A stretch of DNA of 64,000 nucleotides from a virus (taxonomy: Duplodnaviria; Heunggongvirae; Uroviricota; Caudoviricetes), in IMG/VR virus record IMGVR_UViG_3300044475_000054, positions 1-64,000 of that record. The stretch is one strand, 5' to 3'. The notes beneath the pieces are model-generated. The model did not search any database. It saw nothing but the letters and a program-made list of their open reading frames with translations, and had not been told where the DNA came from. Below are positions 1-64,000 of the stretch, piece after piece. The translations under genes and the position numbers were made by a program. The first letter of the stretch is position 1; each line of letters opens with the position of its first letter.

Positions 1-188
1 ATAACTTCTAGTAATACTTAAGGTATATGTATATACACTATTAGAATACTTACAGTATTACATTTAGTATTAATTATATACATACTTGTGTTAGATATAT
101 ATATTAGTTATATAATACATACGAATACATTCCTTTGTGTTATTAATTATAAGTGCATTAAATTCTTTGTTGTTTAATACTTCTAGTG

Positions 189-217
189 TTGACACCATAC
201 TTGTATTTGTGTAATAT
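189..217 (+). promoter_or_regulatory. sigma70-like promoter ttgaca-N17-taatat driving the first early gene block
   Basis: TTGACA at 189-194, 17-nt spacer, TAATAT at 212-217. The same architecture recurs at 10401, 17526 and 21026. Confidence 0.5.
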
Positions 218-256
218 CCAATCATCAAATACAAATGAACAAATAGGAGATGTGTT

Positions 257-472
257 ATGAAAACTGACTACGTGTTTGGTGATCGTGTTAAGGTGTTACC
301 TAAGTTAGATGAAACAACAGACTATTCTAATAAGGTGTATGATGGCGATACTGGTTTTGTATTGGGTAATACTGGAAGCACTTTCCCTGTTGAGGTGCAA
401 TTTGTTGGTTACACAGAAGTGTTTATGTACGAAGAATTGGAGTTCTTAGGCTCGAATATTGAGGATGAATAA
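257..472 (+). CDS. hypothetical early protein
   Basis: ORF with AGGAG RBS (aaataggagatgtgttATG). First gene of a co-directional packed block. Confidence 0.55.
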   Translation: MKTDYVFGDRVKVLPKLDETTDYSNKVYDGDTGFVLGNTGSTFPVEVQFVGYTEVFMYEELEFLGSNIEDE

Positions 473-671
473 TATGAACTTAGATAACTTATCAAAACGA
501 TTCTGGAAAGCTTTAGACTTAATTAGTAAACTACCAGAACATGAACGATTAACTTTGTGTACACTACTAACAACTGTTGATCACAGTAATCCAAAGAGTG
601 AAACAACTTACAAGACAGATAAGTTTTATGATGTTAAGTGTTTCAGTAAGGAATTAGGAGATGAAAAATGA
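459..671 (+). CDS. hypothetical early protein
   Basis: ORF overlapping its neighbours by a few nt, typical of phage operon packing. Confidence 0.5.
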   Translation: MRMNNMNLDNLSKRFWKALDLISKLPEHERLTLCTLLTTVDHSNPKSETTYKTDKFYDVKCFSKELGDEK

Positions 672-904
672 GTAGCGGTATGGAAGCACCTGAATGGAAT
701 GATTTCCTTATGTCACTAGCCAATGATGGACGCTTTGTTGATTTAAAAGAAGTTCAATCTGTTGAGAATCAATTAAAATTTGCTAACTCAAAGTTAGGAG
801 AAATAGCTTTGGTGTTGCAGGAGTATTACACAGGAAGTTATACAACAATTGAAGAATTAGCTGGTGAGATAAGCGTTGTGTTGTATGGTGAAGAAGATGA
901 CTAA
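668..904 (+). CDS. hypothetical early protein
   Basis: ORF whose start overlaps the upstream stop (ATGA). Confidence 0.5.
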   Translation: MSSGMEAPEWNDFLMSLANDGRFVDLKEVQSVENQLKFANSKLGEIALVLQEYYTGSYTTIEELAGEISVVLYGEEDD

Positions 905-1178
905 CCTGATGCAAGATTTAATGTTTTCCATTAAGAAAGAAATTGATTACCAACCAATCTTAGAAGAAGCTTGTAAACGTGTTGTTGAGAAATATAACCC
1001 TTACCCAAGTCAATGTAATTTAGACTACTTCTATGACCATAAACATATGGTCGAAAGTATCAACGTAAAGATTGGTGATGTTGTTCATGCTGTTGTAGTG
1101 TGTGGTAAGTTTATTGAAAATATTGATCCAAACAAACTACAATATACAAAACCATATGTTATTTATTTAGGAGATTAA
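876..1178 (+). CDS. hypothetical early protein (start uncertain, alternative ATGs at 885 and 897)
   Basis: 100-aa ORF. The 5' end overlaps the previous gene by 29 nt, so the true start is probably downstream. Confidence 0.45.
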   Translation: MCCMVKKMTNLMQDLMFSIKKEIDYQPILEEACKRVVEKYNPYPSQCNLDYFYDHKHMVESINVKIGDVVHAVVVCGKFIENIDPNKLQYTKPYVIYLGD

Positions 1179-1179
1179 G

Positions 1180-1695
1180 ATGGGAGTTATACTGTTTTTA
1201 ATTGTGTTGTGTGCGTTGGGTTTTGTAGGATTCCTAATATACAATGCAGATACAAAAGATGATAATCAAGGTGTCGTGTTACCAATTAAGCAAAGGTTTA
1301 AGAACGCTGATGATATGCAGAGACAATTCTTAGAAGCGTACATATGGGCTTGTAATGTATTTGGTGTAAAAAAGAATGTGTACGATACCTTGTATGAAAA
1401 TTGTGTTAAATACCCAAGTTTAGGTGTTGTGTACCACACATATTATGAAGTTTCAACATCAACCTACTCTCACTACCCTAATATTCCTCAAACAAACAAT
1501 AAAGTACGTACTTGGGATAACGTCATACAACAGGAGAAATTTGTCATAGAGTTTCTAGGGATTGTGAATAAACTTCGAAATAGTATAGATGCTGAAGAAG
1601 TTAAATTATTTACAAAATACAATATTCCTTTTAAAAACTTGTTGACAAGAGAGTTTGAAGTGAATACTATGAAACTGTTTTCACTACCTCAATAA
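1180..1695 (+). CDS. membrane-anchored hypothetical protein (N-terminal TM helix)
   Basis: N-terminus MGVILFLIVLCALGFVGFLIY is a hydrophobic helix. RBS ggagattaagATG. Confidence 0.55.
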   Translation: MGVILFLIVLCALGFVGFLIYNADTKDDNQGVVLPIKQRFKNADDMQRQFLEAYIWACNVFGVKKNVYDTLYENCVKYPSLGVVYHTYYEVSTSTYSHYPNIPQTNNKVRTWDNVIQQEKFVIEFLGIVNKLRNSIDAEEVKLFTKYNIPFKNLLTREFEVNTMKLFSLPQ

Positions 1696-1744
1696 ACACT
1701 TAGCTATTTAGCTAACAAATATTTAAACATTAAGGAGCAACAAA

Positions 1745-2413
1745 ATGTCTTGGTTAAAGAAATTATTTACTGTATCAACTAACTCAGTAAACCAAACAAT
1801 GAATAATGCAGTAGAATCACTTGTAGATATTAAACGTGAAGGTAACGCTTTGATTTCACAATTAGACAAAGATATTAATTCACTACATTCTCGTGTTGTT
1901 GAAGCACAGAAAGAAATTCAACTAAGTAGTTTTGAAATTAGTAAGAATGATGAATTAATTTATAACCACACAGAGACAGCTAAACGAGCTATCAAAGCAG
2001 GAAATGATGAAGATGCTACACACGCCCTTAGTCGTGTTGAAGGGTTGGAAATGATCTCTAAGACACACCAACAGACAATTGATATTCTACAACCAATCGT
2101 AGATCAACAGATTGAGCACATAAACAAGATGGTTAGTGAGAAGCAACTACTTAAAGCTGAGATTACTCGTTTAGATTTGGAAGAACGTCAATACAAACTA
2201 CGAGCTTCTTTACTTGGCAACACTGGTGTAGAGAAAGGTGGAATTGACATTAACTACTTACGTGAACGTGTAATGAATGCTCGTGCTACTTGTGAAGCTA
2301 AAGAGATCGTTGCATCTAAAGTTACATCAACACAAGTTGACAATGTTCAAGCAACGCCAAGTAATGTTAAATCACGATTAGAAGCTTTGAAAGAGGAAGT
2401 TAAAAGCTCTTAA
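1745..2413 (+). CDS. PspA/IM30 (phage shock protein A / Vipp1 / ESCRT-III-like) family protein
   Basis: The N-terminus (MSWLKKLFTVSTNSVNQTMNNAVESLVDIKREG) mirrors the PspA start [28 protein letters not shown]. The rest is coiled-coil and 222 aa long. RBS taaggagcaacaaaATG. Confidence 0.5.
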   Translation: MSWLKKLFTVSTNSVNQTMNNAVESLVDIKREGNALISQLDKDINSLHSRVVEAQKEIQLSSFEISKNDELIYNHTETAKRAIKAGNDEDATHALSRVEGLEMISKTHQQTIDILQPIVDQQIEHINKMVSEKQLLKAEITRLDLEERQYKLRASLLGNTGVEKGGIDINYLRERVMNARATCEAKEIVASKVTSTQVDNVQATPSNVKSRLEALKEEVKSS

Positions 2414-2451
2414 TTTGACAAATCTGTGACAGTAGTGTTACTATATGAATA

Positions 2452-2484
2452 GGGAGGCTAAATGCTTCCCTTTTTTATTACCAC
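2452..2484 (+). terminator. rho-independent terminator after the PspA-like gene
   Basis: gggaggc-taaat-gcttccc hairpin followed by a T6 run. Confidence 0.5.
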
Positions 2485-2535
2485 GTTCTTTAGTGGGTTA
2501 TCAAAGATACCCAAGAACAGTTAAATAGGAAAATT

Positions 2536-3045
2536 ATGTTTATATTAAAGAAATTAAGAAAGCTCTCAAAAGTGTTAGCTATATGTCTCGTATTTGGCTC
2601 TTTATCGTCTATTACAGCGACTTTACAAGCTGAGACTAATCCTAAACAGTCTCAAACACAAACGCTCTCAAATAAGCAGATAGAGTGTCTTAAGATCAAC
2701 GCTTACATGGAAGCTCGTAATCAAGGTGTAAAAGGAATGCAAGCTGTTACTTGGGTAGTGCTAAACAGGACTAAGCATCCATCATACCCATCAACCCCTT
2801 GTGCTGTCATATACAGCCCCCTACAGTTTAGCTGGACAAGAGGTGGTACAAAGGTGCAGGTTAAAGAGAAAGACGCTTATATGCAAGCTGAGAGAGTTGT
2901 AGAGGGTGTTCTAAGCGGTAAGCTAAAGGATAATACAAACTCATCTACACACTTCCACTCAACACGTATTAAACCTGTTTGGGCTAATCGACTATCTTAC
3001 ACAACAACGATTGGTAGTCATTGTTTTTACAAGTTGAAGAAATAA
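2536..3045 (+). CDS. secreted cell-wall hydrolase, SleB/CwlJ (Hydrolase_2) family
   Basis: Signal peptide (MFILKKLRKLSKVLAICLVFGSLSSITATLQA). Hydrolase_2 motifs: CLKINAYMEARNQG, AVTWVVLNRTKHPSYP, QFSWTRGG, and a C-terminal IGSHCFYK. Confidence 0.7.
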   Translation: MFILKKLRKLSKVLAICLVFGSLSSITATLQAETNPKQSQTQTLSNKQIECLKINAYMEARNQGVKGMQAVTWVVLNRTKHPSYPSTPCAVIYSPLQFSWTRGGTKVQVKEKDAYMQAERVVEGVLSGKLKDNTNSSTHFHSTRIKPVWANRLSYTTTIGSHCFYKLKK

Positions 3046-3143
3046 TTTAAAATAATCTGATATTCGTATTGCAATTTGAGAATGTTTGTTATATTCTTTG
3101 TTTATCGAAACAAATGTTGTAATACGAATTAAGGAGATATAAA

Positions 3144-3341
3144 ATGAGTAACTTAAAATATGCACCAAATGAGACGGTTATTTTTCTTGAGCGTCAAGGT
3201 TATTGTGGACAAATAGTTGTACACTATTGTTCTGGTGAGGTAGCAAACCGATATGAGAAATTGTCGGACATCCCTGAAAGTTGCGGTGGAATATTTTACC
3301 GAACAAACATATCACAATCTGGAGAATCATTATGTGGATGA
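3144..3341 (+). CDS. hypothetical protein (Cys-rich)
   Basis: RBS aaggagatataaaATG. Confidence 0.5.
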   Translation: MSNLKYAPNETVIFLERQGYCGQIVVHYCSGEVANRYEKLSDIPESCGGIFYRTNISQSGESLCG

Positions 3342-3511
3342 AGATTAACAGTAACTTAACAAACATTGAACATGATAAGTGGTATAAAACTTCTATGTTT
3401 CATAATGATGAATACCAAACTGTTCAAGTTATGAAGTTTTATCGTGGTTTGTGGTGGACATCGGATGATGTATACACATATTATGCACCTTCACATATTT
3501 GGAAAGATTAG
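3332..3511 (+). CDS. hypothetical protein (start moved to ATG 3332 from the track ORF 3281)
   Basis: In-frame ATG preceded by ggaga, and it abuts the upstream gene. Confidence 0.4.
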   Translation: MWMKINSNLTNIEHDKWYKTSMFHNDEYQTVQVMKFYRGLWWTSDDVYTYYAPSHIWKD

Positions 3512-3520
3512 GAGAGAGCG

Positions 3521-3703
3521 ATGAAAACATTAGATGACGTATTATACGGGTTGCGAGTTAAGATAGTTTGTGACGATTATAATGAATGCTTTGGTACAAT
3601 CATAGAGGTTACAGATAACGCAAGACCTTTTACAGTGAATGTTGATTATCTTGGTGTAACTGAGTTCAATACAAGCGAACTTATTATTTTAGAGGATGTA
3701 TAA
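3521..3703 (+). CDS. hypothetical protein
   Basis: RBS aggagagagcgATG. Confidence 0.5.
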   Translation: MKTLDDVLYGLRVKIVCDDYNECFGTIIEVTDNARPFTVNVDYLGVTEFNTSELIILEDV

Positions 3704-4139
3704 TATGGGTAACAACTTAACATTACAACAAATGGAATCTTTAGACATTGGAAAATGGATGTCAGATGTTGAGAAAGAAAAAGCAATTGCTAAAGCTTTA
3801 GAACTGCAAGCTGTGTGCTTAGAAACTTCTAATGAGGTTTTAAAGAAAAAGACTCTTGAAGAAACACTACGAGATGGTGGTCTATTTACTTATACACTTG
3901 GAAAGAAGAAGTACAAGTTGAATGTACTAACCAAAGCCGATCTTGCTTTGTTGGATAACATCGAGAATGATATTGAAGCTGGAATTGAGTATGATATTGT
4001 TAAACCTTTTCGCTACCATGTGTTGACAGCGTTAGATACATATCTTACAATCAAAGCTCAAACATACACAGAAGCACAATCCGTAGTTGATTCAATACTG
4101 GGTGTTGGTCGTTATAGCGTCAGTGCTTCAAATCTTTAA
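3696..4139 (+). CDS. hypothetical protein
   Basis: 147-aa ORF overlapping the previous stop. Confidence 0.5.
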   Translation: MYNMGNNLTLQQMESLDIGKWMSDVEKEKAIAKALELQAVCLETSNEVLKKKTLEETLRDGGLFTYTLGKKKYKLNVLTKADLALLDNIENDIEAGIEYDIVKPFRYHVLTALDTYLTIKAQTYTEAQSVVDSILGVGRYSVSASNL

Positions 4140-4153
4140 TTAAGGAGAAACAA

Positions 4154-4642
4154 ATGAGTAGTTCAGTAACAAGTAAATTTAAGAAAGGTGACAAGGTGAT
4201 TCGTGTAGGTAACACATCAGCGATTGGTGTTGAGTTTGGTGAAGTATACACGGTAAACAATCCAAGTAGTCATAGTGGTCGTTACGAGGGTGAATTACAT
4301 AATCACGTAACATTAGTAGAAGTCAAAAGTACACCTAGTGACAAATACCTTGAGTTATATGTTGAACAACGTAATTATCGTGAAATGAGTCAAAACGATT
4401 TAATTACAATCTCAATTAATGGTGTTGAATCGGAAGTACCTCTTGGTGATATTATCCATGCTGTAGCTATTCTTGGTGTTACGAACGGTTATCATGGTGC
4501 TCGTATTTGGGAAGCTTTACGCAAACCTTTTGACCACGAAGGTTTTGTACAAGATATGGACACAGTAGTTGAGTTTAGAGATAAACAGAAAGAAGCTCTT
4601 GATTATTTCTTTAAACCTTATTATGATAAGCAACAGAAATAG
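4154..4642 (+). CDS. hypothetical protein
   Basis: RBS taaggagaaacaaATG. 162 aa. Confidence 0.55.
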   Translation: MSSSVTSKFKKGDKVIRVGNTSAIGVEFGEVYTVNNPSSHSGRYEGELHNHVTLVEVKSTPSDKYLELYVEQRNYREMSQNDLITISINGVESEVPLGDIIHAVAILGVTNGYHGARIWEALRKPFDHEGFVQDMDTVVEFRDKQKEALDYFFKPYYDKQQK

Positions 4643-4738
4643 AAAGATGAGTTGAAAACTCTTATTGCGTCTAAAATGGAAGAGGTAGATGCTTTGGTTA
4701 AACAGTTAAACCAGTTAAATCAGATGTAGAGAATACAA

Positions 4739-4924
4739 ATGCGTACATACAACAAAGGTAATACACAAAACGTAAAGCAAGCTCGTAAACAGAGTAAAGA
4801 ATTGCGTAAGTTGAAGAGTGGTCGTAATATAAGCTCAGGTATTGAACCTGATGAAGTTGTGAAAGGTCAACAATACAGTTATCATTATGAAGATGATTAT
4901 AATGCTTATGAAGGAGAGTGGTGA
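4739..4924 (+). CDS. hypothetical basic protein
   Basis: Lys/Arg-rich N-terminus. ORF in the co-directional block. Confidence 0.4.
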   Translation: MRTYNKGNTQNVKQARKQSKELRKLKSGRNISSGIEPDEVVKGQQYSYHYEDDYNAYEGEW

Positions 4925-5202
4925 TGGATAAATTGCTTACATCAGAAGAAGCTAAGTTAGCTTGGGCTAAGGGTGAAATTGTACTATACAGTAACAACAA
5001 TACACCGTGGCAATGCTTGAATGACACAGATTTTTATTCTAGTATATTTAAGAATGCGCATTATACTTTTAAATTGAAACCAGCAACCGTGTTGATACAC
5101 GGTAATGAAATGGAGAAAGAGAAGGCGTTTGCTTACTTGTCAGGATTATTTGATGTAGATTGGGAAAAGATTAAAGGAATTTTAAATGAAACTACTCCCT
5201 GA
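4918..5202 (+). CDS. hypothetical protein
   Basis: RBS ggagagtggtgATG, overlapping the upstream stop. Confidence 0.5.
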   Translation: MVMDKLLTSEEAKLAWAKGEIVLYSNNNTPWQCLNDTDFYSSIFKNAHYTFKLKPATVLIHGNEMEKEKAFAYLSGLFDVDWEKIKGILNETTP

Positions 5203-5434
5203 AACACCAACAGAAGATATGTGGGTCGGAACAGCTCGACAACTAGTTAGGTATATGCAGATGAAAGATCGTTATTGTCCTGCTTCATTGAAGAAGCACT
5301 TTGATCGATTTATTGGAGAAATTCCTGATTGGTTAAACGAAGAAGTAAATGATTGGACATCTGAACATGCTTTTGTAACTGCTGATCTTGGTGTATTTAT
5401 TTATAAAGCGATGTATCACGAATATAAAGAGTGA
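5186..5434 (+). CDS. hypothetical protein
   Basis: ORF with overlapping start/stop. Confidence 0.45.
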   Translation: MKLLPETPTEDMWVGTARQLVRYMQMKDRYCPASLKKHFDRFIGEIPDWLNEEVNDWTSEHAFVTADLGVFIYKAMYHEYKE

Positions 5435-5437
5435 AGT

Positions 5438-5647
5438 ATGAAACGTAAATATGATTGGTCAAACGTACCAAAAGAGGTTAAGTACTTAGCCAAAGATTCA
5501 GACGACCCATTCGCTTTTGGGTTTTCAGAAAAACCTACAAAAGATCGAAAGATGTGGTTAGGCATGGTTGTTGATGGGTGTTTAGACCTAAGATTAACTT
5601 GTAATGAAGATTGGGAAAACAGCTTAGAGGAACGACCAAATGAGTAA
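5438..5647 (+). CDS. hypothetical protein
   Basis: RBS gagtgaagtATG. Confidence 0.45.
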   Translation: MKRKYDWSNVPKEVKYLAKDSDDPFAFGFSEKPTKDRKMWLGMVVDGCLDLRLTCNEDWENSLEERPNE

Positions 5648-5846
5648 TTGGATTAGAACCAAAGACAAGTTACCTGAAGACTTAGATAAGGTTGATCTAT
5701 TAATTAACGCAAAGCGAAGATTAATAGGCTGTACCTATACAGATAACAAGTTTTACACTCACCAATTTAAAGATGAATATTGGGCAGAGATTACAAACAA
5801 CGTTACGCATTGGATGTTAATTCCTGAACTACCAAAAGGTGAATAA
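5640..5846 (+). CDS. hypothetical protein
   Basis: ORF overlapping the upstream stop. Confidence 0.45.
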   Translation: MSNWIRTKDKLPEDLDKVDLLINAKRRLIGCTYTDNKFYTHQFKDEYWAEITNNVTHWMLIPELPKGE

Positions 5847-6112
5847 TGAATAATCAATCTTATTTTACAGCATCCTCTATGCAAACAATGCAAGGGTTGC
5901 TTGGGCAGCTTAGAGTTAAAGTAGACTACTCTAAACACAAAGAAGCTAATGTGTTAATCTTATTAGATACAGGTGTTTATTTATTGTCATCTGTTAATGC
6001 ACCAGAACGTAGTTGTAAGACGTATTTAAGTGATAAAGATACCACAATGCAAGTTGATGTAGTGGATATTATGAAAGTTACCCAACAGAGTGTTTGTTGG
6101 TGTGAATTGTAA
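5846..6112 (+). CDS. hypothetical protein
   Basis: RBS aaaggtgaataATG. Confidence 0.45.
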   Translation: MNNQSYFTASSMQTMQGLLGQLRVKVDYSKHKEANVLILLDTGVYLLSSVNAPERSCKTYLSDKDTTMQVDVVDIMKVTQQSVCWCEL

Positions 6113-6132
6113 ATTAATTAAGGAGAAGTAAG

Positions 6133-6819
6133 TTGAAACAAGTTGTATTATTTGACGCACCAGAAAACATTGATCAAAAGGTTGTGTTTTTAGCACGAGT
6201 ATCCAGTGAAAACCAAGATAACCCTAAGTATGAAGGCTTGATGAATTATCTAATTCGAGAAGGACATTGGTCTCCTCTTGACATGGTTAATTTAACCTTT
6301 GAAATTAATACAGAAAAAGATGTAGGTATTCAATTACTACGACATCAGACGCTTAAACCGCAAGAGTGGTCACAACGGTATGCGGATTGTTCAAACATGA
6401 AATCAGAGTTACGCGAGTGTCGTGTACAGGATGAGAAGAACCGTCAGAACAGCTTTGTGTCGGATGATTTAAAATTAATTCAGTGGTGGGTGAACGCTCA
6501 GTTTCAATTACAACACCACGCTTTCAAATTGTATGAGGAGTCTCTGAGTAAAGGGATTGCTAAAGAGTTAGCACGCTCTTTACTCCCAATCGGGCTAACA
6601 TCTACTAAGATGTACTTCAATGCAAGTTTACGATCTTGGTTATTCTACTGTTTATCAAGAACGCACGTAAGTACACAGAAAGAGCATCGAATTGTTGCTC
6701 AACAAGTTTTGGTTGAATTGTTGAATAAAGCCCCTTGCGCTACAAATGCTTTTATTAAGCTGTTTATGCTACCAAAGCAAGATCAATATGATTTTGACTT
6801 TACATTGTTGTGTGAATAA
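6133..6819 (+). CDS. thyX: flavin-dependent thymidylate synthase ThyX-like (divergent, RHQ-x7-SQRY motif), TTG start
   Basis: Signature LLRHQTLKPQEWSQRY matches the ThyX motif RHR-x7-S-x-RY, with Gln replacing the third Arg. It is 228 aa, which is ThyX-sized. RBS aaggag sits 7 nt before TTG. Confidence 0.55.
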   Translation: MKQVVLFDAPENIDQKVVFLARVSSENQDNPKYEGLMNYLIREGHWSPLDMVNLTFEINTEKDVGIQLLRHQTLKPQEWSQRYADCSNMKSELRECRVQDEKNRQNSFVSDDLKLIQWWVNAQFQLQHHAFKLYEESLSKGIAKELARSLLPIGLTSTKMYFNASLRSWLFYCLSRTHVSTQKEHRIVAQQVLVELLNKAPCATNAFIKLFMLPKQDQYDFDFTLLCE

Positions 6820-6972
6820 TTAAAGATGATACTATTTATCCAAAATTTGATGTTAACTGTAATGGCTATTTTACTATCTTACATTTTTAATAGTTGGGTA
6901 ATTAGTATCATTGTCATTATGTTATTTTCATTCATTATTTATTGGTTCACAGAGAGAGTTTAAGGAGAGGTT

Positions 6973-7254
6973 ATGTTTAATTACGCTTTGAGTGTGTTTG
7001 TTGCATTCTTATTTTACGGTGTTATCTTTAACATCTTACAGAAAGTACAACCTGATTGGTACGACACAGATTTAAATGGGGGTTTTGGTTGGTTCGTTGT
7101 TGGAGTATGTGCTTGTCTGTGGTTTATATCGTTGCCAGTATCGTTACTAATTCTTATCTTATTTGTTCTAAAACTGTTGACAGATAAAATTTCAGACCTT
7201 ATACTTAACCACGTTGAAAAACGTAAATTAAAGAAAACAACTGAGGAGATTTAA
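6973..7254 (+). CDS. small integral membrane protein (2 TM helices)
   Basis: Two hydrophobic stretches (VFVAFLFYGVIFNIL and FVVGVCACLWFISLPVSLLILILFVL). RBS aaggagaggttATG. Confidence 0.55.
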   Translation: MFNYALSVFVAFLFYGVIFNILQKVQPDWYDTDLNGGFGWFVVGVCACLWFISLPVSLLILILFVLKLLTDKISDLILNHVEKRKLKKTTEEI

Positions 7255-7255
7255 A

Positions 7256-8062
7256 ATGAAGAAATTATTAGCAGCTATGTTAATCGGTACAACAATGTTA
7301 ACAGCAGCATGTTCAAAAGTAACAGATGCGGATGTTGGTATTCGTCAAACATTCAGTGGTGAAATTGAAGATGTTACACTAAAACAAGGTATCCATCAAA
7401 CTGTTGTCGGTGATGTGATTAAAGTATCAAAGCGTAATCTTGTAATTAACGTAGAAGCACAACCGATTGTTGTTGAGAAAATCCCAATGCAAGCTTTCCA
7501 AATGAAAGTGAACTACGGTATTGTCCCTGAGAACGCTGCTATTGCGTATAAGACAGAGAAAGCGCAGCACATTATTACAGAAGATGGTGATGTCTATTTA
7601 CTTGGTCAGTATGTTCAGTATGTAGCTAACTCTGCTATCAATGATGTTGTAAGTAAATACAAAGCTTTAGAGGTTAACGACAATCGAGCAAAGATTGAGA
7701 CTGAAATTAAGGATACAATTAATGCTAAGTTGAAAGCACAAGGAAAAGATAAATTTGTGCGAGTAAATGAGATTAATATTCTTAAAGTATCTCCACCACA
7801 ATCTATCCTGAACTCATCATTAGCTATTGTTAATAGTGAAAATATGTTGAAAACTAAGAAGAATGAGTTGGAAGTTGCTAAAGTGGAGCAAGAGAAGATG
7901 AAAGTCTTAGCTGAACAAGCAGATACACAGTATGTTAACTTACTTCGTGCTGAGGCAGAGAAAACTAAATCAGAAGCTATGTTAAAAGCTGCTGAGAAAG
8001 GTTCTCTTGTAACTTATGTAGTTCCTGAATCATTTATAAGTTTGGGTAATTTAAACAAATAA
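7256..8062 (+). CDS. predicted lipoprotein with long coiled-coil C-terminal region
   Basis: Lipoprotein signal MKKLLAAMLIGTTMLTAAC with lipobox LTAAC. RBS tgaggagatttaaaATG. Confidence 0.55.
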   Translation: MKKLLAAMLIGTTMLTAACSKVTDADVGIRQTFSGEIEDVTLKQGIHQTVVGDVIKVSKRNLVINVEAQPIVVEKIPMQAFQMKVNYGIVPENAAIAYKTEKAQHIITEDGDVYLLGQYVQYVANSAINDVVSKYKALEVNDNRAKIETEIKDTINAKLKAQGKDKFVRVNEINILKVSPPQSILNSSLAIVNSENMLKTKKNELEVAKVEQEKMKVLAEQADTQYVNLLRAEAEKTKSEAMLKAAEKGSLVTYVVPESFISLGNLNK

Positions 8063-8069
8063 CAAATAT

Positions 8070-8104
8070 AACGCAATGACTTAAATAGTTGTTGCGTTTT
8101 TTAT
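8070..8104 (+). terminator. rho-independent terminator
   Basis: aacgcaa/ttgcgtt stem followed by T6. Confidence 0.5.
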
Positions 8105-8161
8105 TTAATTTGAGTATGATTGGCTTACTTAGAAAGTACGTTTATCAAATAGGGGATACAA

Positions 8162-8410
8162 ATGCACGCTTTAAATATTATGTGGTTATTGAGTGAAGTA
8201 GATTGTAATACAGAGGTTGATATTCGTTGCGTTAAAACGAAATCAGCAGATTGGATTGAAATTTCAACAAAGGATTTAGAGTATTATATTGACGAATACG
8301 GTTCTTGTCGATTAAAATACTTAGATCAACCAGTGAGTCTTGAGAAAGATATTGAATATTGGAATACGGTTAAAGAATGGGTTAAGAAATATTATCAGGA
8401 GAGTTTCTAA
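8162..8410 (+). CDS. hypothetical protein
   Basis: RBS ataggggatacaaATG. Confidence 0.45.
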   Translation: MHALNIMWLLSEVDCNTEVDIRCVKTKSADWIEISTKDLEYYIDEYGSCRLKYLDQPVSLEKDIEYWNTVKEWVKKYYQESF

Positions 8411-8772
8411 TGAAAGGTAAAGTAGAGATGACAATTGATCTAATTGGTTTGTTACACAACGAAGGTTGGTTAAGTGATAAACTGAAACAAGATTATGAAG
8501 AAAACCGTATTGGAGATCAACTCACGTATCAAGATTTAATGATTATTTGTGGAGATTTTGATTTCCTTGATAAGTTGTTTGAAGATAAGATTGAACCAGA
8601 ACAGATTGTGAATATAACTTACAAAGTGTACTGTCAACAGTATGGGCAAAATACTGGTTCACCAGAAGTCTTTAATAACTTGGTTGATGCGATTCAGTGC
8701 CAATACAAGTATAGTAGAAAGACTACACATTTTGGGTACGCTATTGAAGTTGATTATGAGGTGAAGAAATGA
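8410..8772 (+). CDS. hypothetical protein
   Basis: RBS caggagagtttctaATG. Confidence 0.5.
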   Translation: MKGKVEMTIDLIGLLHNEGWLSDKLKQDYEENRIGDQLTYQDLMIICGDFDFLDKLFEDKIEPEQIVNITYKVYCQQYGQNTGSPEVFNNLVDAIQCQYKYSRKTTHFGYAIEVDYEVKK

Positions 8773-9038
8773 AACTAATCAGCGCAATTAAAGTTAAAAC
8801 ACAAGCATTAAAAGACAAACGTAAAAATGTACGTCAGTTATTAGATTGTATTAAAGGGAAATCTTCACCTGATACGTTTTATTTATGCCAACGTATGTGT
8901 TATTACAACAATCTGAGTGATTGGGAGAAGAATCAATACTTTTGTTTGTTATCCGAACAGTACAAGTCTTTAACACAACAAATTGATTCTATTGGAAAGA
9001 CAATACTTTTCTTACGTGATAATAAATGGAGTTTCTAA
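8769..9038 (+). CDS. hypothetical protein
   Basis: ORF with ATGA overlap with the upstream gene. Confidence 0.45.
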   Translation: MKLISAIKVKTQALKDKRKNVRQLLDCIKGKSSPDTFYLCQRMCYYNNLSDWEKNQYFCLLSEQYKSLTQQIDSIGKTILFLRDNKWSF

Positions 9039-9265
9039 TGACAACTAAACAATCACAATACACCATCACATACGATGATTTTAATGATGCTTTCTTATGT
9101 GAGATAAACAACGAAACAATCTCAGCTAACTTTGTTGGAGAGATATTAAGTTATATTGCTAAGTTGTATGATTATGAACCAAAGATTATCTATTCAGAAT
9201 CTCATTTTGTTAAAGTATTAGAAGATGAGTTAAACATATCTATTGTAATGAGCTTTGATTATTGA
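9026..9265 (+). CDS. hypothetical protein
   Basis: ORF in the packed block. Confidence 0.45.
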   Translation: MEFLMTTKQSQYTITYDDFNDAFLCEINNETISANFVGEILSYIAKLYDYEPKIIYSESHFVKVLEDELNISIVMSFDY

Positions 9266-9275
9266 GGAGAAACAA

Positions 9276-9485
9276 ATGAAAACTAAAGTTATTTCAGCAC
9301 ATGGTTGGTTTAATGCTGAGAAAGATGATGTGATTCTTTATGATAAGTGGCAAGCTTATTTAAATTATCCACACAAAGATGATAGTCATGCAGATGACGA
9401 TTTGTGGGAACTAGTTAATGGTTCAATTAAATTTAATGCAGATTTGCACGAACGAGTATTGCTTGAAGGAGAAGAAGATGAGTAA
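9276..9485 (+). CDS. hypothetical acidic protein (start moved to ATG 9276 behind gaggag)
   Basis: An in-frame gaggag RBS lies between the track start 9255 and ATG 9276. Confidence 0.45.
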   Translation: MKTKVISAHGWFNAEKDDVILYDKWQAYLNYPHKDDSHADDDLWELVNGSIKFNADLHERVLLEGEEDE

Positions 9486-9654
9486 TTTTGAAGTTGTATT
9501 TAAGACTTGTTTAGAGTCTATGTACGAAGTAAATGAACAGAAGATGGGTAAAATGATTGCAGATATGATGCAATTAGGTTTTGTTGAGATGAAGCCAGTA
9601 TTTGAGATTTTCTATAATCAAGGTGTTAAAGATGGTAAAGGGGATAAAGAATGA
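9478..9654 (+). CDS. hypothetical protein (start moved to ATG 9478)
   Basis: RBS ggagaagaagATG. This avoids a 67-nt overlap of the track ORF 9418 with the upstream gene. Confidence 0.4.
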   Translation: MSNFEVVFKTCLESMYEVNEQKMGKMIADMMQLGFVEMKPVFEIFYNQGVKDGKGDKE

Positions 9655-9845
9655 ACTTAGGTTTGTATGAATTAATGGATCGTATTTATGTTGTTCAAAA
9701 CACATTACATGATAATGTATACGAACACCAAGAAACAGATGCAGAGTTACAACTTATTCTAGATAATGCTCAAGATGCTTTATCAGAAGCTCACCAATAC
9801 GTAGCTCGTAAATTTGATGAAACCAGCACAACAGAAACTAACTAA
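9651..9845 (+). CDS. hypothetical protein
   Basis: ATGA overlap with the upstream gene. Confidence 0.45.
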   Translation: MNLGLYELMDRIYVVQNTLHDNVYEHQETDAELQLILDNAQDALSEAHQYVARKFDETSTTETN

Positions 9846-9857
9846 AGAGGAAATGAA

Positions 9858-10355
9858 ATGTTAGAAGTGAAAATTAAAAAGTTACATAAAGATGCAGTTA
9901 TTCCAACTTACGCCAAATCAGGTGATGCTGGAATGGATTTAACCGCCGTTACTTGTGAATATGACAATGACGATAATATTTGTTACGACACAGGCTTAGC
10001 TTTTGAAATTCCCGAAGGTTACGTTGGTTTGATTTTCCCACGATCTAGTTTGAGTAAACAAGACTTACTACTTACCAATCACGTTGGCGTTATCGACTCA
10101 GGATACCGAGGTTCTGTTTCTTTTAAATTCAAATATACAAAACCAAGCTACGATTTGAATGAAGATTATGACGGTTTAGATGACGACAAACATTGGAGAG
10201 TAAAGCTTTCTCACAGCACACAGAAAGAGTACAAGGTTGGTGATCGTATCGGTCAGATAATCATTGTGTCTTACCCTAAAGTATCTTTTGTTGAAGTAGA
10301 TGAGTTATCAGATACAGAACGTGGTACAGGTGGTTTTGGTAGCACTAATAAATAA
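9858..10355 (+). CDS. dut: dUTP diphosphatase (dUTPase)
   Basis: Classic dUTPase motifs: AVIPTYAKSGDAGMDL, GLIFPRSSL, HVGVIDSGYRG, IGQIIIV, ERGTGGFGSTN. RBS aagaggaaatgaaATG. Confidence 0.85.
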   Translation: MLEVKIKKLHKDAVIPTYAKSGDAGMDLTAVTCEYDNDDNICYDTGLAFEIPEGYVGLIFPRSSLSKQDLLLTNHVGVIDSGYRGSVSFKFKYTKPSYDLNEDYDGLDDDKHWRVKLSHSTQKEYKVGDRIGQIIIVSYPKVSFVEVDELSDTERGTGGFGSTNK

Positions 10356-10400
10356 TTAGTCAAACAACTAAATAATTCAAAGCATGTTAGCATTAATTTG

Positions 10401-10429
10401 TTGACATGCTTTTTCTATTTGTGTACTAT
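10401..10429 (+). promoter_or_regulatory. sigma70-like promoter ttgaca-N17-tactat
   Basis: TTGACA 10401-10406, 17-nt spacer, TACTAT 10424-10429. Confidence 0.45.
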
Positions 10430-10469
10430 GTATTTATCGAAACGAGATAATGTGTTTAAGGAGAACTTC

Positions 10470-10607
10470 ATGTTTACAAAACTTAAAGTGTGGTGGATGT
10501 TACGTTGTTTTAAGAAGGGTTTAGAAACAAACCCAGAAATGCAAGCTCTAAAGAAAAGAATGGAAAGTTGTATTGAACGTAATAAGGAGAGCAATAATGA
10601 ACATTGA
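10470..10607 (+). CDS. small hypothetical protein (start at ATG 10470 behind aaggagaac)
   Basis: The track ORF 10398 overlaps the promoter. The internal ATG has a good RBS. Confidence 0.35.
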   Translation: MFTKLKVWWMLRCFKKGLETNPEMQALKKRMESCIERNKESNNEH

Positions 10608-10863
10608 ATTACTACGTAAAGAAATCAATAAAACAAATGCTACACTATTCCGTGTAAACTTTGTTAAACAAAACGGTGAACATCGTACAATGTATGCAAA
10701 AATTGGGATTAAACGACACCTCAGCAAAAACCCAAACAAACGTAAAGTATCAAATGTAAATAACGATATTATGCGAGTGTTTGATTGTGAGAGTAAGTCA
10801 TACAAGAGTTTTAAGTTAAGCTCTGTAACTGAATTTAGTTGTCGTAATGTTGTTTTGAAATAG
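10597..10863 (+). CDS. hypothetical basic protein (start at ATG 10597 behind aaggagagc)
   Basis: RBS aataaggagagcaataATG. Lys/Arg-rich. Confidence 0.45.
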   Translation: MNIELLRKEINKTNATLFRVNFVKQNGEHRTMYAKIGIKRHLSKNPNKRKVSNVNNDIMRVFDCESKSYKSFKLSSVTEFSCRNVVLK

Positions 10864-10873
10864 GAGATAAGAG

Positions 10874-11059
10874 ATGAAAGTTTTAGTTGTCGGTGATTTT
10901 AAAAACAAGCAATATTTAATAAATAAGTTAATTGAGCAAAGTGTTGAGGTTATTCAAGATAATGAAAAGACCTTGCGAGGGAAGGTTGCTGATCAACTGT
11001 TCATAGATGAAAGTTGGATTGAGGATAAGTTAAATGAACATCAAATTCCAAAACACTAA
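10874..11059 (+). CDS. hypothetical protein
   Basis: RBS aggagataagagATG. Confidence 0.5.
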   Translation: MKVLVVGDFKNKQYLINKLIEQSVEVIQDNEKTLRGKVADQLFIDESWIEDKLNEHQIPKH

Positions 11060-11264
11060 AGCTAATCGTAAAGCTCTGACTGAAGCAGGTTTTAAGATAC
11101 ACGATCCTCATAAAACATTTAATCGTAAAGCATGGATTATCATTGGAGATGACGGTATGTTATACGGAGTAGATCGAAGAACCTTTGTTGTTGTAACTGT
11201 TGAAGATTACCTTGAAAGTAAAGATTACAAATTTAACATTGAAAATTGGGAAGAATTACGATGA
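11034..11264 (+). CDS. hypothetical protein
   Basis: ORF in the packed block. Confidence 0.45.
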   Translation: MNIKFQNTKANRKALTEAGFKIHDPHKTFNRKAWIIIGDDGMLYGVDRRTFVVVTVEDYLESKDYKFNIENWEELR

Positions 11265-11440
11265 AAACACAACAAGAAGTTGAAAAGCTTCGTGATGAAG
11301 TTTATGCAAAAGCACTAGAATACCAAAGTAAGTCATCAGATGCATATTTTAATGATGACAAACTGGCTATGAACGAATACAACCAAGCTTATGGGAAGTT
11401 TTTAGCCCAATATCAAATTTTACTGAAGGTATTAGAATGA
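11261..11440 (+). CDS. hypothetical protein (start at ATG 11261)
   Basis: In-frame ATG with ATGA overlap with the upstream stop. Confidence 0.4.
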   Translation: MKTQQEVEKLRDEVYAKALEYQSKSSDAYFNDDKLAMNEYNQAYGKFLAQYQILLKVLE

Positions 11441-11703
11441 ATTGTATTAAACTTAGAGAAGAACTTGTACAAGACTTACTTAAAGCTCGAATCTACTACT
11501 CTAACAAAGTTGACACTCTTAAAGAAAAGAAGAAGTGGTGGATGATTGCACCATTCTCTCAAACTGATTTAGATTTAATTAGATACGAGTTTCGAGTAGA
11601 GTATATTGAGAATATGTATCGGATGGTGAGTAAATCTACTGCTAGTACAGTTGCTTTAGATTTATATGAATTTAACCGAATATATGAGTATGAAAATGAT
11701 TAA
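11437..11703 (+). CDS. hypothetical protein
   Basis: ATGA overlap. Confidence 0.45.
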   Translation: MNCIKLREELVQDLLKARIYYSNKVDTLKEKKKWWMIAPFSQTDLDLIRYEFRVEYIENMYRMVSKSTASTVALDLYEFNRIYEYEND

Positions 11704-11872
11704 ATTTGGATTTTATCTGTCCTTAGCACTAACAATATTTGGGCTGTGTTTTATATTAGATGTAACCCACATGTTAGACAATAGAAATTTAGCTATCTTC
11801 GTTGAGTCTGTAGCTTTATATTTATACAGTGTATTTATTGCACACAATGCTAAACATGTGAAGTGGTGGTAA
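11696..11872 (+). CDS. small membrane protein (2 TM)
   Basis: FGFYLSLALTIFGLCFIL and LAIFVESVALYLYSVFIA are hydrophobic. Confidence 0.4.
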   Translation: MIKFGFYLSLALTIFGLCFILDVTHMLDNRNLAIFVESVALYLYSVFIAHNAKHVKWW

Positions 11873-11873
11873 T

Positions 11874-12116
11874 ATGATTAAATTTAACATGAATAATTAC
11901 GTTTGGTTTGAACCTACAGAACTTGGTTTACAAGTATTTATTGACTACTACAAAGCTTATGGTTTTGATCATAAGTTAGAAGTTATTAACGGTAAAGCTG
12001 GGTTACAATTTCACAACTTTATTGATGTGTATGGTGAGTATATTACTACTTACATTTGTAAAGATAGAGAAGTGTTTAAGCATTATGAGTTTTATATTGA
12101 TGAGGAGTTGTTGTGA
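11874..12116 (+). CDS. hypothetical protein
   Basis: ORF following the previous stop by 2 nt. Confidence 0.45.
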   Translation: MIKFNMNNYVWFEPTELGLQVFIDYYKAYGFDHKLEVINGKAGLQFHNFIDVYGEYITTYICKDREVFKHYEFYIDEELL

Positions 12117-12340
12117 TTAAACTTGAAGATGTAGATGGCAATGATATTAAACTACCTCATGGAACAATTGAGTTAGATGTAGAGCAAGGGGGTTGGTGTA
12201 CGAATTATAGTGTAGATATTACTTGGACAGTCGATTATCATCGTCCCGATTTAGAGTTGTATAAGTACGAAATCTGCACTAGTTTAGAGGAAGCTTTAGA
12301 TTGGTACAACAAACAAGATTTAGCTACTAAAGGTGCATAG
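12113..12340 (+). CDS. hypothetical protein
   Basis: GTGA-type overlap. Confidence 0.45.
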   Translation: MIKLEDVDGNDIKLPHGTIELDVEQGGWCTNYSVDITWTVDYHRPDLELYKYEICTSLEEALDWYNKQDLATKGA

Positions 12341-12514
12341 ATGAACATTCTAAAGATTTCAATCATACAAATATTGTTCTTAGTAATTGTAAGTTTAGGT
12401 GCTTTGATGAGTGGAGATAAAATCACCTCATGTATTGCAGGTTTGTATGCAATCCCTTATGTGCTGATGGTAATATCTTTTGCACCAGAAATTATAGAAA
12501 ATGAGAAATATTAA
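12341..12514 (+). CDS. small membrane protein (57 aa, 2 TM), not in the supplied ORF track
   Basis: ATG at 12341 directly after the upstream stop. Translates to MNILKISIIQILFLVIVSLGALMSGDKITSCIAGLYAIPYVLMVISFAPEIIENEKY. A hairpin plus T-run follows. Confidence 0.4.
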   Translation: MNILKISIIQILFLVIVSLGALMSGDKITSCIAGLYAIPYVLMVISFAPEIIENEKY

Positions 12515-12593
12515 TTACAAAAGGAATTGACTTAATAGTTGATTCCTTTCTTGTTTTGTACTACACTAATTTCATAAATTAAGGAGATATGTT

Positions 12594-12833
12594 ATGAAAG
12601 TTAACATGAAAACAACACGTTACTTCTCTTGGTTATTACAAAGTAAGAAGAACCAAAAAGAGTTTAAGAGTTGGTTAACAGATAATGGTTATGACGTGTT
12701 TGAAGGTAACGGATTGGCATTTAATGAAGTCATTAAGTTCAAATATAAAAAGACAGAAGGTGTGTTGTGGGTGACTGGTTATGCGAACCCTGTTTTTATA
12801 ATGTTGATGAAGAAGTTTAAGGATGGTTTATAG
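12594..12833 (+). CDS. hypothetical protein
   Basis: RBS taaggagatatgttATG. Confidence 0.5.
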   Translation: MKVNMKTTRYFSWLLQSKKNQKEFKSWLTDNGYDVFEGNGLAFNEVIKFKYKKTEGVLWVTGYANPVFIMLMKKFKDGL

Positions 12834-13039
12834 TGAAGTATTTTGATGGTGTTAACAATTTGTACAAGGTCGCTGAAATGTCTCTTGAGGACATGAAAGC
12901 GTTTCAGTTACAACAACTCAACAGGCTGGATATACTACGTAAAGAGTTACAGCAAACACGTTTGAAACTAGAGTTAGAGATTGTAGATTTGCAATGTGAT
13001 GTTAATACTGTTCAGAGGTTGATGAGAGGTGTAAAATGA
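12833..13039 (+). CDS. hypothetical coiled-coil protein
   Basis: ORF in the packed block. Confidence 0.45.
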   Translation: MKYFDGVNNLYKVAEMSLEDMKAFQLQQLNRLDILRKELQQTRLKLELEIVDLQCDVNTVQRLMRGVK

Positions 13040-13323
13040 ACATTAAAGAATATAAATCAGAACTTGGTAAACTATATCAATCTAAACGAGAAGAAGCTCC
13101 ATTACAGAAGATTGTATTTGAGATTTATAGTTTGTTTAAGTTTTGGATTGAGAGTGGAGAGATGTTGCCAATTAGCATTTCTGCTAAGGATTATCAACGA
13201 TTAACAGACAATCAAATTGAGTTGGTAATTATTCAATTAGCTGACAAAGGTTGTAAAGTTGAATATGTGATAGAAAAACGTATTAATAGTGAAAACAAGT
13301 TTGTTCTTGTTGATTTAGTTTAG
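13036..13323 (+). CDS. hypothetical protein
   Basis: ATGA overlap. Confidence 0.45.
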   Translation: MNIKEYKSELGKLYQSKREEAPLQKIVFEIYSLFKFWIESGEMLPISISAKDYQRLTDNQIELVIIQLADKGCKVEYVIEKRINSENKFVLVDLV

Positions 13324-13331
13324 GAGTTATT

Positions 13332-13604
13332 ATGAAAACAATTAACTTTTCATTTAGAGACAAAGATGGTGAAGTGTTATTAAACACTCACTTGGTTGTG
13401 CATCAAGGTATGAACTGGATAGGTTTAGAAGAAGCTCTTTCTGATATGATTTCAGATATTACAGGTAAAAGAGAAGACGCTAGTGCTGCTATTTTGTGTG
13501 ATCAGTGGTTAAAGGTTAAAGAATTTCCTAACGGAATGCATTTCTTCATCAATTACAGCAATTATTGGGGTTTTACTTCAGCTTATTTATTTAGAGAAGA
13601 ATGA
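13332..13604 (+). CDS. hypothetical protein
   Basis: RBS taggagttattATG. Confidence 0.5.
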   Translation: MKTINFSFRDKDGEVLLNTHLVVHQGMNWIGLEEALSDMISDITGKREDASAAILCDQWLKVKEFPNGMHFFINYSNYWGFTSAYLFREE

Positions 13605-13900
13605 TTATGAAATTCATATCACAAAACAACACATACGAATTTGACAGTATTGATTTTAAGAACGACTTAGTTGCTCTATATATTGACAATCAGTATACAG
13701 TTTTTAAGTTTGATGGTGATGTAGAGTTCTTCAGGGATGGAGATGGTACTGGAGCAATATGGGTTGATTTCTCACATGATATTACTGTAGAATTAGTACA
13801 TGAATTAAGTGATGATAACTTAGTCCTACTTAACTTTAAAGAAGTATATATTATTGAGTGGATTGCTGAACAAATTTATAAGGAGAAGTGTGATGAGTAA
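13601..13900 (+). CDS. hypothetical protein
   Basis: ATGA overlap. Confidence 0.45.
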   Translation: MIMKFISQNNTYEFDSIDFKNDLVALYIDNQYTVFKFDGDVEFFRDGDGTGAIWVDFSHDITVELVHELSDDNLVLLNFKEVYIIEWIAEQIYKEKCDE

Positions 13901-14135
13901 CTTAGATAAGAGTTTTGACGATTGGTTAAAGGAACAAAACCAACCAGCTAGTAATTTCTTAAGACGAGAGGCTTATGAGGCAGGACAACAATCTAGACAG
14001 AAAGAGATTGATCGACTTAAAGCGATTATTACAGAAGCTTTAGCTGTGTATGATAGACCAATGTGTGATGAAACTGCATTGTATCAAAGAGATGACGATA
14101 TTTACCACATCCTTACGGAAGATAAATTTGTTTAA
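13893..14135 (+). CDS. hypothetical protein (start at ATG 13893 behind aaggagaag)
   Basis: In-frame ATG with a strong RBS. Confidence 0.45.
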   Translation: MSNLDKSFDDWLKEQNQPASNFLRREAYEAGQQSRQKEIDRLKAIITEALAVYDRPMCDETALYQRDDDIYHILTEDKFV

Positions 14136-14219
14136 TTTACACAAAACACTGCAATTAATAGTTGTGGTGTTTTTATTTACCTGTTATATTTACATCATTG
14201 AACAACAAGGTTTAAACAA

Positions 14220-14588
14220 ATGAATATCTTTATCTTAGACACAGATGTTAAGAAGAATGCACAATATCACGCTAACACTCACGTTGTTAAACAGGTGCTT
14301 GAATATTGTCAATTACTCTCAGGAGCTTGTCATTTGCAGGGTGTTGCTGTTGATGGTATGTATAAACTAACTCACAAATCGCATCCAAGTATGAAATGGG
14401 TCTTAGAAAGTAAGCAGAACTTCGACTATTTATTATCTCTTACAGAAGCTTTATTAGAAGAATATACACATCGTTATGGTAAAGTACATGCTTCATCAAG
14501 ATTGATTCCTTTATTTAAATCTGTGCAAAATAACATCCCTAAAGGTTATAATAAACTAACTAAGTTTGCTATTGTAGTGAATAAATAA
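14220..14588 (+). CDS. conserved phage protein of unknown function
   Basis: The N-terminus (MNIFILDTDVKKNAQYHANTHVVKQVLEYCQLLSGA) resembles a recurrent phage-family N-terminal block that I recall but cannot name from sequence alone. Confidence 0.5.
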   Translation: MNIFILDTDVKKNAQYHANTHVVKQVLEYCQLLSGACHLQGVAVDGMYKLTHKSHPSMKWVLESKQNFDYLLSLTEALLEEYTHRYGKVHASSRLIPLFKSVQNNIPKGYNKLTKFAIVVNK

Positions 14589-14708
14589 GTAAGTAATACA
14601 CAAGATGCTGTAACAGATTATCGTAAGTTGTATATGACATCTAAACGTGATTTGTGTAAGTGGAAGAATCGCAATACACCAGAATGGTTTGTTTAAGGAG
14701 GTTATAAA

Positions 14709-15137
14709 ATGATTTTTTACAGAGTTGTGAATCTTGTGACGGGTAGAGGAGCATACTCCCACACTGACTATTGTGATCAAAACAACATAGACTGCAAGTG
14801 GCGACATGAGTTAGTTAATATGAGTTTAAGTCATGGCTCTACTGTAAATTCAAGAAGAACCCCTTGTTTGTATGAGGATGATCTGCTATATAGTGGTTGG
14901 TCACACACCATAAAAGAAAGTACAGAAGGTAACTATCAAATCTTTTGTTTTGAATCTATTAACCATTTTAAGAGTTGGTTTTCACATGAAGAACGTGAAC
15001 TTTTGAATGATGCTGGATTTAAATTAATGTCTTTTGAATGTGAGGTTTATAATCTTTATAGAAAACAGGCGACAGTTCCACTAAATGTGTTTAAACATTG
15101 CAAAGTTTTAGACGTGACAAGTTTATTAGGATATTAA
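14709..15137 (+). CDS. hypothetical protein
   Basis: RBS aaggaggttataaaATG. Confidence 0.55.
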   Translation: MIFYRVVNLVTGRGAYSHTDYCDQNNIDCKWRHELVNMSLSHGSTVNSRRTPCLYEDDLLYSGWSHTIKESTEGNYQIFCFESINHFKSWFSHEERELLNDAGFKLMSFECEVYNLYRKQATVPLNVFKHCKVLDVTSLLGY

Positions 15138-15151
15138 TCAGGAGATTTAAA

Positions 15152-15427
15152 ATGTGGAATGTTATTGATGAACAAGATGATTTATCATTGCCTCAAGTAG
15201 ATTATGGTTACTTCTTAGTGACTTTAGAATATTATGAAGGTGGAGGTGGACGAACAGTAGATAAAAGCTTTTATACGAAAGATAGGGAGTTTGCTAAACA
15301 AACACACGGGTTGTACAGTCGTAAACATCAAGGTAAGCAATCTGTTCATTTTCAAGCTGCTGGTACAACCTACAGAGTATTAGCTTGGATGGGAATCCCT
15401 GAAGCTTACAATGGAGATTTAAAATGA
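15152..15427 (+). CDS. hypothetical protein (start at ATG 15152 behind caggag; the track ORF starts at TTG 15098)
   Basis: RBS caggagatttaaaATG. Confidence 0.45.
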   Translation: MWNVIDEQDDLSLPQVDYGYFLVTLEYYEGGGGRTVDKSFYTKDREFAKQTHGLYSRKHQGKQSVHFQAAGTTYRVLAWMGIPEAYNGDLK

Positions 15428-15582
15428 CGTATGTTAAACAGTTTCGTGGTAAAGAGGATGACATTTTTACAGAAATTAATAATCACGCTTTAGCTTATGG
15501 TGTGCGAATATTAGGGACTGACACAGTGTTCTATAAGAACGACTTTTACACTATCATTGTAACATTTGAGAAAACGGTATGA
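15424..15582 (+). CDS. small hypothetical protein (52 aa), not in the ORF track
   Basis: ATGA overlaps at both ends fill the gap between 15427 and 15579. Confidence 0.35.
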   Translation: MTYVKQFRGKEDDIFTEINNHALAYGVRILGTDTVFYKNDFYTIIVTFEKTV

Positions 15583-15797
15583 GAGATAAAACAGATACAT
15601 ATACACAAGTACGTTATTTCTACAACAAGGAGACAAACGCAGTTTATAGAATTGTTAATAACTTACGTATATCAATGTATTATCGAAGTAAGAAGTCTTT
15701 TGGTGTTTGTAGCAGTAGCGCTAGAGATATATTAGATGCTTACTATCAAGGTAGGTTTGTTCTTGTTAATGAGAGAGATTTGGAGAAGTTTTTATGA
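15579..15797 (+). CDS. hypothetical protein
   Basis: ATGA overlap. Confidence 0.45.
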   Translation: MRDKTDTYTQVRYFYNKETNAVYRIVNNLRISMYYRSKKSFGVCSSSARDILDAYYQGRFVLVNERDLEKFL

Positions 15798-16054
15798 AAT
15801 ATGATAATGGTTTTAAGATTGAAGATTTCACAGATATTAAAGATGGAATGTCTTTTGATAGGAAGGTAACATTTTATCATGATAAGACTGGTGAAATTGA
15901 AGCTGAATATTACTATTCAGAAGGTAAAGTTAATTACTTACAGAGTTGGGGTTTCTCCAAAGATAGTTTAGGTGAGTTACGTAAATCTAAAGCACATAAA
16001 ACTAAGAAGCCTTTCTTTTCATTACAACAAGGTTGGTTTGGGTTTTCCAAATAA
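15794..16054 (+). CDS. hypothetical protein
   Basis: ATGA overlap. Confidence 0.45.
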   Translation: MKYDNGFKIEDFTDIKDGMSFDRKVTFYHDKTGEIEAEYYYSEGKVNYLQSWGFSKDSLGELRKSKAHKTKKPFFSLQQGWFGFSK

Positions 16055-16213
16055 TCATACAAGGTTTTGATATTAAAGTTTGAATTGATGATACTTTAAA
16101 TCATATACGATTTTCATTAGTAATATCAAAACCTTACAATATTTTAATTCATAAATGGAAACAGTTTTACATAGCTGATTTCTGTAGAAAAGTTTAATTA
16201 GAGGAGTAAAGAT

Positions 16214-16994
16214 GTGAAAAGAGAAGAACAATTAGCTTTGAAGAAAGCTGAATACGAAGGTAAGATTTATCCTAGTAATAGTTATGGTGATGTAGTTGTG
16301 TTAGAGTATGTTAACTCCAGAGATGTTACCATTAAATTTTTAAACACAAGAAACATTCGTAAGACAGGAACATCCGAACTAAGGAAAGGTGAGATCAGAG
16401 ACAATGAAGATTTTCCAGTATATAAGGTGGGGGTTATGGATATACCTAACGAACTAAGAAGAGGTCAGCCTGCACCTAAAGAATATAGTATTTGGAATGG
16501 AATAAGACAACGATGTTATAATGAGAATACCAGAGAAACTTCCCTCGTATGAGGGTGTTGAGATGTCGGAGAATTTTAAATTCTATTCTTACTTCAAAGA
16601 ATGGTGCAACAAACAAATAGGTTTTGGTAATGAAGGGTGGCATTTAGATAAAGATATTTTAGTAAAAGGAAATAAAATCTACTCTGAGGAGACGTGTTGT
16701 TTTGTACCTGCTGAGATTAATACTTTGATATTGAGGGCTGATCGAATCAGGGGAAAATACCCTATTGGGGTATACCACGACACTTCTAAAGTTCATAAGA
16801 GGTTTTCGGCAAGAGTAAGTAAGGGCGGAAAATACAAACGTTTTGGAAGTTACTTAACGCCTGAAGAAGCCTTTTATGTGTATAAAAAGGAGAAAGAGTC
16901 TCACATTCAGGAGATAGCTAATAAGTGGAAAGAACAAATTGATCCACGAGTGTATGAAGCGCTAATGAACTGGACAATTGAAATTACAGACTGA
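16214..16994 (+). pseudogene. HNH homing endonuclease (NUMOD4-like N-terminus, HNH, C-terminal AP2 domain) split by a +1 frameshift near 16525-16552
   Basis: Two overlapping ORFs. 16214-16552 ends ...YSIWNGIRQRCYNENTRE. 16521-16994 continues the family signature (SYEGVEM..ENFKFYSYFKEW, HLDKDILVKGNKIYSEETCCFVPAEIN, AP2-like GVYHDTSKVHKRFSARVSKGGKYKRFGSYLTPEEAFYVYKKEKE). GTG start with gaggag RBS. Confidence 0.6.
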
Positions 16995-17022
16995 GGGCTT
17001 CGGCTCTCTTTTTATTTAGATA
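16993..17022 (+). terminator. rho-independent terminator (gagggc-ttcg-gctctc hairpin, then T5)
   Basis: Tetraloop hairpin followed by tttttattt. The same hairpin recurs at 55210. Confidence 0.5.
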
Positions 17023-17525
17023 AACTACCCTAACAACTAACGTTTTTTTTGATATAAAATATCTCCGAGGGGTGAAAGTATTTAGACCTGTTTGTTGGTA
17101 AAAGTTTTGAAAAATAGGTAGTTACATTCGGACGATCAAAAACTAGAAAAGTTTTAGAAAATTTTATCATCTAACCCCAGACCTAGCTTTTGGTAGGTTT
17201 TCAGGTATCAACATTTCAAAACAGATAACTTTAAGTAATGAATAATTAATAAATGTATAACCAATCTAATAATTACAAAAATACTTAAAAAGTTATTGCA
17301 TTTCAAAAATAAATTAATTAAAATCCCGCGCCCGTTTCATCTATATAAACTTGCTTAACTGTTTTAAAATCTTTCGCTACGCACTAATGATAAAACATAA
17401 GGTTCAAAACACTGGCACAGCACCAAAACCAACAATAGAACAGATATACGTTGTCTTTTTTAAATAAAGATTTATTTGATATTCAGACACTTATTAAAAA
17501 CTTTATAATTAATTTAAAATTATTA

Positions 17526-17554
17526 TTGACAGTGTTTTATAAATTTACTAATAT
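17526..17554 (+). promoter_or_regulatory. sigma70-like promoter ttgaca-N17-taatat
   Basis: TTGACA 17526-17531, TAATAT 17549-17554. Sits after a 600-bp ORF-free region. Confidence 0.5.
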
Positions 17555-17604
17555 GAACTCATCGGAAGCAATCAAGCTAAGCCGAACAAATAGGAAATAA
17601 AGAT

Positions 17605-17964
17605 ATGTCAAACTTCACTCTTAACTATGTTTTAGATTCAATCAAATCAGACGTACAAGATGTATTACGTAACTTGTCACAAGATGAATTGAATGAAATG
17701 ACAGCAAAAGACATATGTGACCTTTTAGATGAAAACAATTATGGTGCTCCAGATGTAATTTACTATGCGGACGGTTGGGAGATTGTAGCAGGAAGTTCTT
17801 TTAATGACTATGACGCAGAGTGTTTAGACTTTTCAAACTGTGAAAACTCATTAGATTGTATTATGGAAGAAGCTCGTGGTAAGGTTGATTCAGCATACTA
17901 TACCAATCGTGAAGAGATCGCAGGAGATGTTTTGGATGGTTTACAGAATGAACCACAAGATTAA
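17605..17964 (+). CDS. highly acidic small protein, candidate DNA-mimic (Ocr/ArdA-like) anti-restriction protein
   Basis: 119 aa with about 28 Asp/Glu against 6 Lys/Arg. It is the first gene after a strong promoter. RBS aataggaaataaagatATG. Confidence 0.35.
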   Translation: MSNFTLNYVLDSIKSDVQDVLRNLSQDELNEMTAKDICDLLDENNYGAPDVIYYADGWEIVAGSSFNDYDAECLDFSNCENSLDCIMEEARGKVDSAYYTNREEIAGDVLDGLQNEPQD

Positions 17965-18117
17965 TTAAATAATTTTTAAACTAGGTCAAGATATACGTTT
18001 TATTGATTAACTAAGTTTTATTTTAGATGCAATTTACTCTTACGTGAGTTGCATCACTAAATGAAATATTGTTAAACGACACAAAGTAGCAAGGTAAGCT
18101 TGCAAGGGTAGAGAACT

Positions 18118-18468
18118 ATGAACAAACCAACACAACACGAATTAAACGCATTATTAACGAGTGTGCAAGTCCATTCACATATGGGTGCGTGGGCACGACA
18201 ACAAAGACAACAAAGTTTGTTTATTAAAACTTTGTTTGAAGACGGTACTTTTTTAATTGAAGAGTTCGAGCCAGCACAAAAAGAAGTATTCTATCGTGTT
18301 AAGTGGGAAGATAACGAGCAATATAGTGTAATGGTTGATGTCCCAAACAAATACGATTACCACAAAGAAGCTTCACTTGGTAAAACAAGTATTATTAAGC
18401 GTGAGATTGCTTTCATGAAGGCGCACAGTTTAAGTTTTACTTCTATTGAAGTTGCAGAAGGAGCTTAA
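18118..18468 (+). CDS. hypothetical protein
   Basis: RBS gtagagaactATG. Confidence 0.5.
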   Translation: MNKPTQHELNALLTSVQVHSHMGAWARQQRQQSLFIKTLFEDGTFLIEEFEPAQKEVFYRVKWEDNEQYSVMVDVPNKYDYHKEASLGKTSIIKREIAFMKAHSLSFTSIEVAEGA

Positions 18469-18471
18469 TCA

Positions 18472-18681
18472 ATGCTAATCATCAATCGTTATGAGAATAG
18501 GCAGACTGGTAAAGTGACAATACAAGCGCATGTATTAAAAGGTAAAAAGGTATTAAAGTCATATGCTCCATGTTGTCCCAGTTTAATTGATATGATTGCA
18601 CAGCACTATAGCTTTTATTTGTTGTGTGATGTAGACTACTATAGCAAGTTAGATGTTGTTAATATTGTTAATGTTAAATAA
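18472..18681 (+). CDS. hypothetical protein
   Basis: ORF 4 nt after the upstream stop. Confidence 0.45.
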   Translation: MLIINRYENRQTGKVTIQAHVLKGKKVLKSYAPCCPSLIDMIAQHYSFYLLCDVDYYSKLDVVNIVNVK

Positions 18682-18706
18682 AATTGAGCAAAGCTCACAA
18701 AGGAAA

Positions 18707-18943
18707 ATGAAAATGACTTATAAGATTGAACAAATTGTGTTAGAAAATGATAAAGCTTTTTGTATTGATGGTTTAGACGGTTACTACTACTGTTATGAGA
18801 TTGGTGTAACTCACTCAACACGAAAAGCAACTATATCTAAAACATACGGTTTAGAGTACACAAAAGAAAAACACTTTGTGCCACGTTGGGGAAATCCTAG
18901 CACTACAGATAAAACAATTGATTTAAGTATAGATAAAATTTAA
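18707..18943 (+). CDS. hypothetical protein (start moved to ATG 18707)
   Basis: RBS aaaggaaaATGaaaATG. The track ORF 18653 overlaps the upstream gene. Confidence 0.4.
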   Translation: MKMTYKIEQIVLENDKAFCIDGLDGYYYCYEIGVTHSTRKATISKTYGLEYTKEKHFVPRWGNPSTTDKTIDLSIDKI

Positions 18944-18974
18944 TTGTTTACTTTCAGCATGAATATGTTTTACA

Positions 18975-19202
18975 ATGTGTTCATGCAATAAAGTAAATAT
19001 GAGTAATTACAGGTACATCAAAATGGTATACACAAGTAAAGAAGTCTTAGAACAATACAACAAAGGAAAGTCTATTGTATTGTTTACAAGTAAAGATACT
19101 ATCCTTTTAAAACAAGGTGTATCTTGTTCAGATACGGTAAACGAGATACTAAGCACTGGGTTATATCGTCATAATCAGGTGACACATGGGAGAATCTTGT
19201 AA
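18975..19202 (+). CDS. hypothetical protein
   Basis: ORF. The start may be an internal ATG. Confidence 0.4.
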   Translation: MCSCNKVNMSNYRYIKMVYTSKEVLEQYNKGKSIVLFTSKDTILLKQGVSCSDTVNEILSTGLYRHNQVTHGRIL

Positions 19203-19549
19203 TGAATATCACAAGCGGAACATCGACAAAATACTCTTATTACAACTGGTATAAAACGCATAATTATTGGCATGATGCAAACAAAGAATTGTCTAAGACT
19301 TTAACAGACGCTTTGGTTAAATTTGCTTTAGATCGTTTAGATAGCGATATTGTTGAAATGATAGTAACTAAAGGTTGGATATGTCATATTGATAGACTTT
19401 GTAACGATACCAATGAAACATTGAACGATAGTACATACCAAATTAACTTTACCAACAAAAACGGTGTACGTATTAGTATAGACGGTGTACTATTGAAAAA
19501 GTACAGACCGTTCTTAGATCATGGGTTATCTTTGGATGAAGGACAGTAA
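19202..19549 (+). CDS. hypothetical protein
   Basis: ATGA-type overlap. Confidence 0.45.
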   Translation: MNITSGTSTKYSYYNWYKTHNYWHDANKELSKTLTDALVKFALDRLDSDIVEMIVTKGWICHIDRLCNDTNETLNDSTYQINFTNKNGVRISIDGVLLKKYRPFLDHGLSLDEGQ

Positions 19550-19550
19550 A

Positions 19551-19742
19551 ATGAACATTAAACGAATCAAACAACGTACTAAACTACGTGCACAATACGA
19601 AGTAAAAGACATGTTATCAACTAAAATATTTAGCACAAAACACAACACATATACAGTTGGGGATATGATTACACTTACAAGCTGTATGGTTATACTCACT
19701 TTGTTCGCATATGTATCTTTGATGGTAGGTATTCCAAAATGA
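19551..19742 (+). CDS. hypothetical protein with C-terminal TM helix (start at ATG 19551 behind gaagga)
   Basis: In-frame ATG with RBS. C-terminus ITLTSCMVILTLFAYVSLMVGI is hydrophobic. Confidence 0.4.
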   Translation: MNIKRIKQRTKLRAQYEVKDMLSTKIFSTKHNTYTVGDMITLTSCMVILTLFAYVSLMVGIPK

Positions 19743-19985
19743 GTATTAAATCAAGCGTATTAGAACACGGTACACATACAGACAAAAGTATCCAGTAGTA
19801 AAAACAATGGCAGCACTACAACACGTATGCTTTATTCAGCAAAGAGAATGACGCTGTAATTATTTCAGTAGATGAAGCACATGAACATGATTTTGTTGGT
19901 CAAAAGGTTGAAGATGTACATGCCCCTGAGTGGGTAGTTGTAACAGGTTTTGAAATTGTTATTAAAGGATGATGGGTGAATAGAG

Positions 19986-20141
19986 ATGAATAAAGAACAA
20001 TTGTTAGATAAGTTATTAGATGCAATAGACAGAGATTACAATCAATATTGGGATGAACATATGGTCTTGGGTATGTCTTACAGTGAGTTGATTGAAGCTA
20101 GAGAGCTATTACAACAAATTAGAGATGAGGTGAAGACATGA
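19986..20141 (+). CDS. small hypothetical protein (51 aa), not in the ORF track
   Basis: ATG 19986 reads MNKEQLLDKLLDAIDRDYNQYWDEHMVLGMSYSELIEARELLQQIRDEVKT. Its stop overlaps the next start (ATGA). Confidence 0.35.
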   Translation: MNKEQLLDKLLDAIDRDYNQYWDEHMVLGMSYSELIEARELLQQIRDEVKT

Positions 20142-20356
20142 TAAACGTACAAATTAAAGGTGATGTAATACAAGCTCACAATAGCAAAGGTCAATTGATT
20201 GAAGTATTTATTAATCATTGTTCTACAGAAGATCGTATGTATTGGGTTGTTAAGATAGATCATGTAAAACACACAGAAATAGAGGAACACAAATATATAG
20301 GTACATTATGGGAAGATATGAACACCTTAGAAGGTATCTTCATTTGTTTTAACTAG
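20138..20356 (+). CDS. hypothetical protein
   Basis: ATGA overlap. Confidence 0.45.
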   Translation: MINVQIKGDVIQAHNSKGQLIEVFINHCSTEDRMYWVVKIDHVKHTEIEEHKYIGTLWEDMNTLEGIFICFN

Positions 20357-20366
20357 GGGGCATATA

Positions 20367-20555
20367 GTGACTACAGATAAACTTTTACAGAAGATAGAGG
20401 CTTTATTACATGATAACCCAAACATTAGTCATGTTGAAGTATCTTCATTGATCAAGGATATAAAGATAGGCTTAGATAAAGCTTATGTACAAGGACACTG
20501 TGATGGGTATAACAAAGGTTTTAGAACATGCTTAGATATCTATGCCAGTAAATAA
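20367..20555 (+). CDS. hypothetical protein
   Basis: RBS tagggggcatataGTG/ATG region. Confidence 0.45.
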   Translation: MTTDKLLQKIEALLHDNPNISHVEVSSLIKDIKIGLDKAYVQGHCDGYNKGFRTCLDIYASK

Positions 20556-21025
20556 CACATGTTATATAACACCAATAGGGAGCGATTAGCTCCTTTTATT
20601 TATGCCCTTAGTAACTAATAGTATTAATCGCCAGTACAACAAATAACACCCTACAACATAATAAAACATATGCAATCAGCTAATCTTATAATTAGACTCA
20701 TAGTTATATTCTCAATCGTTTATCTATTATCTAGTTACTTATACGACACCTTCTTAATACATACCCATATGCTGCTCTCTTTTGTCTGTTATGTTAACTT
20801 ACTGGATTATTCTTGTTATCCTTATTACCCTGTAGTACGTGTTGTTTAGCTTGACAACCTCAACCTCCTCTACAACTCTCCTCCCTAATAACCTCTACAT
20901 AAGCTACTAACTTCTAGTAAGTGTATATCTACTGGTAAGCTACTACCTATGTAATAGTATGTTATGAATACATAGATGAATGATAACGTGAGCGTAGTGA
21001 TGACTAAATTAAATGAATAAAGTTA

Positions 21026-21054
21026 TTGACACTGTATGAGTAATTAACGATAAT
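21026..21054 (+). promoter_or_regulatory. sigma70-like promoter ttgaca-N17-gataat
   Basis: TTGACA 21026-21031, GATAAT 21049-21054. Confidence 0.45.
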
Positions 21055-21093
21055 GAATGTATTAGGTAACACACAACATAAGAGAGCAACACT

Positions 21094-21294
21094 GTGAACA
21101 TAGAAGCAACTAAGCTACTGTTAGGTAGCAGAGATAAAGCGGAGTACATACTTAAGCATAAACCTTTTGTAGCTACTCACTTCAACACAATGGATGATTC
21201 ATATATAAACAATGTAGAGCCTGAATATGACAGTATCCTGTACATAGACTTGATTGAACTAAGTAGGTATCTTAGAAGTAATAAAGATTGGTAG
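21094..21294 (+). CDS. hypothetical protein (GTG start)
   Basis: RBS aagagag 8 nt before GTG. Confidence 0.4.
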   Translation: MNIEATKLLLGSRDKAEYILKHKPFVATHFNTMDDSYINNVEPEYDSILYIDLIELSRYLRSNKDW

Positions 21295-21682
21295 AGCTAC
21301 ACATACAGTAGTCTTTAGGATATCAACACATCTTAGGGACTACTTTAGACCACTGAGTTGATAGTACAGAATATTTATCTTTAGATATTTTAGAATCATA
21401 AGGAGGTTTAGATTTGGGGGTGTGGGTGCTGTTAAGCAACACTTCTATGATTCTAAGAAATTAAGGAATACCATAAGAGATATTTCTGTAGGTAGTAAAA
21501 CTAAGAAAGATAACAACACTTCTATGAATACAATATTTTTACAAGAAACCTTACAACCACTAGGGTTTAACAATGGAAAGATAACAATAAAATAACAATG
21601 AAAGAACAATAAGTTTGATAGAGATTTTGATACTAATTTTATTGTTAGTTGATGTAGTGCTAGCGGTGTTCTTAGACTGGTG

Positions 21683-21817
21683 TATTATCTCTATTTATTA
21701 TATTTTAGTATGTTGATATTTTAAGATAGTAACTTCTTAGTATTATCTATTTTATTATATACATATAGATATTTTTATTATTCAGTTTATTATCTTTTAT
21801 AGTGTTCTCTATTATCT
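21683..21817. repeat. AT-rich iteron-like array: four copies of TATTATCT (21683, 21741, 21788, 21810)
   Basis: Direct octamer repeats in a 700-bp ORF-free AT-rich stretch in front of the helicase-like gene. Confidence 0.4.
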
Positions 21818-22002
21818 CAAAATAATTTTTAGTATTATGATAAAAACACCTAATCTCTAGTTGTGTAATCTTAGTTGTTGTGTTAAACTTGAGTTAGTAC
21901 GTGACAAAAATAATCTAGTTTCTCCTAAAGAGAGAATTTAGAAATTCGAAAAATGTCACGTTTTTCTTTAGTGCTTAACTTATAAGGAGTATACATACTT
22001 AC

Positions 22003-23886
22003 ATGAACCAAGTAAAGAGTTTATTAAAAATAAATCCATCCAACCTTACAGAAGATATTTCTACAAACACACAAACCTTAGTTGTACCTACAGGTTTACA
22101 CTACATGAGTGAAGTGCTAGAAGACTTACCCAAAGGAGTATTCATTGATAAACAAGTATGTGGTGTTGGTGGTACTACGTTAGCTATCAAGTCCAACACT
22201 AATTACGTTATCGCTGTACATCGTAAGCTCCTTGTTGAAAACAAACACATCCAACATCCAGATATTTTAGTTAAAGTTCTAGGTGGTGTCAAGGTTGATG
22301 ATATTATTAGTCAAGTTAAATCTGGTAAGAATAAGATCATTACAACTTATGATGGTTTAAAGAAAGTATCAGAAGCTTTAGGTAGTCTTGGTGTGTTAAA
22401 TCATTTCCATCTCTTAGTAGATGAGGTTCAGAATGTTATTCGAGAAGGTGGAGATTTTAGAGATGAGGTGTGTAACTACTTACTGGATAATAGTTGTAAC
22501 TTTGCTTCTGTATCCTACCTAACAGCTACGTCAACAGAACGAAAATATCTTCCAGAACAGATTAGAGATATTCCATACCTAAAGATTGAATGGGAAGATA
22601 GCGTTAACATCAAGGTTAATCAGAAACACATCAAGGGTGATCTTACTCAAGCTATCACAGCTATCGCTTTAGAGCACTTGGATGACTCTAGTAAAGGTGA
22701 AGCTTATTTCTTCTTCAATAGTGTTAGAGGAATCCTGCCTGTTATTAAGAACCTTATTAAGTTGAGAACAGTAACAGAAGAAGACATTAAGATTATTTGT
22801 GCTGATAGTGAAGATAATGAGAAATTGTTAAACTCTCTTGGTGGTGTATGGAAACCTGAGAGACCTTTAGACCAAGATAAGGATGGTAACTTAGTTGTAA
22901 ATAACAAGACGATTACGTTTATCACTAAAACTTGTTTTGAGGGTGTTGACTACTACTCAGATAATCCTGTAACCTACATCGTGTCTGATGCTAGGAATAA
23001 AGAGAAGCACTTCGTTAAGACAGACATTGCTATTGATATTAGACAGATTGCTGGCAGATTTCGTACAGCTAACCCAATGTCTAAACAGGAAGTAGTGTTG
23101 CTTTGGACTGGTCAGTATGAGGGGTTTGGTTTGTCTGAACAAGAGTACGAGGAGCATGTACTGCAAGAGATTGAGAAAGCTAAGAACACGATCAATCTTG
23201 TCAATAGTGGTCAAATCCATTCAACTCTAGAACAGTTAGCTAAGACATCTAAATATTATACAGAACGCGATGGGGTTGTGTGCTTAAACAACCTAGCCTA
23301 CAGTAATATCATGTCTGAGTATCGAACACAGTACGAAGATTTCAAAGTAGTTGTGGATGGTGGTAAGGAGATTAAAGCTTTGGATAACCGTTTGAATAAA
23401 CTTTATGATGTTGACAACTATGTCATACCGAAGCTATCACCTTTAGACAAAACTGGTCTAGGGAAGAAACTGAATTTCGCTGAGGTGTCTTATGATCTAT
23501 ACAACCTACTTTCTTTAGGTGTCGATAATGAGGAGGTTAGAAATATCTACTTAGCTTGTCCTCGACTTAAAGAGTATGTAGATGAGCTTGGTTTTGATAT
23601 TCTTAAAACACTAGGTTATCAAGAAAGTAAGATCAAAGTTAAGTTCAATGAATCTATTGGTTCTAAAGAAACTTCACTAAGACTCAAAGACGTGCAAGAC
23701 TGCTTAAATTTTAGTATTGGTGATAAGTACACTTCTAAGCAGTTGAAAGACTTGTTTGCTGAGTGTTTTGAATCCTTATCTATTAACAAAACAAGTAAAG
23801 CTAGTTGTGTGTTAGACTACTACAGCGTTGGTCGTGCTAACATTAATGGTTGTAGAGGTTATAAGATTCTTGGTAAATTAAGTTAA
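22003..23886 (+). CDS. SF2 helicase-like protein with degenerate motif I (no P-loop lysine)
   Basis: Motif II LLVDEVQN, motif III LTATST, motif VI QIAGRFRT. Where motif I should be there is VPTGLHYMS or CGVGGTT, with no GKT/S. 627 aa. RBS taaggagtatacatacttacATG. Confidence 0.5.
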   Translation: MNQVKSLLKINPSNLTEDISTNTQTLVVPTGLHYMSEVLEDLPKGVFIDKQVCGVGGTTLAIKSNTNYVIAVHRKLLVENKHIQHPDILVKVLGGVKVDDIISQVKSGKNKIITTYDGLKKVSEALGSLGVLNHFHLLVDEVQNVIREGGDFRDEVCNYLLDNSCNFASVSYLTATSTERKYLPEQIRDIPYLKIEWEDSVNIKVNQKHIKGDLTQAITAIALEHLDDSSKGEAYFFFNSVRGILPVIKNLIKLRTVTEEDIKIICADSEDNEKLLNSLGGVWKPERPLDQDKDGNLVVNNKTITFITKTCFEGVDYYSDNPVTYIVSDARNKEKHFVKTDIAIDIRQIAGRFRTANPMSKQEVVLLWTGQYEGFGLSEQEYEEHVLQEIEKAKNTINLVNSGQIHSTLEQLAKTSKYYTERDGVVCLNNLAYSNIMSEYRTQYEDFKVVVDGGKEIKALDNRLNKLYDVDNYVIPKLSPLDKTGLGKKLNFAEVSYDLYNLLSLGVDNEEVRNIYLACPRLKEYVDELGFDILKTLGYQESKIKVKFNESIGSKETSLRLKDVQDCLNFSIGDKYTSKQLKDLFAECFESLSINKTSKASCVLDYYSVGRANINGCRGYKILGKLS

Positions 23887-23893
23887 ATAAAAA

Positions 23894-23926
23894 GGAGACT
23901 ACTGTTTGGTAGTCTCCTTTGTTTTG
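23894..23926. terminator. bidirectional rho-independent terminator between convergent genes
   Basis: ggagactac-tgtttg-gtagtctcc perfect 9-bp stem flanked by A-run and T-run. Confidence 0.65.
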
Positions 23927-23934
23927 TTAAATAG

Positions 23935-24387
23935 TTAACTCATCCACTCTTTAAAAGATAATCTTGTATCGCTAACAAGACACCAGTATAAGAAGAATAC
24001 TGTATTGAAAATCAGCCATGTTCCACTAATTACAAGTGACAGCGAAGAGAACACGATTAAAATAACCTCCCACCAACAAGCACTTCGACTGTTTTCTGTT
24101 TTAACTAAAGTTATATGTTGATCTTCTGTGTAACTGTGAAAAGTAGATGAACTGACAATATGCTCCTTACCATTAACAGATAACATATAGTCTGTACATG
24201 TTGATCTATTTTTACTTGTCCCACACTCGTAGTCGATTGATCTCTTATTATCTACCATACCTTGAGCTGTGATTACCTCTTTACTACCTCCAAAACCGTG
24301 TACTAATGGTTTTAAGGTTAAAGGTGCTAACACTGTTCCAAGTATAATTAGAATTAAAACAACCTTACGTAATAATTTTCTATGCAT
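23935..24387 (-). CDS. membrane-anchored protein (start moved to internal ATG 24387)
   Basis: ATG 24387 has the RBS caggagctatgaaATG and opens with a signal-anchor MHRKLLRKVVLILIILGTVLAPL. A second TM lies near the C-terminus. Confidence 0.45.
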   Translation of the reverse strand: MHRKLLRKVVLILIILGTVLAPLTLKPLVHGFGGSKEVITAQGMVDNKRSIDYECGTSKNRSTCTDYMLSVNGKEHIVSSSTFHSYTEDQHITLVKTENSRSACWWEVILIVFSSLSLVISGTWLIFNTVFFLYWCLVSDTRLSFKEWMS

Positions 24388-24388
24388 T

Positions 24389-24625
24389 TCATAGCTCCTG
24401 TTTTGCAATATCAAATAGTAATTGTATGTTAAAGTATAACTCCATAACTTCTTTAGTTGTCCTATCTGTTTGTGGAATCTTGTCAAATAGTAATTCAAAC
24501 AATCCTGCTTGTAAGTTATCATAGCTGTTACTACAACGTGCTAACCACCCATCAACATATAACTCTATCACACTTGGTTTCTTAAGTGAAACAGAATACC
24601 CACCTATCTTTCTAGTTACTTCCAC
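24389..24625 (-). CDS. hypothetical protein
   Basis: ORF abutting the downstream gene. RBS gagattATG. Confidence 0.45.
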   Translation of the reverse strand: MEVTRKIGGYSVSLKKPSVIELYVDGWLARCSNSYDNLQAGLFELLFDKIPQTDRTTKEVMELYFNIQLLFDIAKQEL

Positions 24626-24737
24626 TCATAATCTCCTTTAATCTAAGATATTAACTATATTACACCACTATTTTCAATAAAGCAATAAAAAGAGGACATA
24701 AAGCCCTCTAATTTTAATTTAATTACGATTAACTGCG

Positions 24738-24998
24738 TTAAAACACTAATTTCCCTGTTTTATGAGATGTTTCTCCGATTAAGTCATAACTTGAATAGTT
24801 TAGTTCGTAAGTTGTCCACACTGAATCAAGATTAGTGGTTAAGATAAACTTACCACCTCCGTAATCATTCTCCTCGAACTCTGATTCATAGTTATAAGTC
24901 TCTTTTAACCATGTAAGTAGTGCTGAAAAAGATGAGAACACACCTTCTATATATTCACGTTCACCATCATCTGAGTTTAAAACATAAACCTTACTCAC
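24738..24998 (-). CDS. hypothetical protein
   Basis: ORF in the leftward block. Confidence 0.45.
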   Translation of the reverse strand: MSKVYVLNSDDGEREYIEGVFSSFSALLTWLKETYNYESEFEENDYGGGKFILTTNLDSVWTTYELNYSSYDLIGETSHKTGKLVF

Positions 24999-25306
24999 TT
25001 CTTCTTACCCTTCCGTTTATTACGATTCTTTAATCGTGTAGATGGATGAGGTAGTGACTTCTTCCACTTCTCTTGTGTCTCGTTTACTTCTCGCTTCATC
25101 ATAGATTCAGCTAAATCCCAAGAGCACGAATAGTTATTTAATTGATCTAATCCAATTTGACTAAATTGTTCCTTCGATATTGAAATCTTTTTACTTAAAG
25201 GAGTCCTTTCTTTACCTTTGTTAATACTCTTACGAATACTCATCACAACAAGTGTAACAACTAAAGCTATAAACGATAAAATAAATAATAACGCAAATAC
25301 ATCCAT
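24995..25306 (-). CDS. membrane-anchored protein with basic C-terminal tail
   Basis: N-terminal TM MDVFALLFILSFIALVVTLVVMSI. C-terminus KNRNKRKGKKK. Confidence 0.45.
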   Translation of the reverse strand: MDVFALLFILSFIALVVTLVVMSIRKSINKGKERTPLSKKISISKEQFSQIGLDQLNNYSCSWDLAESMMKREVNETQEKWKKSLPHPSTRLKNRNKRKGKKK

Positions 25307-25309
25307 TAA

Positions 25310-25564
25310 TTAATTCTCCAGCAAATAAGCAAGATCGTCAATATCTGCTTCCATTAAATCATCAATTGATAAATCTGTTGTAGCGTAGCTATAATATACA
25401 GGCATAGAATTATACCGAAGAGTCACAACCTTAGCATTTTCATAACAGTTAGAACCATCATGAAAATCAAAAGAACTTAACACAGATTTAACATAATCAT
25501 GATGATCTTCGTCTTTAATAAAGAATTTAAACCCTTTATGTTTCATAAGAAATCTCCTAAACAA
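25310..25564 (-). CDS. hypothetical protein
   Basis: RBS ttaggagatttcttATG on the minus strand. Confidence 0.45.
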   Translation of the reverse strand: MFRRFLMKHKGFKFFIKDEDHHDYVKSVLSSFDFHDGSNCYENAKVVTLRYNSMPVYYSYATTDLSIDDLMEADIDDLAYLLEN

Positions 25565-25932
25565 ATCATATAAACTTGTTTACCAAACTCATTACTCAAA
25601 TAAGCTTTACCATATTTACTCTCAGCAATATTTAATTGATAAGCAGCGTATGTAATTTCATCTAAGATAAGTTTAATAGCTTTCTCAGCCTGTGTTGTTG
25701 GTGCAGGAGCTACAGAAATAGCAACTTCATAACTAACTCCATTCTGACGAGCATTAGATACATCTTCTGCAAAATCAGCAATACTCTCACATAACGTCAA
25801 TTCAACACCAACGGGGTTCAACGATGTTTGGTTTAAAGAATTATCTACAATTTGTGCATAAGCTGGTGAGTATTGACAGGATAGAAGTAATACACTAAAG
25901 ATACTTAGTAGTTTATTTTTAAGTTTCATCAT
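25543..25932 (-). CDS. secreted protein (Sec signal peptide)
   Basis: MMKLKNKLLSIFSVLLLSCQYSPAYA, then the mature domain. Confidence 0.5.
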   Translation of the reverse strand: MMKLKNKLLSIFSVLLLSCQYSPAYAQIVDNSLNQTSLNPVGVELTLCESIADFAEDVSNARQNGVSYEVAISVAPAPTTQAEKAIKLILDEITYAAYQLNIAESKYGKAYLSNEFGKQVYMICLGDFL

Positions 25933-26125
25933 CTACTCCTAAAATAACTTCTTCTGTTGGGAACACCTCTATTGTTGTAGACTCATCATCCCAACACCAG
26001 TCATCAAGTGATGAATTATTTACATCTTCTTGGAACATATCAATAATTTCAGAATCAGACATTTCCGATCTGCTACCGCCTAATGTGATTGTTTTTACAA
26101 TTGTTGCTACTACTGTACGACTCAT
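25919..26125 (-). CDS. hypothetical acidic protein (start moved to ATG 26125 behind aggag)
   Basis: RBS aataggagatttaagATG. The longer track ORF would overlap the upstream lipoprotein gene. Confidence 0.4.
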   Translation of the reverse strand: MSRTVVATIVKTITLGGSRSEMSDSEIIDMFQEDVNNSSLDDWCWDDESTTIEVFPTEEVILGVDDET

Positions 26126-26135
26126 CTTAAATCTC

Positions 26136-26333
26136 CTATTTAACACACTTAACAGGTGATCCGTCTTGGTAAACAAGAATACCATTAAATTGTTTTTCAA
26201 CAAGATTGAGTTGTTGTTGAACTTCTTTATATTCGATGTATACAAGTCCATCTTTACACTCTGGAACAATTGTCGTCCGTGTTGTACAAGCTGTCAATGT
26301 TAACCCTAGTAATAAGATTGCTAATAATTTCAT
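26136..26333 (-). CDS. small lipoprotein
   Basis: MKLLAILLLGLTLTAC lipobox. RBS ttaaggagattttaaaATG. Confidence 0.5.
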   Translation of the reverse strand: MKLLAILLLGLTLTACTTRTTIVPECKDGLVYIEYKEVQQQLNLVEKQFNGILVYQDGSPVKCVK

Positions 26334-26382
26334 TTTTAAAATCTCCTTAAATTAATTTGTTCTCTAAATATAATACAACTGA

Positions 26383-26859
26383 CTAAGTGTTGTCAATCAG
26401 TTGTTCAACAATAATGTCATGTTCTTTTAGTAGATTAATCCCTGCTCGATCACGGTATTCTTCTTTGTATACTACTCGTCTAACCCCTGCTTGGGCTATC
26501 ATAGCACTACAAGCTGTGCAGCAACTTAATGTGGTATATAGAGTAGCCCCTTTGATTGAGACTCCTTGCCTCGCTGCGTGTAGTATTGCATTTAATTCAG
26601 CATGGATAACTGTATTTAAAGTTTTTAGTTCTCCTGTCTTCTCAAACCAACTTCCCTTACCAAATTCAGCATGAAGTGCAACTTCTTCGTATTCACAGCG
26701 ATTATCCCAACCACTAGGCGTTCCGTTATAACTTGAAAGCATTACGTTCTCAGGTGTAACTAAAACACAACCTACTTTCTTTCGTACAGCATGAGATAAT
26801 GTAGCGATATTCTCCGCACAAGACATATAAACCTTATCTAAATCTTTTTGACTAGCCAT
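26383..26859 (-). CDS. dCMP (deoxycytidylate) deaminase, CDA zinc-binding family
   Basis: Motifs VGCVLV, HAEFG / HAELNAIL, and a TLSCCTACSAMIAQAGV zinc-ligand region. Confidence 0.8.
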   Translation of the reverse strand: MASQKDLDKVYMSCAENIATLSHAVRKKVGCVLVTPENVMLSSYNGTPSGWDNRCEYEEVALHAEFGKGSWFEKTGELKTLNTVIHAELNAILHAARQGVSIKGATLYTTLSCCTACSAMIAQAGVRRVVYKEEYRDRAGINLLKEHDIIVEQLIDNT

Positions 26860-27101
26860 TATTTTTCCATTCTAATAAGTTTGTCTGAAAAAGGCATACC
26901 AATAATGGTATCGAACTTGATTAAATTTGTGTTTGTGTAAATAGTATGTCCTGACCAAAAACCTTCAACCTCCAAGTAAGCGCGACTTCCTGAAATTTTA
27001 GAAATCTTTGTTTTTACAAGATTAATCTTACTCTTACCTGTCACGTAGATATAGATTACATCGTCACCAACGAACAGTTCATTACCGTATAAATCTTTCA
27101 T
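26859..27101 (-). CDS. hypothetical protein
   Basis: ATGA overlap with the deaminase gene. Confidence 0.45.
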   Translation of the reverse strand: MKDLYGNELFVGDDVIYIYVTGKSKINLVKTKISKISGSRAYLEVEGFWSGHTIYTNTNLIKFDTIIGMPFSDKLIRMEK

Positions 27102-27353
27102 TTACCTCTCCTCAACTTTATTACGACTAACTGTAATCCCTGATAACTTAAAAGAGTCATCATCAACATGAATATAAAACTTAGCTAAACTGCCATTGCC
27201 TGATTCTAATACATTCTTAAAGTAACTGAAATCATATCTTGGTAGAACGATAACAACTTCTTCTGTATTAATACCTAACCTACGACTTGCTCCGTTAATG
27301 GATAATAATGCTTTCTGTAAATCGTGTAAAGCTTGTGTTTTGTTAATGTCCAT
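27102..27353 (-). CDS. hypothetical protein
   Basis: ORF abutting its neighbours. Confidence 0.45.
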   Translation of the reverse strand: MDINKTQALHDLQKALLSINGASRRLGINTEEVVIVLPRYDFSYFKNVLESGNGSLAKFYIHVDDDSFKLSGITVSRNKVEER

Positions 27354-27362
27354 ATCAAGCTC

Positions 27363-27632
27363 CTAGATGCCTTGTGATAACTTACCATCTTCAATTAACC
27401 AAACTTCTTCTGTACTCCACTCACCTTCATGCGAACCGCTTTTAAGCAAGTTTAGTACAAACACTTCATCTAAGTATTCCTCATCTTCGTCATCTTCATT
27501 AGCAAATGCTTCTAACTCCAAAAGACTGTAAGCAATACCAATCCGATCTTGCACAAAAGATTCAATACTATCATAAATCTTAGTCTCTAAACCATTTTCA
27601 TCAAAATCCGCATTAATGTATAAAAGTTGCAT
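27363..27632 (-). CDS. hypothetical very acidic protein
   Basis: Asp/Glu-rich 89 aa. RBS aaggataaggttATG. Confidence 0.45.
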   Translation of the reverse strand: MQLLYINADFDENGLETKIYDSIESFVQDRIGIAYSLLELEAFANEDDEDEEYLDEVFVLNLLKSGSHEGEWSTEEVWLIEDGKLSQGI

Positions 27633-27643
27633 AACCTTATCCT

Positions 27644-27781
27644 TTAAATAATAACTTTCTTAACTTTACGTGTTTTCTCGCAACGTCTACACTCTTCCCA
27701 CCATTCATCATCAAAAGGGCTTAACTCTTGTTCACAATGATGTGGAAAGCAGAATAATTGTTTAAGGAATTTAAGTATCAT
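27644..27781 (-). CDS. small Cys-rich protein (45 aa), not in the ORF track
   Basis: The minus-strand ORF reads MILKFLKQLFCFPHHCEQELSPFDDEWWEECRRCEKTRKVKKVII. ATGA overlap with the upstream stop. Confidence 0.3.
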   Translation of the reverse strand: MILKFLKQLFCFPHHCEQELSPFDDEWWEECRRCEKTRKVKKVII

Positions 27782-28074
27782 TGCTCATCCCTCACATCCG
27801 ATTTTTCATTGCAGTCATAGCAGATATTAATTAAGTCTTGCGAATTAACCATTACTTCTGTGAACTCGCACTCACCATCAACTTTACCACAAAGATCGCA
27901 AACCATCATAAACTCAATATCTTGTTCAGCGTAATCTTGGAATTTACCCCAAGCAAACTTGGTCGCACTCATTGTATATTGATCACCAAGAGTTTCTTTT
28001 AAATGATCAATTGCTTTCTTAAAAGCTTCTTTGATTACTGGTTGACAATCCTCAAAACTGTAAACTTTAGACAT
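27778..28074 (-). CDS. Cys-rich (zinc-binding-like) hypothetical protein
   Basis: CDLCGKVDGECEF...CYDCNEK. RBS aaaggagataaagATG. Confidence 0.5.
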   Translation of the reverse strand: MSKVYSFEDCQPVIKEAFKKAIDHLKETLGDQYTMSATKFAWGKFQDYAEQDIEFMMVCDLCGKVDGECEFTEVMVNSQDLINICYDCNEKSDVRDEQ

Positions 28075-28236
28075 CTTTATCTCCTTTATAAAACAAACTT
28101 AAAACAAACAATATTACTAAGAGTACACTAACCGTAATCAGCACTTGTAAAAAGAATATCACAAGTGTAGGAATTAAGAAAGCAACTCCTGCAATGATTA
28201 GTAGTGTAACGATAAAACGTAGAATATAATCTACCA
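28066..28236 (-). CDS. small membrane protein (56 aa, 2 TM), not in the ORF track
   Basis: RBS caggagattaaagaATG. Hydrophobic MVDYILRFIVTLLIIAGVAFLIPTLVIFFLQVLITVSVLLVILFVLSLFY. Confidence 0.4.
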
Positions 28237-28253
28237 TTCTTTAATCTCCTGTG

Positions 28254-28625
28254 TCAATGATAACATTTAATTAAAATTCCCTCTGAGTTTGGCTCTGATC
28301 TTCGTTTAACCAAGTATCGAGTTGGTTCTATTCTTTGTGAGTCCCATTTCTTAGAAAACCAACTATTATTGTAGTAGTCTAAAGGGCTGTCATAATCGAT
28401 CCACCACAAATAGTACATCTTAGGACAAAGGATATTAGCAACCTTAGACCATCTCGTAAAATAAGATACCCACCAAAAGTAAGGACTCTCAACTTTCTTA
28501 TACTCTTTCCAAAACTTATAACAATCTTTGAGGAATTGTTTTCGTGTTAACTTCTCCTCTCGTTGTTTAATCTTAGCTAAAGAACGTTTATGTCTCTCTT
28601 GCTCAACAATATCTTTAATTTCCAT
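28254..28625 (-). CDS. hypothetical Trp/Tyr-rich protein
   Basis: ORF. ATGA overlap with the upstream gene. Confidence 0.45.
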   Translation of the reverse strand: MEIKDIVEQERHKRSLAKIKQREEKLTRKQFLKDCYKFWKEYKKVESPYFWWVSYFTRWSKVANILCPKMYYLWWIDYDSPLDYYNNSWFSKKWDSQRIEPTRYLVKRRSEPNSEGILIKCYH

Positions 28626-29002
28626 TACTTAGTTTTCCATTTGTTGGCTATTTTCTCCAAATCCTCAAATGTTTCCCAGTTAATACTGAAACTGAACTCT
28701 CCATGTTGTACTGGAATATAACTAATTGGAGGTTTTCGAGTATAAGAAAGTCTGTATTTATTTACGGTCACAGTATTTTTACGAATAGTTAAACTTACCT
28801 CATATCCGTAATCTACATAAAGCACATCATCGTACCACTGACAAGATTCTGATAACATTTTGTTTGGATTGTATAATGAATAACTTTTCTTACTATGTAG
28901 ATTACTTCCAAAAATAGTTTTTATCTTTTGGATTTCTTCCTTTGTAAACTCGTTTGGTATCATATGAAGGGTATGCTTTAAAGCTTCTAAAAGTCTAAAC
29001 AC
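28625..29002 (-). CDS. hypothetical protein
   Basis: ORF. Confidence 0.45.
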   Translation of the reverse strand: MFRLLEALKHTLHMIPNEFTKEEIQKIKTIFGSNLHSKKSYSLYNPNKMLSESCQWYDDVLYVDYGYEVSLTIRKNTVTVNKYRLSYTRKPPISYIPVQHGEFSFSINWETFEDLEKIANKWKTK

Positions 29003-29094
29003 CTAAATGTCCTTTAAACATAAAAATAGGGATACGCAGATTTTACCCCAAACATCCCTATCGTGTCAATATTTATTAACGGTTAGAATAAGCG

Positions 29095-29790
29095 TTAACT
29101 AGGAAGAATTTTCTTCTTTGGCTTCTTAGTTAAACCATCTTCTTGTTCCTTTTGGAAAGCTTCTATTTCAGCTTCAAACTTCTTTTGTTGAAACTCTGCG
29201 AAGTTTTCAAGTCGTTCACTCAACTCATCAGCATCGAAATAGTAATCTTGCCCTTTGAGTACGTTATCAATTTCTTGTTCTGTCAGCAACCCTTCATAAG
29301 CATCACGAACCATCTTATGAACACGTTTACGATCAAACATAATCGAAGCGTAGTTTTCATGCTCTTTCCCAATCGTACCAGATGAAGCGGTGTGCACGAA
29401 AAATTCAGCTCGTGGAGAAATGGAGTACGTGTGACAATTTAGGAAGATGATCGTAGCTGCACTACCGCATCGACTTTCAATATGTCCATGTACACGTGCT
29501 TGTGTATTCTGAATTGCGTTAATGATTACATCTGCTGTACCTAATAAACCCCCGCCTGAATGAATACGAATAATAAACTCATCATCAGGTGAAGCATAGT
29601 TCAGAGCATCAATCAAATCAAAGTAATCATCAACTTCGGTAATTTCACCAAACAACTTATAGTCGTAAGTATTGAATGTTGTTTCCTTAACTTGCAAACG
29701 ACTAGGTTTGTCTAATGGGAACATAGGTAACACATCAAAATCTGAATTACCAGTTGTTTTGTCGACCTTGCCTAAAACTTTGTGTTTCAT
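29095..29790 (-). CDS. ClpP-like serine peptidase (S14 family)
   Basis: FIIRIHSGGGLLGTADVIINAIQNT, HGHIESRCGSAATIIFL (Gly-x-Ser-Ala nucleophile context), and downstream His/Asp candidates. RBS ataaggagatttaaATG. Confidence 0.6.
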   Translation of the reverse strand: MKHKVLGKVDKTTGNSDFDVLPMFPLDKPSRLQVKETTFNTYDYKLFGEITEVDDYFDLIDALNYASPDDEFIIRIHSGGGLLGTADVIINAIQNTQARVHGHIESRCGSAATIIFLNCHTYSISPRAEFFVHTASSGTIGKEHENYASIMFDRKRVHKMVRDAYEGLLTEQEIDNVLKGQDYYFDADELSERLENFAEFQQKKFEAEIEAFQKEQEDGLTKKPKKKILPS

Positions 29791-29800
29791 TTAAATCTCC

Positions 29801-29992
29801 TTATTTATAAAAAGCTAGTAGTGGATATACGAGCACAAACAACCAACCAAATGTTAAACCTCGTAAAACATTACCAATAATTCCACCAACAAGATTTGAT
29901 GAGGTTTTTGATTTAGTTGCTACTCGATAAATACTTGCAATGGTTGTTGTAATGACTAAGAAAGAGCACAACCAAAATAAAACATAAATCAT
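29801..29992 (-). CDS. small membrane protein (2 TM)
   Basis: Hydrophobic 63 aa. RBS aaaggagatttataaATG. Confidence 0.45.
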   Translation of the reverse strand: MIYVLFWLCSFLVITTTIASIYRVATKSKTSSNLVGGIIGNVLRGLTFGWLFVLVYPLLAFYK

Positions 29993-30005
29993 TTATAAAT
30001 CTCCT

Positions 30006-30815
30006 TTATTCCATATTTAAATTATCATAACTTTCTGTAATGAATCGAGAGAAGTCACCACGACGGTTCTCTGAGTGTTCTAAACGCACATAATGGAACA
30101 GATCGTTATTAGATACACGAACACCTTCCTCATTTACTTCTGTTACACGATTAATTAGGTCACTAAACCCGTCTTTACGCCATTTAGTTGAATAACGTTG
30201 TTTAGCATCACCTGCAACAACTACAACGGAGTCATCTGTGATACGTTCCAACACAAGTTTGTTAATATCTGGTGTCATCCACTGGTTTTCATCAACTATG
30301 ATGATTGATTTACTCCAAGTTTCGCCACCACACCAGTTTGGAAATTTAAATTCAATACGACCTAACCGTTCTTCCATCTCAAGTTTTTCTTTTGACATAA
30401 ACGTTTGGAAGATACTTCGCATTGCTTCAAGATGTACATCAAACTTGACTTCATTTGTTGACAACGCACCCAAATCATCTATACCTAAAGTGCTAGGAGT
30501 TTTAATAAAGAGAATCTTATCATATTTACCAGTCTTCATCATTTTCAAAGCTTGGAACACGATAGTAGATGACTTACCACATCCTGACGGAGCTGAAACA
30601 ATAGTACAACGGTGATTGGACATGCCATAAATAATACTCTTTTGAGCTACTGATGGTTTGAACCAACTCAAATCATATTCTTCGTTACACACAACACGTT
30701 CAGAATTTACTTGATTCTCACCACGATTCCTACGTTTCTCATGTTTATCACCAACAGCTTGTCCTTGACTGTAGTACGCTTTTGGTTGTTTGTGCTGTTG
30801 TCTACGTTTACTCAT
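30006..30815 (-). CDS. phoH: PhoH-like ATPase
   Basis: Walker A APSGCGKSST, Walker B IIIVDENQW, and PhoH-like overall layout. RBS gtaggagaatgtagATG. Confidence 0.75.
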   Translation of the reverse strand: MSKRRQQHKQPKAYYSQGQAVGDKHEKRRNRGENQVNSERVVCNEEYDLSWFKPSVAQKSIIYGMSNHRCTIVSAPSGCGKSSTIVFQALKMMKTGKYDKILFIKTPSTLGIDDLGALSTNEVKFDVHLEAMRSIFQTFMSKEKLEMEERLGRIEFKFPNWCGGETWSKSIIIVDENQWMTPDINKLVLERITDDSVVVVAGDAKQRYSTKWRKDGFSDLINRVTEVNEEGVRVSNNDLFHYVRLEHSENRRGDFSRFITESYDNLNME

Positions 30816-30913
30816 CTACATTCTCCTACACCCTTGTTGAAATAATTAAGTTGTTGTGTTGGTTTTAAAGTAACACACCTAAAACAATTAAGCAATAGGT
30901 GTATTAGTATTAT

Positions 30914-31138
30914 TTACCGATTATCTGTAGTACAGCTAGGTGGAGATTCTTTTAGAGCTTGTTTTGCTATCCAAATCTCTTTGCTACATACAGGGCATTT
31001 AATAACATAGCACGTTTCGTTCCTATCATCGACAATCTTTGCTTCATGTTTCATAAACTGGATGTGAGATAAGCAACCCCCACACACAACATCATAGTTT
31101 TTATCTTTGTCAGGAACACCTCTAGATAGAATCTTCAT
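30914..31138 (-). CDS. zinc-ribbon protein
   Basis: Two Cys pairs (CGGC ... CPVC). RBS gtgaggtgttaaATG. Confidence 0.5.
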   Translation of the reverse strand: MKILSRGVPDKDKNYDVVCGGCLSHIQFMKHEAKIVDDRNETCYVIKCPVCSKEIWIAKQALKESPPSCTTDNR

Positions 31139-31149
31139 TTAACACCTCA

Positions 31150-31512
31150 CTAAGTTGTTTTTTTTGTTGGTGTACGTTTAGCTACTGTTTTAGCCTCTGT
31201 TGCAACCACAGGTACGTCAGTACCTCCACTACCACTAACCTCGCTAGAATCGTCTTTTAGAGCACTTTCCTTTGATGTTTCAGCTTCTTGTTTAGGTGCG
31301 TTTACGTGCGTACCGTCCAAACTAATATAATGACTTGTTAAAGGCACTAAGATTGCTTGATATGTAGAACCCATACCACCAGTTGGACAATGACTGTTGA
31401 GCATTGATGGTGTAAATCCTTTACTTCCCAAGTAAGCAATTTCAAATGTAAATTCAGGTAAGCTGTAAGCTGTTACTGTAATACTACCATCGTGATTTAG
31501 TGTTTGTGCCAT
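31150..31512 (-). CDS. hypothetical protein with disordered Lys/Thr-rich C-terminus
   Basis: RBS aagaggaaattaaacATG. Confidence 0.5.
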   Translation of the reverse strand: MAQTLNHDGSITVTAYSLPEFTFEIAYLGSKGFTPSMLNSHCPTGGMGSTYQAILVPLTSHYISLDGTHVNAPKQEAETSKESALKDDSSEVSGSGGTDVPVVATEAKTVAKRTPTKKTT

Positions 31513-31528
31513 GTTTAATTTCCTCTTG

Positions 31529-31957
31529 TTAATAATGTGTGTTTTTAACTATTGTGTTAAGTTTTTGTGCAATCAGAGTATTTTCAACATCTGACAGAAC
31601 TACTGTTTTACTCAATATGAAGCTATGGTTCTCTACACACCAAGCATACAGCTTCTCTTGATTATACGATAAGACTTCGTAGTTGTTTGTTTGAAATACA
31701 GATGTGTATTTACAGTGATTGTAGTTCATCTTAATGTTATGTACTGTAGCAGGTTTTACACCAAGCATTTTTGAAATAATTGGAGCGTTAAAACCTAATA
31801 TTAAAAGACAACGAACTAAGTCAACATCCTTCTTTGAAAGCTTACCTGTGCAAACTTCTAAAGGTTTTGGAATTTTCCTTTCGTGTTTGATAGGTCGTAA
31901 GTTGTTCGCAATACTTCTTGCTGCCCTGTTCAACGGTATTAAATAAAATTGACGCAT
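31529..31957 (-). CDS. helix-turn-helix DNA-binding regulator (possible sigma-region-4-like)
   Basis: HTH-like segment LVRCLLILGFNAPIISKMLGVKPATVHNIK. First gene of the leftward operon, next to a consensus promoter. Confidence 0.4.
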   Translation of the reverse strand: MRQFYLIPLNRAARSIANNLRPIKHERKIPKPLEVCTGKLSKKDVDLVRCLLILGFNAPIISKMLGVKPATVHNIKMNYNHCKYTSVFQTNNYEVLSYNQEKLYAWCVENHSFILSKTVVLSDVENTLIAQKLNTIVKNTHY

Positions 31958-32027
31958 TTAAGCTCCTTAATCCTAATAACCATCTAAAGTTCTCCTACAA
32001 TCTTTAGATTTCTTTGTGTATGTTTAG

Positions 32028-32056
32028 ATTATATAACGACATATCAATATTTGCAA
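32028..32056 (-). promoter_or_regulatory. near-consensus sigma70 promoter (minus strand) TTGCAA-N17-TATAAT for the leftward operon
   Basis: Reverse complement reads ttgcaa atattgatatgtcgtta tataat. Confidence 0.5.
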
Positions 32057-32145
32057 CCCCTAAACACAACAAATTTGGGATATTTATTTTTCTTTGTTTT
32101 ACACACACTTAGATCATTGTTACAAAAATGTTTGGTTTTAGGGTA

Positions 32146-32175
32146 TTGACAAGATCGATGGTGTACCCCTATACT
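32146..32175 (+). promoter_or_regulatory. sigma70-like promoter ttgaca-N18-tatact, divergent from the 32028 promoter
   Basis: TTGACA 32146-32151, TATACT 32170-32175. Confidence 0.4.
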
Positions 32176-32179
32176 GCAA

Positions 32180-32460
32180 GGAAGGGGTTAGGGGTTGAGT
32201 TATATATTTATCTAGTTTAAATAATATTACTATATTGAATACATGAGCTATGTATGATTCAAGAGCTTTTATATAATTATATATATATTAATAAATACTA
32301 AATATAATACTTACTATAATACTTATATTAAATACTAATAATATACTTACAGTAAGTATATCTTATGAATACTTAAAGTATTACATACTGTATTAGATAT
32401 ACCTGTATATGATTTAATAAGAATAAATCTTATTTAGATATAATTATATTTATATACTTG
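32180..32460. repeat. AT-rich repeat region with ATACTTA-type motifs and a 19-nt palindrome (32342-32360), related to window positions 1-250
   Basis: tatacttac-a-gtaagtata palindrome. Motifs aatacttacagta and gtattacat/ttagatata are shared with 40-105 of the window. Confidence 0.4.
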
Positions 32461-32680
32461 TGTTTGGTGTTGTTCTTGTTTGGTGCTAAGAGCGAAGCGA
32501 TAGGTTTGTCATGTTGGTGTTCTAGGTGTTACCTGATTGAGTTAAACACAATAAACCTAATCTTTTGTTGTTTCTTACTAATTTGGTGTAATTTGATTGA
32601 ATTTAACCTGATTTGGTGTAAAAAAGATAAAAATATTTGTGTTTTGATTGTTTTGTGTGCTAATTTGTGTGTTCAAGGGG

Positions 32681-32708
32681 TTGACACTAGAGGAACTTAT
32701 GTTAAACT
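32681..32708 (+). promoter_or_regulatory. sigma70-like promoter ttgaca-N16-taaact reading into the ORF-free structured region
   Basis: TTGACA 32681-32686, TAAACT 32703-32708. Preceded by four tttggtgt direct repeats at 32466, 32483, 32584 and 32615. Confidence 0.4.
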
Positions 32709-32759
32709 TACTCTATACCCACAAGAAAACATGCATTACTTTTTGTGTTGGTTAAGGCG

Positions 32760-33600
32760 GTAGATCGAAGTTCTCCTAACTTCCTTACTATCTGTGGAGA
32801 GTCAACTCCACACTATGAGAGCTTTGGTAAGCACAGATAAGTTAGAGAGTTCGATTCTTCTAAGCGTGAAATACGTTATCGTGGTGAATACGTAATGTGT
32901 GAGTAGGTTCAAATCCTACAGCTCTCCACCAAATATCTCCTATGTCGCTACTCGTTCGTATTAAAGTTCATCTCCTTACTTTGATATGATTGCTAGGTAG
33001 TCCGCATAATCGTAAGCGGAACTAATTTAAATTGAATGGAGTAAGATTATGAAAGATGGTTATGGTTTAGGTAGCGAAGGCTACGGGCTAGGTTGAGTCA
33101 AAATTATGCGGAAACCAAGATGGTGTAGTGAAGTAAACGACTAGTTAAGTTTATGAATCGAGAGTCAGAGCATATCTGATAATTCCGCTCCAAATTAAAC
33201 AACACCAAACAAGCCTAGAATGATGGATTCCATTGTGCTGTATCGGGATGTTAATAAACATGACTTCGGTAGATGCTCAAACTGTTTGGTTGCTTATGGT
33301 GTTATGACCTTCCACCGTACACAAAGGTCGCTTATTTTAGATATATTTGATGAAAACCAGTAACACATAGTTACTAAGGTATTTCAAGTATTCAAAACGG
33401 TGTTGGATGTTGAATGAGCTTCAAATCCCTCAAGACTAATCTGTGAAGTTAGTCAATTTTATTGAGAAGTAATTGGTCAAGAGTATCCTTTCAGTTGTTT
33501 AAAGACTCACCCATGCGCGTGTTAGTTTAGATTGTCTGTGTAACTATTTGCAATGTCGTTACAGATTACTTCATCAATAAAATTATAATAACAAATTAGG
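32760..33600 (+). ncRNA. candidate large structured noncoding RNA (~850 nt, ORF-free, GC-enriched relative to flanks) containing a tRNA-like T-arm (32903-32927)
   Basis: No ORF over 60 aa on either strand. Many local and long-range complementarities: gtggag/ctccac at 32794-32811; tatctgtg/cacagata at 32789/32832; ccgcataat/attatgcgg at 33002/33102; gcggaa/ttccgc at 33017/33184; gtagc-gaagg-gctac at 33071-33086; gactaa...ttagtc at 33443-33466. The T-arm reads gtagg-TTCAAAT-cctac then agctctcc-acca. A strong promoter lies upstream. Confidence 0.3.
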
Positions 33601-33611
33601 ATAATAACCAT

Positions 33612-33839
33612 ATGTCAGGACGTTGCCAGTGTTGTAACAGGATTTTACTTCGACCTACAGGAACTCGTACATTAAGTGACGGGACGAAAGTTGAAGAGAC
33701 ATTCTGTAATGTGTGTAGAAACGAAGTTAATCAAATCTTACGAGATACAGAATATAATAAGAATACAAAGTTTGATGGAATTATAGAACAGCAAATGTTT
33801 TATGGTTGTGTTACTCCTCAGAAAAATCCTATCTATTAA
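33612..33839 (+). CDS. zinc-ribbon small protein
   Basis: CQCC...CNVC Cys pairs. RBS attaggataataaccatATG. Confidence 0.45.
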   Translation: MSGRCQCCNRILLRPTGTRTLSDGTKVEETFCNVCRNEVNQILRDTEYNKNTKFDGIIEQQMFYGCVTPQKNPIY

Positions 33840-34193
33840 TTAAAAAGTTTTGTTGGTTGAATCTGCTAGACGCACAGAAGTCGTAGTTATTGCACACTAC
33901 CAACCAACAATTTAGTTTTGCTGTGTAGATGAGAAGGTGTGGTATCCTCTCGTTAAACTAACAAACCTCAAGATGTACTTAGTGAGTGGGTGTACTCGAA
34001 AGCAGAAATGGTTACACCAACACAGCAATTTAGTTTTATTGGATGAAGCGAAACCTAAGTTTTAATGATGAATTATTTTAAATATTTGTTAATATAATTC
34101 TTGTCAGATAAGGTAGCTTCTGAAAGTCGATTAGTCCTCGATTTCTGACATTTACATTCAGGACTAAATTAATGTTTTTGACTAGAGGTTTAA

Positions 34194-35249
34194 ATGAAAA
34201 CACTCAAATTACGCATAAAAGACAAACACGCAAAGGTGCTAAATCAGATGGCTTCTGAGGTTAATTTTGTCTGGAATTATGTGAACGATTTGGGTTTCAA
34301 GCATCTAAAAAGAAAGGGCGAGTTTCTTTCAGCATACGATATTGCCAAGTATACAAAAGGCGCATCAAAAGAATGCAATCTACATAGCCAAACGATTCAG
34401 GCTGTGACCGAAGAATTAGTCATACGAAGAAAACAGTTCAAGAAAGCAAAGTTGAAATGGCGTGTCAGTAATAAAAAATCAGCTAGGCGTTCATTGGGTT
34501 GGATACCGTTCAAAAAGGTTGCAATCAAATATGCTGATGGCTACGTGCAGTATGGCAAGCATCAATTCAAGCTATGGGATAGCTATGGACTATCAAAATA
34601 CAATGTTAGAACAGGCGCATTTGTAGAGGATAGTCGTGGGCGTTGGTATGTGTGTCTTGTTGTGGATTCACCTAAGCAAGATAAACCAAAGGCAACCAAA
34701 GCAATCGGTATTGATCTAGGCTTGAAAGATGTTGCCACCTGTTCTGATGGTACGGTTGTTTCAAATCCTAAGTTCTATCGTAAATATGAGCAGAAATTAG
34801 GGATTGCTCAAAGAGCAAGAAATAAGGAGCGTGTTCGTGCATTACACGCAAAAATTGCCAATAGTCGTAAAGACCATTTGCATAAAGCAAGTACTATGCT
34901 TGTAAAAAATAATGCTATGATTGTTGTAGGTGACTTGAGTGCTAAAAAACTTGTAAAAACTAAAATGGCGAAATCTGTTTTAGATACAGGATTTTCAGCA
35001 CTCAAAACAATGCTCAAGTACAAATGCGAGAACGCAGGAGTATTGTTTGAAGAAGTCAACGAATCATATACCACCCGAACTTGTAATTTTTGTAGTGGAG
35101 ATACTGGACCACGTGGAATTAACGGTCTTGGAATAAGAGAATGGGAGTGTCGTGACTGCGGTACAGTTCATGATAGAGATGTAAACTCAGCTCTTAACAT
35201 TCTTGCGCTCGGGCATGAGCGTCTAGTAGTAGGAATCCCCTTGCTTTAG
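34194..35249 (+). CDS. tnpB: IS200/IS605-family TnpB (OrfB) RNA-guided nuclease homolog, with an apparent Glu-to-Gly change at RuvC-II
   Basis: OrfB_IS605 layout. RuvC-I AIGIDLGLKD. Central MIVVGDLSAKKL where the family has ivvEdL. Zinc finger CNFCSG...CRDCG. RuvC-III HDRDVNSALNIL. RBS tagaggtttaaATG. Confidence 0.8.
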   Translation: MKTLKLRIKDKHAKVLNQMASEVNFVWNYVNDLGFKHLKRKGEFLSAYDIAKYTKGASKECNLHSQTIQAVTEELVIRRKQFKKAKLKWRVSNKKSARRSLGWIPFKKVAIKYADGYVQYGKHQFKLWDSYGLSKYNVRTGAFVEDSRGRWYVCLVVDSPKQDKPKATKAIGIDLGLKDVATCSDGTVVSNPKFYRKYEQKLGIAQRARNKERVRALHAKIANSRKDHLHKASTMLVKNNAMIVVGDLSAKKLVKTKMAKSVLDTGFSALKTMLKYKCENAGVLFEEVNESYTTRTCNFCSGDTGPRGINGLGIREWECRDCGTVHDRDVNSALNILALGHERLVVGIPLL

Positions 35250-35440
35250 ATTGGGGAGGATGTCAAAACAAGAAAATAACAATAAATAACAATTATTAGG
35301 TTGATAACAAGAAAGAAAATAACAATAAATAAGAACTTAGCAATTAAGTTCAATAAATGTGCCTTACGGCATGTTGCGGAGAGGGGAACAGTTATGTGTT
35401 CTCGGTGTTGAGACAGGTTAGCGTGGTCATCAATACAACA
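35250..35440 (+). ncRNA. candidate omegaRNA scaffold / IS right end downstream of tnpB
   Basis: 18-nt direct repeat gaaaataacaataaataa at 35272 and 35315. GC-rich hairpins tgccttacggca and gcggagaggggaacag...ctcggtgttgagacagg, then an AT-rich run before the next gene. Confidence 0.35.
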
Positions 35441-35472
35441 TATATTAAATAAAACAACAATAAGGTGATAAG

Positions 35473-35724
35473 ATGGCTGCTCAGACATTTGTATTAACAA
35501 CAACTCCTACACTTATTGCAGATGGTACAAAAGCTGCTTATATTCAAGAAATCATCGGAAGTGGTACACGCTTCACTCAATCAGATACTTCCCCAAATAC
35601 TTCAACTACCCCTTATTGTACAATCATTAAAAACGATCTATCAATATCAGCGGGGTTTAAATTATGGGCTTGGTCTCCAACCGCGTCAAACATTACGATC
35701 ACTGTTTTAACATCTGAATACTAA
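35473..35724 (+). CDS. hypothetical small Thr/Ser-rich protein
   Basis: RBS aaggtgataagATG. Confidence 0.5.
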   Translation: MAAQTFVLTTTPTLIADGTKAAYIQEIIGSGTRFTQSDTSPNTSTTPYCTIIKNDLSISAGFKLWAWSPTASNITITVLTSEY

Positions 35725-35763
35725 TTTAAAATAAAGAATAAGAAGTATAATAAGGATAATATA

Positions 35764-37908
35764 ATGATTTCAAATAGTGGAACCACTTCGCTTGGTTTGT
35801 ATGATTTTAAACGTCAGATTGATTCTTTTGGCGGGGTAGATTATTTCCGCCCTAGTCTGGTTGGTGGTTACTTACCTAACGCTCGTGTAATGTTAGCTAA
35901 TGGTGATATTGTCCAGAATAGCACAGATGTTAATTTAACCAATGATCCTAATAGTGATATGACAGGGTGGGAAAACCCCAAAGATAAAATCTTAAATCTT
36001 GATGACTTTAAAACTGGCGCTAACACCGACGCAGATGCTTTCTATGCGATGTTGGCTTACGCTAAAGCAAAAGGTATTAAGTCGCTAAACATTACACGAG
36101 ATATTACGCTTGATCGCAAAATCACAATGACTCAAGATGCTTCGCTGTGGTTAAACTCAATCAATATTGATTTTCACGGGCATAAAGTAAACTGGACAGG
36201 CGTTGGCGCAGATAATCTATCAATAGGTGTTTTTGAAACATTTGGTATTTTGTCGGCAACTACTACTACGGTTACAACAGATTATCCTGAATACACAAGC
36301 GAATTGACCGTTGCGAATGCAGCAGGCTTTGCTGTGGGCGACTGGATTTTGATTGATAGCACATCAGCTTCCAAACCCGACATTTACTTAAACTTTATTG
36401 CAAAAATTGAAGGTATTAGTGGGAATATAATTCAAACCGATACGGTTCGTCGCTTGGCTGTTCGCCCTTCTGTTGCTACCGTGAATATAACAAAGGTAGT
36501 ACCTGTTGATGGGTTTAAAATCACAGGAAACCCCCTTGTTACAGCAACCAATCAAACAGCACGTACCAATGGGATTGGTGCAGTTCAGTATCAATATTGC
36601 GTAAACTCACATGCTTATGTTAAGTCTGAAAAACTATGGTTTAAAACTTTCCGATCGTCTCAGTGTTCACGTTTAACTGTGATTGCGAATGGTGAAAAGC
36701 CTGCGGCAACTGGAGGCGGTGAAGGTTATGTTGTACAGCTTGAATATACAACCCATTCAATCGTTAAGGCGAACGCTGATAATATGCGCCATTGTGTAGA
36801 CCTCACAATGGCGTGGCATAATAATATTATTGATAGTTATGACTTTGAGAGCGCGTCTGCTTCATACGGATGCCATGCTGCATTTGAATACAATAACCAC
36901 TTTTGGCGTTGTGTTTCTATCCGTTCTGCGCAATACGGCTTTCAGGGGGCAGCTTCTACAGGAACTTTTGGGGATACGGTTGATGAGTTGCATCTGCATG
37001 ATTGTCAGGTTCTCGAAAGCACCTTGCAGTGTGTAAGTTTCGCCAATAAGGGGAAAGGGTTGCATGTTAATGGTGGTCGATATGATGGCAAGTCGTATTC
37101 CATCATAACCTCAAATAACGACACTATTATTAATGGCGCAAAACTATATGGTGGCGTTCAAGTCACAAGCTCTGCTGATATGTACACAGGAGGTATTTGT
37201 GAGGTTCGCAATAGTGAGACTGTGATTAAGAGCGGGACTCGTGCTGCTAATATTGTTGCAGATCGTAGTATTAAGTTTGTTGGTGGCTCTGTTAGCGGGT
37301 TAATAGCCGCAGGGTTAAATACAGTAATTGAAACACTCAACACCGAAGTTATTTGTCCATCCAATACAAGTTTGATTGGGAGCTTTAATACTGTTACTTT
37401 AAAAATGAAGGGTGGTAAATTTATCATTCCTAATGGTGCAACAGCAGATCAAACCAACATTTTAAAAGTTGTTGATATGGACGGGGTTGAGTTTGTACAG
37501 ACGGATGTTGCCCGAGGGAACAGCTTGCTTGGCGCTAAGACATCAATCCGAAATTGCACAGGCTCTAGTCGATTTGCTTTTAATGGTTCTAGCGTGTCAG
37601 ATTTGGAGTTAAGAGACAACACTCTATCCGCAGTTACTACAGCACCACTTGTAACGCTTCTAAACTTTACAGGTAAAGTGAAGATAAACAATAATACACT
37701 GTCTGCATCAAATAGCGCTTTTCTTATTGGTACAACCAACACAATCAGTAAACTACAAATGATGGGTAACGACATCACTGGCGCTACAAGCATTCCAGAC
37801 GGCCAAGTCACAAGCGGCATTGTGCAAGGTAATATGTTCGCAGGCACAACAACACTGCCGACAAATGGCGCAAATAAGTTTGTAGATTCAAATATCATTA
37901 CAGCTTAA
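35764..37908 (+). CDS. tailspike / tail fiber protein with predicted right-handed beta-helix (pectate-lyase-like) domain
   Basis: 714 aa. Recurrent Asn/Gly-rich repeats typical of beta-helix depolymerases (ITRDITLDRKITMTQDASLWLNSINIDFHGHKVNWTG, VNGGRYDG, TIINGAKLYGG). RBS ataaggataatataATG. Confidence 0.5.
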   Translation: MISNSGTTSLGLYDFKRQIDSFGGVDYFRPSLVGGYLPNARVMLANGDIVQNSTDVNLTNDPNSDMTGWENPKDKILNLDDFKTGANTDADAFYAMLAYAKAKGIKSLNITRDITLDRKITMTQDASLWLNSINIDFHGHKVNWTGVGADNLSIGVFETFGILSATTTTVTTDYPEYTSELTVANAAGFAVGDWILIDSTSASKPDIYLNFIAKIEGISGNIIQTDTVRRLAVRPSVATVNITKVVPVDGFKITGNPLVTATNQTARTNGIGAVQYQYCVNSHAYVKSEKLWFKTFRSSQCSRLTVIANGEKPAATGGGEGYVVQLEYTTHSIVKANADNMRHCVDLTMAWHNNIIDSYDFESASASYGCHAAFEYNNHFWRCVSIRSAQYGFQGAASTGTFGDTVDELHLHDCQVLESTLQCVSFANKGKGLHVNGGRYDGKSYSIITSNNDTIINGAKLYGGVQVTSSADMYTGGICEVRNSETVIKSGTRAANIVADRSIKFVGGSVSGLIAAGLNTVIETLNTEVICPSNTSLIGSFNTVTLKMKGGKFIIPNGATADQTNILKVVDMDGVEFVQTDVARGNSLLGAKTSIRNCTGSSRFAFNGSSVSDLELRDNTLSAVTTAPLVTLLNFTGKVKINNNTLSASNSAFLIGTTNTISKLQMMGNDITGATSIPDGQVTSGIVQGNMFAGTTTLPTNGANKFVDSNIITA

Positions 37909-37914
37909 TAAAAC

Positions 37915-37950
37915 TAACCCCTCGAAATGGTTTTTTTTTATTTCTCGGTA
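37915..37950 (+). terminator. rho-independent terminator (weak stem, T9 run)
   Basis: aacccctcgaaatggtttttttttattt. Confidence 0.4.
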
Positions 37951-38090
37951 AAAGTGCTATTATCGGTAAAACTTACACGAGTAATCAAAATGCAAGAAAA
38001 CATAATCCATCAAGTAATCAACGATGTCCCTGCTGTAGTTGGTGCAATTTTGTGTTACTTAACGATAATAAATTAAAATGGAGTTAAACT

Positions 38091-38456
38091 ATGCCTTTCA
38101 AACCAAACGACCCAAACATTAATCGTAAGGGTCGTGGTACTGGTGAGAGCTTGGTTAATCCCAAGTCCCTCACTGGAACAGAGTATCGTGAGAAAGAATT
38201 TAAACAAATTCTTAGACGATTGAAACCATTAAACAACAAAGCACTTAAAGTGTTTACAGATATGCTTGAGGATGAAAAGACAACAGAAGCTACGAAAGTA
38301 AAAGTTGCAGTATTCATTATGAAAACATATCAAGACATGATAGATGATTTGTATAAACCAGTAAACGGTGGGAGTTCAGATGGTGATGATCAAGATGATA
38401 AGTCTGACTCAACTCCGTTAATTTCTTTTAAAGTTTTAGAGGGTGGGACTAAGTAA
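38091..38456 (+). CDS. putative terminase small subunit
   Basis: 121-aa protein immediately upstream of TerL, with an acidic C-terminus. RBS aaatggagttaaactATG. Confidence 0.35.
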   Translation: MPFKPNDPNINRKGRGTGESLVNPKSLTGTEYREKEFKQILRRLKPLNNKALKVFTDMLEDEKTTEATKVKVAVFIMKTYQDMIDDLYKPVNGGSSDGDDQDDKSDSTPLISFKVLEGGTK

Positions 38457-38482
38457 GTCCTCCCTTATTTTGTAGGTAAGCA

Positions 38483-39916
38483 ATGCAAGAAGAAAAACAA
38501 AGAGATGTAATTGCTCCTGCCAGTAAACCACAAGAGTTATTCATTAACTCTGATGCTGATATTACTATTGCAAGTGGTAGTGCTGGTAGTAGTAAATCAT
38601 ATTCTATTTTATTACGTTGGTTACGGTTTATTAATTGTCCTTATTCAAGGGGCGTAATCTTCCGTAGAACGTCTACTCAGCTATTGCAACAAGGTGGTCT
38701 CTGGGATGATGCTATTTCGTTATATAGTAGGATTGACCCTAACTTAAAGATTAAGATTAAAGATCGTAAACTAATCTTCTCTACAGGAGCTTCTTTACAG
38801 TTTTCTCACTACGAGAACGAAGCAGCTAAAGAGAAGTTCAAAGGTTTACAAGCTGATTATATTGCTTTCGATGAAGCAACAGAATTTACAGAAGAGATGA
38901 TTACGTATCTCTTATCTCGTAACCGTAACTCAGGTGTTGTTGGTTATCATAAATCAACTATGTGCATGGCTACAAACCCACACTGTGATTCTTTCTTGAA
39001 AGATTGGATATGGTGGTGGTTAGACCCTGATACAGGTATTCCTGATCCTGAGAAGCGTGGAGTAACACGCTACTTCGTTAAACTACGTGATGGTGGTTTT
39101 GATTGGTATGATTCAAGAGAAGAAGCAGAAGTAGTTTATGGGACAGCTAAAGATAACGGTGTTAAGTCGATGTGTGTTATTGGTAGTACGATCTACGATA
39201 ACCCTTACATTGACCCAGCATACATCTCAAGCTTAAAAGCACTATCTCGTGTAGAGCAAGATCGATTACTATTTGGTAGTTGGACAGCTCGTGAAGAATC
39301 TTCAGGATACTTTAAACAAGAGTGGTTAAACAAACCATTAATTATGCCTCCTGCATCTATTATTAAAGTACGTGCTTGGGACTTAGCTGCAACCAAACCA
39401 AGTGAATCTAACAAGAACCCTGACTGGACTGCTGGTGTACTTATGTCGAAAGACAAAGAAAAGATGTACACAATTGAGCACGTAAGTAGATTTCGTGATG
39501 GTTTTAGGGGTGTAGAGAAGAAGATCATTGAACAAGCAGAAGAAGATGGTAGAGACGTTATTATTCTGCTTCCTATGGATGTAGGTTCATCTGCTCAGAG
39601 TTATGCTAAAGGGTTTCAAGGTGAATTAGCTGATTTAGGATTCACTGTTAAATTAATTAAACCTAAAGTAGACAAGGTAACACGTTTCGGGCCTTTCGCA
39701 GCAATCGCTGAAGCACAGAAAGTTCGTTATGTTGAAGGCGCTTGGAACAAACCTTACTTCGATGAACTAGAATCTTTTGATGGCAGTCGAAGAACCAAAA
39801 GGGATCAAGTCGATGCAACTTCTGATGCGTATAACTATCTACGAGTTAGTTTAGTATTACCTTCAATCAGTCTTACATCATTTACACAATCTAACCCATT
39901 CTCAAGAGATTTTTAA
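38483..39916 (+). CDS. terL: terminase large subunit
   Basis: Walker A ITIASGSAGSSKS, Walker B YIAFDEATEF, and C-terminal nuclease-like acidic motifs (LPMDVGSS, DQVDATSDAY). Confidence 0.8.
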   Translation: MQEEKQRDVIAPASKPQELFINSDADITIASGSAGSSKSYSILLRWLRFINCPYSRGVIFRRTSTQLLQQGGLWDDAISLYSRIDPNLKIKIKDRKLIFSTGASLQFSHYENEAAKEKFKGLQADYIAFDEATEFTEEMITYLLSRNRNSGVVGYHKSTMCMATNPHCDSFLKDWIWWWLDPDTGIPDPEKRGVTRYFVKLRDGGFDWYDSREEAEVVYGTAKDNGVKSMCVIGSTIYDNPYIDPAYISSLKALSRVEQDRLLFGSWTAREESSGYFKQEWLNKPLIMPPASIIKVRAWDLAATKPSESNKNPDWTAGVLMSKDKEKMYTIEHVSRFRDGFRGVEKKIIEQAEEDGRDVIILLPMDVGSSAQSYAKGFQGELADLGFTVKLIKPKVDKVTRFGPFAAIAEAQKVRYVEGAWNKPYFDELESFDGSRRTKRDQVDATSDAYNYLRVSLVLPSISLTSFTQSNPFSRDF

Positions 39917-39931
39917 TGCAAGGAACAAAAC

Positions 39932-41389
39932 ATGAGTGATATAGTGGATGTTACCAAAGCATCTAAAGAATCTTTAAGGTTTACAATTGAGCAATTAGGT
40001 TATACTGGTTTAAAAGTAAACAATGGGCAAATCAACGAAGAGATTAAACGAGAGTTACAATTTCCTCAAAGTATCTTAACTTATAAACAGATGGGCTATG
40101 ATTCTACTGTAGCTTCTGCTTTAAATTATTATGAACACATGATGCTTAAAGCTAATGTTGAGGTTAAACCACATCCTAAAGCAAATGAACAAGAGCAAGA
40201 ATATGCTCAGTTCTTCAAAGAATGCTTAGATGATATGGATAACCAATCTTGGCAAGACTTTGTTCAAGAAGTTGCGAGTATGAACCAATACGGGTTCTGT
40301 GTTAATGAGATTGTACTTCGTAAACGACTCTACTCGAAAGGTAGTAAGTATAATGATGGTAAGGTTGGTATTCGTAAGTTACCAATTCGTTCTCAAGATA
40401 GTATCTCTAAATGGAACTACGATGATGAACAAAACCTTATTGGTTTAACACAAACAGTAGCTAAGACAGGTAAGCGTGGGCAAGTATTACTTTCATCTAA
40501 AGGTGAAGAAATTACAATCCCTCGTAACAAGTTCCTATTGTTTCGTCTAGGTAAGAAGAAAGATTCTCCTGTGGGTGATTCCCCATTGAAAGGTTGTTAC
40601 TACCCGTGGAAGTATAAGAGTGCTGTAGAAGAACTTGAAAGCGTGGGGTTAAATCGTGATCTTTCAGGAGTTCCTGTTGCATGGATTCCTCCTCAAGTTA
40701 TGGCAGAAGATGCTGATGAATCTACGAAAGCTCAATACCAAGAGTGGAAGAACATTGTTCGTAACATCCAACAGAACCAACAATCAGGTATGGTACTACC
40801 TCTAGCTTATGATGAGAACACTAAGCAACCTTTGTTTAAGTTTGAATTATTAAAAAACGAAGGTGGTAAAGCTTACGACACTTCGAGTATTAAGCAATAT
40901 TACAGCAATGCTATCTTAACAGCTTTAAGTGCTGATCTTTTAGTCATGGGGCAAGGTAGTACAGGTAGTTATGCTTTAGGTAATATCAAGAACAGTTTAT
41001 CAGCTATTGCTATTGAAGCTAAGTTGAAAGAGATTTGTAACGTAATCAATCAGCATTTGATTCCTATGATTGGTCGAATGAACGGTTGGGACTTAACTCG
41101 TTTACCTTATATTGAGTTTGATGATCTTGAATCTGTTTCATTAGAGGATACGTCAAAATTCCTCCAGAGGGTTGGTAGTATTGGTATCTTACCTAAAACA
41201 CTCCCTGTTGTTAACCGTGTACTTAATTTACTTGGTTTAGATTCCTTGCCTGAAGATACAGACTTAGATGAAATCTTAACAGATAATACAAGTAAGGCTG
41301 GACAAGAGTTAGATAATCCTTTAGAGGGAAGTCGTAGAACAGCTACTACAGGTAGTGACAACGATAATAACTTGGATAATGCAGGGTAA
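39932..41389 (+). CDS. portal protein
   Basis: 485-aa protein directly downstream of TerL with an acidic C-terminus. Position and size fit a portal. Confidence 0.6.
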   Translation: MSDIVDVTKASKESLRFTIEQLGYTGLKVNNGQINEEIKRELQFPQSILTYKQMGYDSTVASALNYYEHMMLKANVEVKPHPKANEQEQEYAQFFKECLDDMDNQSWQDFVQEVASMNQYGFCVNEIVLRKRLYSKGSKYNDGKVGIRKLPIRSQDSISKWNYDDEQNLIGLTQTVAKTGKRGQVLLSSKGEEITIPRNKFLLFRLGKKKDSPVGDSPLKGCYYPWKYKSAVEELESVGLNRDLSGVPVAWIPPQVMAEDADESTKAQYQEWKNIVRNIQQNQQSGMVLPLAYDENTKQPLFKFELLKNEGGKAYDTSSIKQYYSNAILTALSADLLVMGQGSTGSYALGNIKNSLSAIAIEAKLKEICNVINQHLIPMIGRMNGWDLTRLPYIEFDDLESVSLEDTSKFLQRVGSIGILPKTLPVVNRVLNLLGLDSLPEDTDLDEILTDNTSKAGQELDNPLEGSRRTATTGSDNDNNLDNAG

Positions 41390-41565
41390 CTTACCTTTGC
41401 TAAACAATAAACAAAAGTAATGATATAAGCTTATATTTATAAAAATATTTAATTAAAGTATTTACAAATAAAATTCTTGGTTATATAATACAGCTATGAG
41501 CAACACAGATTGCCATACATAATAAATATAAGCTTACTCAAAACTAAAACAATAAGGGTAAGTAT

Positions 41566-41964
41566 ATGCGTCCTAAGAAGACAAACATTCCAATCATTAA
41601 ACAAGCAAACGAAGAATTAAAACAAGCAACATTCCTTGTACTCTCTCCTGATGAAGTTGATCTGCATGGTGATGTATATGATGCTGATGAAGTACGTAAA
41701 GCTTGTCATAACTTCAACGCACATTGTCGTAAAGCAAACCTCCTACACTTAACAGAAACAGACACCTTTTCTATCGCTGAGAGCTATATTGCTCCTGTAG
41801 AGATGAAGATGGGCGAGACAATTATTAAAGCAGGGAGTTGGGTATCAGTTCTTCAGTTTAACGATGATGATATTTGGGAAGGTGTTAAATCTGGCGACTA
41901 CTCAGGAGTTAGTATTGGTGCTACAGCAAATGCAGAAGAATTAGAAGAGGGTCAAGATGACTGA
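41566..41964 (+). CDS. hypothetical head-module protein
   Basis: RBS ataagggtaagtatATG. Lies between portal and scaffold. Confidence 0.45.
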   Translation: MRPKKTNIPIIKQANEELKQATFLVLSPDEVDLHGDVYDADEVRKACHNFNAHCRKANLLHLTETDTFSIAESYIAPVEMKMGETIIKAGSWVSVLQFNDDDIWEGVKSGDYSGVSIGATANAEELEEGQDD

Positions 41965-42988
41965 ACAACGCAAAGCTAAACGAAAGCTTACAGATATTAA
42001 CTTCGAAAAAGAGGGTTCTCATCTAGCTTTGGTTCATAAGGTACAAGGTGGTGCTGCATCAGGCTACTCGACACTTGTAATGAAGGCTACCGACAAATAC
42101 TCAGAAGAGTTTATTAAGAAAGCATCTCAAGTTAAAGTTACATTATCCTTACCAGACTTCTTAGAGAAGTTCTTCCATGTTTGGGGTGAAGATGCTGAGT
42201 TACTGGCTACCATGTTTGGATATGAACCTAGCGAAGATGAAAGTGATGATGAATACTCAACACAAAGCTTTTGGTCTTGGTATCGTGAAAAAGCAATGGA
42301 ACATGGTGCTGTAGATAGTTGGGGTGATCCCCTAACTCGACCAACAAATCAAGATCGTAAAGATTGGATCGAAGACCAATTACAAGGTATTGAGATTCTT
42401 AAATCAGCTACATTATCTAAAGGCAGTGCTGATTTCATTAACTCTCTTACAGAAGAACAATATTTAGGTCTTTTAAAAGATCAACAGTTTATTGAAAAGT
42501 CTTTCAAGTTACAAGAAGTAAAGAAAGACTTAGATGGTGAAAGTGGCGGTAAGCCTACAAAGGGTGTAAATCCTAAACAAACTAAGGCTTCTAAAGCCGA
42601 CACAAAGGAAAATGAAATGGAAACAATTGAAAAAGCTCAGTATGATGCGAAAGAAGTAGAACTTCAAAAAGCTCTAGCTGATATTCAAAAAGCTAAAGAA
42701 GAAATCGAGTTATTCAAAGCTAAAGAAAAAGAAGCTGTTGAGAAAGCTCGTGAAGCTGAAGTAACTGCTGCTGTAGAAGATGTTGAAGCTTCTGCTAAGT
42801 TATTCAAAGCAATTAAAGAATTAGAAGCTGAAGCGTTTAAAGATGTAGTTGAGGTTGTTAAATCTCTTGCTTCTAAAGTAGATGAATCAGAAATGTTTAA
42901 AGAAAAAGGTTCACCTGAAGCTGGTGAGAAAGTTCAGAAGTCAGCGCTTAAAGCAATGATTGACGCTAAATATAATAAAAACAAGTAA
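41957..42988 (+). CDS. scaffolding protein (coiled-coil, Glu/Lys/Ala-rich)
   Basis: Long KAKEEIELFKAKEKEAVEKAREAEV-type heptads. Sits upstream of the capsid gene. Confidence 0.55.
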   Translation: MTEQRKAKRKLTDINFEKEGSHLALVHKVQGGAASGYSTLVMKATDKYSEEFIKKASQVKVTLSLPDFLEKFFHVWGEDAELLATMFGYEPSEDESDDEYSTQSFWSWYREKAMEHGAVDSWGDPLTRPTNQDRKDWIEDQLQGIEILKSATLSKGSADFINSLTEEQYLGLLKDQQFIEKSFKLQEVKKDLDGESGGKPTKGVNPKQTKASKADTKENEMETIEKAQYDAKEVELQKALADIQKAKEEIELFKAKEKEAVEKAREAEVTAAVEDVEASAKLFKAIKELEAEAFKDVVEVVKSLASKVDESEMFKEKGSPEAGEKVQKSALKAMIDAKYNKNK

Positions 42989-43004
42989 TAGAGGATATTA
43001 AGAT

Positions 43005-43418
43005 ATGACAATTATTGCACAGGATAAACCACGTTTCTCAGATGTGGTAAAACATGAATATGAACCATCATTAGCTTATACACGTGAAGTTGTAGTTGTT
43101 AATGATGCAGCTAAGACATTATCTCTTGGTATGCTACTTGGTAAAGTAACTGCTACTGGTAAATATAAAGAATCTGTACAAACTGCTACCGATGGTTCTG
43201 AAGCTCCTGTAGCTGTTGTTGTAGGCAAGGACATCTTCGCGTTAGATGTTACTGTTCCAGCAACTACTGATACTAAGGTGCTTGCTATTGTACGAGGCCC
43301 TGCTATTGTACGTAAAACTGGTTTGAAACCTCACTCGACTTTTAATGATGCAACTAAACTTGCTGCTGCTTATGCTTCTCTTGCAACTGCTTCAATTTTA
43401 GCAAACGATTCAATTTAA
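43005..43418 (+). CDS. head decoration protein (lambda gpD-like position)
   Basis: 137 aa, Ala/Thr/Val-rich, immediately upstream of the MCP. RBS taatagaggatattaagatATG. Confidence 0.4.
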   Translation: MTIIAQDKPRFSDVVKHEYEPSLAYTREVVVVNDAAKTLSLGMLLGKVTATGKYKESVQTATDGSEAPVAVVVGKDIFALDVTVPATTDTKVLAIVRGPAIVRKTGLKPHSTFNDATKLAAAYASLATASILANDSI

Positions 43419-43442
43419 TAAGAATAACGGAGAAATATAAGA

Positions 43443-44462
43443 ATGATTATTCGTGACTATGGTAACGGTTTTAAGGTTACAGATTTAACAGAAGAACTTG
43501 TAGATATTCCTAATGAGTACGGTTTGATTAACCAGCTAGGTATCTTTGAAGTTGAACCAGTAACTCAGCATACGGTTACTTTTGAACACTCAAATCGTGT
43601 AATTGGTTTGATTTCAGATAAGGTTCGTGGTGAACGTAACAACGTTTCTAAAGACCCTTCTCGTGTTATGCGCTCATACGCAATTCCTCACTTCCCTCTT
43701 GATGATTACATTACTCCACAAGATGTACAAGGTCAACGAGCTTATGGTGAAGAACAAGTTGAACGTCTAGCTGCTGTTCAAATGCGTAAACTTGAGACGA
43801 TTCGTAAATCTCACGCTATTACCCTTGAAACTGCTCGTGCTAAGATGCTTACATCTGGTGACATCTATGCTCCAAACGGTACAGTTGTTGGTAACGTCTA
43901 CACAGACTTTGGTGTAACTCGTAAAGAAGTTGCAATGGATTTAACCAACGCAGCAACAGATGTTCTTGGTAAGCAACGTGAAATTGTAGATCATATTCAA
44001 GACACTATCTTGAGTGGTGAAACTCCTACAGATATTATCGCAATCTGTGGCGCTGGTTATTTCGATAAGTATATCGCTCAAGCTGGCGTTAAGGAAGCGT
44101 ACAAGTTCTACACCTCAACACAAGAACCTTTACGTAACGGTAACTGGACTCAATTCCGTCATGGCGATGTGTTGTTACTCCGTTACACTGGAAAGTTCAA
44201 AGATGCAGAAGGGAACACTGTAGAATTGATCCCAACAGAAGAGGCACGATACCTTCCATTAGGTACAATGGATACGTTCAAAACTTACTTCTCTCCTGCT
44301 AACAAGTTCGATCTTGCTAACACACTTGGAGAGCAAGCATACGTATTTGTGTACGAAGACGGCAAAGGTTCTAAGATCGAAATCGAATCTGAATCAAACC
44401 TACTAAATATTATGCGTCGTCCTCAGTGTGTGGTTCGTGCTGTAGCTGGTGCTAGTGTTTAA
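43443..44462 (+). CDS. major capsid protein
   Basis: 339 aa (lambda-gpE-like size), in the canonical slot, followed by a strong hairpin. RBS taacggagaaatataagaATG. Confidence 0.6.
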   Translation: MIIRDYGNGFKVTDLTEELVDIPNEYGLINQLGIFEVEPVTQHTVTFEHSNRVIGLISDKVRGERNNVSKDPSRVMRSYAIPHFPLDDYITPQDVQGQRAYGEEQVERLAAVQMRKLETIRKSHAITLETARAKMLTSGDIYAPNGTVVGNVYTDFGVTRKEVAMDLTNAATDVLGKQREIVDHIQDTILSGETPTDIIAICGAGYFDKYIAQAGVKEAYKFYTSTQEPLRNGNWTQFRHGDVLLLRYTGKFKDAEGNTVELIPTEEARYLPLGTMDTFKTYFSPANKFDLANTLGEQAYVFVYEDGKGSKIEIESESNLLNIMRRPQCVVRAVAGASV

Positions 44463-44553
44463 ATAATACTTTAAAGTATTAATACAGCGTAAATCGGAGC
44501 TTGACTTCGGTTTACGTTAATATTAATATTACTCCTTTTACTAGGAGACGAAT

Positions 44554-45222
44554 GTGAATAAACAAAAAGATTTAACTGGAGAGACTTTTGGAAAACTGTT
44601 GGTTATTGGGTTAACAACATTAAAGAAGTTTAAAGGGAATAGAAACTGGGCTTGTCAGTGTAGTTGTATGAATTTAACTATTTGTAAAACTGAACACCTT
44701 ACGTACTTAGGGAAAGTTGATTGTGGTTGTGGAAACAAACAACGTAAGAGTGATGGAGCAGTTACACACGGATGCAGTATAAAGAATAATAAGCTTTATT
44801 CCATTTACAAAGCTATGATGGATAGATGTTATAACAAATATAACAAAGAATACTCTAACTATGGTGGTCGTGGAATCGAGGTTTGTGAACGTTGGCACGA
44901 TGTTTCACTTTTCTTCGAAGACATGGAAGGCGCTTACTCTAACGATCTTTCATTAGATCGGGAAGATTTTAACGGGAACTACTGTCCTGAGAACTGTTCT
45001 TGGAGAACTCTAGACTGGCAAGCTTATAACAAAAGACAGCATAGTAAGAATACTTCGTCCAAATCAGGGGTATCTTTCGATAAAGATAGAAATAAGTGGG
45101 CCGCATACATTAGTCAAAACAATAAACGGATAGCGTTAGGAAGATTTGAGCTGTTTGAAGACGCTGTAGCAGCTCGTGAACAAGCAGAGTTGAAATACTT
45201 CGGTAGATTGAAAGGCAATTAA
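44554..45222 (+). CDS. HNH homing endonuclease (NUMOD4-like N-terminus, HNH, AP2 domain)
   Basis: GETFGKLLVIG, zinc knuckle CQCSC...CGCGN, MMDRCYNKYNKEYSNYGGRGIEVCERW, LDREDFNGNYCPENCSW, and AP2-like GVSFDKDRNKWAAYISQNNKRIALGRFELFEDAVAAREQAE. RBS ctaggagacgaATGtg (GTG/ATG). Confidence 0.7.
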   Translation: MNKQKDLTGETFGKLLVIGLTTLKKFKGNRNWACQCSCMNLTICKTEHLTYLGKVDCGCGNKQRKSDGAVTHGCSIKNNKLYSIYKAMMDRCYNKYNKEYSNYGGRGIEVCERWHDVSLFFEDMEGAYSNDLSLDREDFNGNYCPENCSWRTLDWQAYNKRQHSKNTSSKSGVSFDKDRNKWAAYISQNNKRIALGRFELFEDAVAAREQAELKYFGRLKGN

Positions 45223-45339
45223 GTCTTTAAACAACTTTAAGTTTTAATACAATGCAACTTCTTCGTGAGGTTGCATCGATATTAGAATTACAAGTAATTA
45301 GAATAGTAAACAAAAGAATTATAAATAAAGGAAATCATA

Positions 45340-45792
45340 ATGGCATTAACATTAGTCCAAGAGGTCAGATTAACCATCGGTTTAATTGGGAATGCCTATG
45401 ACCTCCTATCTGACGATGAAATCACTCATTACCTAACAAAGAATAATAACAACATTCGTAGAACATGCTTAGATTGCGGTAAGACTGTTTTGTTTATCTT
45501 AGCTCAACTAACACACACTAAAGCCGATGTTCTCGAAGAGTGGAGTCATGATTGGTTTAACAACTATTATAAAACTCTGCAAATGTATATGAATGACCCT
45601 AACTTTAGTTTCGCTATCAATGGTGCAATGCCCTACGCTGGTGGTATTAGTATATCAGATATTAGAGCTAATGTAGAGAATTGCGATAACTTCGTTGTTG
45701 ATGTAGATGGTGGTATCCCTACAGATGGTATAGCTTCTTGTTCTACAAATACAAACCAACAAGTGTTCAAGAGATTCCCTGATACTTTCTAA
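45340..45792 (+). CDS. head-tail connector / head completion protein (putative)
   Basis: Position between capsid and tail genes. RBS aaaggaaatcataATG. Confidence 0.4.
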   Translation: MALTLVQEVRLTIGLIGNAYDLLSDDEITHYLTKNNNNIRRTCLDCGKTVLFILAQLTHTKADVLEEWSHDWFNNYYKTLQMYMNDPNFSFAINGAMPYAGGISISDIRANVENCDNFVVDVDGGIPTDGIASCSTNTNQQVFKRFPDTF

Positions 45793-45797
45793 AGGTA

Positions 45798-46184
45798 GTG
45801 ATTATGGATATGCAATCTAACCGCTTCAAATCAGGTGCTAAAAGACTGATCGATAAGCATGGAAAGACAAGAGTGTATGAAGCTATTGGTGAAGAAATTT
45901 ATAACCAAGATACACAAACAGTAGAGACAACTACTACTCTGCACACAATCAAGATGTTTGAGACAGAACCAAAGTATAGAGAAGTTAAATCACCTAACCT
46001 TGTAGGTAAGAAACTAACAGCTTATTTGATAGCAACTTGTGATCTTCCTGTAAGACCTAAAGTTGGCGATAAGATTACTGATATGTTCTTAGGTGTAGAT
46101 GAATCTGTTGAAGTATTAGACTTTACACACTATGAAGGTTTTGGTGAAGTGTGTATGTGGCGTGTTCTCTGTGTGAGTGTGTAA
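45798..46184 (+). CDS. head-tail joining protein (putative)
   Basis: Position. RBS aaggtagtgattATG. Confidence 0.4.
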   Translation: MIMDMQSNRFKSGAKRLIDKHGKTRVYEAIGEEIYNQDTQTVETTTTLHTIKMFETEPKYREVKSPNLVGKKLTAYLIATCDLPVRPKVGDKITDMFLGVDESVEVLDFTHYEGFGEVCMWRVLCVSV

Positions 46185-46659
46185 TATGGCTATATACAAT
46201 GGTTCAAAAGGTATTGCTGCATTAAAGGAAAAGATTGCTCTTAAGTCAAAACTACTTGTTGGTGAATCTGTTGAAAAGATTACGATAACACTAGTTGATG
46301 ATAGCCCTTTGGGTGCTCCGTATTACCAGTCTAAACAAGGTTTAGTTGTCAACGATGTAGGTGACTTTAAGAACTCTTGGAGCGTTGGTTTAGGGTCTAT
46401 TGATCCAACAATACGTCCAGCAGATACAGAGGGTACAGCAGCAGTTGTGGATGCCATAATCAAGGGTAAGTTATACAACCTACAAGATGAAGTATATATC
46501 ACAAACAGTAAAGAATATGCACAACAAGTAGAAGAGGGTTGGGAGGATAAGCCTTACTTCGGTTGGAAAGCGAAAGGTGGTTATCACGTAGTTGGTAATA
46601 ACACAGGAACAGCAGTAGCTATCTTAGAAGCTGTAGCACAAAAGGTTAGTAAACTGTGA
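46177..46659 (+). CDS. tail completion / neck protein (putative)
   Basis: Position. Overlapping start. Confidence 0.4.
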   Translation: MCNMAIYNGSKGIAALKEKIALKSKLLVGESVEKITITLVDDSPLGAPYYQSKQGLVVNDVGDFKNSWSVGLGSIDPTIRPADTEGTAAVVDAIIKGKLYNLQDEVYITNSKEYAQQVEEGWEDKPYFGWKAKGGYHVVGNNTGTAVAILEAVAQKVSKL

Positions 46660-46668
46660 GGTGTTTAG

Positions 46669-47085
46669 ATGTCACAAAAGAATATTAGAAAAGCCTTTCA
46701 AAACAAATTAACTTCAATGCCTTTAGGATTAGGTTCATCTAAAACAGCTTTTGAGAATGTGACATATGCTCCCAAAGTTGGTGAAGCTTATCAACGTACC
46801 GTATTAGCTCCAATTACTCCTGAGAACCCAACTCTGGGTGATGGTTATTTCCGTGAAGTAGGTTTTTATCAAGTTGTCTTATCTTACCCTAAAGGTGAAG
46901 GTGCGGGACGTATTTCCGATATGGCAGAGCTTGTGCAAGATTATTTTAAAAGAGGAACAACGTTAGTTGAAGGTTCAGATAAAATAATAGTAGATAGGAC
47001 TCCGCAAATATCCCCTATCTACATCAACGACAATAGAGCAGAGATTACAATAAGAATTAGATACTACTCAGAGCAGTTTGTTTAG
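46669..47085 (+). CDS. tail terminator-like protein (putative)
   Basis: Position immediately upstream of the major tail protein. RBS gaggtgtttagATG. Confidence 0.4.
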   Translation: MSQKNIRKAFQNKLTSMPLGLGSSKTAFENVTYAPKVGEAYQRTVLAPITPENPTLGDGYFREVGFYQVVLSYPKGEGAGRISDMAELVQDYFKRGTTLVEGSDKIIVDRTPQISPIYINDNRAEITIRIRYYSEQFV

Positions 47086-47162
47086 GCAAACAATTCAATT
47101 AATAATTCAATCTCTAATTTAAAATAATTTTAACAATTACACAATAATTTTTGGAGTAAATA

Positions 47163-48368
47163 ATGGCAACAGCTTCAGGTATTAATAAAATAGTATCTTA
47201 CAAGAAAGAGACTGCTTTTGGCGAATTACCTACAGTAACAACTGGTGGACAAACAATTCGCCGAGTATCGTCTACTTTCAACTTAACAAAAGAAACTTAT
47301 CAATCAGAAGAGATTCGTACAGACTACCAGTTAGTTGATTTCCGTCATGGTGTACGTGCTGTAGAAGGAAGTTTATCAGGTGAGCTTAGTGCTGGTACTT
47401 ATGCAGACTTCTTGGCTTCTGCTCTAGCTCGTAACTGGACAGCAGCTACTCCATCAGCTTTAGGTAGTACAACTATCGCTTCAGTTGGTGGTACATATAC
47501 AATTACTCGTACAACAGGTAGTTGGTTAACTGATGCGGTTCGTGTAGGTAGTGTTATTCGTTTAACAGGTTTCGCTACAGCAAACAACGATGCTAACTTA
47601 CTTGTCATCGCTTTAACAGCAACAGTAGCAACTGTAGTAGCTCTAAACAGCGTAGCACTAACTCCTGAGACAGTAGCTTCTGGTGGTGCATTTACAGCAA
47701 CAGGTAAAACAACTTACGCTCCTACAACTGGTCATACAGATGATTCATACACATTTGAAGAATGGTATGCGGATATTGGTCAGTCAGAAGTAACTGTTGG
47801 TAATAAGGTTAACACTGTTGGTATCGCACTCCCTGCAACTGGTTTAACAACTATTGATCTTGCTTTCATGGGTCAAGATTTAAAACAACGTGGTACATCA
47901 CAATTCTTCACTTCTCCAACTACTCAAAATACTAACGGTATCTTTGCAGCAGTAAATGGTGCTTTGATTGTAAATGGTGCTCCTGTTGCTCTTGTTACTG
48001 GTGCTAACTTTAACATCAACCGTAACATGACTTCTGAAGCAGTTGTTGGTAGTAACATTCGTCCAGAAATCTATGAAGGTCGTATTATTGTAGATGGTGA
48101 TTTCACCACATTATTCCAAGATGGTACATTCGCTGGTTACTTTGATGAAGAGACAGAGATTAGTTTAGTTGTTGCATTAACTGCTAACAGTTTACCAAAC
48201 TCTGAGTTTATGTCTTTCACTATCCCACGTCTTAAACTGTCTACTGACACTAAAGATGATGGTGAGAAAGGTATCGTTTCTTCTAACTCATTCCAAGCAC
48301 TTAAAGGTACTGGAGCGAATGGTTTTGAAGCAACTACTCTAATGATCCAAGATTCTACTCTTGTATAA
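47163..48368 (+). CDS. major tail protein
   Basis: 401 aa, Thr/Ala/Gly-rich. Upstream of the chaperone genes and the tape measure, with a perfect terminator hairpin after it. RBS tggagtaaataATG. Confidence 0.55.
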   Translation: MATASGINKIVSYKKETAFGELPTVTTGGQTIRRVSSTFNLTKETYQSEEIRTDYQLVDFRHGVRAVEGSLSGELSAGTYADFLASALARNWTAATPSALGSTTIASVGGTYTITRTTGSWLTDAVRVGSVIRLTGFATANNDANLLVIALTATVATVVALNSVALTPETVASGGAFTATGKTTYAPTTGHTDDSYTFEEWYADIGQSEVTVGNKVNTVGIALPATGLTTIDLAFMGQDLKQRGTSQFFTSPTTQNTNGIFAAVNGALIVNGAPVALVTGANFNINRNMTSEAVVGSNIRPEIYEGRIIVDGDFTTLFQDGTFAGYFDEETEISLVVALTANSLPNSEFMSFTIPRLKLSTDTKDDGEKGIVSSNSFQALKGTGANGFEATTLMIQDSTLV

Positions 48369-48380
48369 CAAATAACAACA

Positions 48381-48420
48381 GAGGGGTGAAAGTCCCCTCC
48401 TTTGATACTTTTATATTTTA
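48381..48420 (+). terminator. rho-independent terminator gagggg-tgaaagt-cccctc
   Basis: Perfect 6-bp GC stem with a 7-nt loop, then a T-rich tail. Confidence 0.6.
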
Positions 48421-48426
48421 TTTATT

Positions 48427-48846
48427 TTGAGGAAACACAACATGGCTTTTGATATTAAACTAACTAACTTAGCAGAACAAGCTGAAGCTGGTCACGAATT
48501 TGAAGTGAAGCTACCTGATGGTAGTTCAACTGACTTCTTCATTACTGTGCGTGGTAACTTATCACCAAAGATGAAGAAATACAGTAAAGATTTATTTAAT
48601 AAAATGCAGATGAAAGAACTGCAAGCTAAACGTCGAGGTAAAGGTGAACAACCTATCGACTTAGAAGAAGCAGAACAAACTCTTATTGAATCAGCAGTAG
48701 CACGTATCGTTACTTGGAAAGGTTTAGAAGATGGTGGTAAGGTCGTAGAACCTACTCCTGAAAACATTAAACGCATTATGCAAGAACTAGACTGGGTACG
48801 TGGACAAGTTTTAGAAGAAAGTGACAATGCTGCAAATTTCATCTAA
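48427..48846 (+). CDS. tail assembly chaperone (G-like)
   Basis: 139-aa acidic protein directly upstream of the tape measure. Its 3' end carries an A_AAU_UUC slippery heptamer (48834-48840) and overlaps the -1 frame ORF. Confidence 0.5.
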   Translation: MRKHNMAFDIKLTNLAEQAEAGHEFEVKLPDGSSTDFFITVRGNLSPKMKKYSKDLFNKMQMKELQAKRRGKGEQPIDLEEAEQTLIESAVARIVTWKGLEDGGKVVEPTPENIKRIMQELDWVRGQVLEESDNAANFI

Positions 48847-49253
48847 GCAATATTCTTGATGACTGTATTGAGTATTGCCAATATCAGATTGAACACACTC
48901 AGAAAGCATCTGATGGATCAACTGTAAATGAACACTTAGAGGCAGCTAAGGATAACCCTTTCCTTGCCTCAATGGGTGGTCATCAAAAGATATTACAAGA
49001 AGCAACAGAAGAACCTCCATTACTTCCAAGTGCTGCTCAATTTGCATGGACGTATTTCTTACGTTTAAATCAAACGAGGCAGTCAGGAGGTTTTGGAGGT
49101 TTTTGTGCTATCAGCTACCAAGAAATGTTAGCGTTCTTCACCTTAGAAGACGTATCACCTGAACCTTATGAATTAGAGTTGATTAGGGTGTGGGATAGAA
49201 TGTGGTTAGAACACCATAATAAAGAACAAGAAAATCAAAACAAGAAGAATTAA
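48825..49253 (+). CDS. tail assembly chaperone frameshift extension (GT-like T domain, -1 frame)
   Basis: The -1 frame is open from 48825 and overlaps the G stop by 21 nt. Slippery site AAATTTC. Confidence 0.4.
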   Translation, partial: QCCKFHLSNILDDCIEYCQYQIEHTQKASDGSTVNEHLEAAKDNPFLASMGGHQKILQEATEEPPLLPSAAQFAWTYFLRLNQTRQSGGFGGFCAISYQEMLAFFTLEDVSPEPYELELIRVWDRMWLEHHNKEQENQNKKN

Positions 49254-49275
49254 GATTGTTACGTGAGGAAATATT

Positions 49276-52200
49276 ATGGATTTAGTTCACATTGGTTTTA
49301 AGGTAACTCCTGAAGGTTTAAAAGAAGCTAACACACAAGTAAACAAGCTTCTTGATAACGTTGATCAGATTGGTACAAAAGGTAAGAAGTCTTCTTCTGA
49401 GTTTGTAGACGGTCAAAAGAAAGTTAACGATTCATTAGGTAAAACTAAGAAGGGTACTGAGGATGTTCTTGGTGCTCAAAATAAACAGATTGATGCATAC
49501 AAGAAGTTACTTAACTTAGAACAAACTCGTGCTAAATACATCTCACAAGGGTTTGGTAAAACTGACGCTACTCGTATCTCTAGGATGGAAATTAGTGGTG
49601 CAGATACAACAACTTTAAACAATTATAAAAAAGCAATTGAAGAGACTAACAAAGCTGCTCAAGCTCTTAGACCTTCTTTTGAGAAAGTGACAGAAAGTCA
49701 TAACAAGTTTCTAGATTCGGTTAAAGGTATTGCTATTTATGCTGCTCTATCTGCTGCAATCTATGGTGTTATGACAGCAACGACTAACTTAGCAGTAGCT
49801 ACAGTAAAAATGGCAGATGAATATACAGCTATTCAGAACCGTATGAAGCTATACATTAGTGATGCACAAGAACTAAGTAAGGTTAACAGACAATTAGCTC
49901 AATTCTCAACAGAGAATAACGTAGGGTTGAGAGAGACAGCAACTTTATTCTCACGCCTTGCACCATCTATGCAGAAGCTTGGAGCTAACACAGCAGCTAT
50001 TACAACTGTTGTAGATGCTTTTGGTAAGTCTATGCGTATTGGTGGAGCTACAGCAATGGAAGCTGCATCAGCAACTATTCAGTTCTCACAAGCAATGGCA
50101 TCAGGTAAATTAGCTGGTGATGAATTTAGGTCTATCTCAGAAGCATCTCCACGTTTCCTTAAAGCTATTGCTGAAGGTAGTGGTATTGCAGCAGATAAGC
50201 TTAAAGAGATGTCATCTGCTGGTATGTTGACAACTCAAGTTATCTCTAAAGCACTATTAAAAGAATACCCTAAACTAATTGAAGAAAACAAGAAGTTAGG
50301 TGTAACCTTAGAACAAGGCGCTAACGCAATCAAGACAGGGTTCTTAGTCGCTATTGGTGAGTTCAACGAAGGTGCTGGTATTACTAAAGCTCTTGGTGAA
50401 GCTATGATGGATTTAGCTCAAGGGATGTTAGTTGGTGCTCAGAATGCTCGTCAGTTTGGTAAAGACATTAGTTCTTGGTTCTCTGATAATGCAGGGTTAA
50501 TTAATGGTGTAGCAGAGGCATTCAAAGCTCTAGCTGTAATCATTGCAACTCGTTATGTAGTATCTGTTGTATTAGCTACTAAAGAATCTGTTCGCTACCA
50601 ATTAGCTTTACTTGGTATGTCAGCACAACAAGCTAACGTAACTCGTTCAGCTACCATTATGACAACAGCAATCAATGGTGTTAGCGCAGCTATGAAAGGA
50701 GTCTTAGGATTCTTTGGTGGTTGGGCAGGATTAGCTTTAACAGTTGTTGGTGTAGCATCTTCTTATTTATTAATGAGAGATAATGCTGCTCAAGCAAATA
50801 CAAAACTTGTCGAACAATCTGAGTATGCTAATAAAGCCACTTCTGAATTAAGTAAGTTGAATGCTGAACAGAAGAAGAATGCAGGGTTTAAACTAACCTT
50901 AGATATTAGTGAAGCAAATGCTAACTTAGAGAAAGCTCAAAGTAGCTATGTTGCGTTAGTTCAAGTAATGTCTAAAACATCTTGGACAGGTAGATTCTCT
51001 AAAGAAGTTAATAATGTAGCTAAAGCTGTAAATGATGGAACAATGTCATTTGATGCAGCTACACGTAAACTCTTAGAGATGGGTGCAATCAGTGAAGAAC
51101 AAGCGCAGAAATTAAACAAGCAAACTGGTATCTACAATGAAGCTGCTAACAGTGCAGGGTTGTTGAGTAAAGCAGCACAAGCTCTTGGTGTTGATTTTAA
51201 ACTTGGTGGTAATGAGGCACAGAATGCTACTCCTGCTATTACTAGTCTTAAAGATCAAACTAAGCAGTTAGGTGATGAAGCTGTTATCACTGGTAGCAAG
51301 TTTAACAAGATGGCAGATGATTTAAAGAAAGCTGCTGATGATAGTCGTTCAGTTCTTGCTGTAATGAAGCAGTATAACTTAGATGCATCGTTTGCTGAGA
51401 AGTTAGTTAAATCATCACAAGCTCGTTTTAACTCAACTCAAGGTAATATTGATTCAACTTTAGAGAAGATTAAAGCTACAGAGAAATTACTTAGTCGTTT
51501 AGATAAGAATGATCCAGCAAGAGCTAAAGTCGAAGAAACTTTAAAACAAGCAAAAGCTTCATTAAAGGTTGCTCAAGAAGCTGTTAATCTCGGTAAGCAA
51601 GCAGATATGCGTAACTTAGCTCCTTTAGCTTTAGACGCTCAGAATGCAGCACAAGCTGTTTCTGATCTTACAGCATCTCGTAAAGAAGATGATAAGCTAA
51701 CAAACAAAGAGTTAAAGAATCGTGAAAAGATTATCGCAGGATATGAAGATCAAGTTGCTTATGTAGGTCGTATTCAACAACTTCTCGCACAAGGCGTTGA
51801 CTATGAGATCGCTAAAGTTGCAGCTTCTAAAGACTACTTTGAAAATATTCAAGGTACAGCTTTAGCTCAGCAAGTTATTCTCGCACAGCAAACCCAAAAA
51901 CGTCTTGACTATGTTGCAGCATTATCAGAAGAAGAAGACATTCAGAATAGAACTGTCCAACTTCAAATGAAAGGTGCGTCATATGCTCAAGCTCGTGCAA
52001 TAGCTGAGGCAGGATTTAGAAGTGATGCTGAAGGTTTGTACACTTTAGAGAAACAAATCACTAATGAGTTGTTTACAAGAAACTACCAACAAGGTGATGC
52101 TGTTGCCTTACAAGGTGATATAAATAAGCTTTTAAAACAAGGTTTAAGCCTCGAAGAAGCTACATTAGAAGCTACATTCAAACGTCTATCTGAAGTCAGA

Positions 52201-55185
52201 GGTGGTCTATCTGATGAGCAGAAAGGTTTGAAAGATAAGTTGATGCAACAAGGGAAGATTCAGAAAGCGCAAGCTGCTGAGATGCAAACCACTTTGAGTT
52301 TATCTAGCTTAGAGAAACAAAGGCAAGCTTACTTGACTGCTCAAGTTGATGGTTATGTTAAGCTAGCTAAGAATATTGCTATTGCAAATAAGCTTGCTTC
52401 AAATCCTGACTTAACTCCTGCACAAGCTAAGAGATTAGTTGAAGCTGAAGAACTGTTAAGTTTTGAAAAAGACATGGCTTCTCTTAAGATGCAAACTTAT
52501 ATTGCAACTCTTAATGAGAGTGAAGAGGTGAAGCAACTACTTGGCACTTACACATCACTGACAGGCGTACAAATTGGACAATATGATCGTCAACAAAAGA
52601 TTCTTGCGATCAGTAAAGAGTTATCTGCTGAAGCTGAAAAGCAACGTAATAACCCTCTTGGTGATTTTAGCAATATTAGTTTTGATGTGTTTGGTGATAT
52701 TGGTAATCCGTTTGAAGCTGCTCTAAATGGTTTGAATGAGTTCCTTGCAAGAACACAAGAAAGTCGTGGTTTATTAGCTTCTCTTGAGGAAGATATTGTT
52801 AGTGCTAAGCAAGCAGGGTTGGATGTTACTAACTTAGAGTTAGAGAAGAATCAACTCCTTACTAAACAAGAACAAGATCGTAGTAAAGCTGTTGATCAAG
52901 GTATTACAAACGCTTTGTCTTTAACTAAGTCTATGTTCAACGAAGAGAGTAAAGGTTACAAGGTTGTCAGTAAGCTAGAAAAAGCTTACCAAGCATCTAA
53001 GATTGCATTTGCTTTATGGCAGAAGAAAGACGCTATTGCTATGTTAGCTTTAGAGTTGAAAGGTATGTTAACTTCTGCTGCTACATTTGTCACTACTACA
53101 GCAACTAAACTTGCTGCTCAGTTAGGATTTAACGTAGCTAAAGGAACAGAAGCAGTATTAACACAAGGTAGTGGTGATCCGTACACAGCATTCCCTCGTA
53201 TGGCAGCTATGGCTGCTGCTGTAGCTGCATTAGGTGTAGTTATTGGTAGTATCTCTGGTGGAAGTACAGGAAGCTTTACAGCAGCGAATAACGGTACAGG
53301 AACAGTGTTTGGTGATTCAGAGGCACAATCAGCTAGTATTGCTAACTCGATTGATCTGTTATCTGAGAATAGTGATTTAATGCTTCCACTAACTTCTGCA
53401 ATGTTACGTTCTTTGAGAAACATTGAAAGTAGTATTGGTGGCGTTACTAACTTAATTCTTCGTCAAGAAACAGGACAAGGATTTAATATTGTTGAAGGGT
53501 TCAATCAGAACGCTATTGGAGGTTTCCTTGAGAAAGCTGGTAATTCGTTCTTTGCAGGGATTGGCGACTTCTTAGGTGTTAACAAAATGCTTGGTGGTTT
53601 ACTAGGCGGTTTGTTTGGTTCTAAGACAACAGTTAAAGGACAAGGTTTATTTGGTGGAGCACAAAGCTTAGGTGACATCTTATCAGGTGGTTTTGATTTA
53701 CAAGAATATGTAGATGTTCAAGTGAAGAATAAATCATTCGGTGTAACAACTTCAACTAAGAACAAGACGAAGTTTGCTGAAGCAAATAAAGAGCTAGAGA
53801 AACAGTTTACACTAATCTTTGGTGGTTTCTATGATTCTATTCTTTCCGCTACAGATATTCTTGGAGCTAACACTGATGAAGTTAAAACTAAGTTAGAGAA
53901 CGCTATTATCAAGATCGGTAAGATTAACCTTAAAGGTCTTAATGGTGAGCAAATCCAAGAGAAGTTAGAAGCTGTTTTTGGTGCTGCTGCTGATAGTTTA
54001 GCTCAACAAGGCTTTGCTGGTTTAGAAGACTTCCAAACTGTAGGTGAGGGTTACTACGAAACACTGATTAAGGTTGCAACTGGCGTAGAACAAGCTAAAT
54101 ACTTTACAGACCGTTTAAACGTAACAGCTATTGAGTATACAGACATCTTGAATAAACAAGGTGACGTAGCTGCTGAGATTGTCCGTCAATCTGTGTTATT
54201 AAACAACAGTACGAAAGACATCAAAGGTGGTTTCTATGATTTAGTTAATTCGTTTGATGGTACTGCTGAAGAGCTTACAGATTTTGTATTAACGTTACGT
54301 GACCTACAAGATCAACTGTTCATGACAGGTAAGAATGCAGATTACTTAACATCTTCAATGATTTTAGGTGCTGGTGGATTAGATAGTTTAGCTAGTGGTT
54401 TAGATGCTTACTTTGAAATGTTATCTCCTGCTGAACAAGCTGCTGAGTTGACACGTAGATTGACAAATGAGTTTGCTATCTTTGGTAAGGAATTACCAGC
54501 AGATGTAAAAGCATTTAGAAACTTAGTAAGTAGTATCGACATTAGTACGGAAGCTGGTCAAAAGCTTTATGGTCAAATAATTGCATTAGCTCCTGAGTTC
54601 AACGATCTTCAAGATGCTATTAAGAATGCAAATGGTGATGTGAATGCTCTTGTACAATCTCTTCGTGATTTAGCTGAACAAGCTAGAGCTGCTAGAGGTG
54701 AAACAGAACAACCACGTAACCTTGCATACTTGCGCAATGAGTTCAATAAAGCCTCTGAGCTAGCTTTACAGGGCGATACGGAAGCTGCTGCTAGACTTGT
54801 ATCACTTGGTAAAGACTTGATGTCTATGAGTAAGCTATACGCTGTATCAGGTAGTGATTATGCTAGAGACTTAGCTTTCATTCAAGGTATTGCTTCTGCT
54901 GTAGCTGATATGCAAGAGTCTGGATTAGGTACTTCAATTAGTCCTGACCTTAAACCATCGACAACAACAGGAACAACTACACCAACAGTTGAAACAGTGA
55001 ATAACTCGACAGATGCTCGTTTAGACGCTTTATCTGAGAAGTTAGAAGCAGGGTTGTTTGCAATTGCTAAATATGCCCAAGTTACTGCAACTAAGTTGGA
55101 AAACTGGGATGATGGTAATCGTATGATGGTTGGTATTCAACCTGAGAATGGTGATACACCTGTGCCAGTTGTTGTTACACCTTAG
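49276..55185 (+). CDS. tape measure protein (1969 aa)
   Basis: Very long, alpha-helical and Ala/Gln/Lys-rich, with internal Gly-rich segments, in the canonical position. RBS acgtgaggaaatattATG. Confidence 0.8.
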   Translation: MDLVHIGFKVTPEGLKEANTQVNKLLDNVDQIGTKGKKSSSEFVDGQKKVNDSLGKTKKGTEDVLGAQNKQIDAYKKLLNLEQTRAKYISQGFGKTDATRISRMEISGADTTTLNNYKKAIEETNKAAQALRPSFEKVTESHNKFLDSVKGIAIYAALSAAIYGVMTATTNLAVATVKMADEYTAIQNRMKLYISDAQELSKVNRQLAQFSTENNVGLRETATLFSRLAPSMQKLGANTAAITTVVDAFGKSMRIGGATAMEAASATIQFSQAMASGKLAGDEFRSISEASPRFLKAIAEGSGIAADKLKEMSSAGMLTTQVISKALLKEYPKLIEENKKLGVTLEQGANAIKTGFLVAIGEFNEGAGITKALGEAMMDLAQGMLVGAQNARQFGKDISSWFSDNAGLINGVAEAFKALAVIIATRYVVSVVLATKESVRYQLALLGMSAQQANVTRSATIMTTAINGVSAAMKGVLGFFGGWAGLALTVVGVASSYLLMRDNAAQANTKLVEQSEYANKATSELSKLNAEQKKNAGFKLTLDISEANANLEKAQSSYVALVQVMSKTSWTGRFSKEVNNVAKAVNDGTMSFDAATRKLLEMGAISEEQAQKLNKQTGIYNEAANSAGLLSKAAQALGVDFKLGGNEAQNATPAITSLKDQTKQLGDEAVITGSKFNKMADDLKKAADDSRSVLAVMKQYNLDASFAEKLVKSSQARFNSTQGNIDSTLEKIKATEKLLSRLDKNDPARAKVEETLKQAKASLKVAQEAVNLGKQADMRNLAPLALDAQNAAQAVSDLTASRKEDDKLTNKELKNREKIIAGYEDQVAYVGRIQQLLAQGVDYEIAKVAASKDYFENIQGTALAQQVILAQQTQKRLDYVAALSEEEDIQNRTVQLQMKGASYAQARAIAEAGFRSDAEGLYTLEKQITNELFTRNYQQGDAVALQGDINKLLKQGLSLEEATLEATFKRLSEVRGGLSDEQKGLKDKLMQQGKIQKAQAAEMQTTLSLSSLEKQRQAYLTAQVDGYVKLAKNIAIANKLASNPDLTPAQAKRLVEAEELLSFEKDMASLKMQTYIATLNESEEVKQLLGTYTSLTGVQIGQYDRQQKILAISKELSAEAEKQRNNPLGDFSNISFDVFGDIGNPFEAALNGLNEFLARTQESRGLLASLEEDIVSAKQAGLDVTNLELEKNQLLTKQEQDRSKAVDQGITNALSLTKSMFNEESKGYKVVSKLEKAYQASKIAFALWQKKDAIAMLALELKGMLTSAATFVTTTATKLAAQLGFNVAKGTEAVLTQGSGDPYTAFPRMAAMAAAVAALGVVIGSISGGSTGSFTAANNGTGTVFGDSEAQSASIANSIDLLSENSDLMLPLTSAMLRSLRNIESSIGGVTNLILRQETGQGFNIVEGFNQNAIGGFLEKAGNSFFAGIGDFLGVNKMLGGLLGGLFGSKTTVKGQGLFGGAQSLGDILSGGFDLQEYVDVQVKNKSFGVTTSTKNKTKFAEANKELEKQFTLIFGGFYDSILSATDILGANTDEVKTKLENAIIKIGKINLKGLNGEQIQEKLEAVFGAAADSLAQQGFAGLEDFQTVGEGYYETLIKVATGVEQAKYFTDRLNVTAIEYTDILNKQGDVAAEIVRQSVLLNNSTKDIKGGFYDLVNSFDGTAEELTDFVLTLRDLQDQLFMTGKNADYLTSSMILGAGGLDSLASGLDAYFEMLSPAEQAAELTRRLTNEFAIFGKELPADVKAFRNLVSSIDISTEAGQKLYGQIIALAPEFNDLQDAIKNANGDVNALVQSLRDLAEQARAARGETEQPRNLAYLRNEFNKASELALQGDTEAAARLVSLGKDLMSMSKLYAVSGSDYARDLAFIQGIASAVADMQESGLGTSISPDLKPSTTTGTTTPTVETVNNSTDARLDALSEKLEAGLFAIAKYAQVTATKLENWDDGNRMMVGIQPENGDTPVPVVVTP

Positions 55186-55209
55186 CGTGGTTTAAACCTT
55201 AAATGTGGA

Positions 55210-55229
55210 GGGAGGGCTTCGGCTCTCCT
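55210..55229 (+). terminator. hairpin gagggc-ttcg-gctctc (same motif as 16996), weak T-tail
   Basis: ggagggcttcggctctcc. Confidence 0.35.
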
Positions 55230-55272
55230 TACATAGTAAATAAACAGAGCACTTAATATTTGAGGAAATTAG

Positions 55273-56169
55273 ATGAGAGTTATTAAAAGTATAGTGACTA
55301 CGGACACTATTCTAACTTCTAGTAACATCCCAGAGGATGAATACCCTGATTGGGTATCTGGTACAAGTTACACTGCTCTGGACAAGGTTATATACGAACA
55401 CAAGATTTATGAAAGGATTGTGACAGGAGCAGGGACAACACCTCCTGACCTAGATCAAATTAATTGGTTGGATACAGGGTACACCAACCGCTACAGAATG
55501 TTTGATAATATTATTTCAAGTGTTAGTAGTCGAACAGGTGGTATTGAGTTTACCCTTACACCAAACCAAATTGTAAACGGAATTGCTTTATTAAATGTAA
55601 ATGCATCTACCGTCAGAGTTGTGATGACCGATCCTGTAGACGGTGTTGTGTATGATAGAACAAAAGAACTCAGATCATCAAGTAATGTTACTGATTACTT
55701 CTCATACTTCTTTGCTCCACTTGTTAATCTTGGTGATTTAGATACAGCAATATTCTTAGACTTACCAAACAAACCTACAGCAACTATAACAGTATATGTT
55801 AGTTCAGGCGCAGCATTAGTAGAAGTTGGTGAAGTTGTATATGGTGTTCAATCCGTAGTAGGTAGAACAAACTATGGTACAGCGATTGGTATCAAATCAT
55901 ATAGTCGTAAAGAAGTTGATGAGTTTGGTAAAGTAACAGTTATTAAACGTAAGAACTCAAAGTATGCTGATTATGATGTAGATATTGACAACGTGAACCT
56001 AGCAAATGTTCAACGTTTATTTGCAGACATTGATTCAGTACCTTGTGTGTTTATTGGTAATCCTGAGATGGAAGAGTTGATTGTTTATGGATTCTATAGT
56101 GATTTTAAAGCAACTATATCATTCCCAACAGTTAGTAAATGTACATTACGTGTAGAGGGGTTAGTATAA
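55273..56169 (+). CDS. distal tail / tail tip protein (putative)
   Basis: First gene after the tape measure. RBS tttgaggaaattagATG. Confidence 0.4.
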   Translation: MRVIKSIVTTDTILTSSNIPEDEYPDWVSGTSYTALDKVIYEHKIYERIVTGAGTTPPDLDQINWLDTGYTNRYRMFDNIISSVSSRTGGIEFTLTPNQIVNGIALLNVNASTVRVVMTDPVDGVVYDRTKELRSSSNVTDYFSYFFAPLVNLGDLDTAIFLDLPNKPTATITVYVSSGAALVEVGEVVYGVQSVVGRTNYGTAIGIKSYSRKEVDEFGKVTVIKRKNSKYADYDVDIDNVNLANVQRLFADIDSVPCVFIGNPEMEELIVYGFYSDFKATISFPTVSKCTLRVEGLV

Positions 56170-56786
56170 TGCCAACACCAATAGTAGAAACACTACCAAC
56201 CTCCCCTGCTAGATTGAGCAGACCAAATAACTTCGTAACAGAATCGGCAGTATTCTTAGAAGCTCTTCCAGTATTTAGAACACAAGTGAATCAGGTAAGC
56301 TCTTACATAAACTCAAAGATTCCTAATAAGTGGAACTTTGGTAAGTTGAACGGTATTAGAACTTTCCCTGACATCTCTCAAAGTACCTTAACGGATATTG
56401 AGTATACAGGAGATGGCCTAGATTTCACAAGCTCTTTAGATGCGCTGTATGCAACATTAGAAGATTACAGTAATCGTATTAACCTTGCTGGTGATTGGTT
56501 TGACATTGTATTATCGGAAGTTGGTGAAGCTCCTTACGATTTGGATAGAACTCTAATATCGGGTGTAACTTCAGCTATGCTTCGTTCTCAGGAAAGAGAG
56601 GCTTTTAATAGTACCGCAGCATTGTTTAGTGAGACAGCAGTAGATAATATTAATTCCTTGTATCAAAGTATTTGGTATACATACAACACAAGTGCGGGTA
56701 ATCGTAGTTTCGGATCAATAACAGATTCAACAATTATAACAACTATAAATGGTGGAAGTATTACTGATACCAACTTAACTTACTAA
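56169..56786 (+). CDS. tail tip protein (putative); start at ATG 56169 behind gagggg
   Basis: ATGA-type coupling with the upstream gene. The track start 56139 is 30 nt upstream. Confidence 0.4.
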   Translation: MPTPIVETLPTSPARLSRPNNFVTESAVFLEALPVFRTQVNQVSSYINSKIPNKWNFGKLNGIRTFPDISQSTLTDIEYTGDGLDFTSSLDALYATLEDYSNRINLAGDWFDIVLSEVGEAPYDLDRTLISGVTSAMLRSQEREAFNSTAALFSETAVDNINSLYQSIWYTYNTSAGNRSFGSITDSTIITTINGGSITDTNLTY

Positions 56787-56811
56787 TGAGGGTGCTTTGC
56801 ATAAATAAGAT

Positions 56812-57402
56812 ATGGCAATACAAATACAATTAAGACAGGGAACAACAACGGAGCACAATACGTTTACAGGTGTAGTTGGCGAAGTTACTGTTGATACAAC
56901 AAAAGATGTTATTGTTGTTCATGATGGTGTTACAGCAGGAGGACACCCTGTAGCAGCTAGAGCAAATGCTGATGGAACGATTGCATTAATTAAGAAAGAT
57001 GGAACATCTGCTGGTTCAATTAACTCAGTAGGATTGTTTAACAATACATTAACATCTACAAACACAAACCAAGCTCTTACTGCTGCACAAGGTAAAGTTT
57101 TAAAGGACACTTTAAACACTGCGTTCGGTATTGGTCAAAACTATACAGATGTTACAGGGTCAAGATCATTTAGTACAACATATACAAACAGTACGGCACG
57201 AATGATTTTTGTCCTCATCTCAACAGCATATACTTCTGATGTGTCTAGTATGACTATTACTGTAGCAGGGAATGCTATACTACCCATACAGAATGATGCC
57301 GATGGTAGTGTTAACATTTGGACAGTGTTTCCTGTCCCTGCTGGAAATACATACAACGTAACATGTAACCGAGGGTTGCAATCTTGGTGGGAGGTTAGAT
57401 AA
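56812..57402 (+). CDS. tail fiber-associated protein (putative)
   Basis: Thr/Gly/Asn-rich 196 aa. Confidence 0.4.
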   Translation: MAIQIQLRQGTTTEHNTFTGVVGEVTVDTTKDVIVVHDGVTAGGHPVAARANADGTIALIKKDGTSAGSINSVGLFNNTLTSTNTNQALTAAQGKVLKDTLNTAFGIGQNYTDVTGSRSFSTTYTNSTARMIFVLISTAYTSDVSSMTITVAGNAILPIQNDADGSVNIWTVFPVPAGNTYNVTCNRGLQSWWEVR

Positions 57403-57812
57403 TGAAATATTATAAATTAAATAACGAAGTGTTTGCCTTTGAACTAGATGGTAGTCAAGATGAACTTATTACAAAAGACATGATTAAGATGTCTGATGAT
57501 GAAGTTGATCGTCACATCAACCCTTACAAATATTTATCAGCTTCTCAGCAATACCAACTATACCTCTCTTCATTAAGACCGTTATCTCGTAAACAATTTA
57601 AACTTGTTTTACTAGATTCAGGTTTATTAGATGATTTAGAGTTATCTATTTCTAATATTGAAAACACATTAGAAAAGAAACGTATTGAGATTGAGTACAC
57701 AGAGTCAACAGAGTTTGTGCGTACATCAGAAAGTGTTAAGACAATGTTTACTTTAATTAATCAAACAGAAGAACAGATCAACGAATTGTGGGAGAAAGCT
57801 CTTGCATTATAA
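57402..57812 (+). CDS. tail fiber assembly-like protein (putative)
   Basis: ATGA overlap with the upstream gene. 136 aa. Confidence 0.35.
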   Translation: MKYYKLNNEVFAFELDGSQDELITKDMIKMSDDEVDRHINPYKYLSASQQYQLYLSSLRPLSRKQFKLVLLDSGLLDDLELSISNIENTLEKKRIEIEYTESTEFVRTSESVKTMFTLINQTEEQINELWEKALAL

Positions 57813-57834
57813 TTTTATTATTTTGGGGTGAGGT

Positions 57835-58137
57835 ATGCAAGAGAATTTACATGAGATGTGGCAAGCTATTTTAAACTATTGGTTCTTAATTGCAGCTATC
57901 ACAACAACGTTTATCATGGCGCTAATTCGCACAGCGAAGAAGAACGGTAAAATTGATTACCTAGAATCGATAATGTGCGCCCTTTTTACGTACGGTGTTT
58001 GGTTCGTCCTAACTTGGTTGAACCTCCCAGAAGGCATTGGTGTACTTATCGGTGGTCTGATCGGGTACTCTGGAACGCATGTAACAAGTAAGTGGTTGTA
58101 TAAAAAACTTGGTATTGATTTAGAAGAAAAAGAATAA
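57835..58137 (+). CDS. holin-like membrane protein (3 predicted TM helices, charged C-terminus)
   Basis: YWFLIAAITTTFIMALI, IMCALFTYGVWFVLTWL, GIGVLIGGLIGYSG, then KKLGIDLEEKE. RBS tggggtgaggtATG. Confidence 0.4.
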   Translation: MQENLHEMWQAILNYWFLIAAITTTFIMALIRTAKKNGKIDYLESIMCALFTYGVWFVLTWLNLPEGIGVLIGGLIGYSGTHVTSKWLYKKLGIDLEEKE

Positions 58138-58152
58138 TAGAGGAATAATCAA

Positions 58153-58500
58153 ATGTCTTGCACAACAAACAATAAACCTTATTTTAAGATTGGTGATTCA
58201 TTTGATGTCCCTATTCAGATGATTGATGCAACAACAGGTGACGCTGTTGAAATTACAGCAGGAATGACTTTTACAAGTAATATTGTAAACTTAACAGGAG
58301 AGGTTATTGCTTCTCCTACTATCACCCCTTATTCAGATCAAGTTATCAATAAAGGTTACTTACTTCTTAGTGTTCCAACAAGTGTAACATCTACTTGGGA
58401 AGTTGGTAAAGTTAAAACTGATATAAAAATGGAAATCAGTGGTTCTGTTAGACACTCTCAAGAGTTCTCATTTTATATTACGGAGGCTATTACACCATGA
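58153..58500 (+). CDS. hypothetical tail-module protein
   Basis: RBS tagaggaataatcaaATG. Confidence 0.45.
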   Translation: MSCTTNNKPYFKIGDSFDVPIQMIDATTGDAVEITAGMTFTSNIVNLTGEVIASPTITPYSDQVINKGYLLLSVPTSVTSTWEVGKVKTDIKMEISGSVRHSQEFSFYITEAITP

Positions 58501-60005
58501 ATTTAGCTTTCAAAGTGTATTGGAACAACCCTATTGAGATGTCTACACAAGCATCTCTACAACCTTTAGTGTTTGAAGTTCCTCTGGGGGCAATGATTGT
58601 AGATATTGCCAATATAGAGAATTACTACACAAAAACAGAGACAGAAGCTTACGCTGACAATAAAGTACAACAAACAGTAGTCAACGGTGTGACAGATTCA
58701 GCGCCAAGTCAGGATGCTGTGTACGACAGATTGCAAGTTAAACAGAATCTACCAACAGGTTATCTTACTGGTTGGCAATTGAGTATAAACACTTTAGATA
58801 ATACTAAGTTCGATATATCTGCGGGTAGCGGTATCGTCACAGACTTTACTGATCTAACAGGAATACAACCTGAGGTTAAACAAACGTTATCTCCGTTTGT
58901 TGGGTTATCACCTCAGTTCTTATTAACACATCCAGCAAGTTATATTGCTTTTGATAAAGATTTAAATGTTGTTCAATCTAGCTCTCCATTCACTAATGAA
59001 GACAGACGAACACTGATGATCTTAGGAAGTGTGATTCATTCTAACAATATTAATATCAACGTTACGAATGAAATCAAAGCTCCTATCGTAGCTCCAACAA
59101 ATCAATTACACGACTTCATGTTAGCTATTGGGGCTTTAAATCTAATTGGAAATGAGATTGTTCCAAATGGTAGTAACTTATCTATAAACATTACTGCTGG
59201 TACAGTGTGGAAGATGGGTATTAGTGCAAGTAATCAATTAAACCCACACCAATTAAACTTCCCACTACGTACAGCTCCACTGTTTACTTATCGTTTACGT
59301 AACAGTACAGAGTATGTTGCTTCAACCTTATTAGACCCAACACACTACGATTTAAATGGTGTTAGAACAACTTTATCGAATAATAATAGATGGTCAATAC
59401 AACGTTTCTATTTATTCCAATCGGGGTTAGTTAGAGCGCAGTATGGTCAAGCTGAATATTCATCATACCAGAATGCTTTGAATGCTTTATTATCCGAACC
59501 ATTCGCAACAGAACAGAATATTAAAGACAATGGTTTATTGATTGCTCGTGTGGTTATGAAGAAGACTTGTGTTGATTTACAAGCTGATATTTCATTAGGT
59601 ATTGCATCCATACATATTGCAGATAAGTTTGGTAATACAAATGCAATCTCTGCTGTTACTGCTGCATCAATCATTGGAGCTTTAGGTTATACACCAGCAA
59701 GTACACGTAAAACAGTAAATAATCAAGCTGTTAGTTACACATTACAACTTACAGATGCAGCTAACGTAGTACGTACAACAGGAGCAGGAGCTACAAACAT
59801 CACAGTTCCAAATAGTACGACAGTTGCTTTTACCCCACAAGATCGGATTGAGTTGCAATACTACGGTACAGGACAACCAACTGTAGTTCCAGCATCAGGA
59901 GTAGCTATTCGAGTAGTTGGTGGAGGTAGTTTAGCTCTAACACCTCAGTACAGTAGAGTTACTCTTGAGTATGTTGGAAGCAATGAATGGATAATGTTTA
60001 AATAA
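58497..60005 (+). CDS. tail fiber / receptor-binding protein (putative)
   Basis: 502 aa, Asn/Thr/Ser-rich, ATGA-coupled. Last structural gene before the lysis genes. Confidence 0.45.
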   Translation: MNLAFKVYWNNPIEMSTQASLQPLVFEVPLGAMIVDIANIENYYTKTETEAYADNKVQQTVVNGVTDSAPSQDAVYDRLQVKQNLPTGYLTGWQLSINTLDNTKFDISAGSGIVTDFTDLTGIQPEVKQTLSPFVGLSPQFLLTHPASYIAFDKDLNVVQSSSPFTNEDRRTLMILGSVIHSNNININVTNEIKAPIVAPTNQLHDFMLAIGALNLIGNEIVPNGSNLSINITAGTVWKMGISASNQLNPHQLNFPLRTAPLFTYRLRNSTEYVASTLLDPTHYDLNGVRTTLSNNNRWSIQRFYLFQSGLVRAQYGQAEYSSYQNALNALLSEPFATEQNIKDNGLLIARVVMKKTCVDLQADISLGIASIHIADKFGNTNAISAVTAASIIGALGYTPASTRKTVNNQAVSYTLQLTDAANVVRTTGAGATNITVPNSTTVAFTPQDRIELQYYGTGQPTVVPASGVAIRVVGGGSLALTPQYSRVTLEYVGSNEWIMFK

Positions 60006-60022
60006 ATTTAGAGGAAATTAAA

Positions 60023-60586
60023 ATGACAAATAAAACTTATATTATTACAAATACAGCGGGACATTCTGAGAAAGATAGTGGCGCTGTTACTAAGAAAGAC
60101 GGTAAGTTGATTAAAGAGGCAGATTTAGCTGTTAAGTTCCGTAACGCTATTCTGCATTACCTACAACAAGATAAGAGCATTATCACTCGTACAGACGGTT
60201 ATGGTACAACTAACCTAAGTCTTAATGAAGCTGCTAAATTGATTGATGGTGCTGACCTGAGTATTGAATGGCACTTGAATGCGTCTAGTAATTCATCCGC
60301 TACTGGCGTAGAGACAATCGCTTTGCCTAAAGATAAGGTATTAGCTCAGAAGATTTCTGCTGTTGTTGCTGAAGCTTTCGGTTTGAAGTTAAGAGGACGT
60401 GACGGGTGGATAGATCAATCTGAATCTGCTCGTGGTAAATTACTATTTGTTAGTAAAGGTGGATTAATTGGAGAGCTTGGGTTTATCAGTTCAATTAAAG
60501 ACCTAGAAGCTTTTGAAGCTCGTTACTGGGTTGCAGCTAAAGCTGTAGCAGAAGTAATGATTGACTACGTTAAGAATAAGAAGTAA
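60023..60586 (+). CDS. endolysin, N-acetylmuramoyl-L-alanine amidase (Amidase_3 family)
   Basis: Amidase_3 pattern: ITNTAGHSEKDSGAV, SIEWHLNAS, GVETIALP, LLFVSKGGLIGELGFISS. RBS ttagaggaaattaaaATG. Confidence 0.7.
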   Translation: MTNKTYIITNTAGHSEKDSGAVTKKDGKLIKEADLAVKFRNAILHYLQQDKSIITRTDGYGTTNLSLNEAAKLIDGADLSIEWHLNASSNSSATGVETIALPKDKVLAQKISAVVAEAFGLKLRGRDGWIDQSESARGKLLFVSKGGLIGELGFISSIKDLEAFEARYWVAAKAVAEVMIDYVKNKK

Positions 60587-60604
60587 TTGATAAAGGGAAT
60601 AACT

Positions 60605-61171
60605 ATGAATGTATTACTTATACTGAGTGCGTTAAAGAAAGGATGGAGCTACACAAAAGGGTTCTTAGCTTTAGCTTTGAAATACTGGTACATTGTAGTT
60701 ATCATCCTTATGCTTATTATTAACAGTTCTCTTAGAAATGATATTGTTGATTTAAATAAAGAGAAAGACACATTAAATCAGAATATGGTTGCTTTAGTAC
60801 AGAAGAATAAGACTGACCTACTAGAAGCACAAAAGAAAGCTCAAGAGAAAGAGATTGAGATACTAACTAAACAAAAAGAGGTTGAGGTTAAATACAATGA
60901 ACAAATCAAAGCTCTTAGTAATGATGTTGCTATTGCTCGTAATTCCGCTAACAGCTTGCAACAAAAACTTAACACAAACGCAAGTAAATTCAACACCCTT
61001 ACCTACAACCAAGCTGTTGCCTACAACAACACAATCTCAAAGTTATTCTCAGAGAGTATCGAAGAATATCGAGAAATGGGAAGTAGAGCTGATGAGCATC
61101 GATTAGCAGAAGAAAGGTGCATTGGTTTGTACAATTCCCTTGTAGATAGCAATACAGAAGTAAAAGAATAA
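60605..61171 (+). CDS. i-spanin (Rz-like): N-terminal TM, periplasmic coiled coil
   Basis: TM YWYIVVIILMLIINSSL followed by coiled-coil. Immediately downstream of the endolysin. RBS aagggaataactATG at 60605. Confidence 0.55.
   Translation: MNVLLILSALKKGWSYTKGFLALALKYWYIVVIILMLIINSSLRNDIVDLNKEKDTLNQNMVALVQKNKTDLLEAQKKAQEKEIEILTKQKEVEVKYNEQIKALSNDVAIARNSANSLQQKLNTNASKFNTLTYNQAVAYNNTISKLFSESIEEYREMGSRADEHRLAEERCIGLYNSLVDSNTEVKE
60897..61106 (+). CDS. o-spanin (Rz1-like) lipoprotein embedded in the +1 frame of the i-spanin gene
   Basis: MNKSKLLVMMLLLLVIPLTAC lipobox, then a Pro/Thr/Gln-rich mature part. Wholly inside 60605-61171 in another frame. RBS gaggttaaatacaATG. Confidence 0.55.
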   Translation: MNKSKLLVMMLLLLVIPLTACNKNLTQTQVNSTPLPTTKLLPTTTQSQSYSQRVSKNIEKWEVELMSID

Positions 61172-61200
61172 ATAAAGCATTATAATAAGAATAAAATAAA

Positions 61201-61224
61201 AGGAGACTACCCGAAAGTAATCTC
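61201..61224 (-). terminator. terminator hairpin ggaga-ctacccgaaagtaa-tctcc (T-run on the minus strand)
   Basis: On the reverse complement the stem is followed by ttttattttatt. Confidence 0.45.
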
Positions 61225-61282
61225 CTCAATAGTCTTATGACTAATTCCCTCAAGCTGATAATCGAAAGATTGTCGGCTATTT

Positions 61283-61546
61283 TTATGCCCTTTTTCTAAC
61301 CACGTTTTCAAGGTAGAACTCTTTAAATGTTTCGTAGTCATCCCACTTAAAACCAACACCTTCAGTTTCTCCTATAACGTAGTCAAACAATCTATCTAAA
61401 GCAACCAAATAGTTGTAATCAGACATTTCACCATAACAATCATGATCTACTCGTGTTCGCCATTCACTTTCAATTATTCCAACTAACAGTTTCTCTAAAA
61501 CAACCTTGTGGTCAAGTTCATCAAAATACTGTGGTAAACTATTCAT
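61283..61546 (-). CDS. hypothetical protein
   Basis: RBS aaggagaaagggtATG (minus). Confidence 0.5.
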   Translation of the reverse strand: MNSLPQYFDELDHKVVLEKLLVGIIESEWRTRVDHDCYGEMSDYNYLVALDRLFDYVIGETEGVGFKWDDYETFKEFYLENVVRKRA

Positions 61547-61673
61547 ACCCTTTCTCCTTATCTAATTGATCTTCATTCTCTACATCATCCTTTGGTGGTG
61601 GACACAAGTAAGCATATAGCTTCCCACAAACAACAATTAACCAACCCATTAAATATTCAAATACACCAAACAT
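61539..61673 (-). CDS. small hydrophobic protein (44 aa), not in the ORF track
   Basis: RBS cgaggagggaaaagATG. Reads MFGVFEYLMGWLIVVCGKLYAYLCPPPKDD... Confidence 0.35.
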   Translation of the reverse strand: MFGVFEYLMGWLIVVCGKLYAYLCPPPKDDVENEDQLDKEKGYE

Positions 61674-61703
61674 CTTTTCCCTCCTCGTTGTTAAAATTCC
61701 TAT

Positions 61704-61907
61704 TTATCCCATATTAGCTTTAGCTTCACCAATCTCAGCTAAGATACCTAGAATTTCATCTTTAATATCTTTAACTTCTTGTTGGTGTTTACCTAAGTCT
61801 ACTTCAAACACCTCTTTATCTAAGTTAGTTTTATGTAATAACTTATTCAAGTTGTGTAACTTCTCGTGTAATCGAAGTAACTTGTGTGTTTCATCTACAG
61901 TGAACAT
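61704..61907 (-). CDS. hypothetical coiled-coil protein
   Basis: RBS aaggagaagtaATG. Confidence 0.45.
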   Translation of the reverse strand: MFTVDETHKLLRLHEKLHNLNKLLHKTNLDKEVFEVDLGKHQQEVKDIKDEILGILAEIGEAKANMG

Positions 61908-61916
61908 TACTTCTCC

Positions 61917-62261
61917 TTAATAATTTAAAATCCAATAACTATTCACTTCAATATCACCTTTACTAAGTTTGACTAGCTCATTGTAAGAGGTTAGAGACAA
62001 GTGTACCTCACCGTTCTGTTTAATACAATCTTTCAATTGGTTAATAAACTCTTTAACAGAACGTCTATGTTGATATAGAAAGTTAGCTACAGGGAAAGAC
62101 TTAGTTGTCTTAACAAACCAAAACTTCTTCCATGACCAATTGTATTGAGTCTCTTCAACTTTATCCATATCATCTAAAGATAATTTCTCAATAATACTTA
62201 AACACTTGTCCAACATTGCGTGAGAATCTTCTGTATCTTTAATTAGTACATTACCTTTCAT
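61917..62261 (-). CDS. hypothetical protein
   Basis: RBS aaggagtaggtATG. Confidence 0.5.
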   Translation of the reverse strand: MKGNVLIKDTEDSHAMLDKCLSIIEKLSLDDMDKVEETQYNWSWKKFWFVKTTKSFPVANFLYQHRRSVKEFINQLKDCIKQNGEVHLSLTSYNELVKLSKGDIEVNSYWILNY

Positions 62262-62263
62262 AC

Positions 62264-62482
62264 CTACTCCTTATTTAATGATCTAAACAGCTTTCTAATA
62301 CAATACCCTCTAATATACGATGTAACAAAGAAGATAGTTTGTAATGCAACACTCTCTATGAAAGGTAATCCCCATAATGTTAGGATAATAAAAGCAACAA
62401 CCAATCCTACAACATTTTGTGTTAATGTTTCAAGGTGAATCATCCTTTCTTTACTATTTAGTATTTCCTCTATGAAGGTCAT
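62264..62482 (-). CDS. small membrane protein
   Basis: Hydrophobic core LVVAFIILTLWGLPFIESVALQTIFFV. RBS aaaggagaagtattATG. Confidence 0.45.
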   Translation of the reverse strand: MTFIEEILNSKERMIHLETLTQNVVGLVVAFIILTLWGLPFIESVALQTIFFVTSYIRGYCIRKLFRSLNKE

Positions 62483-62496
62483 AATACTTCTCCTTT

Positions 62497-62832
62497 TTAC
62501 AACCTATACCCTACTGCGATTTCTTCGTCTGTGGCGTGCTTTATATATTTAAGATAAGTCCAGCCCCAACCAAGAATATAAATATCATCACTATCTTCTA
62601 CAAGTTTTCTCACCTCATGGATTAATGGTGATCCACTAAATAGAACCTTATCCCCATCCTCAAAAATATTATTTGCGCGGCGGTATTCTAAAAGGTTGCT
62701 TTCAAGGTCATCTGCGATAGGTTTAACAAAATTCCCAGAATTCTTCAAAATTTCTAATTCAACTTTAGCCTTCTCATACCCACCTAACTGTTCAATCAAA
62801 TTCATCAATTCTCTCCTAATACTTCCATCCAC
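62497..62832 (-). CDS. hypothetical protein
   Basis: ORF in the leftward block. Confidence 0.45.
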   Translation of the reverse strand: MDGSIRRELMNLIEQLGGYEKAKVELEILKNSGNFVKPIADDLESNLLEYRRANNIFEDGDKVLFSGSPLIHEVRKLVEDSDDIYILGWGWTYLKYIKHATDEEIAVGYRL

Positions 62833-63077
62833 AAATACAAACTCTCTTTCATCTCCTCAACGGCTAATAAAGTCTGTACAGGGTTAAGAGCGTGATATTG
62901 GTGTTCTAACATCTCTAAATGTGTCATGTACCCAAGTTGTTCAATACTAATATAATGCCCTATATGAATCTCTTTGTAATCTTTACAGTTATCATATAAA
63001 TGAACAGTGAATGGATAATGTTGTTCTTTGTTGTAGAACACTTGTGCTGTGTAATCTAATAGTTTAAATGTTTTCAT
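62805..63077 (-). CDS. hypothetical protein
   Basis: RBS taaggagtgacatATG. Confidence 0.45.
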   Translation of the reverse strand: MKTFKLLDYTAQVFYNKEQHYPFTVHLYDNCKDYKEIHIGHYISIEQLGYMTHLEMLEHQYHALNPVQTLLAVEEMKESLYLWMEVLGEN

Positions 63078-63080
63078 ATG

Positions 63081-63323
63081 TCACTCCTTATCAAATACTA
63101 AACTTTCAATTTTATCAACAAATCTTAACACACAATCTTTGTCACCTTCAACAATTATATGCTGTTCAAAATCAGAGTTAATGGCTAAACAAAAACATTC
63201 TGATTTATATTCCTGATAAATCTCACCAAAGTTAACTTGTTTGTTGTTGATGTCTAGTATCTCTACAACGTGTTCTTTCATATCACACCTCACTACGTAA
63301 AGACTTAACCACTTGTACAACAT
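63081..63323 (-). CDS. hypothetical protein
   Basis: ORF. Confidence 0.45.
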   Translation of the reverse strand: MLYKWLSLYVVRCDMKEHVVEILDINNKQVNFGEIYQEYKSECFCLAINSDFEQHIIVEGDKDCVLRFVDKIESLVFDKE

Positions 63324-63591
63324 TATCGTGTAATAAACTAATGTAAGTTTCTACACTGTTTACGAGCGATTCTAGCGTTGTTTGTTCAGAGATACTTAGT
63401 TGTATCTGTTTATTGATTAAAGCCTTTAATAAGGCTTCTACAGAGCTGTAATAACCGATTACAGAGTAATACTCCTTCCCAAAGTTCTTTGTACCTTCCT
63501 TCTGATTTACTTTACGTTCATGTAGCATGATATTTAAATCATCACAACTAATTGCGTAATCTTCGTTTAGTTGAATCATTTGTTTAGACAT
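63283..63591 (-). CDS. hypothetical protein
   Basis: RBS aggagaaagcaATG. Confidence 0.45.
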   Translation of the reverse strand: MSKQMIQLNEDYAISCDDLNIMLHERKVNQKEGTKNFGKEYYSVIGYYSSVEALLKALINKQIQLSISEQTTLESLVNSVETYISLLHDNVVQVVKSLRSEV

Positions 63592-63832
63592 TGCTTTCTC
63601 CTAGTTCATGTTCTTTAGATGTTAAAGAGTTATCTAATCTATAGTCAATAAGGTCTAAAATACTTTCTAAAGTTTCCTCTACTAATGTAAAGTCAAAAGT
63701 AGAGTGAGCTTCATACTCCGACCACACATACTGACCATAACATTCTTCTCCAATACCCATTACTTGTGAAATTGAATATCCACGATAACATAAGTTCCCA
63801 TTCACGTACTGTAAGTTTCTAACTTTTGACAT
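63584..63832 (-). CDS. hypothetical protein (first gene of the right-hand leftward block)
   Basis: RBS aaaggagatgtgaaATG. Confidence 0.5.
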   Translation of the reverse strand: MSKVRNLQYVNGNLCYRGYSISQVMGIGEECYGQYVWSEYEAHSTFDFTLVEETLESILDLIDYRLDNSLTSKEHELGESNV

Positions 63833-64000
63833 TTCACATCTCCTTTACATCTTTAGTTAATTGTTTCGATAACATATTATTGCTTAACAATAATACTACT
63901 TCACCTTACATCTTCGTGTCAACATATTTAATAAATATTTATTACAGACAATAAAAAGAGACAACTACGAAAGTCATCTCTTTTATTTAATTATTTCTTT

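What the first reader, a model, noticed from the sequence alone, without database searches (positions are those of the whole stretch)
1745..3045. Early-region pair: PspA/IM30-like membrane-stress protein followed by a Sec-secreted SleB-type cell-wall hydrolase
A phage-encoded PspA homolog is uncommon. Here it precedes a signal-peptide-bearing Hydrolase_2 enzyme that is separate from the Amidase_3 endolysin in the lysis cassette at 60023. A secreted muralytic enzyme expressed early, together with a membrane-stabilising ESCRT-III-like protein, might remodel the envelope during infection or act against competing cells, or counter envelope-stress or abortive-infection responses.
Basis: partly seen in the sequence, partly recalled or inferred. 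Interest (0 to 1): 0.6.

Follow-up and report, generated by a model that had tools for sequence, protein, structure and literature searches.

The report
Phage PspA cassette beside unrelated hydrolase
A phage of a Gram-negative host carries a rare, very divergent PspA-type membrane-protecting gene whose conserved partner is the small membrane protein upstream of it, while the exported cell-wall enzyme next door is a common, independently shuffled phage gene.

Summary
Both ORFs exist exactly as described (1745..2413, 222 aa; 2536..3045, 169 aa). The second is a clear Hydrolase_2/SleB-type catalytic domain (86.7 bits vs cut-off 27) behind a leader with all the features of a cleavable Sec signal. 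The first fails Pfam PspA_IM30 as a single sequence (E 0.21). It is nevertheless a genuine, divergent PspA/IM30 (ESCRT-III superfamily) protein: profile-profile 99.2% (E 1.7e-19, end to end), its family profile finds only Vipp1/PspA in the PDB, and an AlphaFold model matches Vipp1/PspA. The proposed functional pair is not supported. Each gene occurs without the other in related phages, their identities are discordant (95% vs 48% in one relative), a conserved terminator-like hairpin separates them, and one variant lacks exactly the PspA-like gene plus its upstream gene while keeping the hydrolase. The conserved partner is the upstream single-pass membrane protein (1180..1695), linked to PspA-like genes in three diverged phage groups. 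Relatives are already annotated "PspA/IM30" in Acinetobacter phage records, and signal-peptide SleB-like hydrolases are known in more than 1,200 phage records. Verdict: real and correctly named, but these are two ordinary mosaic modules. The membrane-protein/PspA cassette is the modestly interesting part. Its function is untested.

The parts
1180..1695 (+). up171: single-pass membrane protein (N-terminal TM helix res 2-20, helical C-domain with Y-x-W-A-C-x-x-F-G-V motif). It is the conserved partner gene of the PspA-like gene and belongs to no known family.
   Evidence: Max KD19 hydropathy 2.98 at res 2. Directly upstream of PspA-like in L004, L006, L007, L008, L009 and L013, and one gene removed in L005. 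Homologous to TaPaz_152 (hhalign 97.6%, E 3e-12), TaPaz_153 and Aci05_132. No Pfam, PHROG or PDB hits. AF2 model poor, pLDDT 52.
1642..1670 (+). Sigma70-like promoter box TTGACA-17-TACTAT, 75 nt upstream of the PspA-like start
   Evidence: motif 4 observed vs 0.27 expected. Consensus match only.
1745..2413 (+). orfA: divergent PspA/IM30 (ESCRT-III superfamily) protein, 222 aa. Helices are alpha0 (about 2-20), the alpha1/alpha2+3 hairpin (12-84, 88-157), alpha4 (169-184) and alpha5 (205-221).
   Evidence: (phrog_26980).
2415..2444 (+). Sigma70-like promoter box TTGACA-18-TACTAT (with TG), 92 nt upstream of the hydrolase start
   Evidence: Conserved in L007 and L010.
2451..2480 (+). Terminator-like hairpin AGGGAGGC-TAAAT-GCTTCCCT plus T-run, between the two genes
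   Evidence: The spacer folds with z = -3.86. The hairpin is conserved upstream of the hydrolase in L007, L010, L011, L012 and L013, with compensatory stem changes.
2536..3045 (+). orfB: single-domain Hydrolase_2 (SleB-type, probable lytic transglycosylase) with a predicted Sec signal peptide (res 1-32, predicted cleavage after T-L-Q-A32)
   Evidence: PF07486 86.7 bits. SleB structures 4f55/4fet E 1e-4, with E59 aligned to the GESRGE motif. Leader statistics on 121 homologues. phrog_938.
57835..58137 (+). Holin/antiholin candidate of the late lysis set (context, not part of the finding)
   Evidence: phrog_126 E 8.8e-17.
60023..60586 (+). Amidase_3 endolysin of the canonical lysis cassette (context)
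   Evidence: PF01520 E 1.4e-16. phrog_435 E 2.3e-35.
60587..61171 (+). Rz-like i-spanin with the o-spanin embedded in another frame (60897..61106, lipobox LTAC) (context)
   Evidence: phrog_312 E 5.5e-13 and phrog_11621 E 7.2e-5. Sequences.

Best explanation
The interval holds two independent modules in the left, probably host-RNA-polymerase-transcribed (early) arm of a virulent tailed phage of a Gram-negative host; related contigs run 57-98 kb.

Module 1 is a two-gene cassette: a single-pass inner-membrane protein (1180..1695) and a divergent PspA/IM30 protein (1745..2413). Shown: the homology and the fold, a strongly conserved N-terminal amphipathic helix, linkage of the two genes across three phage groups, and their gain or loss as a unit. 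Inferred: like bacterial PspA, LiaH and Vipp1, the protein binds the cytoplasmic face of the inner membrane through helix alpha0. It then polymerises to seal or stabilise stressed membrane and preserve proton-motive force in the infected cell, for example after genome injection, against premature holin triggering, or against membrane-depolarising abortive-infection effectors. The membrane protein, whose C-domain is predicted to be cytoplasmic, would serve as its anchor or recruiter, much as LiaI does for LiaH or PspB/C for PspA.

Module 2 is a separately promoted and terminated gene for a Sec-exported, single-domain SleB-type muralytic enzyme (probably a lytic transglycosylase). It is an accessory periplasmic peptidoglycan-cleaving enzyme of a kind common in phages of Gram-negative bacteria, additional to the complete holin/Amidase_3/spanin lysis set.

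The adjacency of the two modules results from mosaic gene shuffling and does not reflect a shared function.
For: PspA identity:
- hhalign A2 vs A8: 99.2%, E 1.7e-19, residues 6-222 vs 3-224.
- The A2 profile retrieves bona fide PF04012 proteins (74-110 bits) out of 1.84e9 representatives.
- The A1 profile's top 9 PDB hits are all Vipp1/PspA, in register.
- AF2 pLDDT is 77.8 with the PspA helix pattern. The top Foldseek PDB hits are Vipp1/PspA, and 4WHE superposes at 1.9 A over 116 columns.
- The N-terminal W3, L7, F8, N13, V15, N16 and D28-G33 are invariant in the clade, with an amphipathic moment of 0.38-0.42.

Cassette:
- up171 co-occurs with orfA in every close locus.
- It has homologues in TaPaz, next to the PspA-like gene in Ab3/5/7, BS46 and Phab24, and in the Saclayviruses.
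- Of 20 window genes, only orfA (tblastn; plus up171 by profile) is shared with those loci.
- L010 lacks exactly window 1175-2408.

Independence of the hydrolase: and the hairpin.

Hydrolase identity and export.

Complete late lysis set.

Literature:
- N-terminal amphipathic helices of PspA/Vipp1 are required for membrane binding (PMC4556811 abstract).
- PspA is an ESCRT-III-fold membrane remodeller (PMC8281802).
- SleB-like signal-peptide hydrolases are conserved in Vequintavirinae alongside other lysins, and are toxic on expression (PMC7344957).
- The SleB domain is classed as a lytic transglycosylase (PMC6403190).
Against: - No functional data exist for any phage PspA-like protein (literature searches).
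- The window protein alone is far below the Pfam threshold and misses the NCBIfam PspA/LiaH equivalogs, so its activity may have diverged.
- The partner protein has no detectable homology to PspB, PspC or LiaI. Its model is unreliable and its topology rests only on the positive-inside rule.
- In L005 one gene, and in Aci05 one gene, separates the two cassette genes.
- Expression timing is inferred only from consensus promoter matches. Overall promoter counts do not exceed shuffles (29 vs 21.8 +/- 4.7).
- Signal-peptide cleavage was not predicted with a dedicated tool, so a SAR-type anchor is not excluded.
Confidence: 0.6

Rival explanations
1. One reading: the PspA-like protein and the secreted hydrolase act together. 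For example, PspA buffers the inner-membrane stress caused by early export or activity of a muralytic enzyme, or the two jointly remodel the envelope or counter envelope-based defences.
For: The genes are adjacent in the window/L009, L007 and L013. Both carry the same early-type promoter motif. SleB-like phage hydrolases are toxic when expressed (PMC7344957), so a membrane protector nearby is conceivable.
Against: PspA-like occurs without any hydrolase within 4-5 kb in L004, L005, TaPaz, Aci05 and phiAbaA1. The hydrolase occurs without PspA-like in L010, L011 and L012. In L006 the two are separated by four genes. Identities are 95% vs 48% in L007, with a recombination break at the signal-peptide/mature junction. 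A conserved terminator-like hairpin lies between them and travels with the hydrolase. The hydrolase family has over 285 close homologues against 23 for PspA-like.
Confidence: 0.1
2. orfB is the phage's real, holin-independent endolysin (signal-peptide or SAR type). The Amidase_3 protein at 60023 would then be accessory.
For: Its best PHROG is 'endolysin' (phrog_938). Many GenBank records call the homologues endolysin. A homologue in Cronobacter phage CR3 has been implicated in lysis (PMC7344957). The leader core is 14-20 uncharged residues rich in Ser/Thr/Gly/Ala, so a SAR anchor is not excluded.
Against: A complete canonical set (holin/antiholin, Amidase_3 endolysin, Rz-like i-spanin with embedded o-spanin) sits at 57.8-61.2 kb at the end of the structural genes. 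orfB lies in the left arm among small early-type genes behind a sigma70-like promoter. The T-L-Q-A motif before the mature domain is nearly invariant (A32 in 121/121) while the leader is only 22% identical, which is typical of a cleaved signal. Close relatives L004 and L005 have no hydrolase near this position.
Confidence: 0.15
3. orfA is only a generic coiled-coil protein, and the PspA resemblance is compositional.
For: Single-sequence Pfam E 0.21 (11.6 bits vs 33.9), alongside other weak coiled-coil hits. No NCBIfam PspA hit.
Against: End-to-end, in-register profile matches exclusively to PspA/Vipp1, with unrelated coiled coils at least 300-fold weaker. hhalign 99.2%. 19 of 27 family representatives hit PF04012, with a continuous chain to proteins scoring 74-110 bits. 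Helix boundaries and the hairpin tip motif A-G-N-D-E-D-A-x-x-A-L match PspA. Fold search is dominated by Vipp1/PspA.
Confidence: 0.03

Closest known systems
PspA/IM30-like proteins of Acinetobacter myophages (TaPaz_151, Aci05_134, phiAbaA1_131, Acibel004 'putative shock protein A'; phrog_26980)
   Same: Homologous over the full length (31-42% identity, same 220-232 aa size). Located among small early-type genes. An up171-family membrane protein lies directly upstream in TaPaz and next to the PspA-like gene in Ab3/5/7, BS46 and Phab24, or two genes upstream in Aci05. Already annotated as PspA/IM30 in GenBank.
   Different: A different phage lineage: no DNA similarity, and the terminase is only 45-49% identical to any known phage. 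None of those loci has a Hydrolase_2 gene nearby. No function has been shown for any member.
Bacterial PspA / LiaH and cyanobacterial Vipp1 (IM30), PF04012, ESCRT-III superfamily
   Same: The same alpha0-alpha5 architecture and hairpin, a conserved N-terminal amphipathic helix, and the PspA-like length without the Vipp1 C-terminal extension.
   Different: About 18-20% identity. Below the Pfam gathering score, with no match to the NCBIfam PspA or LiaH equivalogs. No PspB, PspC or PspF neighbours; instead there is an unrelated single-pass membrane protein. Encoded by a virulent phage and absent from 185,579 representative prokaryotic genomes.
Signal-peptide SleB-like cell wall hydrolases of Vequintavirinae and other Gram-negative phages (e.g. 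CB7_83, CR3_087, rV5/FV3 'SleB')
   Same: A single Hydrolase_2 domain behind an N-terminal signal sequence. Encoded apart from other peptidoglycan hydrolases of the same phage. About 35% identity across nearly the full length, including the leader (PMC7344957).
   Different: In CB7 the gene overlaps a putative class II holin. Here no small membrane-protein gene adjoins it, and a complete lysis cassette lies 57 kb away.
Bacillus spore cortex-lytic enzyme SleB (PDB 4F55, 4FET) and CwlJ
   Same: The same catalytic domain. The invariant E59 aligns with the Glu of the SleB GESRGE motif.
   Different: It lacks the N-terminal peptidoglycan-binding domain. It scores 46 bits vs the 236.5 cut-off of the SleB equivalog. 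It has three clade-specific invariant cysteines. From general knowledge, a Gram-negative host lacks the muramic-delta-lactam cortex substrate.

Membership tests
PspA/IM30 family (PF04012; ESCRT-III superfamily) | Single-sequence match to the Pfam model at or above the gathering score (an operational threshold, not a biological feature) | tested here: inconclusive
   11.6 bits, E 0.21 vs GA 33.9, but the alignment is collinear, 15-217 vs 10-216 of 220. Close relatives reach 30-32 bits.
PspA/IM30 family (PF04012; ESCRT-III superfamily) | Full-length sequence homology to bona fide members, shown at profile level | tested here: met
   hhalign 99.2%, E 1.7e-19, 216 columns. The window-clade profile retrieves PF04012 proteins scoring 74-110 bits. 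Vs PDB, the top 9 hits are all Vipp1/PspA.
PspA/IM30 family (PF04012; ESCRT-III superfamily) | Helical architecture: alpha1/alpha2+3 hairpin followed by alpha4 and alpha5 | tested here: met
   AF2 model helices H12-84, H88-157, H169-184 and H205-221, with pLDDT above 89 across the hairpin. Foldseek top hits 7o3w, 8qbr, 6zvr, 7abk; 4whe at rmsd 1.9 A.
PspA/IM30 family (PF04012; ESCRT-III superfamily) | N-terminal amphipathic membrane-binding helix alpha0 | tested here: met
W3, L7, F8, N13, V15 and N16 are invariant. The region aligns to alpha0 of Vipp1. Actual membrane binding was not tested.
PspA/IM30 family (PF04012; ESCRT-III superfamily) | Self-assembly into rings, rods or carpets, and membrane protection or remodelling | not testable with these tools
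   Needs biochemistry or cryo-EM.
Canonical Psp system (pspF-pspABC) or Lia system (liaIH) | PspA encoded with PspB, PspC, PspF or LiaI partners | tested here: not met
   No Pfam hit for the neighbours. The upstream membrane protein has no PspB, PspC or LiaI similarity, and orfA misses the TIGR02977 and LiaH equivalogs. So it works like a PspA with an anchor but is not a member of these systems.
Hydrolase_2 (PF07486, SleB/CwlJ catalytic domain) | Domain match above the gathering score | tested here: met
   86.7 bits vs 27, covering 100/100 model positions.
Hydrolase_2 (PF07486, SleB/CwlJ catalytic domain) | Conserved catalytic glutamate in the E-[AS]-R motif | tested here: met
   E59 and R61 are invariant in 121/121 homologues and align to GESRGE of SleB 4f55/4fet. 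The catalytic role of that Glu is recalled from the SleB structure papers, which were not readable here.
Spore cortex-lytic enzyme SleB proper (TIGR02869) | Equivalog-level match, including the N-terminal PG-binding domain | tested here: not met
   46.4 bits vs cut-off 236.5, and only the C-terminal catalytic part aligns. It is 'SleB-type' by domain only.
Sec (SPase I) signal peptide | Basic n-region, hydrophobic core of about 10-20 residues, small residues at -1/-3, and a leader that diverges much faster than the mature protein | tested here: met
   The n-region MFILKKLRKLSK carries +5. The uncharged core is 14-20 aa. A32 is invariant in 121/121 and L30 in 120/121. The leader is 22% identical vs 87% for the mature part. 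No dedicated predictor was available, and cleavage is untested.
Canonical endolysin of a lysis cassette | Encoded with holin and spanins in the late lysis cluster | tested here: not met
   orfB lies 55 kb from the holin, Amidase_3 and spanin genes, with no TM-protein gene adjoining it downstream.
SAR endolysin | Uncleaved N-terminal weakly hydrophobic Gly/Ala/Ser-rich TM domain that releases from the membrane | tested here: inconclusive
   The core VLAICLVFGSLSSITA is moderately Ser/Thr/Gly/Ala-rich (max KD19 1.78), but it is followed by an invariant A-x-x-x-A type cleavage motif. The two cannot be discriminated without experiment.

The most novel reading that the evidence does not exclude
The membrane-protein + PspA-like cassette is a dedicated phage system that keeps the infected cell's inner membrane energised. 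The phage-made ESCRT-III-like polymer would be recruited by its own anchor to reseal or shield the membrane. This would delay premature holin firing or neutralise membrane-depolarising abortive-infection effectors. It would be the first functional virus-encoded bacterial ESCRT-III/PspA system and a new class of anti-defence or lysis-timing device.
Probability: 0.2. Interest if true: 0.7.

Novelty: new member of a known kind. Interest (0 to 1): 0.35.

Why it matters
PspA/Vipp1 proteins are the bacterial branch of the ESCRT-III membrane-repair superfamily and are named after a response to phage proteins, yet no phage-encoded PspA has been studied. This work shows three things:
- A small phage-restricted PspA subfamily is genuine. 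It has about 29 clusters at 50% identity among 1.84 billion representatives and is absent from representative bacterial genomes.
- Its N-terminal membrane-binding helix is its best conserved part.
- It travels with a private single-pass membrane protein.

That gives a concrete two-gene target for testing whether phages manipulate host membrane integrity or PMF. The result also warns against reading function from adjacency in mosaic early regions, because the neighbouring hydrolase is an unrelated, frequently exchanged gene.

Tried and rejected
- Megablast of 1100-4200 against phages found nothing.
- Pfam and NCBIfam single-sequence searches for PspA gave sub-threshold or no hits.
- PADLOC found nothing meaningful for any of the three proteins.
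- Structure prediction of the upstream membrane protein gave pLDDT 52, too poor for a fold search, so none was run. Pfam on its family members and a family profile against PDB sequences found nothing.
- A scan of 185,579 representative genomes for the PspA-like clade found no relative. IMG/VR returned only the two known Saclayvirus genomes. The A3 alignment was too diverse for that tool.
- Four literature searches for functional work on phage-encoded PspA found none, and the two PSP phylogenomic surveys do not discuss phage copies.
- The SleB structure paper could not be opened.
- A lipoprotein reading of orfB was rejected: the leader cysteine C17 has Ile at the -1 position of the would-be lipobox (sequence) and is replaced in other homologues' leaders (alignment).
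- The host could not be identified. That it is Gram-negative follows from the spanin pair. Acinetobacter or a relative is only a guess from the GC content (31-38%) and the source of the homologues.
Full report
OBSERVATION. Both ORFs are present at the stated coordinates. orfA is 1745..2413 (+, 222 aa) and orfB is 2536..3045 (+, 169 aa). Each has a Shine-Dalgarno sequence: AAGGAG before 1745 and AGGA before 2536.

The window is part of a tailed phage. It encodes a T4-type large terminase, a Mu-type portal, major capsid protein E, a tail tube or minor tail protein, and a 1969-aa ORF taken to be the tape measure. Homologous contigs are 57-98 kb. No known phage is close: megablast finds nothing, and the terminase is at most 49% identical to any phage in the collection.

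- holin/antiholin, 57835..58137;
- Amidase_3 endolysin, 60023..60586;
- Rz-like i-spanin, 60587..61171, with an embedded lipobox-bearing o-spanin at 60897..61106.

The spanin pair shows the host is Gram-negative.

IS orfA A PspA? PF04012 gives E 0.21 and 11.6 bits against a cut-off of 33.9, although the alignment is collinear over the whole model. NCBIfam PspA and LiaH equivalogs do not hit. Four independent lines nevertheless establish homology.

1. Family profile vs solved structures. A profile of the window protein, 13 close homologues and 3 Acinetobacter-phage homologues was searched against all PDB sequences. The top nine hits are all Vipp1 or PspA (best E 2.4e-4), in register (35-220 vs 31-217). 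Unrelated coiled coils start at E 0.078.
2. Exhaustive profile search. A profile of the window clade alone was run against 1.84 billion representative proteins. It finds only 29 proteins at E <= 0.001. The most distant of them (P0044, P0046, P0049, P0050, P0051) are bona fide PF04012 members at 74-110 bits. In all, 19 of 27 representatives hit PF04012.
3. Profile-profile comparison. The window clade compared with those five bona fide members gives 99.2% probability and E 1.7e-19 over 216 columns, residues 6-222 vs 3-224.
4. Structure. An AlphaFold2 model (pLDDT 77.8, above 89 over the hairpin) has helices 12-84, 88-157, 169-184 and 205-221. Its best Foldseek matches in the PDB are almost all Vipp1/PspA. 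The E. coli PspA hairpin 4WHE superposes at 1.9 A over 116 columns.

The protein has PspA length, with no Vipp1 C-terminal extension. The most conserved block in the phage clade is the N-terminus (W3, L7, F8, N13, V15, N16, D28-G33 invariant). This block aligns with helix alpha0 of Vipp1 and is amphipathic. Alpha0 is the membrane-binding element of PspA and Vipp1 (PMC4556811 and the PspA alpha0 preprint).

HOW RARE, AND HOW NEW? tblastn finds orfA-type genes in 28 of 50,697 phage records. All are roughly 94-113 kb Acinetobacter phages (TaPaz, BS46, Acibel004 and Phab24 at about 41-42% identity; P1, D22 and HB01 at 39%; Saclayviruses at 31-36%). A canonical Vipp1 query finds only 2 further records. 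IMG/VR yields only two known Saclayvirus genomes, and 185,579 representative prokaryotic genomes yield none. BFVD shows a few other scattered phage proteins with this fold, in jumbo phage ME3 and Erwinia phage phiEa2809.

However, many of those records already annotate the gene as "PspA/IM30 family protein" or "putative shock protein A". PHROGs has the family as phrog_26980, function unknown. I found no paper addressing its function.

orfB. Hydrolase_2 is unambiguous (86.7 bits vs 27). The protein aligns with the catalytic domains of Bacillus SleB (4F55, 4FET). Its E59 lies in the motif corresponding to SleB GESRGE, and E59 and R61 are invariant in 121 homologues. It is not SleB proper: it scores 46 bits against a 236.5-bit equivalog cut-off and has no PG-binding domain. 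The SleB domain is classed with the lytic transglycosylases (PMC6403190).

The leader has the features of a cleavable Sec signal:
- a basic n-region;
- an uncharged core of 14-20 residues;
- an almost invariant T-A-T-L-Q-A motif (A32 in 121/121);
- only 22% identity in residues 1-26, against 87% in the mature part.

Three cysteines (C51, C89, C163) are invariant in the close homologues. C51 and C89 align with non-cysteine residues in Bacillus SleB, which would suit a periplasmic protein (inference). A SAR-type anchor cannot be formally excluded.

Such proteins are common. The family is found in 1,242 phage records, mainly from Escherichia, Salmonella, Pseudomonas and Klebsiella phages. Homologues are described for all Vequintavirinae as signal-peptide-bearing, toxic on expression, and coexisting with other lysins (PMC7344957). 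SleB-domain "endolysins far from holin" have also been noted in Salmonella phages (PMC11180984).

ARE THEY A PAIR? No. The table gives % identity to the window for the upstream ORF (up171), orfA and orfB in each related locus.

| Locus | up171 | orfA | orfB | Arrangement |
|---|---|---|---|---|
| L009 | 100 | 100 | 100 | adjacent |
| L013 | 56 | 89 | 85 | adjacent |
| L007 | 88 | 95 | 48 | adjacent |
| L006 | 41 | 61 | 38 | four genes apart |
| L004 | 40 | 83 | none | - |
| L005 | 36 | 71 | none | - |
| L010 | none | none | 100 | - |
| L011 | none | none | 79 | - |
| L012 | none | none | 73 | - |
| Acinetobacter phages | none by tblastn | 31-42 | none | - |

The genes following the PspA-like gene in TaPaz, Aci05 and phiAbaA1 have no Hydrolase_2 hit.

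At the DNA level, L010 matches window 894-1174 and 2409-3114. It lacks exactly 1175-2408, which is up171 plus orfA. L007 is collinear with the window up to 2618, the signal-peptide/mature junction, and again from 3023. Its mature hydrolase domain has therefore been swapped. L011 and L012 match the window only from 2609 onward.

The 122-nt spacer holds two elements. One is a TTGACA-18-TACTAT box (2415-2444). The other is a strong terminator-like hairpin with a T-run (2451-2480) (spacer fold z = -3.86). The hairpin is conserved upstream of the hydrolase whatever gene precedes it, with compensatory stem changes. The hydrolase is thus an independent, frequently recombining module.

THE REAL PARTNER. 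The gene upstream of orfA (1180..1695, 171 aa) encodes a protein with an N-terminal TM helix and a helical domain. It accompanies orfA in every locus of the clade.
- It is homologous to TaPaz_152, the gene directly upstream of the TaPaz PspA-like gene (hhalign 97.6%, E 3e-12).
- TaPaz_152 homologues lie next to the PspA-like gene in Ab3, Ab5, Ab7, BS46 and Phab24.
- It is also homologous to a tandem paralogue, TaPaz_153, and to Aci05_132 in the Saclayviruses, two genes upstream of their PspA-like gene.
- phiAbaA1_129 shares the architecture and motif by eye.

Of 20 window genes between 257 and 8062, only orfA has tblastn-detectable homologues in those Acinetobacter loci. The linkage is therefore not residual block synteny. 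Several family members have basic residues immediately after the TM helix, which predicts a cytoplasmic C-domain (inference). The family has no Pfam, PHROG or PDB relatives.

TIMING. The left arm (1-23.9 kb) is a run of small + strand genes. In relatives it starts at a divergent junction with a primase-helicase gene and continues into DNA methylase and thymidylate synthase genes.

The motif TTGACA-N16-18-TACWAT occurs 4 times against 0.27 expected, and 0 of 100 shuffles reach 4. All four are on the + strand at 1642, 2415, 4023 and 10401. Strong sigma70-like matches on the coding strand are about 9-fold denser in 1-5 kb than in the structural region. "Early, host-polymerase transcribed" is therefore plausible for both genes, each from its own promoter, but it remains an inference.

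MECHANISM. Shown: homology, fold, conservation of alpha0, linkage to a membrane protein, and independence from the hydrolase. The rest is inferred from the established behaviour of PspA, LiaH and Vipp1. On that basis the phage protein would bind and polymerise on the cytoplasmic face of the inner membrane, recruited or anchored by the upstream protein. There it would preserve membrane integrity and PMF during infection. I cannot distinguish among three possible purposes: protection from injection damage, prevention of premature holin triggering, and defence against depolarising abortive-infection effectors. The hydrolase is most simply an accessory periplasmic muralytic enzyme whose role is also untested.

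VERDICT. Both genes are new members of known kinds whose relatives are already annotated. The modestly novel result is the conserved membrane-protein + PspA-like cassette.

Noticed in passing
window 34194..35249 (+): A 351-aa TnpB-like protein (OrfB_IS605 plus the Cas12f1-like TNB domain) sits just upstream of the structural module of the phage. No TnpA or omega-RNA was looked for.
   Followed up: no
window 2415..2480; also L007, L010, L011-L013: An early-type promoter box lies immediately upstream of a terminator-like hairpin, so a transcript started there would begin with the hairpin. The element travels with the hydrolase gene and shows compensatory stem changes. Whether it is a terminator, a 5' stabiliser or an attenuator is unexplained.
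   Followed up: partly
window ~2609-2618 (codons ~25-28 of orfB); L007, L011, L012: There is a recurrent recombination breakpoint at the junction between signal peptide and mature domain of the hydrolase. L007 keeps an identical leader (res 1-28) but has a mature domain of about 45% identity. L011 and L012 keep the mature domain with different leaders.
   Followed up: partly
window 8070-8098, 10379-10412, 12520-12549 (+): Long (12-14 bp) AT-rich hairpins followed by T-runs lie in the left arm. The one at 10379-10412 overlaps the -35 box of a TTGACA-17-TACTAT promoter match at 10401-10429, giving a compact terminator/promoter unit.
   Followed up: no
window 57835..61171: The holin/antiholin gene (57835..58137) is separated from the Amidase_3 endolysin and the embedded Rz/Rz1-type spanins (60023..61171) by a 115-aa ORF and a 502-aa tail-fibre gene, so the lysis genes are split by tail genes.
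   Followed up: partly
window 22003..23886 and 35764..37908 (+): Two large ORFs (627 and 714 aa) have no Pfam or PHROG match at all.
   Followed up: no
L007 7336..9264; L011 8022 onward: Relatives carry intein-containing genes downstream of the hydrolase: a DNA methylase with Hint_2/Intein_splicing in L007, and a ThyX with an intein plus HNH in L011.
   Followed up: no
L001 2978..3935 (TaPaz_153, TaPaz_152): In TaPaz the membrane-protein partner of the PspA-like gene is present as two tandem diverged paralogues.
   Followed up: partly
window 24000-32000 and 61200-64000: Strand switches with GC-skew inversion mark two leftward gene blocks (about 23.9-32 kb and 61.2-64 kb) flanking the rightward structural module.
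   Followed up: no

Follow-up and report, generated by a model that had tools for sequence, protein, structure and literature searches.

An open reading frame (ORF) whose 119-aa product is extremely rich in acidic residues, lying behind some 600 bp with no convincing gene, raises two questions: what the protein does and whether the DNA ahead of it is an element in its own right. The original prediction was a DNA-mimicking anti-restriction protein similar to Ocr or ArdA. The textbook example of such a mimic is phage T7 Ocr (gp0.3), which inhibits type I restriction-modification (R-M) and BREX systems broadly and triggers PARIS. We analyzed a stretch of 64,000 nucleotides, positions 1 to 64,000 of IMG/VR record IMGVR_UViG_3300044475_000054, referred to below as the window. 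It is part of a tailed phage of ~90 kb of the Acinetobacter/Psychrobacter type, and its gene products include a large terminase of the T4 type, a portal resembling that of Mu, and a capsid of the HK97 type ("protein E"); a 627-aa protein has 38% identity to a gene of Psychrobacter phage D'Alembert and 27% to one of Acinetobacter phage Phab24. Directly upstream of the terminase/portal block, a plus-strand ORF of 351 aa (34194-35249) matches OrfB_IS605 and the Cas12f1-like TNB domain and is of the TnpB type. From position 1 to ~23,900 the window holds a dense array of small plus-strand ORFs, as is typical of early genes. One ORF in this array (14220-14588, plus strand, 122 aa) matches only positions 1-120 of 309 in phrog_624, together with a Pyr_excise (pyrimidine-dimer glycosylase) domain, and may be a truncated gene.

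Relatives of the locus were not found when 50,697 phage records were searched for DNA nearly identical to 16900-18500 or when IMG/VR was scanned with the single protein as query; when the IMG/VR scan was seeded with the close alignment (A1), three loci were recovered. Window positions 13,001-22,000 were compared at the nucleotide level with eight loci (L003-L006 and L008-L011) and with Acinetobacter phage TaPaz, and the closest syntenic relative found was L016 (IMG/VR UViG_3300005076_000003). The locus is made up of the following features:

16214..16994, plus strand: HNH homing-endonuclease gene split by a frameshift into two ORFs (16214-16552 and 16521-16994)
16993..17018, plus strand: intrinsic terminator of the HNH unit, GAGGGCTTCGGCTCTC followed by a T run (terminator scan)
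17019..17362, no strand assigned: spacer rich in AT (GC about 0.26-0.32), without detectable function
17363..17599, plus strand: conserved early promoter/5'UTR cassette, 238 bp, 78% identity to L016/L014
17482..17509, plus strand: upstream promoter-like site, TTCAGA-N16-TATAAT (promoter scan)
17526..17554, plus strand: sigma-70-type promoter, TTGACA-N17-TAATAT (scan and conservation)
17562..17585, plus strand: small stem-loop at the predicted mRNA 5' end, UCGG-AGC...GCU-CCGA (folding; weak)
17592-17595, plus strand: ribosome binding site (RBS), AGGA, after the stem-loop
17605..17964, plus strand: gene of the hyper-acidic 119-aa product, a candidate DNA mimic predicted to fold like Ocr

The upstream gene is, as predicted, a frameshifted HNH gene. 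The two ORFs align to adjoining stretches of phrog_953 (positions 165-241 and 242-387), a tblastn search with the HNH homologue of L004 changes frame along the window, and L016 carries an intact homologue of 258 aa (containing RCYNENTRDKLPSYKDVEMSENF), relative to which the window switches frame near 16538; we place the frameshift near 16521-16545. Possible explanations of the split are a pseudogene, a sequencing error, and a programmed shift. Across the HNH unit and its terminator (16113-17019), L016 and the window share 76% nucleotide identity, and the terminator closes the HNH unit in L016 as well (22 nt, 95% identity).

From the HNH stop codon at 16994 to the ATG of the next convincing gene at 17605, the gap measures 610 bp. 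The ORF-free stretch of ~600 bp is present as had been described: there is no ORF of >49 aa between these positions, the gap containing only four ORFs of 32-49 aa, TTG-started or on the minus strand, none of them conserved. Hidden or decayed small genes were rejected, tblastx against all relatives having given no match. From the comparison with L016 we conclude that the gap is a composite and no single functional element: first comes the terminator of the mobile HNH gene, then variable filler lying at a recombination junction, and last the cassette with the conserved promoter and 5'UTR. The 344-bp filler (17019-17362) is similar to no relative, including the syntenic L016, which at this position has a spacer of its own of 462 bp and unrelated sequence.

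Two sets of signals had been proposed within this spacer. The direct repeats are present, with offsets of 1-2 nt from the predicted positions (AAAGTTTTGAAAAA at 17101 and AAAGTTTTAGAAAA at 17148), but they are at chance level, as at least one 16-nt pair of this quality (14/16) occurs in 39.5% of dinucleotide shuffles of the region. Likewise, the 13-mer described as a terminator half-site (GAGGGGTGAAAGT) is found at 17067 but has no complementary arm there, whereas its second copy, at 48381, belongs to a genuine hairpin terminator (GAGGGG-TGAAAGT-CCCCTC plus a T run); the gap region shares four 13-mers with the rest of the window against 2.6 expected, a number reached by 27% of shuffles. On the shuffle tests, both the direct repeats, or iterons, and the half-site were rejected as chance. 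The gap contains no detectable tRNA, and Rfam gave no hit at the gathering threshold, the sub-threshold matches (GAIT and a fungal snoRNA, E about 0.6) being of the kind expected by chance. In sliding-window folding, 1 of 34 windows was outlying (17200-17319, minus strand, z -3.3), and on refolding of 17195-17325 the z-score fell to -1.6, so that no RNA fold held up on re-test; a noncoding RNA was rejected on these results.

The gap might nevertheless act as more than a promoter region, for instance as a replication origin, a noncoding RNA gene, or a physical genome end from which the Ocr-like gene would enter the cell first, as in T7. It has a GC minimum (0.24-0.26) and a locally inverted GC skew at 17100-17700; gaps of 490-860 bp recur directly upstream of the gene in TaPaz, L003, L015, L016, and a Proteus phage; and T7 itself has 925 bp of promoter-bearing noncoding DNA ahead of gene 0.3. 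We consider this very improbable, since the distal 344 bp is unconserved even in synteny, the repeats and RNA searches came to nothing, only ~100 bp precedes the gene in L004, L005, L008, and L010, and comparable AT-rich gaps are present elsewhere in the window. The terminase also speaks against a genome end: it is of the T4-like Terminase_6 type, which is often associated with headful packaging, and with headful packaging no fixed end would remain. The TaPaz record (MZ043613.1) opens inside the homologous gene, leaving pieces at 93405-93703 and 1-153 (L001/L002). The record is just cut there, with ends that overlap by ~85 bp, and gave no evidence of a genome terminus at the gene. The split TaPaz gene is mostly unannotated; only its C-terminal piece of 38 aa has been called (TaPaz_01).

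What is conserved in the gap is its gene-proximal part, in which an upstream site, an AT-rich tract, the -35 and -10 elements, a conserved initial transcribed region, and the RBS follow one another. The near-consensus ttgaca-N17-taatat promoter that had been proposed stood up well: it lies at 17526-17554, and its placement is conserved in relatives above chance. The -35 hexamer is retained in L004, L005, L008, L010, and L016 and reads TTGCAA in TaPaz, L015, and L003 with the same spacing, and the -35/-10 placement is kept in TaPaz, L004, L005, L008, L010, and L016 amid diverged DNA. In L004, L005, L008, and L010 a related TTGACA promoter lies within the ~100-bp intergenic space. The promoter-proximal part of the cassette is also found in TaPaz, L015, and L003, extending over 199 bp between L015 and TaPaz and ~65-90 bp in the other pairings. 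The block at 17482-17509 is nearly identical in L016 (TTCAAT...TATAAT) and recognizable in TaPaz and L015, and it is possibly a tandem promoter or an UP-like region. Downstream of the promoter, per-sequence folds place a hairpin around an AAGC/GCUU core in the 5'UTR of every relative, with a z-score that is not significant; the two types of 5'UTR could not be aligned by MAFFT, RNAalifold returned 0 pairs, and no covariation was found.

The cassette runs, in all cases, up to the ATG of whichever gene comes first in the unit. In the window and in TaPaz this is the Ocr-like gene; in L003, L015, and L016 another ORF (~60-70 aa) directly follows the cassette and the Ocr-like gene is second. The description of the protein as first expressed stands in part, in the sense that the gene is promoter-proximal in a conserved early unit, not in the sense of the first DNA to enter the cell. 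TTGACA promoters are frequent in the window, where 16 TTGACA-N16-18-TAnnnT sites were observed against 5.7 expected, several of them on the plus strand inside the early-gene array; this enrichment suggests that there are many early units, each with its own promoter. Near-consensus plus-strand sites (TTGACA-N17/18-TAnnnT) in the array are at 189, 2415, 4023, 7177, 10401, and 17526. Further downstream, a 64-nt intergenic block (18935-18998) has 92-94% identity in L008, L009, L010, and L011 while the neighboring genes have diverged. It contains a promoter-like site, TTTACT-N18-TACAAT (18947-18976), with an inverted repeat, GCATGAA-N16-TTCATGC, across the -10, and is a candidate conserved promoter/operator.

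The composition of the encoded protein is exactly as had been predicted, with 28 acidic residues (17 D and 11 E) against 6 basic ones (3 K and 3 R) and a net charge of -22. Among the 89 plus-strand ATG-started ORFs of at least 60 aa, this ORF (17605-17964) has the most negative charge per residue. Several other small ORFs in the window are also acidic (net charge per residue, -0.13 to -0.16), so that in this phage acidity by itself is no sufficient diagnostic. The gene is the only one of the 13,001-22,000 stretch that is recognizable at the nucleotide level (70-79%) in all eight loci and in TaPaz, and the ORFs flanking it are mosaic across relatives. With dN/dS about 0.05 against four relatives (dS being saturated), the protein is under strong purifying selection.

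Homologues of the protein are numerous and unnamed. The TaPaz homologue, an unannotated gene, has 68% identity; a search of 5.8 billion proteins returned 394 clusters, of which the best 120 have 73-88% identity and are nearly all exactly 119 aa long; and an exhaustive search of representatives gave 45 clusters at 50% identity, many of 175-195 aa with the homology in the N-terminal part. In PHROGs the protein matches phrog_22351 with E 2.4e-14 and 54.7 bits, residues 6-112 aligning to positions 4-119 of the 189 in the profile; this family, labeled "unknown function," also contains the Proteus, Salmonella, and Providencia phage homologues. This profile represents a long, two-domain form, and the window protein corresponds to the N-terminal, Ocr-like domain alone. 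Matches in phage records come from Proteus, Salmonella, Providencia, and "Escherichia" chi-like siphoviruses and from two Felix-O1-like myoviruses, and every one is named "hypothetical protein"; for ten distant cluster representatives the source names are absent or "hypothetical." Neither the protein nor its neighbors gave a relevant match in Pfam or NCBIfam. In Proteus phage ASh-2020a (NC_052980.1; L012, 8255-8824 and 10476-11126), gp16 is a long-form homologue of 189 aa that follows a gap of ~490 bp, and a gene annotated as a "Mom-like DNA modification protein" lies three genes downstream; the surroundings of gp16 may be an anti-restriction neighborhood.

Close relatives share 57 invariant positions, including W58, A62, C38, C79, and C85. 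Across the whole family, E89 is invariant, D75, C79, and A90 are nearly so, and C85 is common. Although pairwise identity is only 25-35%, every member is acidic (net charge, -13 to -37), and ten columns of the family alignment are at least 70% acidic. Many members carry an extra beta-rich C-terminal domain.

A structure was predicted with AlphaFold2 from a 39-sequence alignment of the family. The model (pLDDT 94, pTM 0.83) is all-alpha, with helices at 6-21, 26-31, 34-43, 54-62, and 82-114, and on this prediction the protein would have Ocr helices A-D in the same order, together with the long C-terminal helix. In a fold search, Ocr ranked first among 48,164 chains for two models, with nearly full-length coverage and the same helix order. 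A Foldseek search of BFVD placed a long family member first and "Protein 0.3" of a Yersinia phage third (probability, 0.91). The Ocr half of the prediction is thus upheld, Ocr being the best PDB match of the predicted structure, but the ArdA half is not: ArdA (PF07275) gave no Pfam hit and was absent from the 60 best fold matches. The ArdA-like reading was rejected, there being neither an HMM match nor a match to the three-domain ArdA fold.

The link to Ocr in sequence is much fainter. Searched against Pfam-A by hmmscan, the protein matches 0 families at E up to 1, and with the cutoff at 0.1 none of the 39 family members hits PF08684, the Pfam Ocr family, so the family is outside the Pfam definition of Ocr; in a PDB profile search, Ocr appears only at E 5.7. 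When the family alignment (A3) was compared by hhalign with an alignment of 19 Ocr homologues (A4), the probability was 42% (E 2.6e-4) over 62 columns, confined to the N-terminal half. The alignment pairs MSNFTLNYV with MSNMTYNNV and VIYYADGWEIVAGS with PHYYADIFSVMAS, and it places Ocr F54 on W58 and Ocr A58 on A62. Ocr with F54D/A58E is defective in dimerization (PMC7261183), and H48, Y49, and Y50 of Ocr are at the dimer interface (PMC11317158). With the family HMM, genuine Ocr sequences reach 12-17 bits (up to 16.8), against at most 10.4 for ~1,700 shuffled or reversed decoys; in the reverse search, an HMM of Ocr fails to tell the family from decoys. Because the sequence link is weak, though coherent, common ancestry with Ocr is likely but not proven. 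In the TaPaz paper, in the EVADES preprint, and in literature searches on Ocr and DNA mimics, we found no earlier assignment of this family to Ocr.

Could the likeness to Ocr be convergent, or an artifact of matching small helical bundles, in an acidic early protein that is no DNA mimic at all and serves as a regulator, a chaperone-like protein, or an assembly factor? The failure of the Pfam and Ocr HMMs to pick out the family and the presence of other small acidic ORFs in the window would fit this, yet we think it quite unlikely. Convergence would have to produce a first rank among 48,164 chains for two models, with a nearly full-length match and an unchanged helix order, and also independent sequence motifs that align at structurally equivalent places, the N terminus and the dimer-interface helix; size, charge, and early promoter all agree with Ocr as well.

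Our preferred explanation, to which we give a probability of roughly 0.6, is that the protein is an early-expressed, distant member of the Ocr superfamily, a predicted DNA mimic that would block type I R-M or BREX. This draws on composition, conservation and purifying selection, a predicted fold matching that of Ocr, a conserved promoter, and position in the unit, and from these we infer dimerization, DNA mimicry, targets, and an anti-restriction phenotype. Host RNA polymerase would transcribe the promoter-proximal gene early, from the conserved sigma-70 cassette, and synthesis of the protein would follow within minutes of infection. Small, all-helical, and strongly negative, with the Ocr fold, it would form a homodimer via the conserved YYAD-x-W-x-x-x-A helix, and the dimer would display a DNA-like array of carboxylates imitating a stretch of B-form DNA. 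The array would competitively fill the groove for DNA binding in type I R-M HsdM/HsdS, and possibly that of BREX PglX-type methyltransferases, and unmodified phage DNA would escape recognition by the host defense enzymes. In Ocr, activity depends on dimerization and on bulk negative charge, not on individual residues (PMC3439906, PMC7261183); the pattern seen in the family, in which charge and the interface helix are kept while most else drifts, fits such a dependence. The Mom-like gene near the ASh-2020a homologue and the enrichment of TTGACA promoters in the early array also count in favor of the Ocr-like assignment. Counting against it are the very strong purifying selection, which is unusual in an arms-race protein, and the details of the match: the missing PF08684 hit, the 42% hhalign probability over half the protein, the nondiscriminating Ocr HMM, a structure that is predicted, the lack of a poly-Glu tail, the conserved cysteines, the extra C-terminal domain, and the second place of the gene in L003, L015, and L016.

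Some of the same features would suit a protein that has the Ocr fold and mimics DNA but has a different main target, such as RNA polymerase, a nucleoid protein, RecBCD, or another defense system, and that serves host takeover or a different form of counter-defense. T7 Ocr binds and inhibits Escherichia coli RNA polymerase (PMC7064336), and DNA mimics are promiscuous (PMC7261183). A host target under high conservation would accord with a dN/dS near 0.05; the cysteines and the optional C-terminal domain distinguish the family from Ocr; and the acidic tail of Ocr, whose residues E107, E111, and E116 contact BrxX, is absent (PMC11317158). Such a shift of target is unlikely in our judgment, as inhibition of type I R-M is the sole function common to all characterized Ocr proteins and the locus offers no pointer to a specific alternative. 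A broader proposal is possible though doubtful, namely, that TaPaz-like myoviruses, chi-like siphoviruses, and Felix-O1-like phages share a large, unrecognized Ocr clade whose target has diverged from type I R-M. Such a clade may be marked by the signature DFS-x-C-x5-C-[VI]-M-x-EA, often with the added beta-domain; its target may be another DNA-recognizing defense or a host protein of Moraxellaceae or Enterobacterales, and the acidic protein could act as a trigger of decoy-sensing systems such as PARIS. On this proposal, the conserved promoter/5'UTR cassette would be a portable "immediate-early" module that receives anti-defense genes.

The protein is best placed among DNA mimics of the Ocr kind, as a member that sequence comparison hides; it extends a known mechanism and reveals no new one. 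If this is true, there is a branch of Ocr, visible by structure and hidden in sequence, in phages of Acinetobacter, Psychrobacter, Proteus, Salmonella, and Providencia, and Pfam-type profile annotation overlooks members of the best-known anti-restriction fold. A family consisting entirely of "hypothetical" proteins (~400 clusters at 90% for the close subfamily and 45 at 50% overall) would gain a testable function, with a bearing on host-range prediction and on the engineering of therapeutic Acinetobacter and Proteus phages. The result is useful for anti-defense annotation and for the biology of Acinetobacter and Proteus phages.

By sequence, Ocr has been recognized almost only in T7-like podoviruses, whereas the present family occurs in ~90-kb TaPaz-like myoviruses, chi-like Casjensviridae, and Ounavirinae, not in Autographiviridae. 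The T7 Ocr homodimer mimics about 24 bp of bent B-DNA in its shape and its pattern of carboxylates. Structure-based identity to Ocr (PDB 1S7Z) is only 19%, and the poly-Glu C-terminal tail is missing from the window protein; C79 and C85, conserved in the family, are lacking in T7 Ocr, and the beta-rich C-terminal domain of many relatives is not found in Ocr. The gene is internal to a long early-gene array, whereas that of T7 Ocr is at a known genome end. ArdA (PF07275; PDB 2W82), from plasmids and conjugative transposons, is an acidic DNA mimic directed against type I R-M and expressed early when the mobile element enters, features that it would share with the predicted Ocr-like mimic. The likeness to T7 Ocr itself extends to length (119 aa against 117 aa), to acidity (28 residues acidic and 6 basic, compared with 34 and 6), to an N-terminal MSN-x-T-x-N-x-V, and to a YYAD-x-(W/F)-x-(I/V)-(V/M)-A helix covering the Ocr dimer-interface positions; as in T7, one or more putative host-type promoters stand at the head of the early transcription unit.

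Follow-up and report, generated by a model that had tools for sequence, protein, structure and literature searches.

Organization of the locus

The window, i.e., the whole 64,000-nucleotide stretch of DNA that was analysed, belongs to a low-GC phage whose close relatives are contigs of ~81-84 kb. Its plus strand carries a gene encoding a 627-aa SF2 ATPase-like protein, which is preceded by an upstream region of 27% GC and followed by a bidirectional intrinsic terminator that separates it from a convergent minus-strand block (Table 1). On the left, the region is probably bounded by an imperfect hairpin located directly after the stop codon of a small ORF (21094-21294), where it probably ends the small transcription unit of that ORF; the ORF itself is window-specific, no counterpart being found in the relatives. 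An earlier note on this DNA had called the upstream region ORF-free, which is only loosely true: mechanical ORFs of 57 and 54 aa overlap it, and a counterpart of the 57-aa ORF was sought in six relatives and not found. The locus had no match when compared by megablast with 50,697 phage records, the non-coding region gave nothing credible against Rfam at gathering score or at permissive thresholds (best E-values 0.16 and 0.53, far below gathering scores), and a tRNA scan of the non-coding region found none. Cumulative GC skew, proposed earlier as a check on an origin here, has its minimum at ~32 kb, ~10 kb away from the locus, and reverses at 24, 32 and 61 kb, each time precisely with the orientation of the genes; since it tracks gene orientation only, it is uninformative as an origin marker and was dropped.

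Table 1. Features of the helicase-like locus, numbered from the first letter of the window.
Feature	Position	Strand	Description
Promoter	21026-21054		upstream of ORF 21094-21294
Imperfect hairpin	21304-21347	+	18-nt arms, 78% complementary
Conserved block A	21381-21400	+	AGATATTTTAGAAT...; includes first GATATTT copy
Mini-ORF, probably not a gene	21400-21464	+	AAGGAGG 21400-21406, 7 nt, TTG 21414, 16 codons, TAA 21462-21464
Mechanical ORF	21422-21595	+	57 aa
Direct repeat CAACACTTCTATGA	21437-21450 and 21514-21527	+	exact copies, 77 nt apart
Mechanical ORF	21445-21609	-	54 aa
AACAAT array, candidate initiator binding site	21569-21610	+	four copies at 21569, 21583, 21594, 21605; spacing 14, 11, 11 bp
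Composite repeats	21682-21725 and 21740-21785	+	GTATTATCT, then TTTATTATAT, then (T/A)GATATTTT
AT-rich tract, candidate DNA-unwinding element	21690-21850		15-16% GC; duplex stability second lowest in the 64-kb window
Promoter-like site, predicted promoter of the helicase-like gene	21861-21889	+	-35 TTGTGT 21861-21866, 17-nt spacer, TG 21881-21882, -10 TAAACT 21884-21889
8-bp inverted repeat	21899-21906 / 21954-21961	+	ACGTGACA / TGTCACGT around an imperfectly palindromic 47-nt core
Shine-Dalgarno	21984-21989	+	AAGGAG, conserved 13-nt spacer, then ATG 22003
SF2 ATPase-like gene	22003-23886	+	627 aa
Non-canonical P-loop	22150-22179	+	K50-Q-V-C-G-V-G-G57-T-T, residues 50-59
Motif II DEVQ	22420-22431	+	D140, E141 invariant in 205/205
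Motif VI QIAGRFR	23044-23064	+	Q348 205/205, R352 204/205, R354 203/205
Bidirectional intrinsic terminator	23891-23920		between helicase-like gene and convergent minus-strand block

A P-loop without the canonical lysine is conserved across a large family

The protein contains two tandem RecA-like domains (~residues 1-370), followed by a family-specific C-terminal region (371-627) with a small alpha/beta domain at its end (~560-627). The helicase motifs read earlier in this ORF are all found, DEVQ at residues 140-143, LTATS at 173-177 and QIAGRFR at 348-354, and the claimed absence of a Walker-A motif holds as well, there being no GK[ST] anywhere in the window protein. Of the two segments offered as motif I, KQVCGVGGTT is indeed the P-loop, whereas VPTGLHYMS (29-37) is a separate upstream conserved segment.

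The family to which the protein belongs comprises 3,816 clusters at 50% identity, all of ~600 aa and matching over their full length. Among 205 aligned members, the SF2-type motif II (DExH/D/Q) and the arginine fingers of motif VI are present, and the Walker A GxxxxGK[ST] is not. G57 sits at the canonical Walker-A lysine position, with K50 seven residues upstream; position 57 is G in 168 members, A in 19, M in 9, L in 3 and Y in 1, and never K. No indels occur between K50 and T58, i.e., the length of the P-loop is fixed, and the KGKT found at positions 50-53 in 13 of the 205 members is non-homologous. K50, K81, D140, E141, Q348, R352 and R354 are invariant or nearly so, as is T58, and position 143 is H in 137 members and Q in 64. 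Phages D'Alembert (of Psychrobacter) and Phab24 (of A. baumannii) share this P-loop, as do the Acinetobacter plasmids. The window protein has no match in Pfam, PHROGs, NCBIfam or PADLOC, its cultured-phage and plasmid homologues have none in PHROGs or PADLOC, and a PDB search with the family profile returned no match, UL9 included.

The earlier note had left two readings of this P-loop, a non-canonical ATPase or a pseudo-helicase. A catalytically dead protein, its fold kept for a structural or regulatory role, would explain why the canonical lysine is missing in all 205 members. Dead enzymes, however, usually lose several catalytic motifs, and here D140/E141, H/Q143, Q348, R352/R354, T58 and K50 stay (nearly) invariant despite the divergence of 3,816 clusters, around a P-loop of fixed length, so that we hold a dead enzyme to be quite improbable. 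Because K50, the DE pair, Q348, R352 and R354 are invariant, an active, non-canonical ATPase is favoured over a decayed pseudo-helicase, and this pattern of strict conservation argues for such activity in the window protein. Even if the reading of the locus as an origin, given below, is wrong, the lysine-less P-loop conserved in a large family is a real feature.

Non-coding DNA upstream of the gene is constrained

Two repeats had been singled out in the upstream region, and both are present. The octamer TATTATCT occurs four times on the plus strand (21683, 21741, 21788 and 21810), and CAACACTTCTATGA has exactly two copies, the second of which starts at 21514 and not, as given earlier, at 21513. 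In the whole window TATTATCT occurs 10 times versus 5.2 expected. Its fourfold array is not conserved and largely specific to the window, the repeats kept among relatives being the four AACAAT copies and GATATTT. At the position of CAACACTTCTATGA, an extra segment is common to relatives L089 and L086 and absent in L088, L001 and L003; this restriction to some relatives, together with the 77-nt spacing of the copies, suggests that the pair arose by a duplication of ~77 bp. Only the second copy falls in a block conserved across relatives.

Comparison with five close relatives shows which parts of the region are under constraint. Identity is 51-59% at the third codon positions of the gene and 42-60% in spacers, versus 60-85% in block A, 76-78% in the block 21682-21727 and 67-94% in the AACAAT array, which is the best-conserved repeat array. 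Some non-coding parts are thus more conserved than the third codon positions of the gene, and the upstream DNA is constrained. The AACAAT array, which is accompanied by one inverted copy (ATTGTT, 21641-21646), is on this comparison the foremost candidate for a site bound by an initiator. The two composite repeats hold two of the TATTATCT octamers and two copies of GATATTT. The latter heptamer is present in the window and in five of six relatives in 4-9 copies, at most ~720 bp (mostly at most 650 bp) upstream of the gene, every copy lying on the plus strand, at 9-24 times the density found elsewhere in each locus and with spacings of 23 bp seen in relatives. Elsewhere in the window GATATTT sits mostly within ORFs, and it was therefore rejected as a general phage promoter element.

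Short AT-rich words recur easily in a region of such low GC content, and the repeats could in principle have arisen by chance in AT-rich intergenic sequence and have no function. When 21295-22002 was dinucleotide-shuffled 2,000 times, some 8-mer reached four copies in 53 shuffles (2.7%) and an exact direct repeat of at least 14 nt appeared in 18 (0.9%), and the non-conserved TATTATCT array fits this explanation. GATATTT, however, reached four copies in only 1 of the 2,000 shuffles, and no shuffle placed four AACAAT within 45 bp. On these counts, the repeats are modestly to clearly beyond chance. Given also that blocks are conserved beyond third-codon identity and that GATATTT is confined to one strand and enriched at the same place in five independent relatives, chance is very improbable as an explanation and is already largely refuted by the comparative data.

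The region thus has at least three same-orientation, regularly spaced direct repeats, as iteron origins do, with cores far shorter than those of classical iterons. Adjacent to them lies the AT-rich tract, a candidate DNA-unwinding element of the kind found at such origins, which contains the TATTATCT copies at 21788 and 21810; the most AT-rich tract of the window is near 32 kb, not at this locus. Significant exact-repeat (8-mer) arrays are seen in this clade only, and none was found upstream of distant family members or in the plasmids.

Expression signals and an inverted repeat

Between the AT-rich tract and the gene, the alignment of relatives reveals a promoter-like pattern, TTGTxx-N17-TGnTAnACT, in six aligned sequences. 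We read it as the predicted promoter of the helicase-like gene, which a consensus scan missed because its -35 matches only 3/6 positions. The inverted repeat noticed earlier is present, though at 21899 and 21954 rather than 21898 and 21950. Its arms are identical in 4/5 sequences, L086 having ATGACA...TGTCAT in the alignment, and the consensus fold is weak (-2.6 kcal/mol) with an outer stem invariant in 4/5 sequences. The label of palindromic operator does not suit it well, the arms being 47 nt apart and the repeat beginning ~10 nt downstream of the predicted -10. Because it starts just past the promoter-like site, an operator is no more likely than a 5'-leader hairpin, and the element is either such a hairpin or a protein-binding site. 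The Shine-Dalgarno-led 16-codon mini-ORF, also reported earlier, exists in the window and is not conserved as a coding unit: it stops after 3 codons in L001, and its Shine-Dalgarno is missing in L088, L089 and L003. For this reason, it is probably not a gene.

An inverted repeat directly after a conserved promoter-like site is what would be expected if the upstream DNA were a transcription and translation control region only, made up of a promoter, a leader hairpin and binding sites for a phage regulator. The protein would then be an SF2 dsDNA translocase with another role and not an initiator, for instance in recombination or fork remodelling, in RapA-like recycling of transcription complexes or in countering host defence. 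GATATTT, which is no general promoter element in this genome, does not sit easily with such a control region, nor does a lack of any PADLOC match with a role against host defence. Further evidence on this alternative comes from the genomic contexts and from profile comparisons described below.

Genomic contexts of the family

Members of the family are found on phages, phage-plasmids and plasmids, and also in at least one integrase-flanked locus. Jumbo phages with the gene have two copies each. The ORF-free stretch upstream of the gene has a median length of 530 bp (77 loci), versus 41 bp for 302 control ORFs, and ORF-free AT-rich DNA of 0.5-1.4 kb accompanies the gene across the family. In relatives L086 and L089, this stretch contains three perfect DnaA boxes within 33 bp; no other triple DnaA-box cluster was found in ~1 Mb of loci, and the window has no DnaA-box cluster, lacking in this respect the host-factor sites of an iteron origin.

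The lytic relative D'Alembert has a complete replisome including its own primase-helicase, and another of its genes is annotated as "Replication initialization protein", without Pfam support. The phage also has a 5.7-kb terminal repeat, the end of which falls within the ORF-free gap, 1.1 kb ahead of the homologous gene. Short-repeat arrays adjoin the terminal repeat of T7, and the repeat-rich region might accordingly be a genome end, i.e., a terminal-repeat boundary or packaging site, with the gene merely the first in the unique region. A contig end lies <1 kb upstream of the gene in 8/80 IMG/VR loci, none lies downstream, and the contig of relative L088 begins exactly at block A. In one lineage, however, the contig breaks coincide with a drop in identity from 99% to ~80%, some 135 bp upstream, which points to strain hypervariability breaking assemblies and weakens contig ends as physical genome ends. 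The L086 contig, moreover, runs ~1.1 kb past block A, the terminase gene is 16 kb away, and the gene also lies behind long gaps on circular plasmids and phage-plasmids, where there are no terminal repeats. A genome end at this place is in our view improbable.

Four complete Acinetobacter plasmids or phage-plasmids of 35-38 kb carry the gene and have no annotated Rep; common to all of them are only the family gene, a ParA-like ATPase and a small partner, with a resolvase common to 3/4. In Acinetobacter, segments corresponding to 21295-23886 of the window are 31521-34832 of L094 (phage-plasmid NZ_CP092455.1) and 19828-23081 of pZS-1. The gap-free PGAP gene lists of two of the four, both phage-plasmids, list no Rep. 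A domain scan of ten proteins of one phage-plasmid (nine plus the family gene) found only structural or antitoxin-type domains, two larger non-structural hypotheticals giving no match. The upstream gaps in two of these plasmids have no ORF >94 aa, and classical iterons were not found in the Acinetobacter plasmid gaps, which hold only scattered repeats of 2-3 copies. For 437 Acinetobacter plasmids no rep is identifiable according to the literature, and these "likely involve a novel Rep" (PMC12284255). Larger Acinetobacter plasmids with the family gene do carry Rep_3, and pTB2-2B-tetX, which has the gene, was typed R3-T63 (PMC12904642). After this typing, "no MOB-suite replicon" was rejected as proof that a Rep is missing, and the argument from Rep-less plasmids rests on the pair of phage-plasmids whose gene lists are complete.

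Comparison with known initiators and translocases

Several features recall the origin-binding SF2 helicases UL9 (OBP) of HSV-1 and D2 of phage T5, the latter with a proposed role in replication initiation (PMC3632103). Like them, the family has an N-terminal SF2 motor and a C-terminal region that is possibly DNA-binding, in a viral genome that also encodes a separate helicase-primase (seen in the relative D'Alembert). Motifs I-III are in register, GxGGTT, TTYDSL, DEV and TAT of the family corresponding to GxGKTT, (V/T)(V/I)(E/H)SL, DE(V/C) and DAT, and the position of K50 is basic in both proteins (R in UL9, K in D2). UL9 is among the Foldseek matches, at rank 14. Unlike the family, however, both proteins carry a canonical GKT, and the K405E mutant of D2 has no activity (PMC3632103). 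None of 24 members matches PF02399 (Herpes_ori_bp) at E <= 1, and the C-terminal region shows no detectable similarity. Searching for homologues with the D2 core of T5 yielded just 3 fragments, too few to be of use. Profile-profile comparison by hhalign gave probabilities of 5-14% for D2, 4% for a UL9 fragment, 56% for the UL9+D2 pair, 1-2% for RhlB and 61-82% for the E. coli SNF2 protein RapA. The family is thus not closer to UL9/D2 than to other SF2 families, and specific homology to UL9/T5 D2 was rejected because the RapA control scored higher.

RapA is the best match among the four proteins (E ~1e-5), over motifs Ib-III and spanning only 63-65 columns; Pfam SNF2-rel_dom matches 1/24 members at E = 0.041. 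The SNF2 motif T(S/T)Y(D/E) is resembled by the TTYD of the family. SNF2-family dsDNA translocases (RapA, INO80, CSB), by contrast with the family, have a canonical GxGKT. This top match favours the alternative of a translocase behind a mere control region, as do the position of the gene apart from the replication module and the complete replisome and annotated initiator gene that lytic relatives already have. That alternative leaves unexplained, however, why the family gene and the parA-like pair are the sole genes common to four Rep-less plasmids and phage-plasmids, why a trio of DnaA boxes is present and why 0.5-1.4 kb of ORF-free AT-rich DNA persists across the family; overall, we regard it as rather unlikely.

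As to the DNA, the region resembles iteron origins, e.g., those of Acinetobacter Rep_3 plasmids and the lambda ori with its O protein, in its same-strand repeats at about helical-turn spacing, which are conserved among relatives, border an AT-rich tract and immediately precede the candidate initiator gene. It differs from them in its cores of 6-8 bp versus 17-22 bp in classical iterons, and in having an SF2 motor rather than a winged-helix Rep as candidate initiator. For the P-loop, an analogy is offered by enzymes with a relocated catalytic lysine, namely the WNK kinases and the deviant Walker-A ATPases (MinD and ParA with their "signature lysine"). There, too, the canonical lysine is replaced and another invariant lysine lies at the start of the phosphate-binding loop, although these enzymes have other folds and belong to other families.

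A possible origin-plus-initiator cassette

The best explanation of these data, to which we give about an even chance, is that the segment 21.3-23.9 kb is a replication-origin-plus-initiator cassette. The earlier note had reached an origin from iterons next to a helicase-like gene. That proposal gains from the conserved non-coding DNA, the long upstream gaps, the DnaA-box trio of two relatives and the Rep-less plasmids; the repeats it emphasised are mostly not the conserved ones, and GC skew is of no help to it. Some Acinetobacter phage-plasmids have no plausible replication gene other than a relative of this one, and for this reason the cassette is probably of an unrecognised origin/initiator type.

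From the arrangement of these elements, we infer DNA binding, ATPase activity and origin firing along the following lines. The family-specific C-terminal region would recognise same-strand repeats upstream of its own gene, for which the AACAAT array, with about one helical turn between copies, and GATATTT are candidates. With ATP, the SF2 motor would then deform the neighbouring 160-bp tract (~16% GC) or open it up, the invariant K50 at the start of the P-loop supplying the charge where glycine replaces the Walker-A lysine. The opened DNA would be passed on to a replicative helicase: for D'Alembert and other lytic relatives, the primase-helicase encoded by the phage itself, and for the small Acinetobacter phage-plasmids, which encode no other replication protein, the helicase of the host. 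In L086 and L089, host DnaA would probably also be recruited, via the three perfect boxes.

More tentatively, and with somewhat less than even confidence, the family may be a very large, unnamed class of mobile-element replication initiators, with the present locus as its founding example, defined by an SF2 motor with a Walker-A lysine shifted to where the P-loop begins (K-x3-G-x-G-G-T-T) and by an origin directly upstream of its own gene. At least one "Rep-less" group of Acinetobacter plasmids and phage-plasmids would have its missing Rep in such an initiator, and others would act in lytic phages of Firmicutes and Proteobacteria, in jumbo phages and in integrative elements. If true, this would assign a function to a family of thousands of clusters that is invisible to Pfam, PHROGs, NCBIfam and PADLOC and at present labelled at best "DEAD/DEAH box helicase family protein". 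It would also provide a candidate replication mode for some Acinetobacter resistance plasmids and phage-plasmids without identifiable rep, whose replication is stated as an open point in plasmid typing (PMC12284255). Finally, the family would represent a natural SF2 ATPase that works without the canonical Walker-A lysine, which would be of mechanistic interest for P-loop enzymology.

A divergent SF2 family with a proposed relocation of the P-loop lysine

The window is tailed-phage DNA of ~35% GC with densely packed small ORFs, encoding a terminase/portal/tail block, Thy1, dUTPase, dCMP deaminase, PhoH and a ClpP-like protein; a ribonucleotide reductase and an RNase_T/RNase_H-like exonuclease lie just outside it in the same phage. 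Megablast returned no related phage record for the locus. The 627-aa product of the helicase-like gene has a fully identical (100%) counterpart in JGI metagenome data, encoded on a contig of 81 kb. Further homologues share 96-57% identity and come from contigs that are 82-84 kb long or shorter; one of these is binned as Erysipelotrichaceae. When 1.84 billion cluster representatives were searched by profile, 3,816 proteins matched at E ≤ 1e-3, of which 1,408 also pass E ≤ 1e-30, and the best 150 listed are mostly 560-660 aa and match end to end. Among cultured phages, the gene was found in just three: Psychrobacter D'Alembert, Acinetobacter Phab24 and Edwardsiella ET-ABTNL-9. Some of the 496 family loci in IMG/VR are on contigs of 245-400 kb that each encode a pair of paralogues; on these jumbo-phage-sized contigs (e.g., L020/L032, L021/L030, L028/L046) the paralogues are tens to hundreds of kb apart.

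The protein matches nothing in Pfam, PHROGs, NCBIfam, PADLOC or, by profile search, PDB sequences, and no description of the family was found in the literature searched or in curated libraries. Its AlphaFold2 model, built from a 24-sequence alignment, is confident (pLDDT 86.4, pTM 0.79), and Foldseek results are consistent with that model, with HSV-1 UL9 at rank 14. The nearest functional analogues are UL9 and T5 D2, origin-binding SF2 helicases (PMC3632103). The family nevertheless does not belong with UL9 and D2: none of 24 members matches PF02399, and the family profile scores no better against these proteins than against the SNF2 protein RapA (hhalign probabilities of 5-14% for D2, 56% for the UL9+D2 pair, 61-82% for RapA and 1-2% for RhlB). 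It is best regarded as an orphan SF2 family whose motifs bear some resemblance to those of SNF2 proteins and of UL9.

Among 205 aligned members, position 57, the canonical place of the Walker-A lysine, is occupied by G (168), A (19), M (9), L (3) or Y (1) and never by K. No indels occur from K50 to T58, and hhalign places GVGGTT onto GTGKTT of T5 D2, a register confirming that G57 stands in place of the lysine. K50, which opens the P-loop, corresponds to a lysine in T5 D2 (hhalign) and an arginine in UL9, and it is invariant or nearly so together with K81, T115, D140, E141, Q348, R352 and R354. The earlier note had considered a pseudo-helicase, which is unlikely given that motifs II (D140/E141) and VI (Q348/R352/R354) are strictly kept. 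Their conservation across wide family divergence suggests, at the level of sequence, that the protein is a functional NTPase whose lysine has moved rather than a decayed pseudo-enzyme. In 13 of the 205 members, KGKT occupies alignment positions 50-53 right before GCGGTT, i.e., a GKT displaced about four residues from its canonical place; position 52 is otherwise variable.

Conserved repeats precede the helicase-like gene

Every upstream element listed in the earlier note is present, with two small coordinate slips. In 2,000 dinucleotide shuffles of 21295-22002, any 8-mer reached four copies in 2.7%, an exact repeat of at least 14 nt arose in 0.9%, GATATTT reached four copies in 0.05%, and four AACAAT inside 45 bp never appeared. 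The upstream repeats thus exceed chance, although the excess is not dramatic for the octamer TATTATCT. Two of its copies head a ~45-58-bp composite repeat ending in GATATTTT, and its fourfold occurrence is largely confined to the window among the relatives compared.

We aligned the upstream DNA of six relatives (82-57% protein identity), taking as yardstick the third codon positions of the helicase-like gene (51-59% identity for the five closer relatives). Spacers are at this neutral level (42-60%), whereas several blocks are conserved (see table). GATATTT is the most enriched 7-mer of the upstream regions: the window and all but one of the six relatives carry 4-9 copies within about 720 bp (mostly 650 bp), all on the + strand with recurring 23-bp spacings, at 9-24 times the density in the remainder of each locus. 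This DNA is like iteron origins in layout but unlike them in repeat length. The 16-codon mini-ORF pointed out earlier shows no conservation among the aligned relatives.

A promoter-like site (TTGTxx, 17 nt, TGnTAnACT) is also conserved in the alignment. Since the inverted repeat begins about 10 nt past the -10 element of this site, the repeat may well be a 5' leader hairpin, although its arms vary too little to reveal pairing and the consensus fold is weak. The AAGGAG-to-ATG spacing of the gene, unusually long for a bacterial ribosome-binding site, is kept in the window and in L088, L001, L089, L086 and L003.

Features of the window and of related loci
Feature	Position	Observation
Helicase-like gene	22003-23886 (+)	627 aa
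TATTATCT copies	21683, 21741, 21788, 21810
Block A	21381-21400	60-85% identity, relatives to window
AACAAT array	21569-21610	67-94% identity, relatives to window
Conserved block	21682-21727	76-78% identity, relatives to window
Inverted repeat	21899-21906 / 21954-21961	region 69-84% identical to window; conserved in three relatives
Mini-ORF	21414-21464
AAGGAG to ATG	21984-22003	13-nt spacing
Dissimilar segment	20560-21380	no detectable nucleotide similarity to six relatives
Near-consensus sigma-70 promoter	21026-21054	TTGACA, 17 nt, GATAAT; ahead of the 66-aa ORF
66-aa GTG ORF	21094-21294	no counterpart among six relatives
AT-rich tract	32180-32480	14-17% GC, least stable tract of window; overlapping AT palindromes throughout
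tRNA-like element	32817-32931 (also about 32845 and 33417)	about 111-115 nt; perfect T-arm GTAGG-TTCAAAT-CCTAC; 7-bp acceptor pairing GAGAGCT/AGCTCTC; no call from default ARAGORN or Rfam; tRNA-Phe(gaa) with 15-nt intron in ARAGORN with introns allowed and lowered threshold
TnpB-like ORF	34194-35249	Pfam OrfB_IS605 + Cas12f1-like TNB domain; upstream of terminase/portal block
DnaA-box trio	L086 803-842; L089 2177-2217	C-rich tract before it; gene-free, 0.8-1.0 kb upstream of family gene
Contig ends	L010, L013, L017, L022, L033, L046, L055, L066	0.25-0.95 kb upstream of family gene

The gene and its upstream gap are shared by phages and plasmids

Counting ORFs of 60 aa or more, the median distance to the nearest upstream ORF is 530 bp at 77 family loci versus 41 bp for 302 control ORFs, and it is at least 400 bp at 68% of family loci versus 10% of controls. 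The gap is likewise long in annotated genomes, measuring 1.35 kb (D'Alembert) and 0.93 kb (Phab24). In L086 and in L089 it holds a trio of perfect DnaA boxes (TTATCCACA), all in one orientation and inside 33 bp; neither the window nor any other locus fetched and scanned, about 1 Mb altogether, has such a cluster. At a Bacteroides locus, integrase genes flank the family gene, and the record contains chromosomal-type genes as well.

A plasmid needs an origin and usually also an initiator. The family is present on 16 Acinetobacter plasmids. We examined four of them, each complete and 35-38 kb long; two are intact phage-plasmids, a third is a decayed one, and the fourth is a resistance plasmid that lacks phage genes. 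What all four have in common is limited to the family gene (52-79% identity), a ParA-like ATPase and the small partner of this ATPase; three share a resolvase, and none has an annotated Rep. The gene lists of NZ_CP092455.1 and pZS-1 are complete, as their PGAP locus tags are consecutive. In NZ_CP092455.1, nine proteins besides the family gene product were domain-scanned and gave structural or antitoxin-type domains only, with no domain match for the two larger non-structural hypotheticals. In the two plasmids checked, the family gene follows a gap of 1.4-3.2 kb that has no ORF above 94 aa. Within the shared maintenance module, the family gene and its upstream gap are the sole replication candidate. 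The literature counts 437 Acinetobacter plasmids without an identifiable rep and anticipates a novel Rep (PMC12284255). A larger plasmid with the family gene is typed R3-T63 (PMC12904642), indicating that the gene is not always the sole replicon and that MOB-suite typing is unreliable here.

The 37-38-kb "plasmids" L094 (NZ_CP092455.1), L095 (pZS-1) and L093 are phage-plasmids or remnants, whose maintenance module is common to the non-phage resistance plasmid NZ_CP123920.1. L094 encodes terminase, portal, capsid and nozzle proteins, and in addition a resolvase and two gene pairs, one parA-like and one toxin-antitoxin; pZS-1 encodes portal and capsid.

A candidate origin and initiator

From genomic context, the best-supported reading is that the upstream DNA and the gene form an origin with its initiator, for which we see about an even chance. 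Against this reading, exact-repeat arrays were not seen upstream of distant family members, nor tandem iterons in the Acinetobacter plasmids. The upstream region could instead be a genome end: the D'Alembert terminal-repeat boundary falls inside the homologous gap, and in 8 of 80 IMG/VR loci the contig stops within 1 kb upstream of the family gene, whereas in none does it stop just downstream. However, circular plasmids share the gene-plus-gap layout, and in one lineage the contig break coincides with a fall in identity, from 99% to about 80%, at roughly 135 bp before the start, which marks the region as a hypervariable hotspot; we regard a genome end as improbable.

Also against the origin-plus-initiator reading, another origin candidate lies at about 32 kb, where GC skew reaches its extreme and the window is most AT-rich. 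The tract at 32180-32480 qualifies by its AT-richness, its instability and a cumulative GC-skew minimum at a divergent junction, but GC skew in the window merely follows gene orientation.

The replication-type genes of the window phage and the lytic relatives' own replisome also weigh against the origin-plus-initiator reading, and they show that the SF2 protein is not the replicative helicase; with the upstream DNA as origin, it would act as initiator. Lytic D'Alembert encodes a primase-helicase, PolA, SSB, exonucleases and ribonucleotide reductase; it also has a gene annotated 'Replication initialization protein', which is without Pfam support. By analogy, an SF2 initiator beside a helicase-primase would parallel HSV-1. 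On this reading the family protein is a putative SF2 initiator with a lysine-less P-loop.
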